From: Candidatus Nomurabacteria bacterium
GTDB taxonomy: Bacteria > Patescibacteriota > Minisyncoccia > Phycocordibacterales > UBA9973
Direction of reading: 5' to 3'
Assembly: GCA_963832025.1 (NCBI GenBank)
Contig: CAWHSF010000004.1
Coordinates: 1 to 41,330 of the forward strand
Length of the DNA stretch: 41,330 bases
Shown: one piece after another, positions 1 to 41,330 of the stretch
Position numbering within the stretch: the stretch's first letter is position 1
How the letters are laid out: the number at the start of each line of letters is the position of its first letter
The notes under the pieces: generated by a model
Told to the model about the DNA's origin: nothing
Seen by the model: the letters and a program-made list of their open reading frames with translations, nothing else
Databases searched by the model: none
Position numbers and translations under genes: made by a program

Positions 1-291
1 TCTGCCTCACCATTTCAAGAGCCAAAACCACCCGGCATTTCTTTCTTTTCAAGACCTTAACGGAATCACGGAGGAGCCTAATCACGGTCCTTTGTGCTTG
101 AGACAGGGTGTGATAATCTCCACAAAAAACGATATGAGAATTTAAAACGGAGAGTAAGAGTTCTCGTTTCGTGGAGACTTCCCGGAAATCCTGGAAGTCT
201 TTTTGATATTCCCTGAAGTATTTTTTTAACTCGGGAGAAAATAAAATCCGCCCAGAAGATTTCGGGCATACCTCTTCAACCGATCGTACAT
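1..291 (-). pseudogene. Partial hypothetical gene (5' part; runs off the window edge; frame change near 235)
   Basis: Minus-strand ATG at 291 gives MYDRLKRYARNLLGGFYFLP. After a frame change it continues ELKKYFREYQKDFQDFREVSTKRELLLSVLNSHIVFCGDYHTLSQAQRTVIRLL... to position 1. No family recognised with confidence. Confidence 0.25.
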
Positions 292-328
292 GATACGTTG
301 GATCCGAATTAAATGGGTACGAGGCAAC

Positions 329-1704
329 ATGATTAAAGTAGAAACTTTAAAACCAATTTTAGCTCAGACCGCGGCACTCTGGCTTTCTGGCAATGGTTCC
401 CTGCACCGCTTCCAGCAAGCCCGGAACCGGGGCACAAGGGCGAGTTGACGCTTGAGAGTCTTCTTAAGAATACGCTGTCCTCAAACGGCATGATCCAGGA
501 AGCCGTTCAGGACATCGAGATCGCGCGTTCCCAAACTCCAAACTGGCTGATCTGCCCTTTATCCCAAGGCCAGCGCGATGATCATTGGAGCTCCGATCTT
601 TGAGGAGAGAGGCAATGCGCTGCACTCCCAATCGAACTGGGGAAACTGGGGACCATTTTTTACGGGAGGGATCCAAGTCGTCGAGCCCCTTTATTCCTTT
701 GGAATGATAAGCAGCTATCAAAAAGCGGCGGAAGGGCAGGTCAACGCGAGAACTGAGCTGGCCGAGGTCAAGCGGTGGACGTGCTGAATCAAACGAAAGA
801 GATTTACTATGGTTATCGATTGGCAACGGATTTGGAAAAGTTGGTCGATGATCTCAGCTCTTTTCTTCAAGATGCGGTAAAAACCGCGGAAGAAGCTGTT
901 AAAGAAAAGAAAAAGTCAGCGGTGAAACCTCACGATTCCTATCACCTAAAAACGGCGTTGGACGATCTGGAACAGAAAAGACTTTATGCAAAAGCCGCAA
1001 AACAAACCGCCGAGCGCGCGGTTTCGTGGCTATCCGGTGTCAAATTCGCCTCTCGCCCCCGCGTCCCCCCAGACCTTTACCCTGCTGCCGATGGAGGAAT
1101 ACATCAAGATTGCCAAGGCCAATCGGCCAGAGTTTAAAGCGCTCTTGGCCGGACAAGAAGCTCGATCGGCGCTAAGAGACGCTAAACGTGCGCAAAGTTA
1201 TCCGATTGTTTTGCGGGGAGTTATGGGTTCGATAGGATGGACCCCCGTACGGGACAGACAAGATTCCGTTTTCGCTTACGATCCCTTCAATGCGATGACC
1301 GGAGGAGTCGGACTGGGGTTGAAATTCGATCTCGAGTTCGCCCGGCACTCCGCCGAAGCGCACGAACAGGACGCTGAGTTAATGAAACTCAAAGCGACTG
1401 AGAGCTGGGCTGCGCCAGGGATTGAACTACAGGTGAGAAAAGCTTTCTGGGAACTGGAACAAGCGAATGACGGGTTAAAGATCGCAAGCGATCGCAAGAC
1501 TCTCGCGAAAAAATGGTTTGTTTCCAATGCGATGGGCTGGTCCATCGGGATTACGCCGGCGAAGGATCTCTGGAATCTTTGGAGGGCGACGGGTTTTTGA
1601 GAAGAAATTAGATCCAGACCGTATACGCCCTTAATTTGGTGCTATCGCACCTTAGCCAAGCGGTCGGAAAGGAAATTACGAATTTGGAATATCGCAGTCA
1701 CTAA
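329..1704 (+). pseudogene. TolC-like outer-membrane efflux factor, at least 4 frame breaks
   Basis: ORF pieces 578-787, 775-1137 and 986-1600 plus untracked ends join into one protein: ...LTLESLLKNTLSSNGMIQEAVQDIEIARS..., ...EEYIKIAKANRPEFKALLAGQEARSALRDAKRAQSYP..., C-terminus ...YALNLVLSHLSQAVGKEITNLEYRSH with stop at 1702-1704. The two-repeat OMF-like pattern fits the TolC family. Confidence 0.65.
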
Positions 1705-2487
1705 CCAATGAATCACTTCCTCACCCTTCCCCCACTGCGCTTCAGCCTTAGAAAGAAAAAAACCGCCATCGCCACTTCCTCTAGAACCATCAAGTAGAGC
1801 CCCGTCTTGCTTTCCCCTTCCTGCGGGACCGTAGGTTACTTTTCTCGCCGGGCTTCTTCTTTTTCGCCTTCAGATGACTTTGCAGAACTCTTTGCTGAGT
1901 CTGACCGATTCCGGAGCCCCTCCCCTTGCTTCGAGGCCACAGCCAGGTCGAAATCGTTGTTCGTTTTGATACATGACCATCTTTTCGAACTGTGGAGCCA
2001 AGCGAGAGTAGTGTTCATTGGTAACCATGTAGTGGATTAAAATAGCCAAGCGGTTTTGAACAGTCGCAACAGAGCGAAGACGAAAACCCAGGAAGTTCCG
2101 ATTCGTACTGGAGGGAGTCGACCCGAAAGCGTTCCGCGGATATTTCGACGGCGCGTATAGCTCACCTTAGGTTTATGTCGTTTCCGGTTTCATCTTTGTA
2201 CGTTCTGGGCTTTTTGAGATAGTCCTCAACTTCAGACCGTCCCATTGCGTCGCAATGGTGGCAATCGACATCACTAGTGATTCATACCGATCCGGATTGG
2301 TGGTTCCCTGACAGTAAAAGGTCCCCTGAGTCAGTTCACACTTCCATCGCTGGGAGATTAAAAGACACATATTGTGTTTGAAGCGCAAATGCAGATGAGG
2401 CGAATAGAATACTTAAGAAAAAAAGTCTCATTTCTGTGTCTCCTACCTGAAATTGTACCACAGAGACGACGTGTCCCTATATATCGA

Positions 2488-3598
2488 CTACCCCCCCACC
2501 GCTTCGTCGATTTGCGCTTTGAGTTCCGAAGATCTGCCCATAAAGCTCTCCCGAGGATCGAGCGTCTTTTGAATGGGCGTACCCGGGACATGGCGAATAA
2601 GAATTTTGGAAATATGGTTTTTGAAGTTAGCGGTTTCACAGATCCGACGATAAATTTGCAGATCCATTTCTCCACTGTCTCCGATGAGAATGCATTTTTG
2701 GTTTTCAAGGTTGCTCATGATTTTTATGAAGAGTTCTCCACTTATGTCCAAAGCGCCCGTATCCCAGCCAACGCATGAACAAAGGCCCTTCGGGAAACCC
2801 CGTTCACGCAAGAACTTCAAAAGAAACGGAGCCAGCTGGTAAGGCGTGCTCGTCACGTAGATGATCATCGAATTCTTCGCTGCGAGCGATTGGTATAACT
2901 CCGCCATTCCCTCGATCGCCTCATACTTATAATAGTGCCCCCGGAACAAACCACTCACTATTTGCTTGAATCCAGTTGTCTCGGAGATCTCTGGAGTCTT
3001 TGATCGTATCGTCGATATCAGAAACGATCACCCACTTCACATTTTCATTCAGAAAATAAACCGGCGCGCTGAGAACTTCGTAGTCCCCCAGACGAACAAG
3101 GCCCAGCAACGTCTCAACACCCACCGGGCTCTTTATTCGAAGCCATGCCATTTGAGAAGCTTTCCAGGGAAGGGTCCACGGCAGTTGCAAATGGACAAAA
3201 CCGCGGTTCTCGGTACTGGCCTCAACGGTACGCAAAGAATTTTCCGTCATCGCCAGCTGAAAACGAATCCGCTCGAAAAACTCGAGATCGGGGATCCCTC
3301 TTAAGATGCGATGCAGTAAACGGCGGGGGCGAAACCCCAAAACCTCTTCTTGAGTTCCGTTATAAACCACGGCTTGGAGCGAAGTGAAATTACGCGTCGC
3401 GAGCGTCGGGATTGCAACGATCGATTTTTGGGGCCGATAAAGATCTAACGCCTGAAGACATTTAAAAAATATCACCTCGAAGGTCTTAAAGAATCGAAGC
3501 CAGCCCGCCCACCACTTGGGCCGCGGCAGATCGGTGAGTCGAAGCCCCGAGCGAAGCAAATTCTCTGGTTTTTCTTTGATCCGTTTCATCTTCGACAC
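2488..3598 (-). pseudogene. App1-like phosphatidate phosphatase (DUF2183), one frame break near 2940
   Basis: ORFs 2927-3598 and 2488-2958 join. Motifs: VIVSDIDDTIKDS (DxDxT), IIYVTSTPYQLAPFLLKFLRERGFPKG, and ILIGDSGEMDLQIY. Confidence 0.55.
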
Positions 3599-3663
3599 AA
3601 AAACTTCAGCTTTCCTTCACAGTTTCCGAAAAGTCAGTCATAAGGATCCGCTAATCTCCCCCA

Positions 3664-4769
3664 ATGAAACCCAACTACTTAAGGCTCTTTTTTCTCTTTC
3701 TCCAGATCTATGTCCTCATACTATTCCTTTCGCCATTTTTGAGAACGGCGTTAGCTCTGAATGAAACTTTTGAAATCTATAATGCGCCTCAAAGCCTGGG
3801 AATGGGCAATGCACTCACCGCTGACGCAACTGGATACACGGCACTTTATCACAATCCGGCAGGGCTGGCTTCGTTCACGAAAAAGAAAATGGAATTGACG
3901 GTGGTGGATCTGGAGGGAATTCTTGGGCAAACGCCCTAGAACTTGCAGCCTCCGCTCAAACACTCGGTATCTACCGCCTCTTTAGCCCGATGGCAAAAAA
4001 CGCGGGAAAGTATACTTATTTTAACTGGGCCAGCGTCCCCTCCTTCACCGTCCGTGGCTTTGGTGTTTCGCTGCTGGGAAGCTATCAATACGCGGGTCTC
4101 TCCGATGGAACCAATATCGATATCGACGCGAATGAAGATGTCGGCATTGTCGCGGGGTATGCGAAATATTTTGCCGGAAACGTCATTAAGCTCGGAGTAG
4201 ACGTGAAGGGTCTTGTCCGAAACGAAATGAAGGGTGTTTACGCCTTTAGCACACTGGCGACTTACAACGATCAAACTTTTCCGTCGCTCTTTAGGGAAGG
4301 GGCTGCCGTCGGAGCGGACAGCGGAATGATTATCACTCTGCCAAACAACTGGCTGCCCACATTCGGCGTCGCCTGGAGAGATATGTTCAACACGCAGTTC
4401 ACCCACACCCATATTATTAATTCACGCGCCAGCGGGACTCCGGACAATATTGGACAGAGCATCAACACCGCTTTTTCCGTTCATCCCTTTTTCAGCCGCC
4501 AGTTAAAATCCACGATTGCCCTCGAGTATAAACACTGGGAAGCCCAAGACTGGCCTTTGAGAAAACACGTGCACTTTGGGATGCAGCTGGAGGATGAAAA
4601 AAGCCTCTACGCTTGGCTGGGACTGAATCAACTCTACTTAACCTTGGGCCTTGGGTGGAGGGTCAAAGGCGGTACACTGGAAGCCGGTACTTACGGTGAA
4701 GATGTCGGAGACAATAACAACCCCGTGCAGGATCGCCGCTTTTTCTTTCGTTACACTATTGGGTTCTAA
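3664..4769 (+). pseudogene. Signal-peptide beta-barrel outer-membrane protein, one frame break near 3925
   Basis: Hydrophobic N-terminus, motif GMGNALTADATGYTALYHNPAGLA, alternating beta-strand pattern, and C-terminal ...FFFRYTIGF (terminal Phe). ORFs 3664-3939 and 3990-4769 join via ...WANALELAASAQTLGIYRLFSPMAKNAG. Confidence 0.5.
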
Positions 4770-5866
4770 ATGAAACGAATACTTTTACTAATTTTCTTTT
4801 CCCAAATCGCAACTGCGCAACTCACGCATTTTGAATTTGAAGGAGTTAGACAGACCGGAATGGGAAATGCGGGGATCGCTATCGCCGATGATGCCAACGC
4901 CCTTTGGTATAATCCGGCCGGCCTGTCTCAGATTAAAAAAGTTCATTTCGATCTCTTTGACTTTACGCTCGGAGCGGACTCCTTGGATAGCCTGAATCGG
5001 ATGCAAAACGCTATCTTTCACGGCAATTACAGCAATATGCTCCGGCCCAACTCTGAGTTTTTGCGCTTTAACGTTACACCGACACTTGCGATCCCAAACT
5101 TTGCCCTTAGTCTTTTCGAGACGGCTCGGGGTTTTTTCGATCTCCAAAACCTGACCTCCCCCAATCTATCCTCCAGCGTCCAAGTGACAGCTCATAACGA
5201 TCTGGGCGCGATCGCAGGGATATCCATTCCTCTGCTGGATGTTTTCTCTGTTGGATTTTCGGTCCGCGCTTTTGAGCGTACGGGGCTCGACGTCAATCTA
5301 ACCGCACAAGACCTCATCAATCAAACGGGAACTTCCAACCCAACGACTCTACTCAACAATTTATACAGCTCCTTAAAAGATATGGCGGGAACCGGAACAG
5401 GGATCGGGTTAAACACAGGGGTTCTAGCACATATCCCCTTGCGCGGAAAAGCCGGGTACCGATTGAACTTAGGGGCCACCGTGGAAGATGTTGGAACACT
5501 TCGTTCACCAAAATAGGAAATCTCCCCCCTCCTCCATCGATACCCCAGAGCATTAACTTTGGGACTTCCCTGCAGTCTCCCATTGGAAAGAACTGGATCT
5601 GGAACAACACTCTCGATTACAGAAATTTTCAAGAGCATGACGCCGTTTTGAAACACATCCACTTCGGAACAGAAATTCGTCACGAGGTTTTTGGTTTACG
5701 TGCGGGAGTGTATGAAGGGTATTGGACCGCAGGCTTCAGCATCGAAACGCCTCCCCACACCAAGATCCACTTCTCGACGTATGCGGTGGAACTTGGAAAC
5801 GAACCCTTGCAACGGTCGCAACGATGGTATCTCGTGCAGCTGATTATTGGGTTTAATCCGCTGTAA
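4770..5866 (+). pseudogene. Paralogous beta-barrel outer-membrane protein, one frame break near 5505
   Basis: Starts one nt after the previous stop. Signal peptide MKRILLLIFFSQIATAQ and the same motif GMGNAGIAIADDANALWYNPAGLS. The tail continues in the frame of ORF 5648-5866. Confidence 0.5.
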
Positions 5867-5885
5867 TCTTTGTTTCCCTCGCCGC

Positions 5886-7046
5886 CTACCCGTAGATCAA
5901 TATTTTTAGATAATCCCCTTCCGGAAACCCAACCGGGTGATCGTCTTCAGGGCTTAACCCTTTGATCAATTTCAAAGTCCCCGAAAACTTTTTCCGCCTC
6001 ATTGCGAAACTTCGGTCTTGGGATTCGCGATGTGCAACAACACACAACGATTCTCCCGCCGGGGGAAAGATGTGGCAACGCCGCCTTGTAGAGTTGCCGG
6101 TACGCACGAAGGGCGTTTGGCACCTGAATCTTTTGGCTCGCCATCTGGGGAGGGTCGATGATGATGAGATCGAATTTCTCGTTGGGAGACATGGATTCGA
6201 TCCATTTAAAATATCCGCGCAGATCCATTTCTGATTTTTTTCGTTCAGACATGGTTCTGCTCGTCTCCAAAAACTCCCTGGGAAATATCGACGTTCCAGA
6301 TCTCGCTGGCTCCGGCGACTTCAGCGGCGAGACCCAACGTTCCTGAGTAGCTAAAAAGATTAAGCACTTTCTTTTTGGGGAGTTTTTCCATGGAAAGCCA
6401 TTTTCTTAGGCCCCGAAGATAGAGAAAGGTGCCGCTTTTTCTGCCCCGATCCAATCTCAACGGTGAGCTTGAGTTTCCCTTCTTGAAAAGACAGGGCAGG
6501 AGGAATTTTGCCGTAGAGGGCGGCGATTACGGGCCTTTGTTCCTCCAAAGTTTTTCGCTTCACCGGCGGTTTCCATACCATATTTTTTAATTTCAACTCG
6601 TCTCGCAGAATCCATGCCAGATAACGGCCCAAAGCATCCACCGCGTTCGAGTAGGTTTGCAAAACGGCCGAATCCCATAGACATCGATCACAATCCCGGG
6701 AAAACCATCATTCTCACCATGAATCGCGCGAAATGCCTCGGTATACTTCCTTAAGTTCTCACGCTTCTTAAGCGCCGTTTGAAGCTGAGAACGAAACCAT
6801 TCGGGACCGGGAGGATCTTTACCCTTTTTCAAAACGCGAATGCCAATAAGCCCTTCTTTTTCATAGATCCCATAGCCAACGACCTCATTCTTCGCATTCA
6901 CGATCTTAAGCCGATCGCCGTTTTTAAAACACATCAGCGGCACTGCTCAGATGGGTCCTAAAGATCCAGGGATGACCCGCATTCAAAACGATAATCGCGT
7001 CTTTCGTGGCTTGATAGCGCTTCGGGATGAGCTTTTTCGTACGCAT
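5886..7046 (-). pseudogene. rlmI: RlmI-like SAM-dependent rRNA (cytosine-C5) methyltransferase (PUA plus MTase), at least 4 frame breaks
   Basis: Fragments 6593-6943, 6360-6662, 6245-6460, 5947-6270 and 5886-6107. Motifs: NGDRLKIVNAKNEVVGYGIYEKEGLIGIRVL (PUA-like), AIHGENDGFPGIVIDVYG, KKVLNLFSYSGTLGLAAEVAGASEIWNVDIS (SAM site), FDLIIIDPP, and the tail ...DHPVGFPEGDYLKILIY. Confidence 0.6.
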
Positions 7047-7060
7047 AGAAGAAGGACAAC

Positions 7061-7938
7061 TTAGCCGAGGCGCGCTATAGGCTCAAGTCCCAATTTCAAG
7101 GGTGTAATAATCGTCGAAATAGCCTTGGAAGCAGAAAGATCCACCGCACCGAAAACCGCGGTCAGGCTAAAAAAGCTGAGCAGCGCCTCCCAGTGTCTCA
7201 ACCAGTCAGGAATAAAATGCGGAGGCTCGATAATCCCATGCGTTCTTAACCAGGCCAACGTTCCCACATCTTCCAGCGAAATCCGTCCGCAAACCAGGGC
7301 ATCTACGAGAAGGCGATTCTGGTTTTTCACCGCAATTCGGAGAAAATTATAAACACCCAGGTAACCCCGCGAGATACACCCCGTCTTTAGTAAACGGGCC
7401 TCCGCCAGTGAGCTTAGCGCCTCGAAAAACGCGCTGGGTGCTGAAAAATGCCTCCATCTCGGTTTCGCTTCGATCCTTATACCAACGGTAAGCTGCATCA
7501 AATCCGCACCTTGCTCCACTAAATCCAAAGCTTCAATTCGATAACATAGAGCCAAGAAACGGCGGTGGAGACATCGTGTGGCCGTACACACCTCATAAAA
7601 AACGGCAAGACCTTCTGGGTCATCGTCGTTGGGGTCCTCCCCCGGAATAAAAAATCGCAGGCGGCGTGGCGGGCCCCATTGTGTGCGGTAAGACAGTGGG
7701 ATTCGATTTCATGATCCAAAGCGCTGAAAGATCGATCGTGGAAAATCGGGCTTCTTTGCGCACGCGGACCCGGTTCATTCCGGCGACAACCTTCGCCACC
7801 ACCTGGTCGGTGACTTCCACTCGCACCGGCATCGTGGGCCTTCGCCCTGCAATTTCTTCTCTCCAACTCCCGCGCGAATTCGTCTGACGATTTCATGACG
7901 ATCGACTCGTCCATGTCGTTCAACGCACAGACGGACAT
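7061..7938 (-). pseudogene. Hypothetical protein with frame breaks
   Basis: Overlapping minus ORFs 7061-7591, 7620-7832 and 7519-7938 appear to be pieces of one gene. No family recognised. Confidence 0.25.
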
Positions 7939-8004
7939 TCTGCCTGGAAATCGCCCTCTGCCAACTCCAGGTTCGAAATCTTACAGAGTGGAACATATCG
8001 AGGT

Positions 8005-8373
8005 ATGGTTTCCGCTTTTACGAACGAGCTGGTAGCTAAAAACAGAAAACCAAGCGAGATGCTTTCGGACGAAGATGCAGTGGCCGTCATTACTAGGCTT
8101 TCCAAACAGAGAAAAGATTCTATTGAACAATTCAAAAAAGGCAACCGCGATGATTTGGTCAAAGAAGAACAAGCCCAGCTTGAAATCTTGGAAACCTACT
8201 TGCCGAAATTGATGGATAAAAACGAAGTAGAAAAAATTGCGCGAGCAAAGAAAGACGAGCTTGGCATAACGGATGCTACCAAAAAAGGTATGCTTATGTC
8301 TGCTTTGATGAAAGATTTAAAAGGCAAAGCCGATGGATCTCTGGTGAAGGAAGTAGTTGACTCCCTTTTCTAA
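8005..8373 (+). CDS. yqeY: GatB/YqeY-domain protein, apparently missing about 25 N-terminal residues
   Basis: ...SDEDAVAVITRLSKQRKDSIEQFKKGNRDDLVKEEQAQLEILETYLPKLMDKNEVEKIA...KGKADGSLVKEVVDSLF matches the YqeY pattern. The usual N-terminal helix is absent where the GC-rich block begins. Confidence 0.7.
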   Translation: MVSAFTNELVAKNRKPSEMLSDEDAVAVITRLSKQRKDSIEQFKKGNRDDLVKEEQAQLEILETYLPKLMDKNEVEKIARAKKDELGITDATKKGMLMSALMKDLKGKADGSLVKEVVDSLF

Positions 8374-8376
8374 TAT

Positions 8377-8449
8377 ACCTGTCCCGTACTAAATTTCACT
8401 TAAAACAAAATGACCACTATTATTAACAATTTAAAATTTTAGTACTGGG
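8377..8449 (+). repeat. 73-nt intergenic hairpin cassette, copy 1 (family F)
   Basis: acctgtcccgtactaaattt...ttaaaattttagtactggg. The 5' arm cccgtactaaattt pairs with the 3' arm aaattttagtactggg (two 1-nt bulges). It fills the gap between the yqeY stop and the next ATG (8450). Confidence 0.8.
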
Positions 8450-9055
8450 ATGCACACCATCAACTTTTTAATTCGTTTGGTGGAGCATCATCAAGTTATA
8501 GCTTATGGAATAATCTATTTGGGATTAATCTTTGAGGGAGAATTTTTCCTGATGTGTACTGGAATATTGATGCACTTGGGTGCTTTTAATTTTTACTTTG
8601 CCTTATACTTTGTTCTCCTCGGTGCATTTTCCAAAACTATCATCGGGTATGCCTTGGGAGAATTTTTATTTAAGAAATTTAATTACAATAAATTCTTTAA
8701 ATATATTCAGAGAAGAGTTTATCGCATCTTGCCCGGGTTTAAGAAGAAACCTTTCTGGTCTATATTTATTTCCAAATTTATAATGGGAGCCAATCATTTG
8801 GTTATTATTTTTTCCGGCTTTGAAAGAATAAATTACAGAAAATTCTTACAAGCAGAAATTTCTTCCACTATAATCTGGGTACCGATGTTGCTCGCACTCG
8901 GTTATTTTTTCAGTTACACTGCGCTACGCATCAGTCACAATGCTTGGAAGTTTTTAATTGTAATTTTGATATTGTTTGCAATATATATTATATTTGATAA
9001 GCTAGTCGGCTGGTTGTATGAATTGTTTGAAGAATTTTACTATGAACACAACTGA
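8450..9055 (+). CDS. DedA-family membrane protein
   Basis: Multi-TM 201-aa ORF. KFIMGANHLVIIFSGFERINYRKFLQAEISSTIIWVPMLLALGYF resembles the DedA RFxPxxR...AG...F...N..G...W core. Ends with TGA. Confidence 0.55.
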   Translation: MHTINFLIRLVEHHQVIAYGIIYLGLIFEGEFFLMCTGILMHLGAFNFYFALYFVLLGAFSKTIIGYALGEFLFKKFNYNKFFKYIQRRVYRILPGFKKKPFWSIFISKFIMGANHLVIIFSGFERINYRKFLQAEISSTIIWVPMLLALGYFFSYTALRISHNAWKFLIVILILFAIYIIFDKLVGWLYELFEEFYYEHN

Positions 9056-9959
9056 AAAATTAAGCAAAAAATTAATTACGCACGATGGCAGTTTTCATGC
9101 AGATGATATTTTTGCTTGTGCCACACTGTGTCTAGTATTGGAAAAAAGTAACGAAACATTTGAAATTATTAGAAGCAGGGATGAAAAGATGATAAAGCAT
9201 GCAAACGGAGCAGATAGCTACGTATTTGATGTCGGAGGAATATATGATGAAAAAGAAAATCGTTTTGACCATCACCAGATAGGCGGTGCAGGTAAACGAG
9301 ATGGTGTGGAATATGCTTCATTTGGTCTGGTCTGGAAAAAATTTGGTAAAATCCTGACTGGCAATGAAAAAGTCGCGGAAATTTTAGATAAACGTTTAGC
9401 TATGCCGATTGACGCCTTTGATAATGGTTTCGATTTGGTAGAAAATAAATACGAAGTTACTCCATATTATATTCAACATTTTTTTATGTCGATGAGACCG
9501 ACTTGGAAGGAAGAAAATGCAAACAAAGATGAAATATTTTTAAAATGCGTATTGTTCGCGAAAGAAGTTTTAATTAGAGAAATAATTCAAGCGCAAGATG
9601 CGCTTTTAGCAGAAGAATTGGTCACCAATGTTTATAAAAATACCAAAGACAAACGAATAATTGTTTTAGAAAAAAATTATCCTTTTGAAAATACTTTGAA
9701 TGAATTTTCTGAGCCACTTTTTGTGGTATATCCCAGAAGTTCGGATAATTTTTGGGGAGTCAGAGCAGTTAAAAAAATTCTTAAAACTTTTATTAATAGA
9801 AAAAACTTGCCAAAACTATGGGCTGGTCTGCGGGACGAAGAATTAAAAAATGTTTCAGGTGTTTCTGACGCAGTTTTTTGTCACCGTGGACTATTTTTAG
9901 CTGTTGCGGAAACCAAAGAGGGAGCTATCAAATTGGCGCAAATTGCGGTAGAATCGTAA
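9042..9959 (+). CDS. MYG1/UPF0160-family metal-dependent hydrolase
   Basis: ITHDGSFHADDIFACATLCLV... and RFDHHQ motifs. The start is most likely the internal ATG at 9042 (MNTTEKL), overlapping the dedA-like stop. Confidence 0.8.
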   Translation: MNTTEKLSKKLITHDGSFHADDIFACATLCLVLEKSNETFEIIRSRDEKMIKHANGADSYVFDVGGIYDEKENRFDHHQIGGAGKRDGVEYASFGLVWKKFGKILTGNEKVAEILDKRLAMPIDAFDNGFDLVENKYEVTPYYIQHFFMSMRPTWKEENANKDEIFLKCVLFAKEVLIREIIQAQDALLAEELVTNVYKNTKDKRIIVLEKNYPFENTLNEFSEPLFVVYPRSSDNFWGVRAVKKILKTFINRKNLPKLWAGLRDEELKNVSGVSDAVFCHRGLFLAVAETKEGAIKLAQIAVES

Positions 9960-9961
9960 GA

Positions 9962-10034
9962 ACCTGTCCCGTACTAAATTTTTGATTACGTGGATATGTC
10001 GCTAAACATTATTAGTTAAAATTTTAGTACTGGG
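9962..10034 (+). repeat. 73-nt intergenic hairpin cassette, copy 2 (family F)
   Basis: Same length and same conserved ends as 8377-8449, with a divergent centre. Ends at ggg directly before the obg ATG (10035). Confidence 0.8.
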
Positions 10035-11081
10035 ATGGCATTTATCGATGAAATAATAATATACGCAGAAGCCGGACGCGGCGGAAACGGTGTCGTGCGT
10101 TGGCGTCAGGAAAAATTTATACCAAAAGGCGGACCGGCCGGCGGAGATGCCGGGCGCGGAGGGGATTTTTACGTGCAAGCTGTCCGTGATATTCACGTGC
10201 TTTCAAAATACAAAGCAAAAAAAAGTTTTTCTGCCGGGCGGGGCGAGGACGGCGCAAATAAAAGCTTACATGGGAAAAATGGCATAGACTTATTTTTGGA
10301 GTTGCCGATTGGCTCTATCATCACCAATCTTGACACTGATGAATCTTGGCAATTGACTGAGGAAGGACAAAAAATATTAATTTTAAAAGGCGGATATGGA
10401 GGTTTTGGTAATGAACATTTTAAAAGTTCCACCAACACGACACCGAAAGAATGGCGACCGGGCGAAGAAGGTGAAAAAGGAAATTTTAGAATAGAGTTGG
10501 AGCTTTTTGCAGATATCGGATTGATTGGTTTACCAAATGCCGGCAAGAGCTCACTGCTCAATTCATTGACCAACGCGCAAGCGCGAGTAGGTGATTATGC
10601 TTTCACCACTCTTGACCCGAATTTGGGAGATTTTTATGGTTATATCATTGCGGACATTCCGGGAATTATCGAAGGTGCTTCGGAAGGCAAAGGTTTGGGT
10701 GTAAAATTTTTGCGTCATATCAAGCGTACTAAAATGCTTGCGCATCTTATATCTTTTGAGAACTTATCTAAAGGCAGCACCGGGATGATGAAAGTTTACA
10801 AAGATATTCGCAAAGAACTCGCCAAATACGACAAGAAATTAAATCTGGGAGTCGAAGGCTTGTCTGGAAAAAAAGAAATAATAATTTTGACTAAAAGCGA
10901 TGTGGTAGAAGATACCCGCCCGAACGACAATTCAGTCGGGCGGGAAAAAATCATTGAAAGGGAAATGAAAAAGTTTGAAAAACTCGGCGAAAAGGTTTTT
11001 GTAATTTCTTTATTTGATGATAAAATGATAAAAAAGTTCAGAGATGAACTGGTAAAAATTTTAAAGAAAGATGGCAAATAA
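10035..11081 (+). CDS. obg: GTPase Obg/CgtA
   Basis: N-terminal Gly-rich Obg fold (AGRGGNGVVRWRQEKFIPKGGPAGGDAGRGGDFY) and G motifs GLPNAGKSSLLN and DIPG. Confidence 0.9.
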   Translation: MAFIDEIIIYAEAGRGGNGVVRWRQEKFIPKGGPAGGDAGRGGDFYVQAVRDIHVLSKYKAKKSFSAGRGEDGANKSLHGKNGIDLFLELPIGSIITNLDTDESWQLTEEGQKILILKGGYGGFGNEHFKSSTNTTPKEWRPGEEGEKGNFRIELELFADIGLIGLPNAGKSSLLNSLTNAQARVGDYAFTTLDPNLGDFYGYIIADIPGIIEGASEGKGLGVKFLRHIKRTKMLAHLISFENLSKGSTGMMKVYKDIRKELAKYDKKLNLGVEGLSGKKEIIILTKSDVVEDTRPNDNSVGREKIIEREMKKFEKLGEKVFVISLFDDKMIKKFRDELVKILKKDGK

Positions 11082-12508
11082 ATATTATCCTACAATCGGT
11101 CTTGGAAATACACGCAGAACTTAAAACTCAAACAAAGATGTTTTGTGGTTGTAAGAATAATCCAGACGAAGAAAAACCCAATGTAAATATTTGCCCGGTG
11201 TGCATGGCGCATCCGGGAGCTTTACCCGTGCCAAATAAAAAAGCAATAGAGAATGTGATTAAGGTGGGCTTGGCTGTAAATGGCAATATTGCGGATTTTT
11301 CAGAATTTGACCGTAAAAATTATTTTTACCCGGATATCCCAAAAGGTTACCAGATTTCACAATATAAATTTCCGATAGTTTCCGGCGGACACTTAGCGGA
11401 TTTTGATATCACTCGCGTACATTTGGAAGAAGATACGGCGAATAATAAACATTTCGATGATTACTCTCTCATTGATTTCAATCGCGCTGGTGTTCCACTT
11501 ATGGAACTTGTTACCGAAGCTCATACTTTTGAAAATATTGAAGACGCAGCGAGAGTTGCCACAAAATTTGCCAAAGAACTGCAGTTAATCTTGTGGTATT
11601 TGGGGGTTTCCGATGCAAACTTAGAAAAAGGTGAATTGCGGGTAGAACCGAATATTTCTATTTCACCGGACTTCAAAAAATTGAGCACTAAAGTGGAAGT
11701 AAAAAATTTAAATTCTTTCAAAAGCGTGGAACGAGCTATAAAATATGAGTTGACCAGAATGGCGGAGCTTTGGGAGAATGGAAAAGAATCAGAAATAGTG
11801 CAAGAGACTCGGGGCTGGGATGACGGTAAGCAAAAAACTTTTTCGCAAAGAAAAAAGGAGGGAAGCGCGGACTATCGATATTTTCCGGACCCGGATTTAC
11901 CAAAGATGAAACTGCATGAAGCTTTTGATTTAGAAAAAATGAAAAAAGAACTTCCTGAATTGCCGGAAGAAAAAAGAATCAGATACAAAAAAGATTTTGG
12001 AATAAAAGATGAGGATATAGAGGTTTATATAAATGAACCAGAATTAGGCAAAATGGTTTGAAGATGATTGCTAAAATACTTAGAACATAAGGATAAAATA
12101 AAAATAGCTTCAAATTATATTACTTCAGATTATATTGGGTTTAAAAAAATTTCCAAATATGGAATTAAACTCCATAGTCCTGAAAATTTTGCAGAACTTA
12201 ATAAACTTAGTTATTTGAGAGGAAAATTTCTTCACGTGTAGCAAAAGATATATTGGCTGTTATTGTTGTTAACGATGAATCACCACTTAAGATTGCAACA
12301 GAAGAAGGATTTACTCCAGAGTAACGACGAAGGAGCGTTAAAAGCTATTGTAGAAAAAGCTATTGTCGAAAATCCAGAAGTAGTTGCGACATACAAGGCT
12401 GGAAAAGAAAACGCAATTATGTCTCTTGTGGGTAAAATAATAAAAGAATCAAATGGTTCTGCCAATCCACAAATTGTTATCAAATTGCTAAAAGAAATGT
12501 TAAAATAG
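11071..12508 (+). pseudogene. gatB: Asp/Glu-tRNA amidotransferase subunit B, several frame breaks and internal stops
   Basis: MANKYYPTIGL then (extra g in cttGGaaata at about 11104) EIHAELKTQTKMFCGCKNN...RVEPNISI...ETRGWD...DYRYFPDPDLP. The 12061-12300 tail is broken in all frames. The C-terminal YqeY-like end is recovered in ORF 12263-12508. Confidence 0.85.
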
Positions 12509-12512
12509 GAGG

Positions 12513-13514
12513 ATGGATAAAGATATTTTAATTGACACAGTTGCTCGTTTAGTCACTACACCCAAAGGTATTTTAGCGATAGATGAAAGTTTGGAAACGT
12601 GTAATAAGCGTTTTGAAAAGCTTGGTGTACCGACAACGGAAGAAAAACGCAGAGAATATCGCGAGCTCTTGGTTACGGCGCCGGAAATTGAGAAATATAT
12701 TTCCGGCTACATTCTTTTTGACGAAACGATTAGACAATCCACTAAAAATGACAAAAGCTTTCCTGCGGTATTGCAAGCGAAAGGCATTGATGTCGGTATA
12801 AAAGTTGACCGAGGATTGGTTGAATTTTCACCTAATTCTATGGAAAAAAGAACACAAGGTTTAGACGGACTCGAAGCTCGATTGAAAGAATATAAAAGCA
12901 TGGGCGCGACCTTTGCTAAATGGCGTGCGGTTTTTACTATCAGTGATAAAACTCCGTCCTTGGATTGTATGAAGGAAAATGCAATGCTTTTTGCGCAGTA
13001 TGCAACATTGTGTCAGGCAAATGATATTGTGCCGATTGTTGAACCGGAAGTTTTAATAGACGGAGAGCACACCATAGAACAATGTTTCAATGTGACAGCT
13101 AAAAATTTAGATATCGTTTTTACTGAGTTGTTAAACGCAGATGTTTTTATTCCCGGAATGATTTTAAAGACCAGCATGGTGATTTCCGGTAAAGATGCCA
13201 AAGAAAAATCTTCTAGCGCAGAGGTTGCAAGGATGACGGTGAAATGTTTGGAAGAACATGTGCCTATGCATATCGGTGGAATTGTCTTTCTTTCTGGTGG
13301 ACAAAGTGATGAAGAGGCAACGATGAATTTAAATGCGATGCATAAAATGGGACCGTTGCCTTGGCCACTCTCATTTTCTTATGGTCGGGCAATTCAAAAC
13401 CCTGCATTGCAAAGCTGGGCAAAAAATCCAGATGATGTTGCCCATGCGCAAGCGCTTTTACTAAATACTGCAAAAAATAACAGTTTAGCTTCTGTCGGAG
13501 AATATGCAAAATAG
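12513..13514 (+). CDS. fba: Class I fructose-bisphosphate aldolase
   Basis: Intact 333-aa ORF. GILAIDESLETCNKRFEKLGV..., KVDRGL, FAKWRAV, and LSGGQSDEEAT are typical of class I FBA. Confidence 0.85.
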   Translation: MDKDILIDTVARLVTTPKGILAIDESLETCNKRFEKLGVPTTEEKRREYRELLVTAPEIEKYISGYILFDETIRQSTKNDKSFPAVLQAKGIDVGIKVDRGLVEFSPNSMEKRTQGLDGLEARLKEYKSMGATFAKWRAVFTISDKTPSLDCMKENAMLFAQYATLCQANDIVPIVEPEVLIDGEHTIEQCFNVTAKNLDIVFTELLNADVFIPGMILKTSMVISGKDAKEKSSSAEVARMTVKCLEEHVPMHIGGIVFLSGGQSDEEATMNLNAMHKMGPLPWPLSFSYGRAIQNPALQSWAKNPDDVAHAQALLLNTAKNNSLASVGEYAK

Positions 13515-14058
13515 AAATGAAGAAATAATTTTTCAAGGGAAGATGATAGAAATTGTTCACGAAACAGTTTCTTCAAATGGAAAAGAAATTATTTTAGAAA
13601 AAGGCAGACGTGCGCCGGGAGTCAGATTGATAATCAAAACTCCTGATAGCGGATTTTTAATAACCAAAGAACAAAGGTTCGACAAAGGTTTAGATTATCG
13701 TTTGCCAGGTGGAAAAGTTTTTGATTCTTTAATTGAATATAATAATTTTAAAAAAAATGCCGTAAATATTTTAACGAAGGCAAAAGAAGCTGCAATAAAA
13801 GAAGGCATGGAAGAAGCTGGAATCAAGCCTGTTGAAATGGAATTATTTTGTATTTCCAAATGTGGTGGGAGTTTTGATTGGGATTTATACTATTTTATAG
13901 TTGAAAAATATGATGAAGTCGGTCAAAATTTGGAAGAGCACGAAAAAATTGAAGTCATGAAAATTTCTCGTGAAGAATTAAAGAAATTAGCGTTGTCTGG
14001 TAAGATGAAAGAAGATAGAAGTGTGGCGGTGATATTAAAATATTTAAATAAGAATTAA
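13504..14058 (+). CDS. NUDIX-family hydrolase
   Basis: LPGGKV...AKEAAIKEGMEEAGI is Nudix-box-like. Overlaps the fba stop and shares TAATG with the next gene. Confidence 0.6.
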   Translation: MQNRNEEIIFQGKMIEIVHETVSSNGKEIILEKGRRAPGVRLIIKTPDSGFLITKEQRFDKGLDYRLPGGKVFDSLIEYNNFKKNAVNILTKAKEAAIKEGMEEAGIKPVEMELFCISKCGGSFDWDLYYFIVEKYDEVGQNLEEHEKIEVMKISREELKKLALSGKMKEDRSVAVILKYLNKN

Positions 14059-15788
14059 TGACAGAATCCAAAACTCCAAAATTTGATACATTGATGGATA
14101 AAATCTTGGGCGAAATGGTTCCTCATTCAAAAGTCTGCGCGGATTGTAAAAAAAAATTTGAAGTTGAGCCAGAAGATATAGTGTTCTATAAAATGTTCCG
14201 AGTTCTTGCTCCAAAACTTTGTCCGGATTGCAGGCAAAGACGCAGACTTTCTTTTGGGAACTATTCCAATATTTATAAACGCAAATGCGATTTTCCCGGA
14301 CACACCGATATTATGATTTCTCCCGTCGCACCAGTAATGCCTTGGGTGACATACGACCACGAGACATATTATTCGGATGTTTGGGATCCTTTTTCTTATG
14401 GGAAAAATGTTGAAGAAAATAAATCCTTTTTTGACCAGTTTCTGGATTTACTAAAAGTAATTCCTCAGCCTGGTGTGCGTCGTGATCCAAGTTCTGTCAA
14501 TAGCGATTTTAATTTTTACGGAAAGGATATGAAAGATTGTTATTATGTTTTCGGTGGCCGAAGCTCAGAAGATATAATGTATAGTTCTTCGATTTATAAG
14601 TCTAGGCATGTCGTGGATTCTTATTTTCTTAAAAAGGTTGATACAGCTTTTAGTTCCGCAAGAACAACTGATTCTTTTAATGTTAAATATGCTTATTTTT
14701 CAATGAATTGTATTGATTGTGATTTTATTTATGATTGCCGTAACTGCCAAAATTGTTTTGGTTGCGTAAATCTCAGAAATAAAAATTATTGTTGGTTTAA
14801 TGAACAGCTTTCCAAAGATGAATATCAAAAAAGAAAAGAGGGGATTGATTTAGGCAGCCGTAAGGTTGTCGATGATTTTACAAATAAATTTTTTGACATC
14901 GTAAAAGAAAATCCAATACGCGCTACTAGAATTTACAAATCACAAAATGTTTCTGGCGACGATATCATCACTTCCAATAATTGTCAAAAATGTTTTCAAG
15001 TAGAAAATGGTGATAATTTGAGATATGTAGCGCTTGCAATCGTAGGATTAAAAGATTCAATGGATATGGGTTATTCTGGTGGAGCGGAACGCATCTATAA
15101 TTCTCAGAATACAGGTGACAAGTCTGCTAATGTCAAATGTTCTTTTGCCACCAAAGAATCTGTCGATTGTGAATACGTGATGTCTTGTAGAAATTGCCAA
15201 AATTGTTTTGGTTGTGTGGGACTGAGTAATGCTTCTTACACAATTTTTAATAAAAAATACAACCCAGAAGAATATTGGAAAATATTGGACGAAATAAAAA
15301 CAAAAATGTTGCAAGAAGGTATTTACGGAGAATTTTTTTTGATGACTTTTTCGCCTATTGCTTACAATAGTTCTTTAGCAAATATAATTTTTCCAATGAC
15401 AGAAATCGAAGCAAAAAAACGCGGGCTCTTCTGGCAACCGGAAACAGATGTTGAAATGAAGAATTTACAGAACATCGAGGCGGATAAATTACCTGACAAT
15501 ATCAAAGACATAAATAATGAAATTTGTAAATTTGCGATTATCGGAAAAATCTCTAAAAAACCGTTTAAAATTACTGAAAGGGAATTAAATTTTTACAAAC
15601 AAAACAACATACCATTACCAACTGACACACCCTATCAGCGTATAATTGATCGCTATAAGGTTTTAAATAATTTTCAGATTTATCAAGAGAATTGTTTTTC
15701 TTGTGGAAAAGAAATTGAATCATCATATCGAAAATCAGATGGATATAAACCGTTTTGCGAACAATGTTATCAACAAAGAGTGTTATAA
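14058..15788 (+). CDS. Cys-rich zinc-ribbon repeat protein (conserved hypothetical)
   Basis: N-terminal CADCKKKFEV..EDIVFYKMF...LCPDCRQRRRL. Two internal C(R)NCQNCFGCV(N/G)L repeats. C-terminal FKITERELNFYKQNNIPLP...CFSCGKEI...CEQCY. Confidence 0.6.
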   Translation: MTESKTPKFDTLMDKILGEMVPHSKVCADCKKKFEVEPEDIVFYKMFRVLAPKLCPDCRQRRRLSFGNYSNIYKRKCDFPGHTDIMISPVAPVMPWVTYDHETYYSDVWDPFSYGKNVEENKSFFDQFLDLLKVIPQPGVRRDPSSVNSDFNFYGKDMKDCYYVFGGRSSEDIMYSSSIYKSRHVVDSYFLKKVDTAFSSARTTDSFNVKYAYFSMNCIDCDFIYDCRNCQNCFGCVNLRNKNYCWFNEQLSKDEYQKRKEGIDLGSRKVVDDFTNKFFDIVKENPIRATRIYKSQNVSGDDIITSNNCQKCFQVENGDNLRYVALAIVGLKDSMDMGYSGGAERIYNSQNTGDKSANVKCSFATKESVDCEYVMSCRNCQNCFGCVGLSNASYTIFNKKYNPEEYWKILDEIKTKMLQEGIYGEFFLMTFSPIAYNSSLANIIFPMTEIEAKKRGLFWQPETDVEMKNLQNIEADKLPDNIKDINNEICKFAIIGKISKKPFKITERELNFYKQNNIPLPTDTPYQRIIDRYKVLNNFQIYQENCFSCGKEIESSYRKSDGYKPFCEQCYQQRVL

Positions 15789-15797
15789 TAACAAAAC

Positions 15798-17645
15798 ATG
15801 AACAAAGAAATAAGAATTCAATTACGTAATTTTTTTAAAGGGGATATAGATGATAGTGAAGCGACACTCGTGCAATATTCTCACGATGCGAGCTTACTTG
15901 AAGTAAGACCAAAACTAGTGCTTTTTCCGCAAGATTCGGAAGATGTAAAAAATTTAGTGAAATGGGTTTCAGAGAATAAAGAAAAATATCCTGAGCTTTC
16001 CATTACGGCTCGTTGCGCGGGGACAGATATGTCCGGCGGAGCAATCGGGGAATCAATAATTTTGGATTTCACAAGATATATGAACAAGTTGATAAGTTGG
16101 AACCAGCTCCCAAAAAATTCTTCCGGATTACTCTACCCTGCGGGTGGAACCTTCCCCGTTCAGAATTCTTTGGAAGCTCATTCCATTACTGTTCAACCCG
16201 GAATGTTTTATAGAGATTTTGAAAAAATTACTTTAGGAAAAGGTTTAATTTTACCTTGTTTCACCGCCTCAAAAAGTATAAATGCTGTAGGCGGAATGTT
16301 TGGAAATAATTCTGCCGGGGAAAGAACTTTGAAATATGGAAAGACGGAAGATTACGTTTTAGAAGCTAAAGTCATATTTGCTGATGGAAATGAGTACCTT
16401 GTAAAGCCACTCAGTCGCGATGAATTGAATAAAAAAATGTCGCAAGGGGATTTCGAGGGAAATGTTTATAAAAATATTTTTGATTTGATAAATAAAAATG
16501 AGGACGAAATAAGATTAGCCAAGCCAAAAGTTCATAAAAATTCAGCCGGATATTATATTTGGAATGTGCTAAGTCCGGAGCCGAAGAAGAATTTTTTGGC
16601 TTTCCTCCAGCCTTCGGCCGGAACCTTCCGCCAGCAAAATTCTCCTTCGGCTCCTGCCATGCAGAGCGATAATTATTTTAATTTAAACAAATTGTTGGTT
16701 GGTTCGCAGGGAACATTGGGAATTGCGACCGAAATTACCTTTAAAGTAATACCGGACAATAAACATTCTAAACTTGTCGTGATATTTATGGAAGATATGG
16801 CGCCCCTCGGCAGATTGGTGGATGAAATTTTGACTCTTAATCCGGAAACACTAGAAACTTATGATGACAAAACGATGAAACTGGCAGTAAAATTCTTTCC
16901 GGATTTTTTAAAGAATAAAGGCTTTATTGGCATGTTTAAATTCATGTTATCTTTCTTGCCGGAATTTTTTATGATGGTCACCGGTGGTTTTCCGAAATTA
17001 ATTATTCTGGCCGAATTTGCTGGCGTTGACGAAGAAGACGTAAATGAAAAATGTGTAGCACTGGTGGAGAAAATAAAAGACTTTAAATTAAAAGTTCACA
17101 TCACTAAATCCGAAACAGAGGCAAGTAAGTATTGGGATATCAGGAGAGAAAGTTTTGCCTTGCTCCGAAAGCACATAAAAGGTATGCGCACTGCTCCATT
17201 TATAGACGATATTATTGTTCGTCCGGAATTTTTGCCTAAATTTCTTCCGGAATTAAACAGTATTTTGGTAAAATATCCCAGTTTGACTTATACCATCGCT
17301 GGTCATGCCGGAGATGGAAATTTTCACATCATTCCATTGATGGATTTCAAGCGTCCTGATACCGCTCAGATAATCCTAGAATTAGGAGAAAAAGTTTATG
17401 ATTTGGTCATAAGATATCATGGTTCTATAACCGCCGAACATAATGATGGTTTAATCCGTACGCCATATTTACGCAAAATGTATGGAGATAAAATCATTCA
17501 AATTTTTACCGAAATTAAGAAAATATTTGATTCGAAAAATATTTTTAATCCCGGTAAGAAAATTGCTACAGAAAATCTCGGTGGAACAAAAGACTACATT
17601 AGAACGCATATTGCCGAAGAGCATGATGCGGTGCACAAAGTTTAA
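15798..17645 (+). CDS. FAD-linked oxidase (GlcD / D-lactate dehydrogenase family) carrying two in-frame palindromic inserts
   Basis: Intact 615-aa ORF. FAD-binding region ...ITARCAGTDMSGGAIGESIILDFTRYMNK... and C-terminal ...AGHAGDGNFHIIPLMD...GSITAEHNDGLIRTPYL. Confidence 0.75.
   Translation: MNKEIRIQLRNFFKGDIDDSEATLVQYSHDASLLEVRPKLVLFPQDSEDVKNLVKWVSENKEKYPELSITARCAGTDMSGGAIGESIILDFTRYMNKLISWNQLPKNSSGLLYPAGGTFPVQNSLEAHSITVQPGMFYRDFEKITLGKGLILPCFTASKSINAVGGMFGNNSAGERTLKYGKTEDYVLEAKVIFADGNEYLVKPLSRDELNKKMSQGDFEGNVYKNIFDLINKNEDEIRLAKPKVHKNSAGYYIWNVLSPEPKKNFLAFLQPSAGTFRQQNSPSAPAMQSDNYFNLNKLLVGSQGTLGIATEITFKVIPDNKHSKLVVIFMEDMAPLGRLVDEILTLNPETLETYDDKTMKLAVKFFPDFLKNKGFIGMFKFMLSFLPEFFMMVTGGFPKLIILAEFAGVDEEDVNEKCVALVEKIKDFKLKVHITKSETEASKYWDIRRESFALLRKHIKGMRTAPFIDDIIVRPEFLPKFLPELNSILVKYPSLTYTIAGHAGDGNFHIIPLMDFKRPDTAQIILELGEKVYDLVIRYHGSITAEHNDGLIRTPYLRKMYGDKIIQIFTEIKKIFDSKNIFNPGKKIATENLGGTKDYIRTHIAEEHDAVHKV
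16106..16177 (+). repeat. Palindromic element family A, copy A1 (in frame in the FAD oxidase)
   Basis: Arms gctcccaaaaaattc / gaattctttggaagc (13 of 15 complementary). Core ttccggattactctaccctgcgggtggaaccttcccc. Translated LPKNSSGLLYPAGGTFPVQNSLEA. Confidence 0.8.
16577..16654 (+). repeat. Palindromic element family A, copy A2 (in frame in the FAD oxidase)
   Basis: Arms ggagccgaagaagaatttt / aaaattctccttcggctcc (18 of 19 complementary). 78 nt. Translated EPKKNFLAFLQPSAGTFRQQNSPSAP. Confidence 0.8.
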
Positions 17646-17648
17646 GCA

Positions 17649-17732
17649 CTAGATGTTGGACATCTGCAAAGCAGGTGTCCAACATCGGGCTCCAGACGTC
17701 CAACGTCTTTTGACTTTTGCTAGATGTTCGGT
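17649..17732 (+). repeat. Nested palindromic element family D, copy D1
   Basis: Starts 4 nt after the oxidase stop. 16-bp hairpin 17652-17686 (gatgttggacaTctgc aaa gcagGtgtccaacatc), a second hairpin agacg tccaa cgtct, and direct repeat ctagatgtt at both ends. Confidence 0.8.
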
Positions 17733-17738
17733 TATACT
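17710..17738 (+). promoter_or_regulatory. Sigma70-like promoter for rplY (TTGACT-17-TATACT), ATG 7 nt after the -10
   Basis: ttgact 17710-17715, 17-nt spacer, tatact 17733-17738, ATG at 17746. This implies a leaderless or near-leaderless mRNA. The promoter lies inside element D1. Confidence 0.5.
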
Positions 17739-17745
17739 GCTTTTT

Positions 17746-18414
17746 ATGTTTACAATCAAAGCGCAAAAGAGAAATGAGGACGTCAAAGTGGACGCGCTCA
17801 GAAAAGCAGGTGAAATTCCAGCTGTTTTTTATGGTGCTGGGAAAAAATCCACCTCGATTACGCTTTCAACCGTCGAATTTAAAAAAATCTGGCGCGAAGC
17901 AGGAGAATCTTCCGCTATTTCAGTCAAGACTCCAGAAGGAAGCGTGGACGTACTGATTCACGAAGTACAAGTTGACCCAGTGACGGACGAACCTATACAT
18001 GTGGATTTTTTGGCAATAGATATGAAAAAGAAAATTCGAGTTTCTGTCCCGCTCATTTTTGAAGGTGTTTCCAATGCAGTAAAAAGTGGAATTGGCAATC
18101 TGGTAAAAGTTCTTCACGAAATTGAAATTGAAGCGTTGCCAGCCGATTTACCACACGATCTTATTGTTGATATTTCTTCTCTTGAAGGTTTGGAAAACCA
18201 AGTTTTTGTTTCTGATATAAAACTTCCAGCCGGAGTCGTGGTCATCACCAATCCTACCGAAGTGGTGGCTTCCATTGTTGCTCAAGTTGAAGAAAAAGAA
18301 GAAGTAGTTGCACCGGTTGATTTGTCTGCAATTGAAGTGGAAAAGAAAGGCAAGAAAGAAGAGGAAGGCGAAGTTGCTACCGCAGAAGCTGCACCTGTGC
18401 CAGAAAAAAAATAA
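17746..18414 (+). CDS. rplY: 50S ribosomal protein L25/Ctc
   Basis: MFTIKAQKRNEDVKVDALRKAGEIPAVFYG...IHEVQVDPVTDEPIHVDF... with an acidic/Lys-rich tail. The track ORF start at 17653 reads through element D1 and is unlikely. Confidence 0.85.
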   Translation: MFTIKAQKRNEDVKVDALRKAGEIPAVFYGAGKKSTSITLSTVEFKKIWREAGESSAISVKTPEGSVDVLIHEVQVDPVTDEPIHVDFLAIDMKKKIRVSVPLIFEGVSNAVKSGIGNLVKVLHEIEIEALPADLPHDLIVDISSLEGLENQVFVSDIKLPAGVVVITNPTEVVASIVAQVEEKEEVVAPVDLSAIEVEKKGKKEEEGEVATAEAAPVPEKK

Positions 18415-18454
18415 ATATCTTAAAATTCAATTCGATTTATGTTACAATAAAGCT

Positions 18455-19829
18455 ATGGGGAAAAAATCCATAGTTTTTATTTTACTTTTTTCGATGCTGG
18501 GTTTAATAACTGTTTCAGTCTTTTTTGGTACCAAAAGCATACGCTGATTTTGACTGTCTGACTCTCAGTCCTGCTTCTACGTCAGCGGATAAAACTTACT
18601 GTGAGAACCAACTCAATCAAATAGAAGCGGAACTAAATACCTTACTTGCAGAACAGGCAGCTCAACAAAAACAAACCGGAACTCTCAAAGGAGATGTGGA
18701 TTATTTGGCTAGCCAGATTAATGCTCTTAAGGTAAAAATACAAGCTCAATCACTGGTCATAGCCCAACTAGGTGTAGCAATTGTAGACAAAACAAATACA
18801 ATTACTTCTCTCTCAAATAAAATTGATAGTGAAAATGAATCTTTAGCTCAACTTCTCCGAAATACGAATGAATTTGATAATGAGAACATAGTAAACTTAG
18901 TTCTTTCCGATAATTCCATCTCTACTTTTTATAGTGATTTAGAATCATATAATTCAATACAGCAAGCAGTCAAAAGTTCGGTGGATGAAATAAATCCATA
19001 AAGGCACAAACTGAAATTGCTAAAACTGACCTTCAAAAACAACAAAATGCTGAAACGGATGCAAAAGCCGAATTGCAAACTGCTCAACAACAAATAGCCA
19101 TATCCGAGGCAAATCAAAAAAAGCTTTTGGCAGTTTCTCAGCTAAAAGAAAGCGCTTATGCGCAACTCGCAGCACAGAAAAAAGCTCAAGCGGATGAAAT
19201 TCGTGCCGCCTTGTTTAGTTTGGCTGGTACTTCGCAAAAAATTGATTTCGGCACCGCGCTAACTTATGCAAATCAAGTTTCAGCCAAATTAAATGTAGAG
19301 CCTGCTTTTCTACTCGCAATCATTACCCAAGAAAGCAATTTAGGCGCAAACGTTGGTCAATGTTATCTTACAGATCCAAACACTGGTGCTGGAGTGGGAA
19401 AAACTACAGGAACATATTTTGCAAATGTCATGCATCCAACACGCGATGTTCCTCCATTTTTAAGCATCACAAGCGATTTTGGGCTCAATGCTTTTAAAAC
19501 AGCTGTATCTTGTCCAATTGCCGGTGCTGGTGGTTACGGTGGCGCCATGGGGCCAGCACAATTTATTCCTTCAACTTGGGAACTTTTTGCTCGCTAGATT
19601 ACAAACTCTCTTGGGATACCAAGCAAATCCATGGTCTCCACTTGATTCTTTCATGGCTTCCGGAATGTATTTGAGTGACCTGGGCGCAGTAGGAAATAGT
19701 GCCAGTGCCCAAAGTAGAGCTGCTTGTAAATATTATGGTACCGGTGGCTCTTCTTGTTCTTATAGTCGAAGTGTGATGAAGCTGGAAGCAAGTATTCAAG
19801 CCAACATAGACGTACTCAATACTCCATAA
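18455..19829 (+). pseudogene. Secreted coiled-coil / lytic-transglycosylase-like murein hydrolase, 3 frame breaks
   Basis: Signal peptide MGKKSIVFILLFSMLGLITVSVFF (break in T6 run at about 18520), a long coiled coil, then EPAFLLAIITQESNLG...GAMGPAQFIPSTW (SLT-like catalytic Glu context), continued in ORF 19479-19829. Confidence 0.6.
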
Positions 19830-19869
19830 ATTTGCCTTAGTGTAAAATTTGTGATAAACTGCCGAAGCT

Positions 19870-20088
19870 ATGAAAAAAGATATTCACCCAAAATATGATT
19901 TAAAAACAAAAGCCACCTGCGCCTGCGGTGCAGTTTTTGAAGTTGGCTCCACTATGCCGGAAATTCGCATGGAAATTTGCAGTCAATGCCATCCTTTCTA
20001 TACTGGAAATGAAAAAATAATGGACACTGCTGGACGCGTAGAACGTTTCAAAAAACGAGCAGCTGCTACTGTAAAGTCTAAAAAGTAG
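19870..20088 (+). CDS. rpmE: 50S ribosomal protein L31 (Zn-ribbon type)
   Basis: MKKDIHPKY...CACG...[10 protein letters not shown]...GRVERFKKR. Confidence 0.9.
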
Positions 20089-20095
20089 ATACTTC

Positions 20096-20194
20096 AACCG
20101 GGATTGTGTTTTAGAGTCGTATAATTTTCTGCTGAAAATTTACTCCTTCTCGGCCCGTCGGCCTGCGAAAGACTCCAAAAACATAATTCCGGTT
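20096..20194 (+). repeat. About 100-nt long-hairpin intergenic element family E, copy E1
   Basis: Outer arms aaccgggattgtgttttagagtc / gactccaaaaacataattccggtt. The GC core tctcggcccgtcggcctgcgaaag is shared with 29341-29447. Confidence 0.7.
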
Positions 20195-20251
20195 TTCGTT
20201 TATTGTTTGTAGAAGATTCGCCAAGAAAGAATTTATATTTATTAGAATTTT

Positions 20252-21224
20252 ATGACTTTTGATTTAGAAGAACTTAAGAAAAATCACAATACCAGCTATC
20301 TGGCGGGTGTTTTGGAGCGCTTGGCGCGCGAAGAAGCGGAAGTTCGTGAGATGCTTGATAGTGATGAAACGTTTACATGAACTAGCGGCAAAAGAATTGT
20401 TTTCCATTCAGGAAGAAAGAACAAGAACCGAAAAACAAATTCAAGATATTCTAGATAAAGACAAAGAAGCGGAAGAATTTCCCAACGAAATAGTTTTGGA
20501 AGTGCGAGCTGGAGCCGGTGGAGATGAAGCCTCACTTTTTGCTTGGGAGCTTGCGCATATGTACGAAAAATATTCCGAAATAGAAGGCTGGCAATGGAAA
20601 GTAAATTATGAATCAAAGAGCGATTTGAATGGATACAAAGAAGCCAGTTTTGAAATAAAAGGTAAAGACATTTTTAAAAAATTAAGATATGAAACGGGTG
20701 TACATCGTGTCCAGAGAATTCCGGCGACAGAAAAAAATGGACGGGTGCATACTTCTACGGCATCGGTGGCAGTGTTTCCAATTCGTAAAAAAGTAAATTT
20801 TGTAATCAATCCGGCAGAATTTGAAATGGAATATTCTCGCTCCGGAGGAAAGGGCGGGCAGAATGTAAACAAGGTTGAAACAGCCGTGCGCATTATTCAT
20901 ATACCGACCGGGCTCGATGTGCGCTCCACAAATGAACGCAGCCAGCTGGCAAATCGTGAGAAGGCGATGATGATTTTGACGGCGAAACTTCAGCAGTTGG
21001 AAGAAGAAAAAGAAGCGAGCAAGCATGCCGGCATTCGCAAAAATCAAATTGGCACCGGCGACCGTTCGGAAAAAATCCGTACTTATAATTTTTCGCAAGA
21101 TCGCGTGACCGACCATCGTATCAAAAAATCTTGGCACAATTTGCCAAAAATTATGGAAGGAGAAATAGGAGAAATAATTGAATCCTTAAATTCTGGCGTG
21201 GTGGGGGATGAAGAAGAGGAGTAA
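20252..21224 (+). pseudogene. prfA: Peptide chain release factor 1, one frame break near 20375
   Basis: MTFDLEELKKNHNTSYLAGVLERLAREEAEVREMLDSDE then frame change into ORF 20307-21224. Contains RIPATEKNGRVHTS (PxT, RF1-type) and SGGKGGQNVNKVETAVR (GGQ). Confidence 0.85.
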
Positions 21225-21232
21225 ATTTCTAT

Positions 21233-21261
21233 TTGACAGTTCATAAAATTGGCGGTATAAA
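21233..21261 (+). promoter_or_regulatory. Near-consensus sigma70 promoter (TTGACA-17-TATAAA)
   Basis: ttgaca 21233-21238, 17-nt spacer, tataaa 21256-21261, followed by aaggag (21269-21274) 7 nt before ATG 21282. Confidence 0.55.
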
Positions 21262-21281
21262 TTGCAAGAAGGAGAAGAATC

Positions 21282-21443
21282 ATGCACACAGGGCAAATGG
21301 TACTTCTGGTGCTCGGCCTGTTTCTGGCCGGCGGTGGCCTACTCTGGGCTGCAATCAAGGGCACGGGAAGTCGACGTATCGGAGCCGTAAGTGGCAGCCG
21401 ACGTATCGGAAAAAAGGCCAAACAAATAACCTTGTCGGCCTAG
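21282..21443 (+). CDS. 53-aa small membrane peptide on a GC-rich island
   Basis: MHTGQMVLLVLGLFLAGGGLLWAAIKGTGSRRIGAVSGSRRIGKKAKQITLSA: one TM helix plus a basic tail with a direct repeat GSRRIG x2. Strong SD and promoter. Not in the ORF track (under 60 aa); the track ORF 21233-21526 is in another frame. Confidence 0.45.
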   Translation: MHTGQMVLLVLGLFLAGGGLLWAAIKGTGSRRIGAVSGSRRIGKKAKQITLSA

Positions 21444-21598
21444 GTCTTGGTGCCAATGCTGGAACCGGGAAAAAAGAGTCCTCAAGAAGCGGGGACGAGG
21501 AAGGTGGACCCTTTTGCCTCTTCTAATGTAACGCGACCGCATCGCGAAGTCTTCACAAGAGGTGGCTGAGAGTGCGGATAACTTAGCCACCAAAACTG

Positions 21599-21630
21599 CA
21601 GTCCCTGAGCTCTTGCTCTCGGACTGTTTT
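21599..21630 (+). terminator. Intrinsic terminator
   Basis: cagtcc ct gagc tctt gctc tc ggactg followed by tttt gcattttatttt. Confidence 0.6.
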
Positions 21631-21766
21631 GCATTTTATTTTATATATGGTATTATTTTCGAGTAGGGTCTCATTTAGCGAAATCGAGTTTCTACGCCCA
21701 CCCGTTTCGGGAGGGTTTATAAATAGTTTTTTGTCCTTTTTCGTAAAAAAGGAAGAAGTAAAAAGT

Positions 21767-22090
21767 ATGGCTACAAAGCTATATGTAGGGGGACTCCCTT
21801 ACAGTACCCAAGAGGATGCTCTCAAAGAGCTCTTCGCACAAGCTGGTTCAGTTGTTTCAGCTGTGATTATTATGGACAAGATGTCTGGTCGTTCAAAAGG
21901 TTTTGGATTCGTAGAAATGTCATCTCAGGATGAAGCTCAAAAAGCTATTTCTATGTTTAACGAACAAGAATTCGAAGGACGCAAACTTACTGTCAACGAA
22001 GCTCGCCCTATGGAAGCTCGCCCACCACGAAGTGGAAATGACCGAGGTGGTTATGGAGGAGGCAATGGAGGTGGACGTCGAGAATACTAA
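21767..22090 (+). CDS. RRM-type RNA-binding protein with Gly-rich tail
   Basis: MATKLYVGGLPYSTQEDALKELF...KGFGFVEM (RNP2/RNP1)...GGYGGGNGGGRREY. The start at 21767 is preceded by aaaaggaag. Confidence 0.85.
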   Translation: MATKLYVGGLPYSTQEDALKELFAQAGSVVSAVIIMDKMSGRSKGFGFVEMSSQDEAQKAISMFNEQEFEGRKLTVNEARPMEARPPRSGNDRGGYGGGNGGGRREY

Positions 22091-22110
22091 CCTGCCTGCC
22101 GGTAGGCAAG
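22091..22110 (+). repeat. 20-nt GC palindrome family B, degenerate copy B1
   Basis: cctgcctgccggtaggcaag lies immediately after the RRM stop codon. Compare the perfect copy at 30123-30142. Confidence 0.65.
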
Positions 22111-22126
22111 TTTAATTTATATTCTT

Positions 22127-22162
22127 AAAAACAAAAAACTGCCAATGGCAGTTTTTTGTTTG
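22127..22162 (+). terminator. Intrinsic (bidirectional-looking) terminator
   Basis: aaaaacaaaaaa ctgcca at ggcag ttttttgttt. Confidence 0.7.
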
Positions 22163-22188
22163 CCCAAAAGAGTTTTTTCTGGTATAGT
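22160..22188 (+). promoter_or_regulatory. Putative promoter for tRNA-Ile (TTGCCC-17-TATAGT)
   Basis: ttgccc 22160-22165, 17-nt spacer, tatagt 22183-22188. The tRNA starts at 22210. Confidence 0.4.
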
Positions 22189-22209
22189 TTTTAAATTGCT
22201 TTTTTAAAT

Positions 22210-22281
22210 GAGCGTGTAGTTCAGTGGTAGAACGCTGTCCTGATAAGACAGAGGTCGATGGTTCGATCCCATCCACGCTCA
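22210..22281 (+). tRNA. tRNA-Ile (anticodon GAT)
   Basis: Cloverleaf read by eye: acceptor gagcgtg/cacgctc, D arm gttc-agtggta-gaac, anticodon stem ctgtc/gacag with loop ct-GAT-aa, T arm gatgg-ttcgatc-ccatc. CCA is not encoded. Confidence 0.9.
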
Positions 22282-22350
22282 CAAAAAATTTAATCTCAAT
22301 GGGAATTACAAGTTCTTCATTTAACTGTGCTATACTTCCGGCCTAGATAT

Positions 22351-22467
22351 ATGAACAATGCAATTGAAATAAAAGAACTTCATAAAGACTACAGTGATTT
22401 TTCTTTGAATCACATCTCTTTTACTTTGCCTGTTGGGCATATAATGGGATTTGTTGGTCTCCCTTAA
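22351..22467 (+). pseudogene. N-terminal fragment of an ABC-transporter ATPase, truncated just before Walker A
   Basis: MNNAIEIKELHKDYSDFSLNHISFTLPVGHIMGFVGLP then stop. The expected G.NGAGKT continuation is absent. Confidence 0.6.
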
Positions 22468-22591
22468 ATGCATTTTAATTTTACAACATATATCCTTAAT
22501 TTTTTGACTTTTAAATAAAAAAGTATTTAATATATTTACTCAACCAGCGTGTTGAGTGGGTGCCAGCTCTGGCGTTCCCGCGTCCAACATT

Positions 22592-22855
22592 ATGGGCAGA
22601 AATAAAAGATCCCTAGCTCAGAAAGTTGCACCACTGAGCTCTGAGCAGATCGAATGCGTTCGGTCTGCGTTAAGTTTAACCAACGATGAGCTTGCCGATA
22701 GGCTTGGAATCTCATCCTCGACCTTGTATTACTACAAGACAGGGGAAAGGGAACAAAGTTTCGGTAACCGCCTATCGTTGTGGCAATTGTTCTTTCTCCC
22801 AGAGGTCCAAAAACTCTGGGCTGTGTATCTTAAGGTCACTTCTACGGATGACTAG
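22592..22855 (+). CDS. Small helix-turn-helix DNA-binding protein on a GC-rich island
   Basis: MGRNKRSLAQKVAPLSSEQIECVRSALSLTNDELADRLGISSSTLYYYKTGERE... (HTH: LTNDELADRLGISSSTLYYY). Locally much more GC-rich than the flanks. Confidence 0.55.
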   Translation: MGRNKRSLAQKVAPLSSEQIECVRSALSLTNDELADRLGISSSTLYYYKTGEREQSFGNRLSLWQLFFLPEVQKLWAVYLKVTSTDD

Positions 22856-22873
22856 TTCGAGGTGATCCTATCT

Positions 22874-22903
22874 GAGCGCTCGAGACCTTGGTCTCGGGCG
22901 CTC
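22874..22903 (+). terminator. GC-rich hairpin after the HTH gene
   Basis: gagcgc t cgagacc tt ggtctcg g gcgctc followed by cttattt. Confidence 0.5.
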
Positions 22904-22987
22904 CTTATTTATTGTAAAAAATTATTAATATAGTTTATAATAAAAATATAACAGCAATCTATCTAAAAACGAAAAAAAGATAGTATT

Positions 22988-23016
22988 TTGCATTAAATTT
23001 TAGTCTTTGATATAAT
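22988..23016 (+). promoter_or_regulatory. atp operon promoter (TTGCAT-17-TATAAT)
   Basis: ttgcat 22988-22993, 17-nt spacer, tataat 23011-23016. Confidence 0.55.
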
Positions 23017-23020
23017 ACCA

Positions 23021-23046
23021 GAAAGCCCTAATTGGCTTTCTTTTTT
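23021..23046 (+). terminator. Intrinsic terminator overlapping the atp promoter's start region
   Basis: gaaagcc ctaatt ggctttc followed by tttttt. The 5' arm begins 5 nt after the -10 hexamer. Confidence 0.55.
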
Positions 23047-23067
23047 GTGGAAGATAACAAGCAAAAC

Positions 23068-23331
23068 ATGAATAATAAGGGTGGTCCTTGGTGGAAAGAT
23101 GGGGTACAGATTTTCACGGAAGTGTCAGTTTGGATTGTCGTACCGATACTCCTTGCTCTCTTTGTCGGAAAGGGTTTAGATGCGCATTATGGGACAAAAC
23201 CGGTTATTTTTCTTGTCCTTGCTGGAGTTGGATTTCTTTTTTCTTGCTTTGGCATCGTTCGCGTAGTTAAAAAATACATGAAGGAAATAAAAGATTTATC
23301 GAATAAAGAATATAAAAACAAAGATAATTAA
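23068..23331 (+). CDS. AtpZ/AtpI-like small membrane protein
   Basis: MNNKGGPWWKDGVQIFTEVSVWIVVPILLALFVGKGLD...VIFLVLAGVGFLFSCFGIV, two TM helices, first gene of the atp cluster. The track start at 23032 overlaps the terminator hairpin. Confidence 0.6.
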   Translation: MNNKGGPWWKDGVQIFTEVSVWIVVPILLALFVGKGLDAHYGTKPVIFLVLAGVGFLFSCFGIVRVVKKYMKEIKDLSNKEYKNKDN

Positions 23332-24481
<1,150 letters not shown>

Positions 24482-24551
24482 TAATTAGACACTAAGCATT
24501 AGGCTTGTGCTTGTATCAAGCTAGAGCCTAGAGCTTAGAGCCTAAAATATT

Positions 24552-25043
24552 ATGGAATCAATCATATCAACATTTCACATAGACTGGAAAATTATCGTTG
24601 CTCAAGCAATAAACTTTGCCGTAGTGTTTGTCGTTTTGTATATCTTTGCATTAAAACCACTTTCTAAATTAATGGCAGAAAGAAGTGAAAAAATTGCAAA
24701 GGGAATTAATGACGCAAAAATAAATGCCAAGCTACTGGAGGAAACTCGGGCAGAGTATGATGCAGCTTTGGTAAAAGCTCGCGGAGAAGCAAATAAGATA
24801 TTTCAAGACGGTAAAAAGGAAGCTGAGGCAAAAAAAGTGGCGATGTTGGAAGATGCCAAGCAAGAAGTGGCGACAGTGATCGCAAACGGCAAGAAAACAT
24901 TGGAAACAGAAAAAATAAAAATGGTGGAAGAAGCCAAGAAAGAAATCGTTGCACTAGCGATGACTGCGACGGAAAAGATACTCAGTGATAAGGTTGATAA
25001 ATCTTTTAACGAGAAAACGGTGAAAGAATTAAAGAATTTATAA
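24552..25043 (+). CDS. atpF: F0F1 ATP synthase subunit b
   Basis: N-terminal TM helix followed by a long charged helix (LMAERSEKIAKGINDAK...). Operon position fits. Confidence 0.85.
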   Translation: MESIISTFHIDWKIIVAQAINFAVVFVVLYIFALKPLSKLMAERSEKIAKGINDAKINAKLLEETRAEYDAALVKARGEANKIFQDGKKEAEAKKVAMLEDAKQEVATVIANGKKTLETEKIKMVEEAKKEIVALAMTATEKILSDKVDKSFNEKTVKELKNL

Positions 25044-25050
25044 TAAATAA

Positions 25051-25476
25051 ATGGCCACAATTTCAAACAATGACATAGCTCGTGCAATATATTTATCGAC
25101 AAAAGATAATAATTTGGAGGTCTTGCCTCCAAGTGGAGGCAAGACTTCCAAATATGCCAACATCGTTCAATTTTTATACAGGAAAAGATTATTGTTGCAA
25201 GCCCCAGACATTCTTTCTCGCTTGGACAAAATAATTAACGAAGCGGACGGAAGGATTGTGGTCAAGTTATCAAGCAAAGAACATTTAACAGAAAACATCA
25301 AAAAAGAAATCGCGCAAATTTTAAAAGAACGTTATGCAGCAGAAAAAATTATTTTCGTAGAAAGTTTAAATGAAAAATTGCTTGGAGGATTTAAAATAGA
25401 AGTAAATGATGAAGTAATAGATTTAACAATCAAAAACAAAATTGGAAAATTACAAGAATATTTAACATCATACTTT
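25051..25476 (+). CDS. atpH: F0F1 ATP synthase subunit delta (short); no stop codon before the atpA ATG
   Basis: ...LLGGFKIEVNDEVIDLTIKNKIGKLQEYL is a typical OSCP C-terminus. The reading frame continues directly into atpA. Confidence 0.7.
25114..25151 (+). repeat. 38-nt palindrome inside atpH
   Basis: ttggaggtcttgcctcca ag tggaggcaagacttccaa (17 of 18 complementary), read as LEVLPPSGGKTSK. Confidence 0.7.
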
Positions 25477-26981
25477 ATGAGCACAAACCATATCGTAGAA
25501 AATTTAAAAAAGGAAATAGAAAATTTTTCCGCTCAAATCAAAGTTGAGAAAGTCGGCAAGGTACTGGAACTTTTCGACGGTATTGCCAAAGTTTCCGGAC
25601 TTTCCGATATTAAATCTTCCGAAATGGTGACTTTTCCAAATGGTGAGACGGGTGTGGCGCTAAACTTAGAAGAAGATACCGTTGGCATAATTATCTTTGG
25701 TGATTTTTCTAAAATTAAAGAAGGAGATGAAGTAAAAGCCACCGGTAAAATTTTGGAAGTTCCCATCTCTGATGCCATTTTGGGTACGAGTGGTAAATGC
25801 AATCGGTGCTCCGATTGATGGTAAAGGCGCAATTAAAGCAAATAAAACTTATCCAATTGAAAAAGTTGCATCCGGGAGTAATTACTCGTCTAAAAGTGAT
25901 CAACCGATGGCTACAGGCATCAAAGCGATTGATGCAATTATTCCGATTGGAAGTGGCCAACGAGAACTCATCATCGGAGATAGACAGACTGGTAAAACAG
26001 CCATTGCCATTGATACAATTTTAAACCAAAAGGGTCAAAACATGATTTGTGTTTATGTTTCTATTGGACAAAAAGATTCCAAACTTCGCAAAATTACAGG
26101 CAAGATTGGAAGCTGGTGGAGCTATGGAATATACGGTAATCGTTTCTGCAGGCGCTTCGGAAGCTGCAGCGCTTTCTTATATCGCTCCTTATACTGGAGT
26201 TTCTATTGCTGAATATTTTATGGACCAAGGCAAGGACGTTTTGATTATTTACGATGATCTTTCCAAACACGCTGTGGCTTATCGAGAAATTTCTCTTTTA
26301 CTTCGACGCCCTCCAGGCCGTGAAGCATATCCTGGAGATGTCTTTTATTTGCACTCACGTTTGCTTGAACGTGCTTGTCGCAAGAACGAAAAGTATGGTG
26401 GTGGGTCTATTACTGCTTTGCCGATAGTGGAGACACAAGCCGGAGATGTGTCCGCTTATATTCCGACCAATGTCATTTCCATCACGGATGGACAGATTTT
26501 TTTGGAGACAGATTTATTTTATAAAGGCATTCGTCCAGCAGTAAATGTCGGTCTTTCTGTTTCTCGCGTCGGTGGAGATGCTCAAATCAAAGCGATGAAG
26601 AAAGTCGCCGGTAACGCTCAAGCTGGATCTTGCGCAATTTCGAGAACTAGAAGCTTTCGCGCAATTCGGTTCCGACCTCGATGAATCAACTAAGCGTCAG
26701 CTTGAACGTGGCAAGAGAGCAGTGGAAGTTTTAAAACAGCTTCAATATTCGCCGATTAAAGTTGAAAACCAAGTTGTGACCCTTTATGCTCTCACCAAAG
26801 GCTACATGGATGATGTTGCGGTTGAAAAAATAAAAGAATTTGAAGAACAACTCGCTTCAATACGCAGAACACAATGCAAAAATTTTCTTCAAAGAAGTTA
26901 GCTGAGAAAAAAATGTGGACCGAAAAAGGTGAAGAAGAATTAAAAACAGTAATTGGAGATTTTAAAAAGAATTTTAGTTAA
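25477..26981 (+). pseudogene. atpA: F0F1 ATP synthase subunit alpha, at least 5 frame breaks
   Basis: MSTNHIVENLKKEIENF..., [87 protein letters not shown], and ITDGQIFLE are found in different frames. Confidence 0.9.
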
Positions 26982-26986
26982 ATTTT

Positions 26987-27915
26987 ATGGCTGGAACCAA
27001 AGAGATTAAAAGAAGAATAAAAAGTGTGAAAAACACAAAAAAAATCACCAAGGCGATGGAGCTAGTCGCAGCTTCAAAGATGAAGCGCGCTGTGATGGCA
27101 ACTTTGGCTTCCAGGCTTTACGCCGAATATTCTTGGGAAATTTTGACATCAATTGTGCAAAATATGGAAGAAAGTTTAAAAGACCAAACGCATCCGTTTT
27201 TTGTGCAAAAACCGTTAAAAAATATACTACTAGTTTTGATAACCTCTAATCGTGGGCTTTGTGGCGCTTACAATACACAGGTGATAAAAAAAGCTCTCTC
27301 AGTTATCAAGAAAAACAAAGATATAAATGTTGATATATTAGCCATAGGTAAAAAAGGAGATACGGCCATGCGTCGAGTCGGAAAAAATGTCATTGCTACC
27401 TTTACTGATATACCGAGTAATGCAACTTTTTCTGATACTTCTCCGGTCTCAGAGGTTATTTTTGAAGAGTATAAAAAAGGTTCATATGATAAAGTTTTGG
27501 TTGCTTATACAAAATTTACTTCTCCGCTTGTTCAAACCCCGAGCATTAAACAAGTGCTTCCGGTTCTCGCGCTGAACTCAAAGAACTTATTGATGAACTT
27601 TCCTTGATAGGGAATACAGAAGGTAAAATCGAGACACCTTTAAAAATAAACAAAAAAATCAATTATCTTTTTGAAGGCAATCAGGAAAAATTCATGGAGT
27701 TGCTGGTAGAAAAACTGGTTGAAGTGCAAAGATATCAAATGTTCCTAGAATCTAACGCATCAGAACAATCGGCTAGAATGGTGGCCATGAAAAATGCAAA
27801 CGAAGCCTCGAGTGAAATGATTGACGACTTAACTCTGATGTTTAACAAGGCTCGACAGGCAAATATTACCAGAGAGATATCAGAAATTAGCGCAGGGATG
27901 GCCTCCGTTAATTAA
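26987..27915 (+). pseudogene. atpG: F0F1 ATP synthase subunit gamma, frame break(s) near 27570-27610
   Basis: MAGTKEIKRRIKSVKNTKKITKAMELVAASKMKRA... and C-terminal ...NKARQANITREISEISAGMAS. Confidence 0.85.
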
Positions 27916-27947
27916 AAATTACAAATTATAAATTAATAACAAAAAGA

Positions 27948-29340
<1,393 letters not shown>

Positions 29341-29447
29341 AAATTTAAAAATTACTTTTAAAAACCCACATAAAATTCTACTGAATTTTTGCTTAGACTT
29401 CGGCCCGTTGGCCTCCGTAAGATTTTTAAAAGCAATATTTTAAATTT
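29341..29447 (+). repeat. Long-hairpin intergenic element family E, copy E2
   Basis: Fills the atpD-atpC gap. Outer AT arms aaatttaaaaat.../...atattttaaattt and cttttaaaaa/tttttaaaag. Core cttcggcccgttggcctccgtaag is homologous to 20141-20172. Confidence 0.7.
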
Positions 29448-29455
29448 AAAAAAAT

Positions 29456-29902
29456 ATGTCAAAACAATTAAAATTAAAAATAATAACACCCGAGAGACTC
29501 ATCATTGAAGAGATGGTTGACCAAGTAACTTTGCCAACCACGGAAGGTGAAATTACGATTTTACCTGACCATATTCCATTAATAGCATCACTTGCTTCTG
29601 GAGACATAGTTGCTGTGTCTGGTGGAGAACACATACCTTCGGCAGTTGTCGGAGGTTTTGTTGAGGTGAAAAAAGACGAAAAAGGTGAGACCTCAGTTAC
29701 CGTGCTGGCAGATTTTGCCGAGGCGGTTTCAGAATTAACCGAAGAAAGAGTGGAAAAAGCTAGAGCTAGAGCCGAGGAACTTCGCAAGCAGATGGACAAT
29801 AAAGAAGTTGTTGATTTCGAACATTTTTCTGCCGAACTTGAAAGATCACTCAATCGGGTAAAAATTGCCGATAAATGGAGAACAAGAAAATATAGAAAAT
29901 AA
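29456..29902 (+). CDS. atpC: F0F1 ATP synthase subunit epsilon
   Basis: LKLKIITPERLIIEEMVDQVTLPTTEGEITILPDHIPLIASL... Confidence 0.85.
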   Translation: MSKQLKLKIITPERLIIEEMVDQVTLPTTEGEITILPDHIPLIASLASGDIVAVSGGEHIPSAVVGGFVEVKKDEKGETSVTVLADFAEAVSELTEERVEKARARAEELRKQMDNKEVVDFEHFSAELERSLNRVKIADKWRTRKYRK

Positions 29903-30600
29903 TGTCTAAATTTTATGTAATTGCGACACCGATAGGGAACTTGGGAGATATTACTCTCCGAGCCATAGAGACATTAAAAAGTGTTGATTTGATATTGTGC
30001 GAAGATACACGTGTCACAAAAAATCTTTTAAATAAATATAATATCAATAAGCCTACGATGAGTTACCATGCTCAGAGTAAACTCAGTAAAACTGAGAAAA
30101 TTTTTGAATTACTGGAGGAAGGCCTGCCTGCCGGCAGGCAGGGAAAAAATTTAGCTTTAGTGTCAGACGCAGGAACACCAGGAATTTCTGATCCTGGCGC
30201 GATGTTGATTTCTCAAATTAAAAAAAAGTTTAGTGAATCAGAGGTTCAGATAATTCCGATTCCTGGAGCCACAGCTATCATCACAGCGCTTTCTGCTTCA
30301 GGTTTACCAACTCATGAGTTTACATTCTTGGGGTTTTTACCACACAAAAAGGGGAGAGAAACTTTATTTAAAGAAATAGCGGAAGCTAAAAGAACAATGG
30401 TCTTTTATGAATCCCCTCATCGTATTTTAAAAACCCTGGAATCTTTACAAAAATTTTGTCCAGATAAAAAAGTTTGTATTGCTCGAGAGCTCACAAAAAT
30501 TTATGAAGAATTTAAAACTGGAACACCCACTGAAGTATTGGAATATCTAACAAAAAATCCAGTGAAACAAAAAGGGGAGTTTACGGTTTTAATTGCCTAA
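29902..30600 (+). CDS. rsmI: 16S rRNA (cytidine1402-2'-O)-methyltransferase with a 7-aa palindrome-encoded insert
   Basis: FYVIATPIGNLGDITLRAIETLKSVDLILCEDTR...ALVSDAGTPGISDPG...YESPHR. Confidence 0.85.
   Translation: MSKFYVIATPIGNLGDITLRAIETLKSVDLILCEDTRVTKNLLNKYNINKPTMSYHAQSKLSKTEKIFELLEEGLPAGRQGKNLALVSDAGTPGISDPGAMLISQIKKKFSESEVQIIPIPGATAIITALSASGLPTHEFTFLGFLPHKKGRETLFKEIAEAKRTMVFYESPHRILKTLESLQKFCPDKKVCIARELTKIYEEFKTGTPTEVLEYLTKNPVKQKGEFTVLIA
30123..30142 (+). repeat. 20-nt perfect GC palindrome family B, copy B2 (in frame in rsmI)
   Basis: cctgcctgccggcaggcagg read as LPAGRQ(G), between ...LLEEG and KNLALVSDAGTP. Confidence 0.75.
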
Positions 30601-30610
30601 AAAAGGAAAA

Positions 30611-30657
30611 GCCGTCTAGGGAGGACGTTCTTCCTCCGCCAGAACGGCGATGATTTT
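30611..30657. terminator. Hairpin between convergent genes (rsmI / small minus-strand ORF)
   Basis: gccgt cta g ggagga cgttct tcctcc gccaga acggc, then gatgattttt. Confidence 0.5.
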
Positions 30658-30673
30658 TGTATAAATCTTTATT

Positions 30674-30844
30674 TTATGCGAGGAGCACAATTTCTCCTCT
30701 TGCTCCCGGGAATCTTTTTTCTGCCTCTTTTGTTGCCTCTGGCTGGCATCTTGCATCAAGAGGCACGATTTCTACATGGAATATTTCTCCTATGTGTTCG
30801 CACCAGGAGACATCGTTACCAGTTCTCATCATAAAAAAGTACAT
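30674..30844 (-). CDS. 56-aa hypothetical protein
   Basis: MYFFMMRTGNDVSWCEHIGEIFHVEIVPLDARCQPEATKEAEKRFPGARGEIVLLA, preceded on the minus strand by gaggag 5 nt upstream of the ATG. Not in the ORF track (under 60 aa). Confidence 0.3.
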   Translation of the reverse strand: MYFFMMRTGNDVSWCEHIGEIFHVEIVPLDARCQPEATKEAEKRFPGARGEIVLLA

Positions 30845-30893
30845 GGGTTTCTCCTCAATTTCAGATTAACCTATATAAAATATAAGTCAAATC

Positions 30894-32875
30894 TTATAGT
30901 AAATCTTCCGGGTCAACTAATACTTGAAAAGACATTGGAAGAGAAAGCAATTTTGCCAGCAGGTTTTCGTCAATATGTGAATTCATGGAAATTTCCGGCA
31001 GTGACCATTTTTTTGGATCTAATTTTATTAAAGCATTAGTAGTATATTTCTCCTTTTGCTTGGCTATAAAGGCGCTAAAAATCTCGGGCTTATACTCTTT
31101 AAAAACTTCTTCCAGTGCTTTTCTGGCTTTGATTGTTTCTTCTTTATTACCGATATAAGTAATTTTAATAAAACGTCTGAAGGGCGGATAATTTAATTTT
31201 TTTCTATCTTCCAACTCTTCTCGCACAAATGACAACAAATTACCGGATTTTATTGCCAAAATAGAAGTGTCATGTTCGTTTTTTGTTTGGATAATTATTT
31301 TTTCATTCGTATGGCTCATAATTGAAAGTATGATGTGAATAATTCTTTCACCCATTTTAAAATTCGGGATACTCCACAAAGAATCAAAAGAAGCGACAAT
31401 AGATAGCGCAACTTTTTTTTGTAAGTAGAAAAACGCCATTTCTGTGCCGATTAATATTGACCCTGAATTTTCTTCAAACTCTTTTATGATTTTCTCTGCA
31501 CCCTTGGTGGTTTTTGCCGATTCTTTATCCAATTTAAAAATTTTTATTTTTTGGTCAAACACTTTCTCTATTTCTTCATAGATTGTATCTATGCCGATAC
31601 CAAGTGGCATCAAGTTCCAGCTGCCACAATTTTCACAAGCTACGTCTCCATCTACATCTATCTCACAGCGATTACAGACAAAAATTCTTTTTTTATTTTT
31701 CTGTGAACTATAAAGTACAAGTGGCGACCCACATTTTTTACAGCTCAAAGTGTCGTTACAGTCTTTACAAACAGTCATTGTCGCTAAGCCCTTTCGTAAT
31801 GCAAAAATAAAGATACTTTTATTATGAAAAACTGCATTTTTTATTTCTCTCAAACTCTCTTCCGGGAATATTTTAAAGACAGGATTCTTATTCTCTTTTA
31901 CGGGCGTTACATTTTCTTTCTTCATGTTCTTATCAATAATTTCTATTTTTCCTTTGAAATTGGTTCTGAACTGTAAAGGATGAAATGGGGTTAAATTATC
32001 AATATCTTTTCTTTCAATTGTTTCGAGGCGAAGCATTGTGTCGCTTAAAATAAATCTAGCGTTAATTTTTGCTGCAAAAATTCTGCAAAAAATCGCAAAT
32101 CAAAATGAGGTTTAGCTATCATTTTATAAGCGTTTGAGCTTTCGTGTTCTACTATGATGGTCTTTATATCATCTCGAGGAATTGATAAAAAAGGTGTTGT
32201 TCCCAATATCAATATCGGGTGATTCATGATTTCCATCTCTTCAAAATCCTTGAGTATTTTTTTGGGAGTCAAGCTTCCATGTAGAGTAAAGATGAATTGT
32301 TCAATACCTCGAGAAAGTAATCCTTCAAATATTTTTATATCGTATTCGGTCGGTAATACAATAAACACCGACTTTTTTTCTGCGAATGCTCCACGAATCA
32401 AAGTTTTATAAGTAGCAATTCGGTCCAAAAATGGTGCTTGAAAAATTAACTTTTCGGATTTAATTAATTTTGAACTGCTCTCTTTTTTCTTGTCTCTTAA
32501 ATCAGCATTTACTAATTTAGCTATTTTGTCGTAATTTTCCCGCAATGGTGCCGGAATCAAAGCAGTAATCCCATAGTTTTTACTAACAGCAAAATATCTA
32601 CTGGTTTCAATCGCTGCGTGCAAATATTCTGCCGAAAAAATTGAAGTTTCTTTTACTTCACTTATTTTTTTTAAATTAAAAGACATCCCCTTAATATTGG
32701 ATTTTGATTGGGTTGCGTCTTCCACAGAAATTACCAAACCCAATACTTTTTTGTTGCGTAGGGGAATAGTAACAATACTTCCGTTTGTAATATCTTTCGC
32801 CGTAAAATAAGTTAAATTTTCCTTCCAAATTCCTTTTTTGAGCGGAATGACTGTGACAATTTTCATGTTTTTCAT
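30894..32875 (-). pseudogene. priA: PriA-like primosomal protein N', one frame break near 32075; Walker A not recognisable
   Basis: ORFs 32045-32902 and 30894-32036 join via ...FAEFL(A)AKINARFILSDTMLRLETIERK (T5 run). The Cys-rich Zn region CKDCNDTLSCKKCGSPL...CNRCE...CENCGS is retained. The Walker A position reads LIFQAPFLDRIATYK. Confidence 0.7.
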
Positions 32876-32892
32876 TTTAGCACAAATATGAT

Positions 32893-32938
32893 ATACCCTC
32901 ACACCTATTTCCTTGATTTTAAATAGGTGTCGGGGTAT
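32893..32938. promoter_or_regulatory. 18-bp inverted repeat in the divergent priA/mreB control region
   Basis: ataccctcacacctattt (32893-32910) and aaataggtgtcggggtat (32921-32938), 16 of 18 complementary. The right arm overlaps the mreB spacer and -10 hexamer (ttgatt 32913-18, 17 nt, tatatt 32936-41). Confidence 0.5.
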
Positions 32939-32950
32939 ATTGCTTTATAT

Positions 32951-33964
32951 ATGGGTATTTTTTCCAAAAAATTAGGCATAGACTTAGGAACCGCGAATAC
33001 GCTGGTTTTTTTGCCTGGCAAGGGAGTAGTTTTAAATGAACCTTCAGTGGTGGCAGTTTCCGAACAAGATAATAAAATTTTAGCGATTGGCTTTGAAGCT
33101 AAAGACATGATTGGTAAGACTCCTGATTCAATAATCACTTATTGTCCAATGAAAGATGGGGTTATTGCGGACTATCGAGTGACTGAAGCCATGCTTCGTT
33201 ATTTTATCAGTAAAGCAATGGGCAAATTTAATTTTTTCAAACCTGACGTGATGGTTTCCGTGCCGGCCGGCGTCACTTCGACGGAAAGGCGAGCAGTCAT
33301 GGAGGCGGCTATTCGTGCAGGGGCAAAAAATGCGTATGTGGTCAAAGAGCCGATTTTGGCGGCTATTGGCGCAGGTATTCCAATTTATGAATCAAAAGGT
33401 TATATGGTGGTTGATATTGGTGGAGGGACGACGGACGTGGCGGTGATTTCTCTAGGTGGTATTGTGGCTTCAACCTCGGTTAAATTTGCTGGAAATAAAA
33501 TAGATGCTGCAATTGCGGATTATATTAAAAAAACTTTCAACTTGGCAATTGGAGACAGAACAGCAGAGGAAGTAAAAATAAAAATTGGCGCGGCAGTACC
33601 TCTTGAAGAAGAACTTCGTGTGACTATCAAAGGCCGGGACTATATTCAGGGGTTACCCAGGAGCGCACAAGTCGGAACAAATGAAATAGTAAAAGCGATT
33701 GATGCGGAATTGAGGCAAATTATCAAAGCAATCAAAGATGTGTTACAGGAGACTCCTCCGGAACTTGCTTCTGATATTATTGACCACGGAATTATTATGA
33801 CCGGTGGTTCTTCTCAATTGAGAAATTTTACAGATTTGGTTTATAGAAAAACAGGAGTTAAAGCGACACTTGCCGAAGACCCTCTATTTTGTGTAGTTAA
33901 AGGCACAGGCATCGCTCTCGAGCATTTGGATGTTTATAAAAAGACAGTATTAAGTAAAAAATAG
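32951..33964 (+). CDS. mreB: Rod-shape protein MreB
   Basis: MGIFSKKLGIDLGTANTLVF...VVDIGGGTTDVAVISLGGIV...IIMTGGSSQLRN. Confidence 0.9.
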   Translation: MGIFSKKLGIDLGTANTLVFLPGKGVVLNEPSVVAVSEQDNKILAIGFEAKDMIGKTPDSIITYCPMKDGVIADYRVTEAMLRYFISKAMGKFNFFKPDVMVSVPAGVTSTERRAVMEAAIRAGAKNAYVVKEPILAAIGAGIPIYESKGYMVVDIGGGTTDVAVISLGGIVASTSVKFAGNKIDAAIADYIKKTFNLAIGDRTAEEVKIKIGAAVPLEEELRVTIKGRDYIQGLPRSAQVGTNEIVKAIDAELRQIIKAIKDVLQETPPELASDIIDHGIIMTGGSSQLRNFTDLVYRKTGVKATLAEDPLFCVVKGTGIALEHLDVYKKTVLSKK

Positions 33965-34012
33965 ATGTTCAACGTCAAGGCTCCCAGACGTTGGACGTAT
34001 GTAACGCATCTA
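33962..34012 (+). repeat. Nested palindromic element family D, copy D2
   Basis: tagatgttcaacgtc aaggctccca gacgttggacgt atgt aacgcatcta. The mreB TAG stop is the first 3 nt. It fills the gap to the holB ATG (34019). Confidence 0.7.
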
Positions 34013-34018
34013 GAATTT

Positions 34019-34783
34019 ATGAACCTAATCCAATATTTAGATAAAAATAATTTACACCATGCGTATCTAATAGAAGGAGCGCGAAATGAGATTGTTCCAG
34101 AAATTATAGATTTTTTAAAAACTATAGGTGTAAATACAACCGGCAATCCGGATTTTATTTCAATTGCAATTGACAATTTTAAAACTGAGGAGGCTTTCGA
34201 TTTACGCGCAATGTCGTCGGATAAAAGCTTCGGAACAGGTAAAAAAATATTTTTGATTTGTGCCAACAGTTTTTCCTTGGATGCCCAGAATGTTTTACTC
34301 AAGATGTTTGAGGAACCGAAAGAGAACACTCATTTTTTATTGGTTGTGCCTGATATAAATACGCTTTTAAAAACGCTTGTTTCAAGATTTTATGTTATTG
34401 TCACTAAATCCGATTTAAAAGAAGAAATAAAAAAAGCAGAAAAATTTACTGCTATGTCTTTAAAAGATAGAATCGATTTTGTCAAAGAGTTGTTGGCTGA
34501 GATAGAAGAAGAGGACGAAGAAGGAAACGAGATTATTACGCTAGACTCAAATCGTTCCAAAGCTTTAAAATTTTTAAATGCGCTTGAAGTTGTTTTAAAC
34601 GGCAGGTTGGCAAAGAATTTTTCCGGATTACTCCACCCTGCAGATGAAACCTTTCCCATTCAAAATTCTTTGCCAACCTGCCTTGAACACCTTTTCAAGG
34701 TTCGAGAATTTCTTCGTATGCCCGGGAGTTCAGCAAAGAAGCTTATGGAATCTATTGCTTTGATTATTCCAGAGAGAATATGA
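34019..34783 (+). CDS. holB: DNA polymerase III delta' subunit with an in-frame family-A insert
   Basis: MNLIQYLDKNNLHHAYLIEGA...KIFLICANSFSLDAQNVLLKMFEEPKENTHFLLV...LVSRF. The track start at 33965 reads through element D2. Confidence 0.75.
   Translation: MNLIQYLDKNNLHHAYLIEGARNEIVPEIIDFLKTIGVNTTGNPDFISIAIDNFKTEEAFDLRAMSSDKSFGTGKKIFLICANSFSLDAQNVLLKMFEEPKENTHFLLVVPDINTLLKTLVSRFYVIVTKSDLKEEIKKAEKFTAMSLKDRIDFVKELLAEIEEEDEEGNEIITLDSNRSKALKFLNALEVVLNGRLAKNFSGLLHPADETFPIQNSLPTCLEHLFKVREFLRMPGSSAKKLMESIALIIPERI
34601..34682 (+). repeat. Palindromic element family A, copy A3 (in frame in holB)
   Basis: Perfect 21-nt arms ggcaggttggcaaagaatttt / aaaattctttgccaacctgcc. Core ttccggattactccaccctgcagatgaaacctttccc. 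Read as GRLAKNFSGLLHPADETFPIQNSLPTC. Confidence 0.85.
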
Positions 34784-34797
34784 TATAATCATCATCT

Positions 34798-35352
34798 ATG
34801 CAGTATAATTTTTCAAATTTTAAGATAGAGCTTAAAAAAGTGGAAGAATTTTTAGGTAAGGAATATACCCAGCTAAACATCGGCCGAGCTTCGCCGATGG
34901 TGCTGGATAGCATTACAGTAGATTCTTATGGTTCTTTTGTCCCGATTAAAAAATGTTGCTTCTGTGTCTATTGAAGATCCGAAAACTTTGCGCATTACGC
35001 CTTGGGATAAGAGTCAAGTAAAAGAATTGAAAAGGCCATAATCAGTGCAAATTTAGGACTATCTGTAGCGACCGATGATTTGGGTATGAGAGTTATTTTT
35101 CCACAACTGACGACTGAAACAAGGCAAGCCTTAGTAAAAGTTTTAAAAGAAAAATTAGAAGAAAGTAGAATTATTGTTCGTCAGTGAAAGAGAAGTTGTG
35201 TATAGAAGATATGGAAGCAAAAAAAAAAGAAAGTAAGATGACCGAGGATGAAATATTTCGTGCTAAAGAAGAATTGCAAAAAATTATTAATGAAACGAAT
35301 GGCAAGTCTTGAGGCTATTTTTGAAAAAAAAGAACGAGAGGTAATGGGTTAA
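34798..35352 (+). pseudogene. frr: Ribosome recycling factor, at least 4 frame breaks
   Basis: MQYNFSNFKIELKKVEEFLGKEYTQLNIGRASPMVLDSITVDSYGSFVPIK..., ...SIEDPKTLRITPWDKSQVKE..., ...LGMRVIFPQLTTETRQALVKVLKEKLEESRIIVR..., ...MTEDEIFRAKEELQKIINE... lie in shifting frames. Confidence 0.85.
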
Positions 35353-35356
35353 TTTT

Positions 35357-36459
35357 ATGAGTATAGTTATTTTTATTAATAATTTTATTGGTTTTAGTTT
35401 TAGTCCATGAATTTGGACATTTTTTTACCGCGAAAAGATTTGGAATCAGGGTGGATGAATTTGGTTTTGGCTTTCCGCCAAAATTATTTGGTATAAAAAA
35501 AGGAGAAACTGAATACACTTTAAATTTATTACCACTTGGTGGTTTTGTGAGAATTTTTGGCGAGAGTCCTGATGAAGAAAACATAAACGGTCCTGATGCC
35601 AGTAGAAGTTTTGTAAACAAAGCCAAATGGAAACAAGCGCTAGTTCTATTTGCTGGAATTTTTGCGAATTTTTTATTGGCATGGCTTTTATTTTCTTTTT
35701 GTTTTATGTCTGGACTTCCGACTTCTATTGATAGCGAACATAGCTGGCAATCAACTTTCTAATGTCCACTTAGTGGTAGTTTCTGTGTTACCAAAATCTC
35801 CCGCCGAACAAGCTGGATTAAAAACTGGTGATAAAATTATGAGTATCACGTAATGGTAAAAATTCCACAACTAACATCAGCCCAGAAACAGTTCAATCTT
35901 TTGTACTAGATAGCGCAGGAAAAGAAATTGATATTGGATATACTCGTGGCAAAACCCAGAAATAAATCAGGCAAAGATTATTCCGGTTGAAAATAAAACT
36001 GACAACAAGCTGGAAATCGGTATATCTATGGATACAAATAGGCACAGCCAAATTGCCTTTTTTCCAGCCATTTGGGAAGGATTGCGTCTAGACTGGTCTA
36101 TCGCTAAAGAAACCACGATAGGGCTTTATACGCTTGATTATGAGGGTATACAAGGCAAAGGTAGCTTTTCTGAAGTAACTGGCCCAGTAGGTATGGTGGG
36201 CATAGTAGGAGATGCCTATAATTTTGGCTTTGTTTATCTTTTGTCTTTTATGGCTTTAATTTCTATAAATCTTGCAGTTATAAATTTAATTCCATTTCCG
36301 GCTCTTGATGGTGGAAGATTATTCTTTTTATTGATTGAAAAAATAAAAGGTTCGCGTATAAATCCAAGAGTTGCGAATACTGTAAATACTGTTGGTTTTT
36401 GTATTTTAATGTTTCTCATGCTTGTCATTACCTATCACGATGTGGTGAAATTGTTTTAA
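35357..36459 (+). pseudogene. rseP: RseP-type site-2 (M50) zinc metalloprotease, at least 4 frame breaks
   Basis: HEFGHFFTAKRFGIRVDEFGFGFPPKL...LLPLGGFV, PDZ piece VVSVLPKSPAEQAGLKTGDKI, and C-terminal NLIPFPALDGGRLFF. Confidence 0.8.
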
Positions 36460-36493
36460 AATAAAAACAAAATCACGGTACTGATAATTAAAC

Positions 36494-37248
36494 ATGCAAA
36501 CAAAGTTAATTCACGAAGTTCGGGCGGTAAAAAATAAAAAAGAACTTGCGAATATTATTAAAGCGCAAAGAATTAGCGAGCAGGTTTTAAAAGATGTTTT
36601 AAAAATTTTAAAATCAGGAGTGGGTGAAATTGAAATTGCTAATTTTATTAAAAAATCTTTCATAAAATATGGAGCGCCAATTTTATCATTTCCGCCGATT
36701 GTTTCTTTTGGTAAAAATACAGCTAATATTCATCATGAACCCGGTAAATCAAAGCTAAAGAAAGGGGATATAATAATGTTTGATTTTGGATGCACGGTAA
36801 ATCATTATTGTTCTGATATGACGCGTACTTATTTCTGGGGCGAACCCCTCGGCTAAACAGAAGAAAATATATTTAGATGTCTTAAAATCGCAAGAACTTT
36901 CACTAGGAAAAATCAGAAAGGGGAAAAACGAGCAAAAGTTGTAGATAAAATTGCTCGAGACTTTTTAAGTAAAAAAACGCCCGACCGAACGGTCGTTCGG
37001 GCGGGTATAAGAAAAATTTTCAGCATGGCTTGGGTCATGGAGTCGGGACAGTTATTCACGAATGGCCAAATTTTAAACCAAAGAGCGAAGATATTCTTCC
37101 GATTGGATGTGTAATGACCGTAGAACCGGGGATTTACCTAAAAGGTTTTGGCGGAGTGCGTATAGAAGATATGGTTTTAATCACAAAAAATGGATGTATT
37201 AATCTCACTAAAGTTCCAAAGAATTTGGAAAGTGCGATATTAAAATAG
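36494..37248 (+). pseudogene. M24-family Xaa-Pro peptidase (catalytic domain only), 2-3 frame breaks, one at palindrome C1
   Basis: ...FPPIVSFGKNTANIHHEPG..GDIIMFDFGCTVNHYCSDMTRTYFWG..., IARDFLSKK [element] GYKKNFQHGLGHGVGTVIHEWP..., MTVEPGIY...GGVRIEDMVLIT. Confidence 0.75.
36980..37005 (+). repeat. GC hairpin family C, copy C1 (inside the M24 peptidase gene)
   Basis: cccgaccgaacg gt cgttcgggcggg (11 of 12 complementary), located exactly where the reading frame changes. Confidence 0.7.
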
Positions 37249-37250
37249 TT

Positions 37251-37305
37251 TCTCAGACGTTGGACATCTGCAAAGCAGGTGTCCAACATTTTCAACGTCT
37301 AGAGG
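37251..37305 (+). repeat. Nested palindromic element family D, copy D3
   Basis: Starts 3 nt after the peptidase stop. Contains the 29-nt core gttggacatctgcaaagcaggtgtccaac, identical to 17655-17683, flanked by agacgt.../...aacgtctag. Confidence 0.8.
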
Positions 37306-37344
37306 TTAAAATTTGCAAAAAAATGGAGTTATCCACAGTATTTT

Positions 37345-37373
37345 TTGACTTTCTTTTTATAATCTTATATTAT
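37345..37373 (+). promoter_or_regulatory. Putative ddl-alr promoter (TTGACT-17-TATTAT)
   Basis: ttgact 37345-37350, 17-nt spacer, tattat 37368-37373. ATG at 37405. Confidence 0.4.
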
Positions 37374-37404
37374 AAGGATGTAAATAAGATAATTTTTGTA
37401 AAAA

Positions 37405-39792
37405 ATGGCCAAAAAAAACAAAATTAGCGTGGCGGTATTGTGCGGTGGACCTTCTTTAGAAAGAGGAATTTCTATGAATTCTGCTCGAAGTGTTTTGGAT
37501 CACTTGGGTAGTTTGGGAGTAGAAATTGTTCCTGTATATTTTAATGAAAAAAAGAAAGCTTTTAAAATATCTACTGCGCAACTTTATTCAAATACTCCTA
37601 GTGACTTTGATTTTAAATTAGCTATATCGGGCAAAGAGCTTTCCAACTCCTCTCTCATAAAAATTTTAAAAAATGTTGATATTGTTTTTCCGTGTATTCA
37701 TGGAACTTTCGGCGAAGATGGCGAACTCCAAGCATTTTTGGAAAAAAATAAAATTCCATTTATTGGCTCTTCTGCCAGAGCTTGTAAGATGGCCTTCGAT
37801 AAGCACCGAGCAAATGAATATATTCGTTCGTTGGGATTTTTTGCTCCATCATCTATTGTCATTAAAATCACCGATACAAAAAAAGAAATTACGGAAAAAG
37901 TAAAAAATTTGTGGGAAAATGAAAAAATCACTCGCGCTATTGTAAAGCCTGCTTCCGGTGGTTCCAGTATCGGTGTGTTTTCAGTCGAAAATATTTCCGA
38001 TGCGTTAAAAAATATTGAAAATTTATTTAGTAAGCGTATGGATACGCGTGTGGTAATTGAACCATTTGCAGAAGGCCAAGAGTTTACCGTGATTATTTTG
38101 CAAAACAGATTTAATATGCCGGTTGCTATCATCCCGACAGAAATGGAAATGGATTATGATAAGCATCAATTTTTCGATTTCCGTAAAAAATATTTACCAA
38201 CAAGGCAAGTAAAATATCATTGTCCTCCAAGATTTCCTAATGAAATTATTGAAAAAATCCAAATTCAAGCTGAACAACTTTTTTCTGTTTTTGGGATGAC
38301 TGATTTTGCGCGATTTGATGGTTTTTTCATGCCCGATGGCAATATTTGGTTTTCTGACTTTAATCCGATTTCCGGTATGGAACAAAATAGTTTTCTTTTT
38401 CAACAATCTTCTCGTATTGGTTTTTCACACCAAGATCTTTTACGTTATGTTGTTAATAATGCTTTCTTGCGTCGAGATATTCCGGTTTCAGTAGGAAACA
38501 GTTTTCTGAATGAAAGCAAGATTTCTCGCAAGCCAGTTGCTGTATTGTTTGGTGGCGAGACTGCCGAAAAACAAGTTTCTCTGATGAGTGGCACAAATGT
38601 TTGGCTCAAATTGCGTGGCTCTAAAATATATAAGCCATATCCGTATCTGCTGGCTAAAACAGGTGAAGTGTGGGAATTGCCTTATTCTTATATTTTAAAT
38701 CACACCGTAGAAGAAATAATAGAAAATGCAAAAAAAGCAGAAGATGATATCGAAAGATTATTTTTCTTAATTGAAAAAGTAAAAATAAAATTATGCTTAC
38801 ATACATCCGATGTCACGGAAGATTTTTTTATGCCACGAAAGCATTTGTTAAATGATATTTTAGATAAATATAAATTTACTTTTTTGTCTTTACATGGTGG
38901 GGCCGGTGAAGACGGAACCTTGCAAAAAATTCTAGAGAATAAAAAAATAAAATACAATGGTTCAAATAGCGTTGTTTCTAAATTATGTATGGATAAATGG
39001 ACAACTAACGAAATTATTAAAAACGTCAATATAAAAGGTGTCAGTGTGACACCGCACATTCTACTCAAGATAAAAGATGCTCCAAAAAATCCAAATTCAT
39101 ATTGGAATATGCTTTTAGAAAAATTAGAAACCAAAACAATTCTGGTTAAACCAAGAGGCGATGGTTGTTCTGCAGGGGTAGTTCGGCTCTATAATAAAAA
39201 AGATTTGGCAAATTATATTTCTTTAATAAAAAACAAAAAACTTATAGCTTCATCTGGCACTTTTACAAATCAAAACAGCGTTGTAGATATGCCGGAAGGT
39301 GAAGTGAGTGATATTATTTTTGAATCCTTCATCGAAACCGACAAATTGAAAGTCAGTTCCGGAAAAATTATTCATAACAGGAAAACTGGTTATGTAGAAA
39401 TGACTGTCGGTGTTTTTGAGCAGAACGGAAAAACACAAGCATTTTCACCTTCCATCACGATTGCCGAAGCTTCTATTTTGAGTGTGGAAGAAAAATTTCA
39501 AGGTGGTACCGGAGTAAATATTACACCCCCACCAAAAGAAATTATTTCTGTAAAAAATCTCAATAAAGTAAAAAAATCAATTGAAATTATCGCCAAAAAA
39601 ATTGGTATTCGTGGTTATGCCCGCATAGATATTTTTGTTCAAATTCAAACCGGCAACATTATTGTGATAGAGATTAACACTCTACCTGGGCTTACTCCTT
39701 CTACGGTAATTTACCATCAAGCCTTGGCGGAGAGTAAGCCAATATTTCCAAAAGAATTTTTAGAATTATTGATAAAAAATAAAGGGTATTAA
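37405..39792 (+). CDS. ddl: Tandem D-alanine--D-alanine ligase fusion (two complete ATP-grasp Ddl modules, 795 aa)
   Basis: Module 1: ISVAVLCGGPSLERGISMNSA...CIHGTFGEDGELQAFLE...VKPASGGSSIGV...DFNPISGM. Module 2 (from about 38527): KPVAVLFGGETAEKQVSLMSG...SLHGGAGEDGTLQKILE...VKPRGDGCSAGV...EINTLPGLTP. Confidence 0.8.
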   Translation: MAKKNKISVAVLCGGPSLERGISMNSARSVLDHLGSLGVEIVPVYFNEKKKAFKISTAQLYSNTPSDFDFKLAISGKELSNSSLIKILKNVDIVFPCIHGTFGEDGELQAFLEKNKIPFIGSSARACKMAFDKHRANEYIRSLGFFAPSSIVIKITDTKKEITEKVKNLWENEKITRAIVKPASGGSSIGVFSVENISDALKNIENLFSKRMDTRVVIEPFAEGQEFTVIILQNRFNMPVAIIPTEMEMDYDKHQFFDFRKKYLPTRQVKYHCPPRFPNEIIEKIQIQAEQLFSVFGMTDFARFDGFFMPDGNIWFSDFNPISGMEQNSFLFQQSSRIGFSHQDLLRYVVNNAFLRRDIPVSVGNSFLNESKISRKPVAVLFGGETAEKQVSLMSGTNVWLKLRGSKIYKPYPYLLAKTGEVWELPYSYILNHTVEEIIENAKKAEDDIERLFFLIEKVKIKLCLHTSDVTEDFFMPRKHLLNDILDKYKFTFLSLHGGAGEDGTLQKILENKKIKYNGSNSVVSKLCMDKWTTNEIIKNVNIKGVSVTPHILLKIKDAPKNPNSYWNMLLEKLETKTILVKPRGDGCSAGVVRLYNKKDLANYISLIKNKKLIASSGTFTNQNSVVDMPEGEVSDIIFESFIETDKLKVSSGKIIHNRKTGYVEMTVGVFEQNGKTQAFSPSITIAEASILSVEEKFQGGTGVNITPPPKEIISVKNLNKVKKSIEIIAKKIGIRGYARIDIFVQIQTGNIIVIEINTLPGLTPSTVIYHQALAESKPIFPKEFLELLIKNKGY

Positions 39793-39793
39793 A

Positions 39794-40967
39794 ATGAAAA
39801 CATATCTTTCTTTTATCGAGCTGTCAAAGAAAAATTTAATTCATAATATTAAGGAGTTTAAAAGTTTAGCTAAAAAAGGAACAAAATTTTCCGTAGCTGT
39901 CAAAGGAAACGCTTACGGTCATGGACAAAATGAAATAGCTGAAATACTTGAACCCTATGTCGAATATTTTCAAATTAACAGTGTGGAGGAATTGGAATTG
40001 TTGCGAAAAGTCAGCAAAAAAGACACTTTGATGTTGGGCTATGTACAAGATTCCGATCTTAAACGCGCAATTAAATTAAAATGTATTTTTTCTATTTTTT
40101 CAATCAAAGAATTACAAAAAATAAATAATCTTGCACAGCAATTGAAAATTGTACAAAAAATTCATATTCCGGTGGATGCATATTTAGGCAGAGAAGGTTT
40201 TTTGTTAAAAGAATTGCCGAAAGTTTTTACAGAAATTAAAAAATGTAAATTTATAAAATTGAACGGTATTTATGCACACTTCGCAAACATTGAAGACACC
40301 CGCCCGACTGAACAGTCGTTCGGGCGGGTGCTCTGATTTTTCTCATGCACAAAAACAAATCACAGAGTATGAAAAAGCAGTTGAGTTGGCGGGAAAATTT
40401 GGTTTTGATGGTCTAGAGACTCATATTTCGGCGACTTCCGGACTTTTGGTCTATGAAAAAAATTCTGGAGTTCATCCACTTATACGTCTCGGTATCGGTG
40501 TCTATGGTATGTGGCCGTCAAAACATTTACAAAAAATGTATGAAAAAAATAGAAAATTGAAATTTATTTTAAAACCCGTGTTGTCTTGGAAAACAAAAAT
40601 TGCACAGATAAAAATCTTACCAAAAGGGAATACTATTGGCTACGGATTGACCTATAAAACCAAAAAAGAAACTAAAGTTGCCATCATTCCGCAAGGTTAT
40701 GCCGATGGTTTTCCTCGCTCATTGTCCAACAAAGGCGAAGTTTTAATAAGAGGAACTCGATGCAAAATATTAGGGCGGGTGATGATGAATATGTTTGTGG
40801 TGGACGTCAGTCACTTAAAAAATGTCCAGACAGAAGACGAGGTTGTAATCTTGGGCACTCAAGGAAGGGAACAAATTACCGCTGAAGAGATAGCCGAAAA
40901 GGCGTATACAATCAATTATGAAATTACCACTAGGATAAGTTCTCTATTACCTAGAATAATTAAATAA
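39794..40967 (+). pseudogene. alr: Alanine racemase, a single frame change located at palindrome C2
   Basis: SVAVKGNAYGHG (PLP-Lys motif)...GIYAHFANIEDT [element] SDFSHAQKQITEYEKAVE...IGYGLTY...PQGYADG...ILGRVMMNMFVVDV. Confidence 0.8.
40297..40330 (+). repeat. GC hairpin family C, copy C2 (inside alr)
   Basis: cacccgcccga ctgaacagtcgt tcgggcgggtg (11-bp perfect stem). Shares cccgac(c/t)gaac(g/a)gtcgttcgggcggg with C1. Confidence 0.7.
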
Positions 40968-40978
40968 GAAAGGGCCTG

Positions 40979-41008
40979 CCCCGCACCAAGCTTTGCTTTG
41001 GTTCGGGG
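40979..41008 (+). terminator. Hairpin after alr
   Basis: ccccgcaccaag ctttg ctttggttcgggg followed by ttgcaattt. Confidence 0.45.
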
Positions 41009-41042
41009 TTGCAATTTAAGCATTTTTATATTAATCTGTATC

Positions 41043-41201
41043 TATGTCACAAGATAGACTTATAAAACTTGCCTGCGGAACCTGCAAGCGCATAAATTAC
41101 TGGTCCAGCAAAAACAAGAAACTCGTTACCAAAAAAATCGAGCTCAAAAAATATTGCAAATGGTGTCGAAAGCAGACCAAGCACAAGGAAATCAAGAAGT
41201 A
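41043..41201 (+). CDS. rpmG: 50S ribosomal protein L33
   Basis: MSQDRLIKLACGTCKRINYWSSKNKKLVTKKIELKKYCKWCRKQTKHKEIKK (52 aa, below the ORF-track cutoff). CxxC...CxxC ribbon. Confidence 0.85.
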
Positions 41202-41232
41202 ATAGATTTTCCTGGCTTTTCTGCTATACTTT

Positions 41233-41255
41233 AAACGACTAATGGTCGTTTTTTG
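41233..41255 (+). terminator. Intrinsic terminator after rpmG
   Basis: aaacgac taatg gtcgttt tttg. Confidence 0.6.
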
Positions 41256-41262
41256 TTATTTA

Positions 41263-41330
41263 GGGCGATTAGTTAAGTGGTATAACTTCGGTCTCCAAAA
41301 CCGATGTCGGGGGTCCGATTCCCTCATCGC
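41263..41330 (+). tRNA. tRNA-Trp (anticodon CCA), 3' end cut by the window edge
   Basis: gggcgat ta gttaagtggtataac ttcgg tct-CCA-aa accga tgtc gggggtccgattccctc atcgc. The rpmG then tRNA-Trp order is common. Confidence 0.85.

Follow-up and report, generated by a model that had tools for sequence, protein, structure and literature searches.

A probable family of RPE-like, in-frame palindromic elements in protein genes of Nomurabacteria and Paceibacteria

Selfish DNA that lies in frame within protein genes has so far been mainly a Rickettsia oddity, accompanied by scattered cases among REP and MITE repeats. The Rickettsia palindromic elements (RPEs; families RPE-1 to RPE-10) are, as summarised in PMC2229807 and PMC10969869, repeats of 105–146 bp found in Rickettsiales (Ogata et al. 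2000). Intragenic REPs that carry GTAG or CGTC tags occur more often than expected in genes for DNA repair and translation (Di Nocera et al. 2013, PMC3733652), and among bacterial MITEs those with ORFs include ERIC, the 107-bp form of Correia and YPAL (Delihas, PMC2229807). REPs are mostly extragenic and present in high copy, with stems of 5–13 bp and a terminal tetranucleotide tag, and the GTAG REPs travel with a RAYT gene; the definition of REP and REPIN-RAYT systems used for comparison below is a palindrome of 20–40 bp that ends in a GTAG or CGTC tag and is associated with a RAYT gene. MITEs, which lie mainly between genes, end in conserved inverted repeats and are flanked by target-site duplications, TA or otherwise. 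Quasipalindrome-templated mutation and inversion between inverted repeats are forms of replication template switching, a mutational process that acts at fixed sites; we know of no case in which template switching serves to spread a repeat family between genes. The original prediction for the locus described here suspected that in-frame palindromic elements were new for CPR bacteria, and our literature search agrees, having found no paper that describes them there.

The window analysed here is a stretch of 41,330 nucleotides (41 kb) from a Candidatus Nomurabacteria assembly. It contains three homologous copies of a palindromic element (A1, A2 and B), all in frame and free of stop codons, within two genes:

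15798..17645, + strand: host gene 1, an intact ORF for a 615-aa FAD-linked oxidase (GlcD/D-LDH type; Pfam PF01565 and PF02913) with two element copies
16102..16183, + strand: copy A1, whole modelled hairpin (originally placed at 16106–16177); covariance model R1, 82.5 bits, E 4.9e-18; peptide NQLPKNSSGLLYPAGGTFPVQNSLEAHS, residues about 103–127 of the oxidase
16116..16169, + strand: conserved 54-nt core of A1 (pattern match; alignment columns 15–68; pair counts)
16576..16657, + strand: copy A2, whole hairpin (originally placed at 16577–16654); covariance model R1, 90.8 bits, E 4.6e-20; peptide PEPKKNFLAFLQPSAGTFRQQNSPSAPA, residues about 261–288 of the oxidase
16590..16643, + strand: conserved 54-nt core of A2, with the P2 variant TGGC/GCCA (pattern match; alignment)
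33965..34783, + strand: host gene 2, an intact ORF for a 272-aa DNA polymerase III delta-prime subunit (holB-like; Pfam PF13177) with one copy
34602..34683, + strand: copy B, whole hairpin (originally placed at 34601–34682); covariance model R1, 79.3 bits, E 3.1e-17; peptide GRLAKNFSGLLHPADETFPIQNSLPTCL in the holB-like protein
34616..34669, + strand: conserved 54-nt core of B (pattern match; alignment)

Recounting gave the same arm matches as originally reported (13/15, 18/19 and 21/21) and the same length of 78 nt for A2, and the common orientation, codon phase and peptides of the three copies were also correct. A strict pattern, AATTYTTN{19,27}GRAACCTTYCN{4,8}ARAATTCT, matches the 41-kb window at exactly these three places and had 0 matches in 100 shuffles. 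Covariance model R1 recovers the three copies at 79–91 bits (E 1e-17 to 1e-20) and no further significant match in the window. The 99% identical holB-like protein of an independent assembly (P0121) has the same insert. The proposed hairpins stood up to comparison with dinucleotide shuffles: z for the RNA fold was −4.0 on the plus and −5.6 on the minus strand for A1, −6.1/−6.5 for A2 and −7.4/−7.8 for B (overall range −4.0 to −7.8), with 0/200 shuffles folding as well on either strand, and in all three copies the minus strand folds more strongly than the plus.

Elsewhere in the window, GC-rich palindromes break the reading frames of an alanine racemase and an M24 peptidase. Translational bypassing was considered for these two genes and rejected, as no matching take-off and landing codons were read in the sequence; given the many other frameshifts in the window assembly, single-base errors are the simpler account of the breaks.

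The 54-nt core is built around an inverted repeat, AARAATTYT/ARAATTCTT, that is internal to the element (alignment columns 13–20/61–68). Inside it lie stem P2 of 3–4 bp and stem P3 of 6–7 bp with a 3-nt loop, together with two asymmetric internal loops that are conserved, ATTMCT and AACCTTCC; in A1 these parts are AATTCT/AGAATT, P2 CGG/CCG, loops ATTACT and AACCTTCC, and P3 with its 3-nt loop. Outside the core, arms extend for 2–24 bp past an invariant A–T pair (alignment column 13); their sequence is specific to the site and the two arms are complementary to each other. Paired cells amount to 87.9% in 33 copies against 65.7% in shuffles, and the covariation score of 0.541 (0.137 shuffled) was matched by 0/500 shuffles, with slid controls at 0.07–0.14. 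The two inner stems covary. Among single pairs, pair (19,62) is UA in 21 copies and CG in 11, pair (23,57) is GC in 15 and CG in 13, pair (25,55) is CG in 16 and GC in 15, and pair (35,43) takes four forms (GC 16, CG 10, UA 3, AU 2). Compensatory change had originally been read from the arms of the window copies; the differing arms of three paralogous copies are no proof per se, and true covariation is seen only once many copies, orthologous ones included, are compared. The non-Watson–Crick cells of sense copies comprise 116 A.C against 17 G.U on the plus strand of the element. This excess was first read as selection on the antisense strand, and now seems to us to stem mostly from codon structure; the 14 antisense copies hold few mismatches. 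Under AT pressure, synonymous A/G third positions (in Lys, Glu and Gln codons) of one arm would face a fixed second-position C (in Ser, Pro and Ala codons) of the other. An Rfam search placed the element in no family at threshold (the best match, mir-186, scored 24 bits against a cut-off of 70 bits); in the window tRNAs alone reach threshold, and the element is overlapped just by sub-threshold, microRNA-like hairpin matches.

The scan for further copies proposed in the original prediction showed that the element is far from confined to this locus. Among 185,579 representative genomes the strict pattern found 30 stretches, 28 of them true, and all 28 come from MAGs of Nomurabacteria/Paceibacterota/Minisyncoccia type, three of which are labelled Saccharibacteria. 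Metagenomes supplied 50 further strict-pattern stretches (46 true), and the pattern and covariance-model searches together yielded 79 unique copies, all in Nomurabacteria/Paceibacteria-type assemblies; the genome material behind these data is 41 kb of the source genome and pieces of 2–20 kb of the others. The 54-nt core sequence occurs in over 70 independent assemblies and in more than 12 unrelated genes, and the whole element ranges from 58 to 102 nt. As named by Pfam, the host ORFs include LeuRS, PheS, PheT, MnmA, the CCA-adding enzyme, TruB, UvrA, UvrC, LigA, PurH and a SAM methyltransferase besides HolB and the FAD oxidase. A long ORF is left open by 77/79 copies, 62 in sense and 15 in antisense orientation, and one reading frame is used per orientation, with the peptide KN[FS]xxLLxPSxGTF[PR]xQN[FS] in the sense frame and KN[FS]xxGRFxPKxGVxxKN[FS] in the antisense frame; in L005 and L007 neighbouring copies lie in opposite orientation. 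It is from this maintenance of frame that we infer translation of the element as part of the host protein. At the protein level, a search of 1.84 billion representatives with the 30-aa A1 peptide returned only 3 matches, all to unrelated repeat proteins, and a search with a 40-aa concatenated consensus peptide gave no word matches. A phage vector was considered and dismissed, the sole match on a viral contig being a chance match in a tandem repeat. The family is widespread and apparently undescribed.

What is conserved in the core is its nucleotide sequence and base pairing, not its peptide. Retrieval of the copies by pattern or model inflates their apparent conservation, from which codons 6, 8 and 9, in the free part of the pattern, are exempt; with this in mind, CTC is found in 72/73 cores and TTC in 71/73, codons that make up 9% of Leu and 17% of Phe codons in window genes, and ACC and NCG are each found in 71/73. 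The residues encoded by P2 vary freely among the 73 cores, and the unpaired loop nucleotides are near-constant, GGAACCTTCC being nearly invariant. Between orthologous copies, third-position identity is 0.70–0.94 in the core vs 0.43–0.54 in the gene; amino-acid identity of the arms is 0.22–0.57, with 0.92 in one closely related pair. Because the synonymous sites of the core are frozen, the constraint must lie on the nucleic acid.

That the segments are insertions, as originally claimed, was borne out by protein comparison and structure prediction. The 120 orthologues of the FAD-linked oxidase have lengths of 550–659 aa and indels at both element sites; about 50 of the 120 are without an insert at site A2, and L031 is an empty allele without the A1 element, which many other orthologues lack as well. 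PDB homologues are without the A1 and A2 segments. AlphaFold2 assigns pLDDT<50 exactly to residues 105–126 and 261–291 of the oxidase, and these low-confidence segments sit between confident predicted strands (E98–103/E128–132 and E258–260/E292–294). The inserts are thus predicted to form disordered loops at sites where the fold would tolerate them, and the element is predicted to add such loops to essential proteins. One correction is that many orthologues of the same clade carry the element at the same positions; the insertions are there shared or recurrent and turn over fast, and the segments are not ancestral protein sequence.

Comparison of orthologues has revealed how the sites change. 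Empty sites, deletion remnants and a second subfamily are all found, and at the holB site six states, among them sense, antisense, subfamily-2, remnant and empty, are scattered on the tree, requiring 58 Fitch changes vs 68 with shuffled states on a holB tree that is itself noisy. In L066 and L053 the arms are identical and the two cores match as reverse complements at 51/54 positions; an A.C mismatch in one is G.T in the other, which places the inversion breakpoints in the outer arms. At the level of allele sequence a core can invert within unchanged arms, and sites turn over quickly. In L033 two cores are identical (54/54) and their arms just 14/28 alike. Core similarity is 0.805 within and 0.804 between genomes (p = 0.44), which speaks against pervasive gene conversion among the copies of a genome, L033 being one clear case. 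The arms appear to be partly derived from flanking sequence: at holB the left arm codes for the ancestral K-[FL]-V and the right arm stands in place of the conserved FDTxFF of empty alleles, and in L066 the ancestral VFDL is covered by the right arm, of which the left arm is an inverted copy. Neither the window copy nor L033 has arms at site A2 that can be recognised as drawn from the flanks of empty sites, and about 10 pairs of non-orthologous copies share arms at ≥11/13 positions against some 2 expected by a rough hand estimate; for these reasons the arms may, at least in part, travel with the element.

The account that we consider probable is an RPE-like family of translated, transposase-less palindromic elements in the genes of Nomurabacteria and Paceibacteria, for which the alleles in these 41 kb and 2–20 kb pieces suggest mobility. 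The coding capacity of the element is just the peptide added to the host protein. The loops of large housekeeping proteins would tolerate it as DNA that is either selfish or neutral. Its hairpin may serve both its spread and its upkeep as DNA, for which template switching during replication, or else fold-back synthesis, would be the likeliest means, and not a dedicated transposase. The core would be copied between sites through the conserved internal repeat, in either orientation; arms would be perfected and extended from the flanking coding sequence by template switching or fold-back, and cores would be deleted between the arms by the same process. Template switching would explain, without selection on RNA, the joint change of arms, the perfection and extension of the palindrome, core flips and the deletion of cores between arms. 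The bolder proposal that the DNA hairpin propagates itself without any transposase, by the replication machinery only (strand switch between copies, fold-back arms, core flip or deletion), is a tentative one that we rather doubt; if true, this way of moving would be new and would keep supplying the reduced CPR genomes with new protein loops.

Near-invariant unpaired loops and conserved orthologous cores require purifying selection, and should turnover be slower than it looks on the noisy holB tree, what is selected would be a function in place and not mobility. The core might then serve the host in cis and be kept for that reason, as a site of binding or processing on DNA or RNA, displayed at the tip of a long helix; the candidate partner would be an RNase, an RNA-binding protein, or a protein of the nucleoid, of replication or of repair, and read-through would be a tolerated side effect. 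Loop nucleotides and synonymous sites that are near-invariant in 73 copies from many species are in keeping with such a role, as are orthologous cores that stay 80–94% identical though synonymous sites nearby have reached saturation and the arms diverge by compensated changes, the lack of homogenisation of cores within genomes, and decay by clean deletion and not by point-mutation erosion. A host function of the hairpin is nevertheless unlikely: there are few copies (3 in 41 kb, and 1–5 strict matches per representative genome), and close relatives differ irregularly in whether a given site is filled, often having it empty, so that the element is needed at no particular site. Both orientations at one site are hard to square with a role at the mRNA level, sense-strand G.U pairs are almost absent where A.C is tolerated (17 vs 116), and Rfam offers no match.

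Still less probable is an element of the classical MITE or REP type that is mobilised in trans, its transposase gene lying at another place in the genome. The candidates would be a Y1 enzyme of the IS200/IS605 type or a RAYT, with single-stranded hairpins as substrate, or else a DDE enzyme that recognises the AAGAATT repeat. A sub-terminal inverted repeat and a hairpin with conserved loop nucleotides are the type of substrate used by structure-specific transposases, and intragenic REPs and RPEs occur in the same gene classes (tRNA synthetases, TruB, Uvr proteins; PMC3733652). Yet the ends are unconserved and the arms unique per site, and no target-site duplication was found, flanking direct repeats being no commoner than with shuffled partners (9 vs 4.9 at k=2, 0 vs 0.3 at k=4). 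A GTAG/CGTC tag was not seen by eye in the core alignment, the TTAC and TCAA motifs that recall IS608 cleavage sites were ruled out since their positions vary between copies, and no transposase domain was detected in the 34 window ORFs scanned (about 5% of a genome). An ancestral fast-evolving loop, a removed intron- or intein-like element, or an assembly artefact could look to the related residues at the same positions in many orthologues and to the frameshifts elsewhere in the window assembly. These readings are already contradicted by the present data and are very improbable indeed: one 54-nt sequence recurs in unrelated genes of independent assemblies, empty alleles and PDB homologues are without the segment, and a removed element would not need a frame kept in 77/79 copies. 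Introns, inteins and translational bypass elements were rejected on the same maintenance of frame, on the lack of a ribozyme or intron match or any Rfam family at threshold, and on a peptide of 18–28 residues, too short for intein-like coding capacity.

On the RPE-like account, behaviour typical of Rickettsia is now seen in the Parcubacteria group of the CPR, an unrelated lineage with small genomes, in at least 12 essential translation and DNA-repair genes of many species. Hundreds of related MAGs provide, for one and the same codon, a natural series of alleles, whether empty, filled, inverted, swapped or deleted, with which the movement of the element, the upkeep of hairpins by templated repair alone, and the tolerance or recruitment of inserted loops become testable. 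Such inserts explain much of the length variation and many low-confidence loops of CPR proteins, and can mislead alignment, orthology calls and structure prediction.

The element can be set beside three described systems. With ORF-bearing MITEs it shares a non-autonomous, hairpin-forming character and occasional in-frame fusion to host ORFs; unlike MITEs, its termini vary, no duplication was found and nearly all copies are genic. Intragenic REPs are likewise small hairpin repeats sometimes found inside ORFs, where they add 20–30 residues, in DNA repair and translation genes, with compensatory change that conserves structure and long persistence at orthologous positions. The CPR element differs from REPs in being essentially intragenic and low in copy, in its three nested helices with conserved internal loops, and in having no tag by eye in the core alignment and no RAYT in 41 kb. 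The closest likeness is to RPEs. Both are short palindromic repeats that form a long stem-loop, lie in frame and stop-free in conserved housekeeping genes (tRNA synthetases, TruB and Uvr proteins among them), use one reading frame to give a conserved peptide, have insert-free orthologues and sit where the fold would tolerate them; neither brings its own transposase or shows a clear target-site duplication. The original comparison with RPEs therefore holds for a repeat family in frame in many unrelated housekeeping genes, and needs qualifying by the unique arms, the internal inverted repeat, the missing target-site duplication and the inversion of the core in place. Set apart from RPEs by host, size and architecture, the element has a CPR host (free-living or episymbiotic) and not one of the Rickettsiales, measures 58–102 nt around its 54-nt core against 105–146 bp, combines a conserved internal inverted repeat with outer arms unique to each site, and uses both orientations in frame, its core inverting in place or being replaced by that of another subfamily within the same arms.

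The three palindromic segments of the original prediction lie within two protein-coding genes of the window:

15798–17645, plus strand: FAD oxidase, 615 codons, intact, with FAD_binding_4 and FAD-oxidase_C domains (Pfam); this single ORF contains both segment 16106–16177 (copy A1) and segment 16577–16654 (copy A2)
33965–34783, plus strand: DNA polymerase III delta-prime (holB), 272 codons, with Pfam domain; contains segment 34601–34682

The sequence is as first described, with arm matches of 13/15, 18/19 and 21/21, and the homology of the copies was borne out by alignment (65–85% identity across 62 nt). A degenerate nucleotide pattern taken from the three copies, with a free gap inside (the strict pattern), matched at these copies only in the window and 0 times in 100 shuffles. 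No further copy was found in the window using a covariance model of the element (R1), and an Rfam search of the window returned no family for the three. When compared with dinucleotide shuffles, all three are far more stable on both strands (z −4.0 to −7.8).

The element segments in the oxidase and in holB are insertions, as had been proposed. The 120 closest oxidase orthologues, named as Nomurabacteria, Paceibacterota or Minisyncoccia, span lengths of 550–659 residues, with the differences concentrated at the two insert sites; both inserts are absent from some relatives, including P0003 (encoded by locus L031), which is among the relatives at ~80% identity, and both are present in the L033 oxidase (86% identity). 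Homologues of known structure (LctD, glycolate oxidase) align on either side of each segment and lack the segments themselves. In an AlphaFold2 model of the oxidase (67 orthologues, pTM 0.79), pLDDT falls below 50 at 105–126 and 261–291, which are the two inserts, each sitting between confidently placed strands. At the holB site, the element is found in 64 of 120 orthologues, another conserved short sequence (..SKxxFDTxFFEH..) in 27, and short remnants such as KNFS-SQNSLQIC in ~30; the window's insert is also present in P0121, a holB protein that is 99% identical and derives from an independent assembly.

In an alignment of 33 copies (82 columns), the conserved core is 54 nt long, with a single exception of 53, and the structure assigned to the element has three nested helices. 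The long P1 helix comprises site-specific arms and a conserved AARAATTYT/ARAATTCTT repeat, P2 is 3–4 bp, and P3 is 6–7 bp and closed by a 3-nt loop; the unpaired conserved loops are ATTMCT (5') and AACCTTCC (3'). Pairing holds in 87.9% of cells in these 33 copies, vs 65.7% when shuffled and 33–52% with slid partners, and the covariation score (0.541 vs 0.137 for shuffles) was matched by 0/500 shuffles. Double changes are seen at pairs (19,62) (UA 21/CG 11), (23,57) (GC 15/CG 13), (24,56) (GC 23/AU 7/CG 2), (25,55) (CG 16/GC 15) and (35,43) (GC 16/CG 10/UA 3/AU 2), and each arm pair occurs as three or four Watson–Crick types. The arms reach 2–24 bp (median 15) beyond the invariant A–T pair at column 13, giving hairpins of 58–102 nt, around which target-site duplications were looked for and not found. 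A second subfamily, with peptide KNFSGLTLPGVPGGTHTVQNS, shares the internal repeat and layout, but its P3 is longer and its 3' loop differs. In other species, this sister subfamily (antisense peptide KNSEWCGSHSVPREGSSQKN) takes up these holB and oxidase sites, with copies at L035 10587–10674, L037 10582–10669 and in many oxidase and holB orthologues. Further peptide types (KNFSAFALGDEGQGTHD.., QDFKSRGSPDLGQGGRRLENF and ENSWSLFHPSDGTGRLENS) suggest more subfamilies.

The family extends beyond the window. A strict-pattern search of one genome per species (185,579 species) found 30 stretches, 2 of them chance matches; the remaining 28 are all from Nomurabacteria/Paceibacteria-type MAGs, 3 of which are labelled Saccharibacteria, and several representative genomes hold 2–5 copies by this pattern. 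Metagenome contigs gave 50 further strict-pattern stretches (4 of them chance), and R1 added diverged copies from the other loci scanned, including adjacent pairs in opposite orientation; once duplicates were removed, pattern and R1 together gave 79 distinct copies. A long open frame surrounds 77 of these. The 62 sense copies are read in one frame throughout (KN[FS]xxLLxPSxGTF[PR]xQN[FS]), as are the 15 antisense copies (KN[FS]xxGRFxPKxGVxxKN[FS]); of the two exceptions, one sits right at the beginning of a release-factor ORF in a different frame, and the other is ambiguous. Hosts identified using Pfam function in translation (LeuRS, PheS, PheT, MnmA at at least two sites, CCA-adding enzyme, TruB) and in DNA repair and replication (UvrA, UvrC, NAD-dependent DNA ligase, HolB), alongside PurH, a SAM-dependent methyltransferase and the FAD oxidase; genes of these classes are reported to carry Rickettsia palindromic elements (RPEs) and intragenic REPs (PMC3733652). 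One 1199-aa leucyl-tRNA synthetase (L067 221–3817, minus strand) has Ham1-like and NUDIX domains inserted inside the enzyme, and also an antisense element copy near the anticodon-binding domain.

The residues encoded by P2 are free to vary (SG, LA, ST, LT... opposite PV, RQ, RL, RH...) with pairing preserved, whilst synonymous sites in the loops and P3 are frozen. Across 73 cores, the counts and the backgrounds in window genes are:

CTC (Leu): 72/73, background 9%
TTC (Phe): 71/73, background 17%
ACC (Thr): 71/73, background 21%
GGA (Gly): 70/73, background 33%
CCT (Pro): 69/73, background 26%
NCG (third-position G): 71/73; TCG is 9% of Ser

Conservation of core codons 6, 8 and 9 is not due to ascertainment, because these fall in the free gap of the search pattern. 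In orthologous copies, third-position identity is 0.70–0.94 in the core vs 0.43–0.54 in the rest of the gene, and few parts of the protein evolve faster than the arm codons (amino-acid identity 0.22–0.57, one close pair 0.92), which nevertheless remain complementary. The constraint is therefore on the nucleic-acid sequence and structure of the element. On its plus strand, A.C mismatches greatly exceed G.U, a bias that can arise from codon composition in the arms without strand-specific selection.

Homologous arms (..K[FL]VKN / NSLQIC..) surround four kinds of core at the holB site, namely subfamilies 1 and 2, each in sense or antisense, and in the remnants the core between the repeats has been lost. 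Mapped onto a neighbour-joining tree built from the protein outside the site (only 215 columns), the six states of the site require 58 changes vs 68 with shuffled states, and are thus almost randomly scattered, which indicates turnover, or recombination, that is fast relative to protein divergence. In-place inversion of the core is directly visible in L066 and L053, closely related oxidase alleles (~85% nucleotide identity, estimated by eye from a short upstream stretch): the arms are identical (GATCAAAAACAGG / CCTGTTTTTGATC) and the L066 core matches the reverse complement of the L053 core at 51/54 positions. The A.C mismatch at the foot of the repeat has turned to G.T, which places the breakpoints in the outer arms. 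Copying of cores between sites is seen in the L033 oxidase, whose two copies have cores 54/54 identical and unrelated arms (14/28); the window's A1 and A2 differ at 16/54 core positions. General homogenisation of cores was not found (within-genome identity 0.805 vs 0.804 between genomes, p = 0.44).

Evidence on whether the arms derive from the flanks or travel with the element is mixed. The holB left arm has residues in common with empty alleles (LHxK[FL][VM]), and its complement stands as the right arm in place of the conserved FDTxFF; in L066, a conserved VFDL underlies the right arm, of which the left arm is an inverted copy. In both cases, one flank seems to have served as template for extending the palindrome. 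In the window and L033, the arms at oxidase site A2 resemble neither each other nor the flanks of the empty site, and ~10 non-orthologous pairs share at least 11/13 arm bases vs ~2 by chance (a rough estimate), so arms may also move along with the element and then diverge.

The elements form a family of in-frame hairpin repeats that is constrained at the nucleotide level and undergoes site turnover, inversion, deletion and occasional core copying. We infer that translation yields disordered loops that are neutral or almost neutral to the host. The elements would spread and be maintained via the DNA hairpin, with replication template switching and fold-back synthesis as the favoured process. 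Four observations favour it: no target-site duplication, a lack of conservation at the element ends, a symmetric internal repeat around which either orientation is equally in frame, and arms that can be copied from a flank. The elements may instead be moved by a trans-acting, structure-specific transposase, given that the analysis covered 41 kb of this genome. The core may also serve a host function, which is the leading rival account of why the loops are frozen.

The window contains other repeats and unusual genes. A GC-rich palindrome (CGCCCGA..N..TCGGGCG) lies inside genes at 10917–10942, 36978–37003 and 40301–40326: the copy in Obg is in frame (EDTRPNDNSVGREK), and those in the M24 peptidase and alanine racemase are exact inserts of 29 and 31 nt, respectively, that fall between neighbouring codons of the orthologues and break the frame. 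Its pattern matches 3 times in the window (0 expected) and, in related loci totalling 704 kb, only twice; another intragenic element may have undergone a burst in this lineage, and the insert lengths, off by one, could stem from errors in the assembly. Frameshifts or in-frame stops split several essential genes of the window whose counterparts in relatives L033–L037 are intact (in the window, atpH/atpA, 25051–26975, with four frame changes in atpA; atpG, 26987–27915; atpD, 27957–29340; gatB, ~12059; M24 peptidase, ~36854), reflecting either many assembly indel errors or pseudogenes; the three elements, confirmed in other assemblies, are unaffected. An identical 29-nt intergenic hairpin (GTTGGACATCTGCAAAGCAGGTGTCCAAC), a putative terminator or regulatory site, occurs just upstream of the L25 gene (17655–17683), where it gives that ORF an apparent, too early start at 17653, and just after the M24 peptidase gene (37259–37287), with a partial copy at 33982–34008 and a relative in another genome (L013 7186–7216). 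The D-alanine–D-alanine ligase (37405–39792; also L034 15731–18088) is 795 aa, with two complete Ddl units in tandem; other relatives (L035–L037) encode one 320-aa unit. Directly upstream of the oxidase, and missing at that position in L031 and L033, is a gene (14058–15788) for a cysteine-rich protein of 576 aa that is internally repetitive (CxNCxNCFGC motifs; DNA repeat 14735–14780 / 15185–15230) and no match in a Pfam search.

No paper describing such elements in CPR, Patescibacteria or Parcubacteria turned up in a full-text literature search. REP/RAYT systems are extragenic and high-copy, a pattern that the element does not fit (the GTAG/CGTC tag was checked by eye only), and it lacks two features of MITEs, conserved termini and target-site duplication. 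The proposed likeness to RPEs, whose defining features are described in PMC2229807 and PMC10969869, holds for the features that could be tested: both are hairpin repeats inserted into conserved genes in a constant frame, at loop locations, and both have orthologues with empty sites. The elements are nevertheless not members of the RPE families proper, from which they differ in host, size and architecture.

Follow-up and report, generated by a model that had tools for sequence, protein, structure and literature searches.

A putative REP/MITE-like palindromic repeat family in a Paceibacterota contig, distinct from a conserved rplY promoter at one of its sites

A short palindromic element that follows the stop codon of an FAD-linked oxidase gene belongs to what, judged by comparison of sequences, is a dispersed REP/MITE-like family, here designated family D. 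The element lies between the oxidase gene and rplY in a 41.3-kb stretch of DNA (the window, by which we mean the whole stretch that was analyzed). D copies were found at differing loci in related genomes, and orthologous sites were empty; the proposal of a dispersed REP/MITE-like family, made in an earlier reading of the window (the sequence-only reading), was borne out by these observations. We put at about 65% the probability that D is a selfish palindromic family of the REP/BIME/RPE type, one copy of which makes up the 3' hairpin of the oxidase transcript, and that rplY is served by a separate, conserved promoter. We infer the mode of D mobility, its role at RNA 3' ends and the activity of the promoter from the comparisons described below, in which related loci are identified by L numbers. 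The features of the window are listed in Table 1.

Table 1. Positions of the genes, family D copies and promoter features discussed in the text
Feature	Position	Strand	Basis
FAD-linked oxidase gene	15798-17645	+	ORF list; Pfam FAD_binding_4 and FAD-oxidase_C
Oxidase TAA stop	17643-17645	+	ORF list
Family D core hairpin of copy A, "GATG" subtype: GCAC TAGATGTTGGACATCTGC AAA GCAGGTGTCCAACATC	17646-17686		Covariance-model match, 64.3 bits, E 8e-20
Linker GGGCTCC	17687-17693		Comparison with copy B and L014 11376
Hairpin 2, single reverse-orientation unit AGACGT-CCA-ACGTCT	17694-17708		Unit match, 0 mismatches
Predicted -35 TTGACT, inside TTTTGACTTTT	17710-17715	+	Promoter scan; TTTTGACTTTT invariant in window, L001, L003 and L017
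Spacer GCTAGATGTTCGGT, holding the second ctagatgtt	17719-17732	+	Homology to the terminal repeat of P on its right side, which reads AATAAGTGTTCGGG in L003
Predicted -10 TATACT, 7 nt before ATG (leaderless arrangement)	17733-17738	+	Conserved in 8 relatives
rplY (ribosomal protein L25/Ctc, 222 aa), true start	17746-18414	+	Pfam Ribosomal_L25p and TL5_C; 222-aa homologs
Diverged family D relative in atpD, in frame	28251-28297		Covariance model, 21.9 bits, E 1.4e-4; Pfam ATP-synt_ab
Second P-type element, at the mreB promoter: CCCTCACACCTATT-(TTGATT in loop)-AATAGGTGTCGGGG	32896-32935	+	Flanks TATA/TATA
Family D copy B, between mreB and holB	33962-34012		Unit matches; comparison of orthologous sites
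Family D copy C, preceding the ddl promoter and 6 nt past the stop codon (37246-37248) that ends the M24 peptidase gene (designated pepP)	37255-37303		Core match; covariance model

The building block of D is a 15-nt quasi-palindrome, AGAYGT-TGG-ACRTCT. Seven matches to the unit AGAYGTTGGACRTCT, with at most 2 mismatches allowed, were found in the window against 0.19 expected, and all fell within the three elements named in the sequence-only reading, in the orientations +,-,- (copy A, at oxidase-rplY), -,+ (copy B) and +,- (copy C). The units occur mostly as inverted pairs around alternative centers and are sometimes nested, with a hairpin inside the loop of another at L003 2340-2406; single units exist but are rare. 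In what we call the core, which is identical in copies A and C, two inverted units are joined via GCAAAGC. Other recurrent centers are GTC-AAGATTCCCA-GAC and GTCCGATTTCCTGAC, and the length of D ranges from 37 to 80 nt.

A scan for further copies of the core did recover them, only in one related MAG (two loci) and one JGI metagenome (six core copies, with many flanking relatives), and these were compared with the three window copies. Alignment of twelve core copies revealed that D is palindromic end to end, with 97.5% of the cells paired. Compensatory changes were seen at two positions (C-G to T-A in three copies and A-T to G-C in one), and a T.G pair was retained in 11 of the 12. A covariance model constructed from the core copies recognized approximately 23 distinct sites in the 218 kb made up by the window and the related loci, in the form of 47 matches, as most sites score on both strands. 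The density of D is approximately 1 per 4 to 13 kb, a figure extrapolated from the window and these loci rather than from complete genomes. The model also revealed new copies in L109 and L111 and a diverged one inside atpD of the window (28251-28297), so that the count of three window members given earlier was one too low. Copy B has an identical counterpart in the near-identical strain L108; the mreB gene ends at the TAG within the copy, and holB begins with an ATG at 34019. Copy C has orthologs in L109 and L111 whose center is changed in a compensated manner, from CTGC/GCAG to CCGT/ACGG.

Rfam returned no family D match at the gathering threshold, and a permissive search produced one chance-level match. 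Viral contigs contained no D core pattern; their 86 matches to the 15-nt unit (L022-L101), one per contig, were taken as chance. Neither a transposase nor a RAYT nor any other partner enzyme was identified in the window and the fetched loci, some genes of which were analyzed with Pfam. A Cys-rich 576-aa neighbor (14058-15788) was considered as a D partner enzyme and rejected after family and structure comparison gave no match; it lies next to D in L013 and L015, but the way in which these loci were retrieved favors such an arrangement.

Empty sites in relatives were looked for and were found at several orthologous junctions. Between the oxidase gene and rplY, D is present in the window, unrelated GC-rich hairpins are present in L016/L017 and in L018, and L021 is empty. 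The SLT-rpmE junction carries D in L003 (nested) and L021 (a remnant) and another hairpin in L006, and is empty in the window, L018 and L001. At mreB-holB, where no other hairpin occurs, D is shared by the window and strain L108 and is found in diverged form in L111, and L109/L110 are empty, with the sequence TAAttATG. This junction is 2 nt long in L109, so copy B is intercistronic, like REPs inside operons. Likewise without any other hairpin, a stop/start overlap at 29899-29904 is empty in the window and holds D as a 58-nt insert in L109. No target duplication was present in either of two clean filled/empty D pairs.

Most D copies lie 0 to 13 nt past a stop codon, several of them with their own TAG serving as the stop, and all but one of the 14 co-directional intergenic copies are nearer the stop than the next start. 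The notion that D sits right after stop codons therefore holds for most copies but not as a restriction: some copies lie in frame within ORFs. Others are found between convergent genes and also between divergent starts. About half of the copies, and no more, have the T.G side of the stem on the sense strand. The orientation of this side is thus unrelated to the direction of transcription, which argues for an element that acts at the DNA level. For the same reason, a G.U wobble was rejected as a sign of RNA-level function. A functional constraint, and not selfish spread, could lie behind the compensatory change seen in an orthologous copy and behind the T.G pair that nearly all copies have.

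Five in-frame copies were found in housekeeping genes, namely, atpD of the window and, in relatives, purD, topA and (twice) an ftsQ-like gene that encodes a POTRA protein of the ftsQ type. All five are read in one frame, giving ..DVG(R/H)..(R/C)PTS.., for which the chance probability is approximately (1/3)^4. Compared with a solved PurD structure, the purD copy appears as an extra segment of approximately 19 aa. At the atpD position, L006 has a different palindrome.

The window matched Paceibacterota (CPR/Patescibacteria) from approximately 8 kb onward. Homologs of its L25 protein include hundreds named Paceibacterota, Pacebacteria or Nomurabacteria, the closest having 89% identity. The source organism was detected in one lake metagenome, as contigs of approximately 150 nt that do not cross the element. 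In RNA data sets only distant relatives were detected, and nothing mapped to the promoter or the hairpins. An exact-match search with the oxidase protein of the window gave no record. A longer L25 ORF starting at 17653 had been dismissed as a translation of the element, and rightly so, as the homologs are approximately 222 aa long and align only from MFTIKAQ. The family D consensus was observed to be stop-free in every frame, so ORF callers read through D. Palindromic elements of this kind mislead gene callers, and in the window both the L25 and the HolB starts were called too long.

Closer inspection of the oxidase-rplY junction revealed that 17646-17732 is a composite of a D mosaic followed by a promoter module of the type seen in a second element, P. 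The main structural observations of the sequence-only reading were confirmed. The 29-nt core GTTGGACATCTGCAAAGCAGGTGTCCAAC is present at 17655-17683 and 37259-37287, on the + strand in both cases and with 0 mismatches, where 100 shuffles gave an expectation of 0. Hairpin 1 is formed by 17652-17667 and 17671-17686, with 16 bp including one T.G; hairpin 2 occupies 17694-17708; and the ctagatgtt direct repeat is found at 17649-17657 and 17720-17728. The left boundary had to be revised, from 4 nt past the oxidase stop to 17646, directly after the TAA, and the GCACTAGATGTTGGAC end so defined is also found in L014 4930-4976. In the core hairpin, a pair of 15-nt units in inverted orientation forms a stem of 16 bp with a single T.G pair, and the left end of this hairpin also occurs in L014. 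The GGGCTCC linker that follows may be related to the loop (AAGGCTCCCA or AAGATTCCCA) of "type 2" D members, which it resembles. After hairpin 2 comes a T-rich run; the hairpin itself sits where element P of relatives L001, L003 and L017 has a small inner hairpin. Copy A, in which the core hairpin of the GATG subtype is followed by the GGGCTCC linker and then by a single reverse unit, resembles the nested form of D minus its outer left arm. The 100 nt after the oxidase stop folded with -39 kcal/mol as RNA (z -5.8) and with -20.7 kcal/mol as DNA (z -5.6), and in neither case did any of 200 shuffles do as well.

It had also been stated that no family member is followed by a U tract. This is inaccurate for copy A, in which hairpin 2, with its 6-bp stem, is followed by TTTTGACTTTT and was flagged as terminator-like by a scan. 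Hairpin 1 and most other copies have no T run in the sense direction, and a stem-loop of this kind, with no clear U tract, would not be a canonical terminator.

Element P is a 61- to 65-nt element inserted exactly at TATAC upstream of rplY in L001, L003 and L017, which have no D there. It has 14-nt terminal inverted repeats (CCCCCACACCTATT and AATAGGTGTGGGGG, with compensatory differences in L003) and is arranged as terminal repeat, small inner hairpin, TTTTGACTTTT and right repeat, the last of which separates TTTTGACTTTT from the duplicated TATAC(T) as a 17-nt promoter spacer. L017 corresponds to L016 plus 66 nt (P and the TATAC repeat), and the flanks of the two are approximately 92% identical. 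P-type copies are also found in L014, flanked by ATAA, and at the mreB promoter of the window, where the predicted hexamers are TTGATT-17-TATATT and the -10 TATATT follows the element.

At rplY, the window is without the P left arm and the old -35. In their place, 17677-17690 (the 3' arm of D hairpin 1 and the linker) can pair with the spacer at 17719-17732, and 17677-17732 folds into a P-like shape with an outer stem, an inner hairpin and an open -35. This suggests that the two segments pair and have undergone compensatory changes. The ctagatgtt repeat was also considered as a target duplication of one element, an idea that was rejected because the left copy is a D arm and the right copy lies in a P-type spacer. 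The D 5' arm and the spacer both pair with 17677-17690, which would account for the repeat, and the match of 9/9 may reflect convergence of the P arm on the D arm.

The predicted promoter TTGACT-17-TATACT, 7 nt before the rplY ATG (17746), is present just as described from the sequence. It agrees with the two consensus hexamers at 10 of 12 positions. Matches to the promoter consensus numbered 21 in 7 kb, with 20 expected; a match alone therefore carries little weight, and support for the promoter comes instead from conservation in relatives. TATACTG, 6 to 7 nt and then ATGTTT are invariant in 8 of 8 relatives, whatever the upstream gene (aldolase, oxidase or other), and each of the eight has a -35 at 16 to 17 nt from the -10. 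In L021, L018, L016 and L006, which have no element at rplY, a TTGC(T/A)T -35 lies 16 to 17 nt upstream. The claim that the D element carries the rplY promoter was not sustained by this comparison: the -10 and ATG are ancestral, being found in 8/8 relatives including element-free ones, and for the -35 and spacer the homologous sequence is the right end of P. When TTTTGACTTTT-GCTAGATGTTCGGT-TATACT of the window was compared with that right end, the -35 and -10 were identical and the spacer matched at 9 of 14 positions. TTTTGACTTTT is invariant across the four sequences with a P-type module, in which the spacers vary. It was also observed at other promoters (22502 and 37343), so the case for homology between the -35 and P depends mostly on the spacer next to it. 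On this evidence, the rplY -10 is ancestral, the -35 and spacer derive from P, and neither is part of family D. The arrangement of -35, -10 and ATG is of the sigma-70 type and typical of leaderless mRNA, and rplY is accordingly predicted to have an active promoter of its own.

These observations are compatible with the following model. D would spread or be exchanged at the DNA level without target duplication, and its copies would survive at harmless sites, namely, gaps between stop and promoter, convergent gene ends and, in one frame, tolerant protein loops. In the window, hairpin 1 (approximately 16 bp, starting at the stop codon) would be a very stable 3' stem-loop on the oxidase transcript. 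Like a REP, it would block 3' exonucleases and possibly interfere with the terminating ribosome. Hairpin 2 and the T-rich flank of the -35 would give a weak terminator-like signal; L018 has a similarly compact design, in which a strong hairpin is followed by TTGCTTTTT, itself the -35. The joint effect of both hairpins in the window would be to shield the upstream mRNA or terminate it and to insulate rplY, which would be transcribed from its own conserved leaderless promoter. P, for its part, would insert at TATA(C), that is, at -10 boxes, and bring in a -35 at the right spacing.

Several other explanations were weighed against this model. The hairpins might be mainly functional RNA or DNA structures (factor-independent terminators, 3' stabilizers or intercistronic attenuators) that selection maintains at gene ends and that are alike through conversion and not through mobility. 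Different GC-rich hairpins do occupy one and the same slot between stop and -35 (L016, L018 and the window at oxidase-rplY, with L006 as a parallel at SLT-rpmE), a hairpin precedes TTGCTTTTT in L018 as hairpin 2 precedes TTTTGACTTTT in the window, and the compensatory changes in an orthologous copy and the 13/14 copies nearer the stop also fit. We nevertheless regard this explanation as unlikely in view of the orthologous sites that are free of any hairpin (oxidase-rplY in L021, TAAttATG at mreB-holB in L109 and SLT-rpmE in the window), the copies within ORFs and between divergent starts, the roughly even split of the T.G side between sense and antisense strands, and the U tract in the direction of transcription that most copies lack. 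A related idea, which is quite doubtful and derives from few loci, is that palindromic modules occupy fixed "hairpin slots" (directly after stops, around the -35 and in particular surface loops of essential proteins) and replace one another there. Differing palindromes were found at the same position across lineages at oxidase-rplY, at SLT-rpmE and in one AtpD loop, and the promoter-in-hairpin shape persists in the window, where D sequence now makes up both stems. If such slots exist, they would imply hairpin-targeted insertion or conversion by an enzyme that reads the T.G-containing stem and, in addition, that modular terminator/promoter cassettes are selected for in ultra-small genomes.

The stretch 17649-17732 does have the 9-nt direct repeat at its two ends, with the -35 between the copies, as would be expected of a single mobile module, bounded by ctagatgtt, that carried a promoter of its own to rplY; promoter-bearing MITEs, Correia among them, have been described (PMC10969869). 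This is very unlikely here, however, as no other D copy has TTTTGACTTTT or a second ctagatgtt, D-free relatives at rplY have a matching -35, a homologous spacer and the -10, the -10 is ancestral and lies outside the repeats, and the left repeat is a hairpin arm that is common to L014. It is more improbable again that the 15-nt unit is a word recognized by a protein, either a signal for DNA uptake by the competence machinery or a 6-3-6 palindrome to which a dimeric protein binds. Competence and pilus genes are generally present in CPR bacteria, and one copy is flanked by a pilin-like ORF and a T2SS-F/PilC-like gene. Across diverged genomes, conservation is higher in the arms than in the centers, and inverted pairs after genes and ORF copies in a fixed frame would also suit a recognition word; set against this are whole hairpins that are identical between loci, loops included, a density of approximately 1 per 4 to 13 kb and not approximately 1 per kb, the rarity of isolated single units, and a literature search in which no link was found. 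Integron attC-like recombination sites were considered as well, since GTTGGAC fits GTTRRRY, GTCCAAC fits RYYYAAC and the elements lie directly past stops. This reading was rejected on motif order and gene context and has scarcely any probability left: the order is reversed in the core (GTTRRRY 5' and RYYYAAC 3'), the neighbors are syntenic housekeeping genes and not cassettes, copies lie within purD, topA and atpD, and no integron integrase was found in the window or the fetched loci.

Under the preferred reading, that of a selfish palindromic family with a separate rplY promoter, D invites comparison with several known systems. The REP/BIME elements of enterobacteria and pseudomonads are, like D, short imperfect palindromic units in many copies, with alternating unit orientation and few linker types, in a post-stop or intercistronic position and without target duplication. 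REPs stabilize upstream mRNA, and within approximately 15 nt of a stop codon they affect translation termination. D differs from them in that its unit is only 15 nt, its consensus is (C)TAG-A(C/T)G and not the GTAG/CTAC tetranucleotide, it is not strictly extragenic, given the in-frame gene copies, and it resides in a CPR bacterium whose genome is very small. MITEs derived from DDE transposases have terminal inverted repeats, as do D and P, and presence/absence polymorphism at orthologous sites, which was found here. The target duplication of MITEs is absent from the two clean filled/empty pairs of D, and P has TATAC (L017 versus L016), TATA (mreB) and ATAA (L014). The Correia elements (CREE) of Neisseria resemble P and not D, in that they have terminal inverted repeats, a target duplication that is short and AT-rich, and a sigma-70-type -35 that reads outward and creates a promoter for the adjacent gene. 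P differs from them in being only approximately 40 to 130 nt long and in landing in the -10 box, where it reuses the duplicated TATAC(T) as a leaderless -10, and no IHF site was noted for P. The inverted pairs of Neisseria DUS and Haemophilus USS, which act as terminators, are similar to D in their conserved 10- to 15-nt word and in pairs that lie just past genes and also in coding sequence. In D, unlike in these systems, the loops are conserved too, the density is approximately 10-fold lower and single words are rare.

The pneumococcal BOX, RUP and SPRITE elements are small, mutually inserting repeats that form intergenic clusters, and SPRITE is terminator-like (PMC10969869). Nesting and terminator-like members are found in D as well; the sequence and size of these elements differ from those of D, in-frame coding copies are not reported for them as a rule, and D is only partly terminator-like. 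RPEs are palindromic repeats of a reduced genome that lie in frame in unrelated housekeeping genes and add a conserved peptide (PMC10969869). The in-frame insertion of D into unrelated genes, with its ..DVG(R/H)..(R/C)PTS.. peptide, is similar to that of the Rickettsia RPEs. RPEs are approximately 100 to 150 bp long, compared with 37 to 80 nt for D, most D copies are intergenic, and the two are probably unrelated in sequence.

The literature search yielded no report of REP-, MITE- or RPE-type repeats in CPR/Patescibacteria, whose genomes are usually described as streamlined. The contig and its relatives hold at least four palindromic families, several of which lie in frame within essential genes, as in Rickettsia, and one of which, P, lands in -10 boxes and rebuilds a predicted leaderless promoter. 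These elements mark strain-level variation and are candidate boundaries of transcription units in organisms without genetics. D adds a new family to a well-known class of bacterial repeats, that of REP/BIME and RPE, and its closest analogs would appear to be REP/BIME for the family itself and the Rickettsia RPEs for the in-frame copies in a reduced genome.

Apart from family D, a dispersed palindromic repeat, the window carries a second palindromic family of 62 nt that forms in-frame insertions (see the table). In the FAD oxidase, this family accounts for inserts of 20 and 31 amino acids, both of which are missing from the orthologue in a related locus (L019). The third copy lies within holB, and its inverted arms are perfect over 21 nt. 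A third palindromic family, CCCGCCCGA...TCGGGCGGG, accounts in its first copy for a 10-amino-acid in-frame insert in Obg that is not found in loci L001 and L006. Of the other copies, one falls within the M24 peptidase gene and one within the alanine racemase gene, each coinciding with or close to a break in that gene's reading frame. These two genes are among several housekeeping genes (the others encode an SLT-domain protein, ATP synthase subunits, and PriA) that are each represented in the window by two to four overlapping ORFs but by a single gene in relatives. The splits are either assembly indel errors or pseudogenes.

Palindromic sequence also was found at gene starts. A further inverted-repeat module, CCCGTACTAAATTT ... 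AAAATTTTAGTACTGGG, occurs twice, and the ATGs of two genes (8450 and 10035) directly abut its 3' end; this may be another promoter-associated palindrome. At holB, the long ORF beginning at 33965 translates family-D copy B, and the true start is the ATG at 34019 (MNLIQYLDK...). The gene caller made the equivalent error in a near-identical strain (P0121, 272 amino acids).

The perfect DnaA-box consensus, TTATCCACA, was present eight times in the 218 kb comprising the window and related loci, compared with 1.7 expected. For seven of the eight sites, a family-D element or an element P (a separate repeat with terminal inverted repeats) lies no more than ~45 nt away. In locus L111, a family-D composite is flanked by two inverted boxes. 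The box that precedes the ddl -35 by 8 nt is conserved in three lineages.

Coordinates of the features described in the window and in related loci
Feature	Locus	Position
62-nt family	window	16111-16172, 16585-16646, 34601-34682
Third palindromic family	window	10908-10944, 36969-37005, 40292-40328
Split ORFs	window	18525-19829, 25051-26898, 36494-37248, 39794-40967, 30894-32902
CCCGTACTAAATTT ... AAAATTTTAGTACTGGG module	window	~8385-8449, 9970-10034
TTATCCACA	window	37329-37337
TTATCCACA	L109	13201
TTATCCACA	L111	8670, 8774
TTATCCACA	L010	3641
TTATCCACA	L015	2371
TTATCCACA	L014	2567
Cys-rich protein	window	14058-15788
Cys-rich homologue	L013	9934-11673
Cys-rich homologues	L015	654-2384, 2425-4068
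OEP/TolC-like, fragmented	window	986-1600
FadL/TodX, fragmented	window	4770-5516
MATCAP-like, fragmented	window	7061-7938
D-related atpD insert	window	28251-28297
atpD palindrome	L006	20290-20340

The window also encodes a Cys-rich protein of 576 amino acids with repeated CxxC and CRNCQNCFGC motifs, for which no match was obtained in Pfam, NCBIfam, or PDB. Its homologues (33% identical) are flanked by family-D elements in L013 and L015; the association is weak, because both loci were retrieved via the family-D element. The GC content is ~50% over positions 1 to 7900, compared with 33 to 42% over the remainder, and the gene content of this segment, which includes fragmented genes for outer-membrane-type proteins (OEP/TolC-like, FadL/TodX, and MATCAP-like), is unlike that of a CPR bacterium. 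The contig therefore may be chimeric or may carry foreign DNA in this segment.

One loop of the ATP synthase beta subunit contains a D-related insert in the window and a different palindrome, CTGCCCGCTCCCGAC..GTCGGGAGGGCAGGCGGG (translated as PAPDQSGGQAGG), in L006. Different hairpins occupy this one slot, as they do at the oxidase-rplY and SLT-rpmE gene junctions.

Follow-up and report, generated by a model that had tools for sequence, protein, structure and literature searches.

In-frame palindromic repeats have, to our knowledge, been treated as a near-unique oddity of Rickettsia. The positions of these Rickettsia palindromic elements (RPEs), which Ogata et al. described in 2000 and 2002, are reportedly compatible with the surface of the host proteins, and the elements are said to show no transposase, terminal-repeat or target-duplication signature. 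RPE-1 to RPE-10 are repeated palindromes that lie in frame in unrelated housekeeping genes, each giving a conserved peptide, and their positions are compatible with the host-protein surface (PMC10969869); in the account cited in PMC6649704, RPEs lose repeat identity over time. The palindrome that we describe here, in the holB-like gene of a Candidatus Nomurabacteria bacterium, belongs to a family that resembles RPEs in consisting of in-frame repeated palindromes within unrelated housekeeping genes, in a bacterium of reduced genome, with a conserved peptide from each copy and no transposase, terminal-repeat or target-duplication signature. The likeness is one of class, not of sequence, and RPE membership is not claimed: the family is found in another phylum and is about half as long (85-100 nt with a 52/58-nt core, compared to ~150 bp for RPEs). 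Unlike RPEs, the stems of this CPR family stay paired via compensatory changes and its core has diverged far less than the host genes; also unlike RPEs, it has private outer arms, occurs in both orientations at one site and has no intergenic copy among the 70 collected.

For the coding palindromes of Nematomorpha mitochondria, maintenance by arm-to-arm conversion or template switching has been proposed, together with a parasitic character, and phase 1 is the least constraining phase for coding palindromes (PMC6649704). The CPR family is similar to these in that it consists of perfect or near-perfect inverted repeats in genes, is dynamically gained and lost between species and prefers phase 1. 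The Nematomorpha repeats, however, do not form a family of scattered copies around a common core; conserved native protein sequence is encoded by their arms, and they reach up to 284 bp, in an organelle genome. Yeast GC clusters and the byp elements of Magnusiomyces are likewise short hairpin-forming repeats dispersed in protein-coding genes; byp elements are untranslated and the ribosome hops, whereas the CPR elements are open in frame in every copy, have AT-rich arms and are bacterial.

REP/BIME sequences with RAYT and hairpin MITEs (Correia, ERIC and IS200/IS605-derived palindrome-associated elements) are overwhelmingly extragenic and present in high copy, many with target-site duplications or a linked enzyme gene, and some hairpins of the REP/MITE type are recognised as single-stranded DNA by HUH enzymes. 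The CPR family shares with these groups the small imperfect hairpins, the conservation of both sequence and mismatches and the concerted evolution within a genome; it differs from them in that a genome holds ~8 copies, each inside a gene and in frame, and in that neither a duplication nor an enzyme was found. In full-text literature searches, we came across no account of such elements from CPR bacteria. The combination that sets the family apart from RPEs and from the Nematomorpha repeats is a short core, conserved well past the level of neutral sites, with private covarying arms, both orientations at one site, strictly intragenic location, low copy number at recurrent sites and a genome-uniform subtype. 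On a modest balance of probability, we consider it to be a translated protein-coding palindromic repeat of the RPE kind, with predicted active correction of the arms, known so far solely from Nomurabacteria/Paceibacteria-type CPR bacteria.

The holB palindrome and the oxidase copies

The window, that is, the whole 41,330-nucleotide stretch of DNA that was analysed, contains on the + strand two 21-nt arms, at 34601-34621 (GGCAGGTTGGCAAAGAATTTT) and 34662-34682, that are 100% complementary and separated by a 40-nt spacer, just as an earlier note made from the sequence alone had described them. The arm sequence occurs at no place in the window beyond these two positions, and none of 100 dinucleotide shuffles yielded such an arm match. 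The 92-nt region folds at -35.8 kcal/mol on the + strand (z = -7.5 against shuffles) and at -44.7 kcal/mol on the - strand (z = -7.0). As delimited by nhmmer and an alignment of 54-70 copies, the part common to the family is only the 58-nt conserved core of subtype a (34613..34670, + strand), in which the inner arms AAGAATTTT and AAAATTCTT enclose a 40-nt centre that forms a small apical hairpin of its own. The 12 outermost nt of both arms, on the left at 34601..34612 (GGCAGGTTGGCA, + strand) and on the right at 34671..34682 (TGCCAACCTGCC, + strand), are private to the holB copy and pair perfectly with each other.

The host gene (33965..34783, + strand) encodes a holB-like DNA polymerase III delta-prime protein of 272 aa (Pfam DNA_pol3_delta2, E = 2e-16; homologs are named delta-prime subunit by JGI). 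The element is indeed read in frame, the peptide GRLAKNFSGLLHPADETFPIQNSLPTC being part of this ORF, and NFSGLLHPADETFPIQNSLPTCLEHLFK is one of the predicted tryptic peptides across the insert. The first and the last base of the palindrome both occupy codon position 1 (phase 1, first codon positions pairing with each other), which accounts for its length of 82 nt (3n+1), and the one-nt boundary offset that had seemed necessary for an insertion of whole codons vanishes. The edge of the palindrome is not the edge of the insertion: the net difference from the closest element-free allele (L001) is 57 nt, or 19 codons. In the AlphaFold2 model of delta-prime, the core-encoded residues 217-232 form a coil between two helices with pLDDT <50, and the arms of the element lengthen the two flanking helices.

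Between 34300 and 34900, no terminator-like site was found on either strand, the element lying within an uninterrupted ORF; a GC-rich stem followed by a T run, as in intrinsic terminators and attenuators, is not present in the element. None of the promoter-like matches listed in the scan overlaps it. At the gathering score, Rfam 15 identified two tRNAs only in the whole window, and lenient Rfam scans of two copies returned only generic miRNA-precursor hairpin matches far below threshold.

A palindrome of this kind might be produced by an assembly or sequencing artefact, such as a fold-back chimera in a long-read assembly, and the assembly is not clean: the RseP gene is split by a frameshift (35388-36459), and the first 8 kb of the window are compositionally foreign. 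The identical 82 nt, however, are present in an independent Logan short-read contig (L003), the holB protein of which is 99% identical, and homologous elements are found in dozens of independent MAGs and metagenomes. Because the same 82 nt were recovered in an independent short-read assembly, the palindrome is not an assembly artefact, a reading to which we assign a negligible probability.

The earlier note had further identified the palindrome as a member of a repeated family, and this is borne out by three copies in the window and ~70 unique copies elsewhere. The other two copies in the window belong to a single gene for a FAD-linked oxidase of 615 aa (15798..17645, + strand; Pfam FAD_binding_4 and FAD-oxidase_C). 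The copy at site O1 (16099..16184, + strand; peptide LPKNSSGLLYPAGGTFPVQNSLEAH) is of subtype a and has decaying arms, with ~15/18 positions paired; its centre (16122-16161) is identical to the holB centre at 34 of 40 positions (85%, against the ~80% given previously). The copy at site O2 (16577..16654, + strand; peptide PKKNFLAFLQPSAGTFRQQNSPSAP) is a divergent subtype a with 19-nt arms that are 95% paired, and its centre (16596-16635) matches that of holB at 24 of 40 positions. All three copies share the reading frame and encode related peptides (KN[FS]SGLL.P...TFP.QNS). A candidate fourth copy, with the peptide 'SSGTFTNQNS' at 39199, is neither a palindrome nor an nhmmer match and was rejected as a chance resemblance; an inverted repeat at 30331-30436 was also discarded, being imperfect and located within conserved native RsmI sequence. 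Another family of coding palindromes has a copy in the window at 25112-25153.

Distribution of the family and turnover at its sites

All 922 detectable holB homologs come from Nomurabacteria/Paceibacterota (CPR bacteria), and in an alignment of 30 of these, a segment is present at the equivalent place in most and absent in a few. Several of the loci used in the analysis come from the Hainich groundwater wells. To compare the site at the DNA level, we fetched 80 holB loci from metagenomes and examined the region between the conserved KFLNxLE and FKVR motifs. The family element occupies the site in 31 of 67 distinct orthologs, with 23 copies in the sense orientation and 8 flipped; a short mini-palindrome ([AG]TGTCAAAG-N3-5-CTTTGACA[CT], peptide SKxxFD) is found in another 22, and the remaining 14 have neither or carry an unrelated palindrome. 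The four apparent peptide types at this site reduce to two at the DNA level: the 'KNFEHGRFHPEDGVKWKNS' type is the reverse complement of type a, the type of the window, and the 'KNSEWCGSHSVLREGSSQKNFS' type stands in the same relation to type b, which is commoner. The unrelated palindromes that the site houses include the SKxxFD mini-hairpin, single or doubled, and, in L067, a pair of perfect 22-bp arms.

The states of the site are intermixed across the holB tree. The comparison with empty sites that the earlier note had proposed turned up holB genes without the element, including the closest relative found (L001, protein P0005; 81% aa identity), which has the short form, so the segment is not a feature of every relative. 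The suggestion of a recent insertion, drawn from the perfection of the arms, fared less well: the same site is occupied in those 31 of 67 orthologs at 60-70% protein identity, by two subtypes and in both orientations. The holB copy is not a private recent event: its site has been a target either for a long time or repeatedly, and its contents turn over rapidly.

To delineate the spread of the family, we searched the genomes of 185,579 species, one for each, with a DNA pattern that covers both inner arms. The scan yielded 87 loci, of which 49 were true copies by nhmmer; all 49 belong to MAGs of Nomurabacteria, Paceibacterota or other CPR bacteria. In other phyla, the pattern matches are wrongly spaced and lack core similarity; an archaeal match, in Iainarchaeum, has type-b spacing, lacks core similarity and is attributed to chance. 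The same holds for five pattern matches in viral contigs, with wrong spacings of 48, 56 or 57 nt, and no phage carrier is shown by them. A profile built from a 45-aa alignment of 12 copies and compared with 5.8 billion proteins returned 101 candidates, none of them significant; the peptide motif is too short for database-scale E-values. An HMM search with the 68-column core found no extra copies in ~800 kb of holB flanks; the density of the element is low.

Every one of the 70 unique copies lies in a long ORF and in a single reading phase (phase 1), 60 in the sense orientation and 10 flipped. These copies are distributed among eight sites in six genes, which encode, by Pfam, delta-prime, the FAD oxidase (two sites), UvrA, UvrC (two sites), LeuRS and MnmA. 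Both empty and filled orthologous sites were found for holB, O1, O2 and the first UvrC site. At O1, the element is present in L102, L104, L153, L157 and L167 and missing in L138 and L140, and in L106 the site is occupied by a different palindrome family; O2 is filled in eight further genomes and empty in L102, L157 and L167. Two features of the RPE-kind class are thus present together, namely, a repeated family with hairpin potential (70 copies, with core HMM match E-values of 1e-9 to 1e-22 and a consensus hairpin that is 95% paired) and in-frame copies in several unrelated genes for which empty orthologs exist.

Within a genome, the copies tend to be alike. A single subtype is found in 11 of the 12 multi-copy genomes, and at 6 of the 8 sites some genomes have subtype a and others subtype b; the similarity of the core between different sites of the same genome (0.81) is greater than that between the same site in different genomes (0.72). 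Furthermore, private compensatory variants are common to both copies of L104, and the two copies of L153 have identical cores. This pattern in the sequences indicates putative conversion between copies, or a repeated re-seeding of the same sites.

The family is part of a broader abundance of palindromes. We counted 283 perfect stems of at least 14 bp in 1.22 Mb of these genomes, compared to 1 in the shuffled sequence; among 117 unique perfect stems, 75 lie inside long ORFs, 26 of these belonging to the present family and 49 to others. Different palindrome families can fill one and the same site, as at O1 in L106 and at holB in L067.

Anatomy, pairing and ends of the element

The copies are 85-100 nt long and consist of the conserved core (52/58 nt), with the inner arms AARAATTYT and ARAATTCTT, and the private outer arms. 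Subtype a has a 40-nt centre and subtype b a 46-nt centre, the difference being mainly 6 extra nt in the apical hairpin of b; the centre comprises two small internal helices and conserved unpaired bases. The outer arms (8-14 bp) differ in sequence in every copy and pair within each copy: the private arm positions are 83-98% Watson-Crick paired, compared to 25-45% between the arms of different copies. RNAalifold, applied to the alignment of 54 copies, predicts 28 pairs, of which 21 show compensatory double changes, pairs inside the core among them. The fraction of paired cells is 95.1%, against 71.9% in column shuffles and 35-54% with slid partners, and the covariation score is 0.608 against 0.162 in shuffles. 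An A.C mismatch at one arm position recurs in ~60% of the copies. At one orthologous site, such as O2, the arms are unalignable across genomes, with each pair near perfect, and it follows that the pairing is maintained in place. Covariation thus lends strong support to the earlier proposal that pairing is actively maintained.

No target-site duplication was detected, 52 of 54 copies having a direct repeat of 0-1 nt at the stem ends. The characteristics of MITEs and other non-autonomous transposons are accordingly missing: there is no duplication, and the outermost arms are not conserved between copies. In the loci examined, which are partial contigs, there is no transposase beside a copy.

At the first UvrC site, the native flank can be recognised in the left arm (RGKNLKNEKN directly followed by VFGP, compared with RGKQLSENEN[...]VFGP), of which the right arm is an inverted copy; the short forms at holB resemble simple fold-backs of the same flank. 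A general rule by which every right arm copies the native left flank by folding back was considered and rejected: it fits the first UvrC site and plausibly holB, and at O1 neither arm resembles the empty alleles. Fold-back copying is at best part of the story.

The same observations bear on the possibility that the palindromes are purely a mutational by-product, each made locally from a quasi-palindrome when replication switches template in a weakly repaired genome, and involve neither a mobile nor a shared element. The abundance of unrelated coding palindromes in these genomes, the several unrelated palindromes at the holB site, the absence of target-site duplications and the one site with an arm like an inverted copy of the native flank would all be compatible with such an origin. 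Nevertheless, independent origin is impossible for a 52/58-nt core that is ~87% identical at 8 sites in 6 unrelated genes of dozens of genomes. Local switching explains the arms, not the shared core, so that as an account of the whole element this explanation appears quite unlikely and survives only as a mechanism that makes or maintains the arms.

As RNA, the minus strand of the element folds better than the plus strand in 70 of 70 copies (mean -46 versus -36 kcal/mol). We do not take this asymmetry as proof of an antisense RNA, considering the common ancestry of the copies and the location of the main A.C mismatch at a synonymous Lys position.

Nucleotide conservation, predicted translation and proposed maintenance

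To measure conservation of the element against that of its host gene, mean pairwise identities were calculated for 21 holB orthologs with type b. The core is 87.6% identical, compared to 69.5% for the host coding sequence at all positions, 52% at third positions and 45% at synonymous third positions, where the changes are saturated. The identity of the core is virtually the same between sense copies (0.865) and between sense and flipped copies (0.869), although the peptides are unrelated, and conservation therefore acts at the nucleotide level. The unpaired bases of the internal loops are nearly invariant across subtypes and sites. At the same time, third codon positions of the element are more variable than first and second positions (0.47 versus 0.31 bits), and the frame in use is open in 54 of 54 copies, the second sense frame in 50 of 54, with the frames +2, -1 and -2 mostly closed. 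The open frame and the third-position excess argue for translation of the insert, which we accordingly predict.

Translation raises the question of whether the peptide itself is the selected entity, in which case the loop KNFSGL(T)L..P..G.T..VQNS would be retained for interaction, modification or targeting and the palindrome would be incidental. The use of one frame at all 8 sites even where the second sense frame is open (50 of 54 copies), the somewhat greater variability of third positions and the excess of sense over flipped copies (60 versus 10) are what a peptide module would predict. The flipped copies at the holB site, however, encode the unrelated peptide KNSEWCGSHSVLREGSSQKNFS with equal nucleotide conservation, and third positions, for all their excess, are still far more conserved than those of the host genes. 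Such a motif needs neither a palindrome nor private paired arms; AlphaFold2 models it as a low-confidence coil, and any coding palindrome is least constrained in phase 1 (PMC6649704). Selection on the peptide is thus a very unlikely explanation.

Removal of the segment from the product, either by excision of an intervening sequence (cleavage of the RNase III type and religation) or by a byp-like hop of the ribosome, would give a mature protein without the segment. A long perfect stem would draw the two flanks together, and the Magnusiomyces mitochondrial bypass hairpins, as cited in PMC6649704, offer an analogy. A bypassed segment, however, needs neither openness nor phase, whereas 70 of 70 copies are open in the host frame with three other frames mostly closed, and the variation depends on codon position. 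No copy is free of an open in-phase frame, as bypassed or excised segments could be, and we regard this scenario as highly improbable.

A weightier challenge comes from the nucleotide conservation. The element could be a functional DNA or RNA hairpin, embedded in essential genes and kept by purifying selection, that a conserved trans-acting factor recognises, the peptide being a tolerated by-product. Candidate factors include a HUH/Y1-type single-stranded DNA enzyme, as with REP or IS200/IS605 hairpins, and a dsRNA-binding nuclease that sets mRNA half-life; alternatively, the hairpin could give rise to an antisense or processed small RNA. This possibility is consistent with the identity of the core (0.876) relative to host synonymous sites (0.45), its equal conservation in both orientations, the near invariance of the unpaired loop bases across subtypes and sites, the very strong covariation, which extends inside the core, the persistence of the A.C mismatch in ~60% of the copies, where it is not 'corrected', the better RNA fold of the minus strand in all 70 copies, and the retention of the same few sites over deep divergence.

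Against a functional hairpin, many lineages have no element at each given site and the states are intermixed on the holB tree, which implies that it is dispensable at any single site. Decaying copies occur, including both oxidase copies in the window, and flipped copies persist even though an element that acted through its mRNA strand should lose its loops on flipping. Drift from AAG to AAA under AT pressure, synonymous in the Lys codon of the left arm, can account for the strand asymmetry; neither a matching Rfam family nor a signal of a promoter or terminator was detected, and no candidate factor was found. A functional hairpin of this kind seems to us doubtful, but, sustained by the strong nucleotide conservation, it is the main rival. 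A related formulation, which we entertain tentatively as a possible though minority reading, is that the core is a hairpin selected at the nucleotide level with a putative dedicated trans-acting factor: this could be either a site-specific mobile hairpin that homes to a few loops of essential genes and is homogenised in each genome or a structured element used by the host, with the arms kept paired by selection or by correction linked to an enzyme.

The interpretation that we favour, a translated palindromic repeat of the RPE kind with active arm correction, would work as follows. The ribosome would read through the hairpin and add a disordered loop of ~20-27 aa, as suggested by the openness of the frame, the mild third-position excess and the AlphaFold model. 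The family would spread, or would once have spread, by copy-and-paste within a small set of preferred sites, with none of the classical signatures of a transposase: a nascent strand may switch template into a donor copy via the AT-rich microhomology of the inner arms and may then fold back and copy its own upstream flank. Conversion between copies would homogenise the core within a genome, and exchange between the arms of one copy would invert the core in place. The stem would be preserved by arm-to-arm correction, that is, hairpin-templated template switching or conversion, and not by benefit to the host, so that the element would be selfish or neutral DNA that essential proteins tolerate in their surface loops.

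Three observations sit uneasily with this interpretation. A passively copied selfish repeat should drift, and yet the core is 88% identical where the host synonymous sites are saturated (45%); judging from these sequence comparisons, its conservation would require that the sequence be under purifying selection or be frequently re-seeded by horizontal transfer. The element is confined to ~8 sites, with the same few recurring, which is more site-specific than passive template switching predicts. Finally, the fold-back model has no obvious fit at O1.

For practical purposes, the inserts inflate and disturb the alignments of core genes used in CPR phylogeny, and the hairpins of the elements may cause errors of assembly or polishing. 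The clean features of the family, namely, ~8 recurrent sites, genome-uniform subtypes, both orientations, covarying private arms and a conserved core, make it testable, from metagenomes, metatranscriptomes and proteomes already available for groundwater, whether such an element is selfish, maintained by template switching or functional. Collectively, the discovery of an unrelated family, along with many other coding palindromes, in the streamlined genomes of CPR bacteria suggests a general route to the gain of protein loops in reduced genomes.

A recurrent A.C mismatch in the main-family stem

Alignment of the copies of the main family of hairpin-forming, in-frame repeats (alignment A4) reveals an A.C mismatch at one arm position in about 60% of the copies, across insertion sites and genomes. 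The mismatch involves columns 19 and 78 of the alignment, which correspond to positions 34616 and 34667 of the window, paired with each other in the holB copy; its context is AAAAAATT in the left arm opposite AATTCTTT in the right arm. In the copies with the mismatch, the remaining stem stays paired, and the affected position is a synonymous third base in a Lys codon. Possible explanations for the recurrence of this mismatch are AT pressure and conservation as a structural mark.

A distinct coding palindrome and the quality of the assembly

The window also contains a perfect coding palindrome distinct from the main family (25112-25153, with a stem of about 19 bp and a 4-nt loop), which is read in frame as NLEVLPPSGGKTSKY close to the N-terminus of the ORF at 25051-25818. 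The corresponding peptide family, NLEVLPP.GG.TSK, with variants including DLAVKPPIGGLTAK and NLVVGVPSGTPTTK, is found also within ORFs of the metagenomic loci L025, L037, L050, L067, L070, L073, L074 and L087. The ORF contains a second in-frame Met (MSTNHIVENLKKEIEN...) through which the reading continues and, judging from the sequence, looks like a fusion of two neighboring genes, perhaps those for the delta and alpha subunits of ATP synthase; such a fusion would suggest an assembly frameshift or a missing stop codon.

An RseP/site-2-protease-like gene (35388-36459) is broken up into ORFs that overlap or adjoin one another, three in all (35388-35762, 35650-35853 and 36028-36459), and fragmented genes are likewise present in the related long contig L001; these breaks are probably frameshift errors of long-read assembly or, failing that, pseudogenes. 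The GC content is 47-53% in positions 1-8000 compared to 32-46% elsewhere in the window. This segment encodes fragments of outer-membrane proteins (OEP/TolC-like and FadL/TodX-like) along with MATCAP-like pieces, which are split across short ORFs. Such composition and gene content are atypical of a CPR genome, and therefore, the segment may represent a chimeric join or foreign DNA.

Other palindromes at and near the main-family sites

Of the 67 distinct holB orthologs compared, 22, including those from L078, L033, L074, L001, L034, L035 and L075, have a mini-palindrome at the holB site, [AG]TGTCAAAG-N3-5-CTTTGACA[CT], with the peptide SKxxFD. In some cases, it is doubled to form a long hairpin, and it was detected also in a different gene (L133:4671). 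This element may be either a separate small family or a simple product of fold-back copying. The holB site of L067 (10544-10663) harbors an unrelated, perfect palindrome with 22-bp arms (CATCACAGGGGAACCCTGTGTA ATTA CACAGGGTTCCCCTGTGATG) that is read in frame.

Within UvrA, a further family of coding palindromes (L131:4363, L090:1851 and L088:7055), with the peptide ..PGLG....KKQKSL.LA.G.., is located several hundred nucleotides away from the family-A/B site of this gene. At O1, the first of the two main-family sites in the FAD-linked oxidase gene, the palindromic insert in L106 belongs to another family and has the arms GAGCCCAAGAAGACAAATCATTTTC and GAAAATGATTCATCTTCTTGGGCT; thus, one and the same loop is used by different families.
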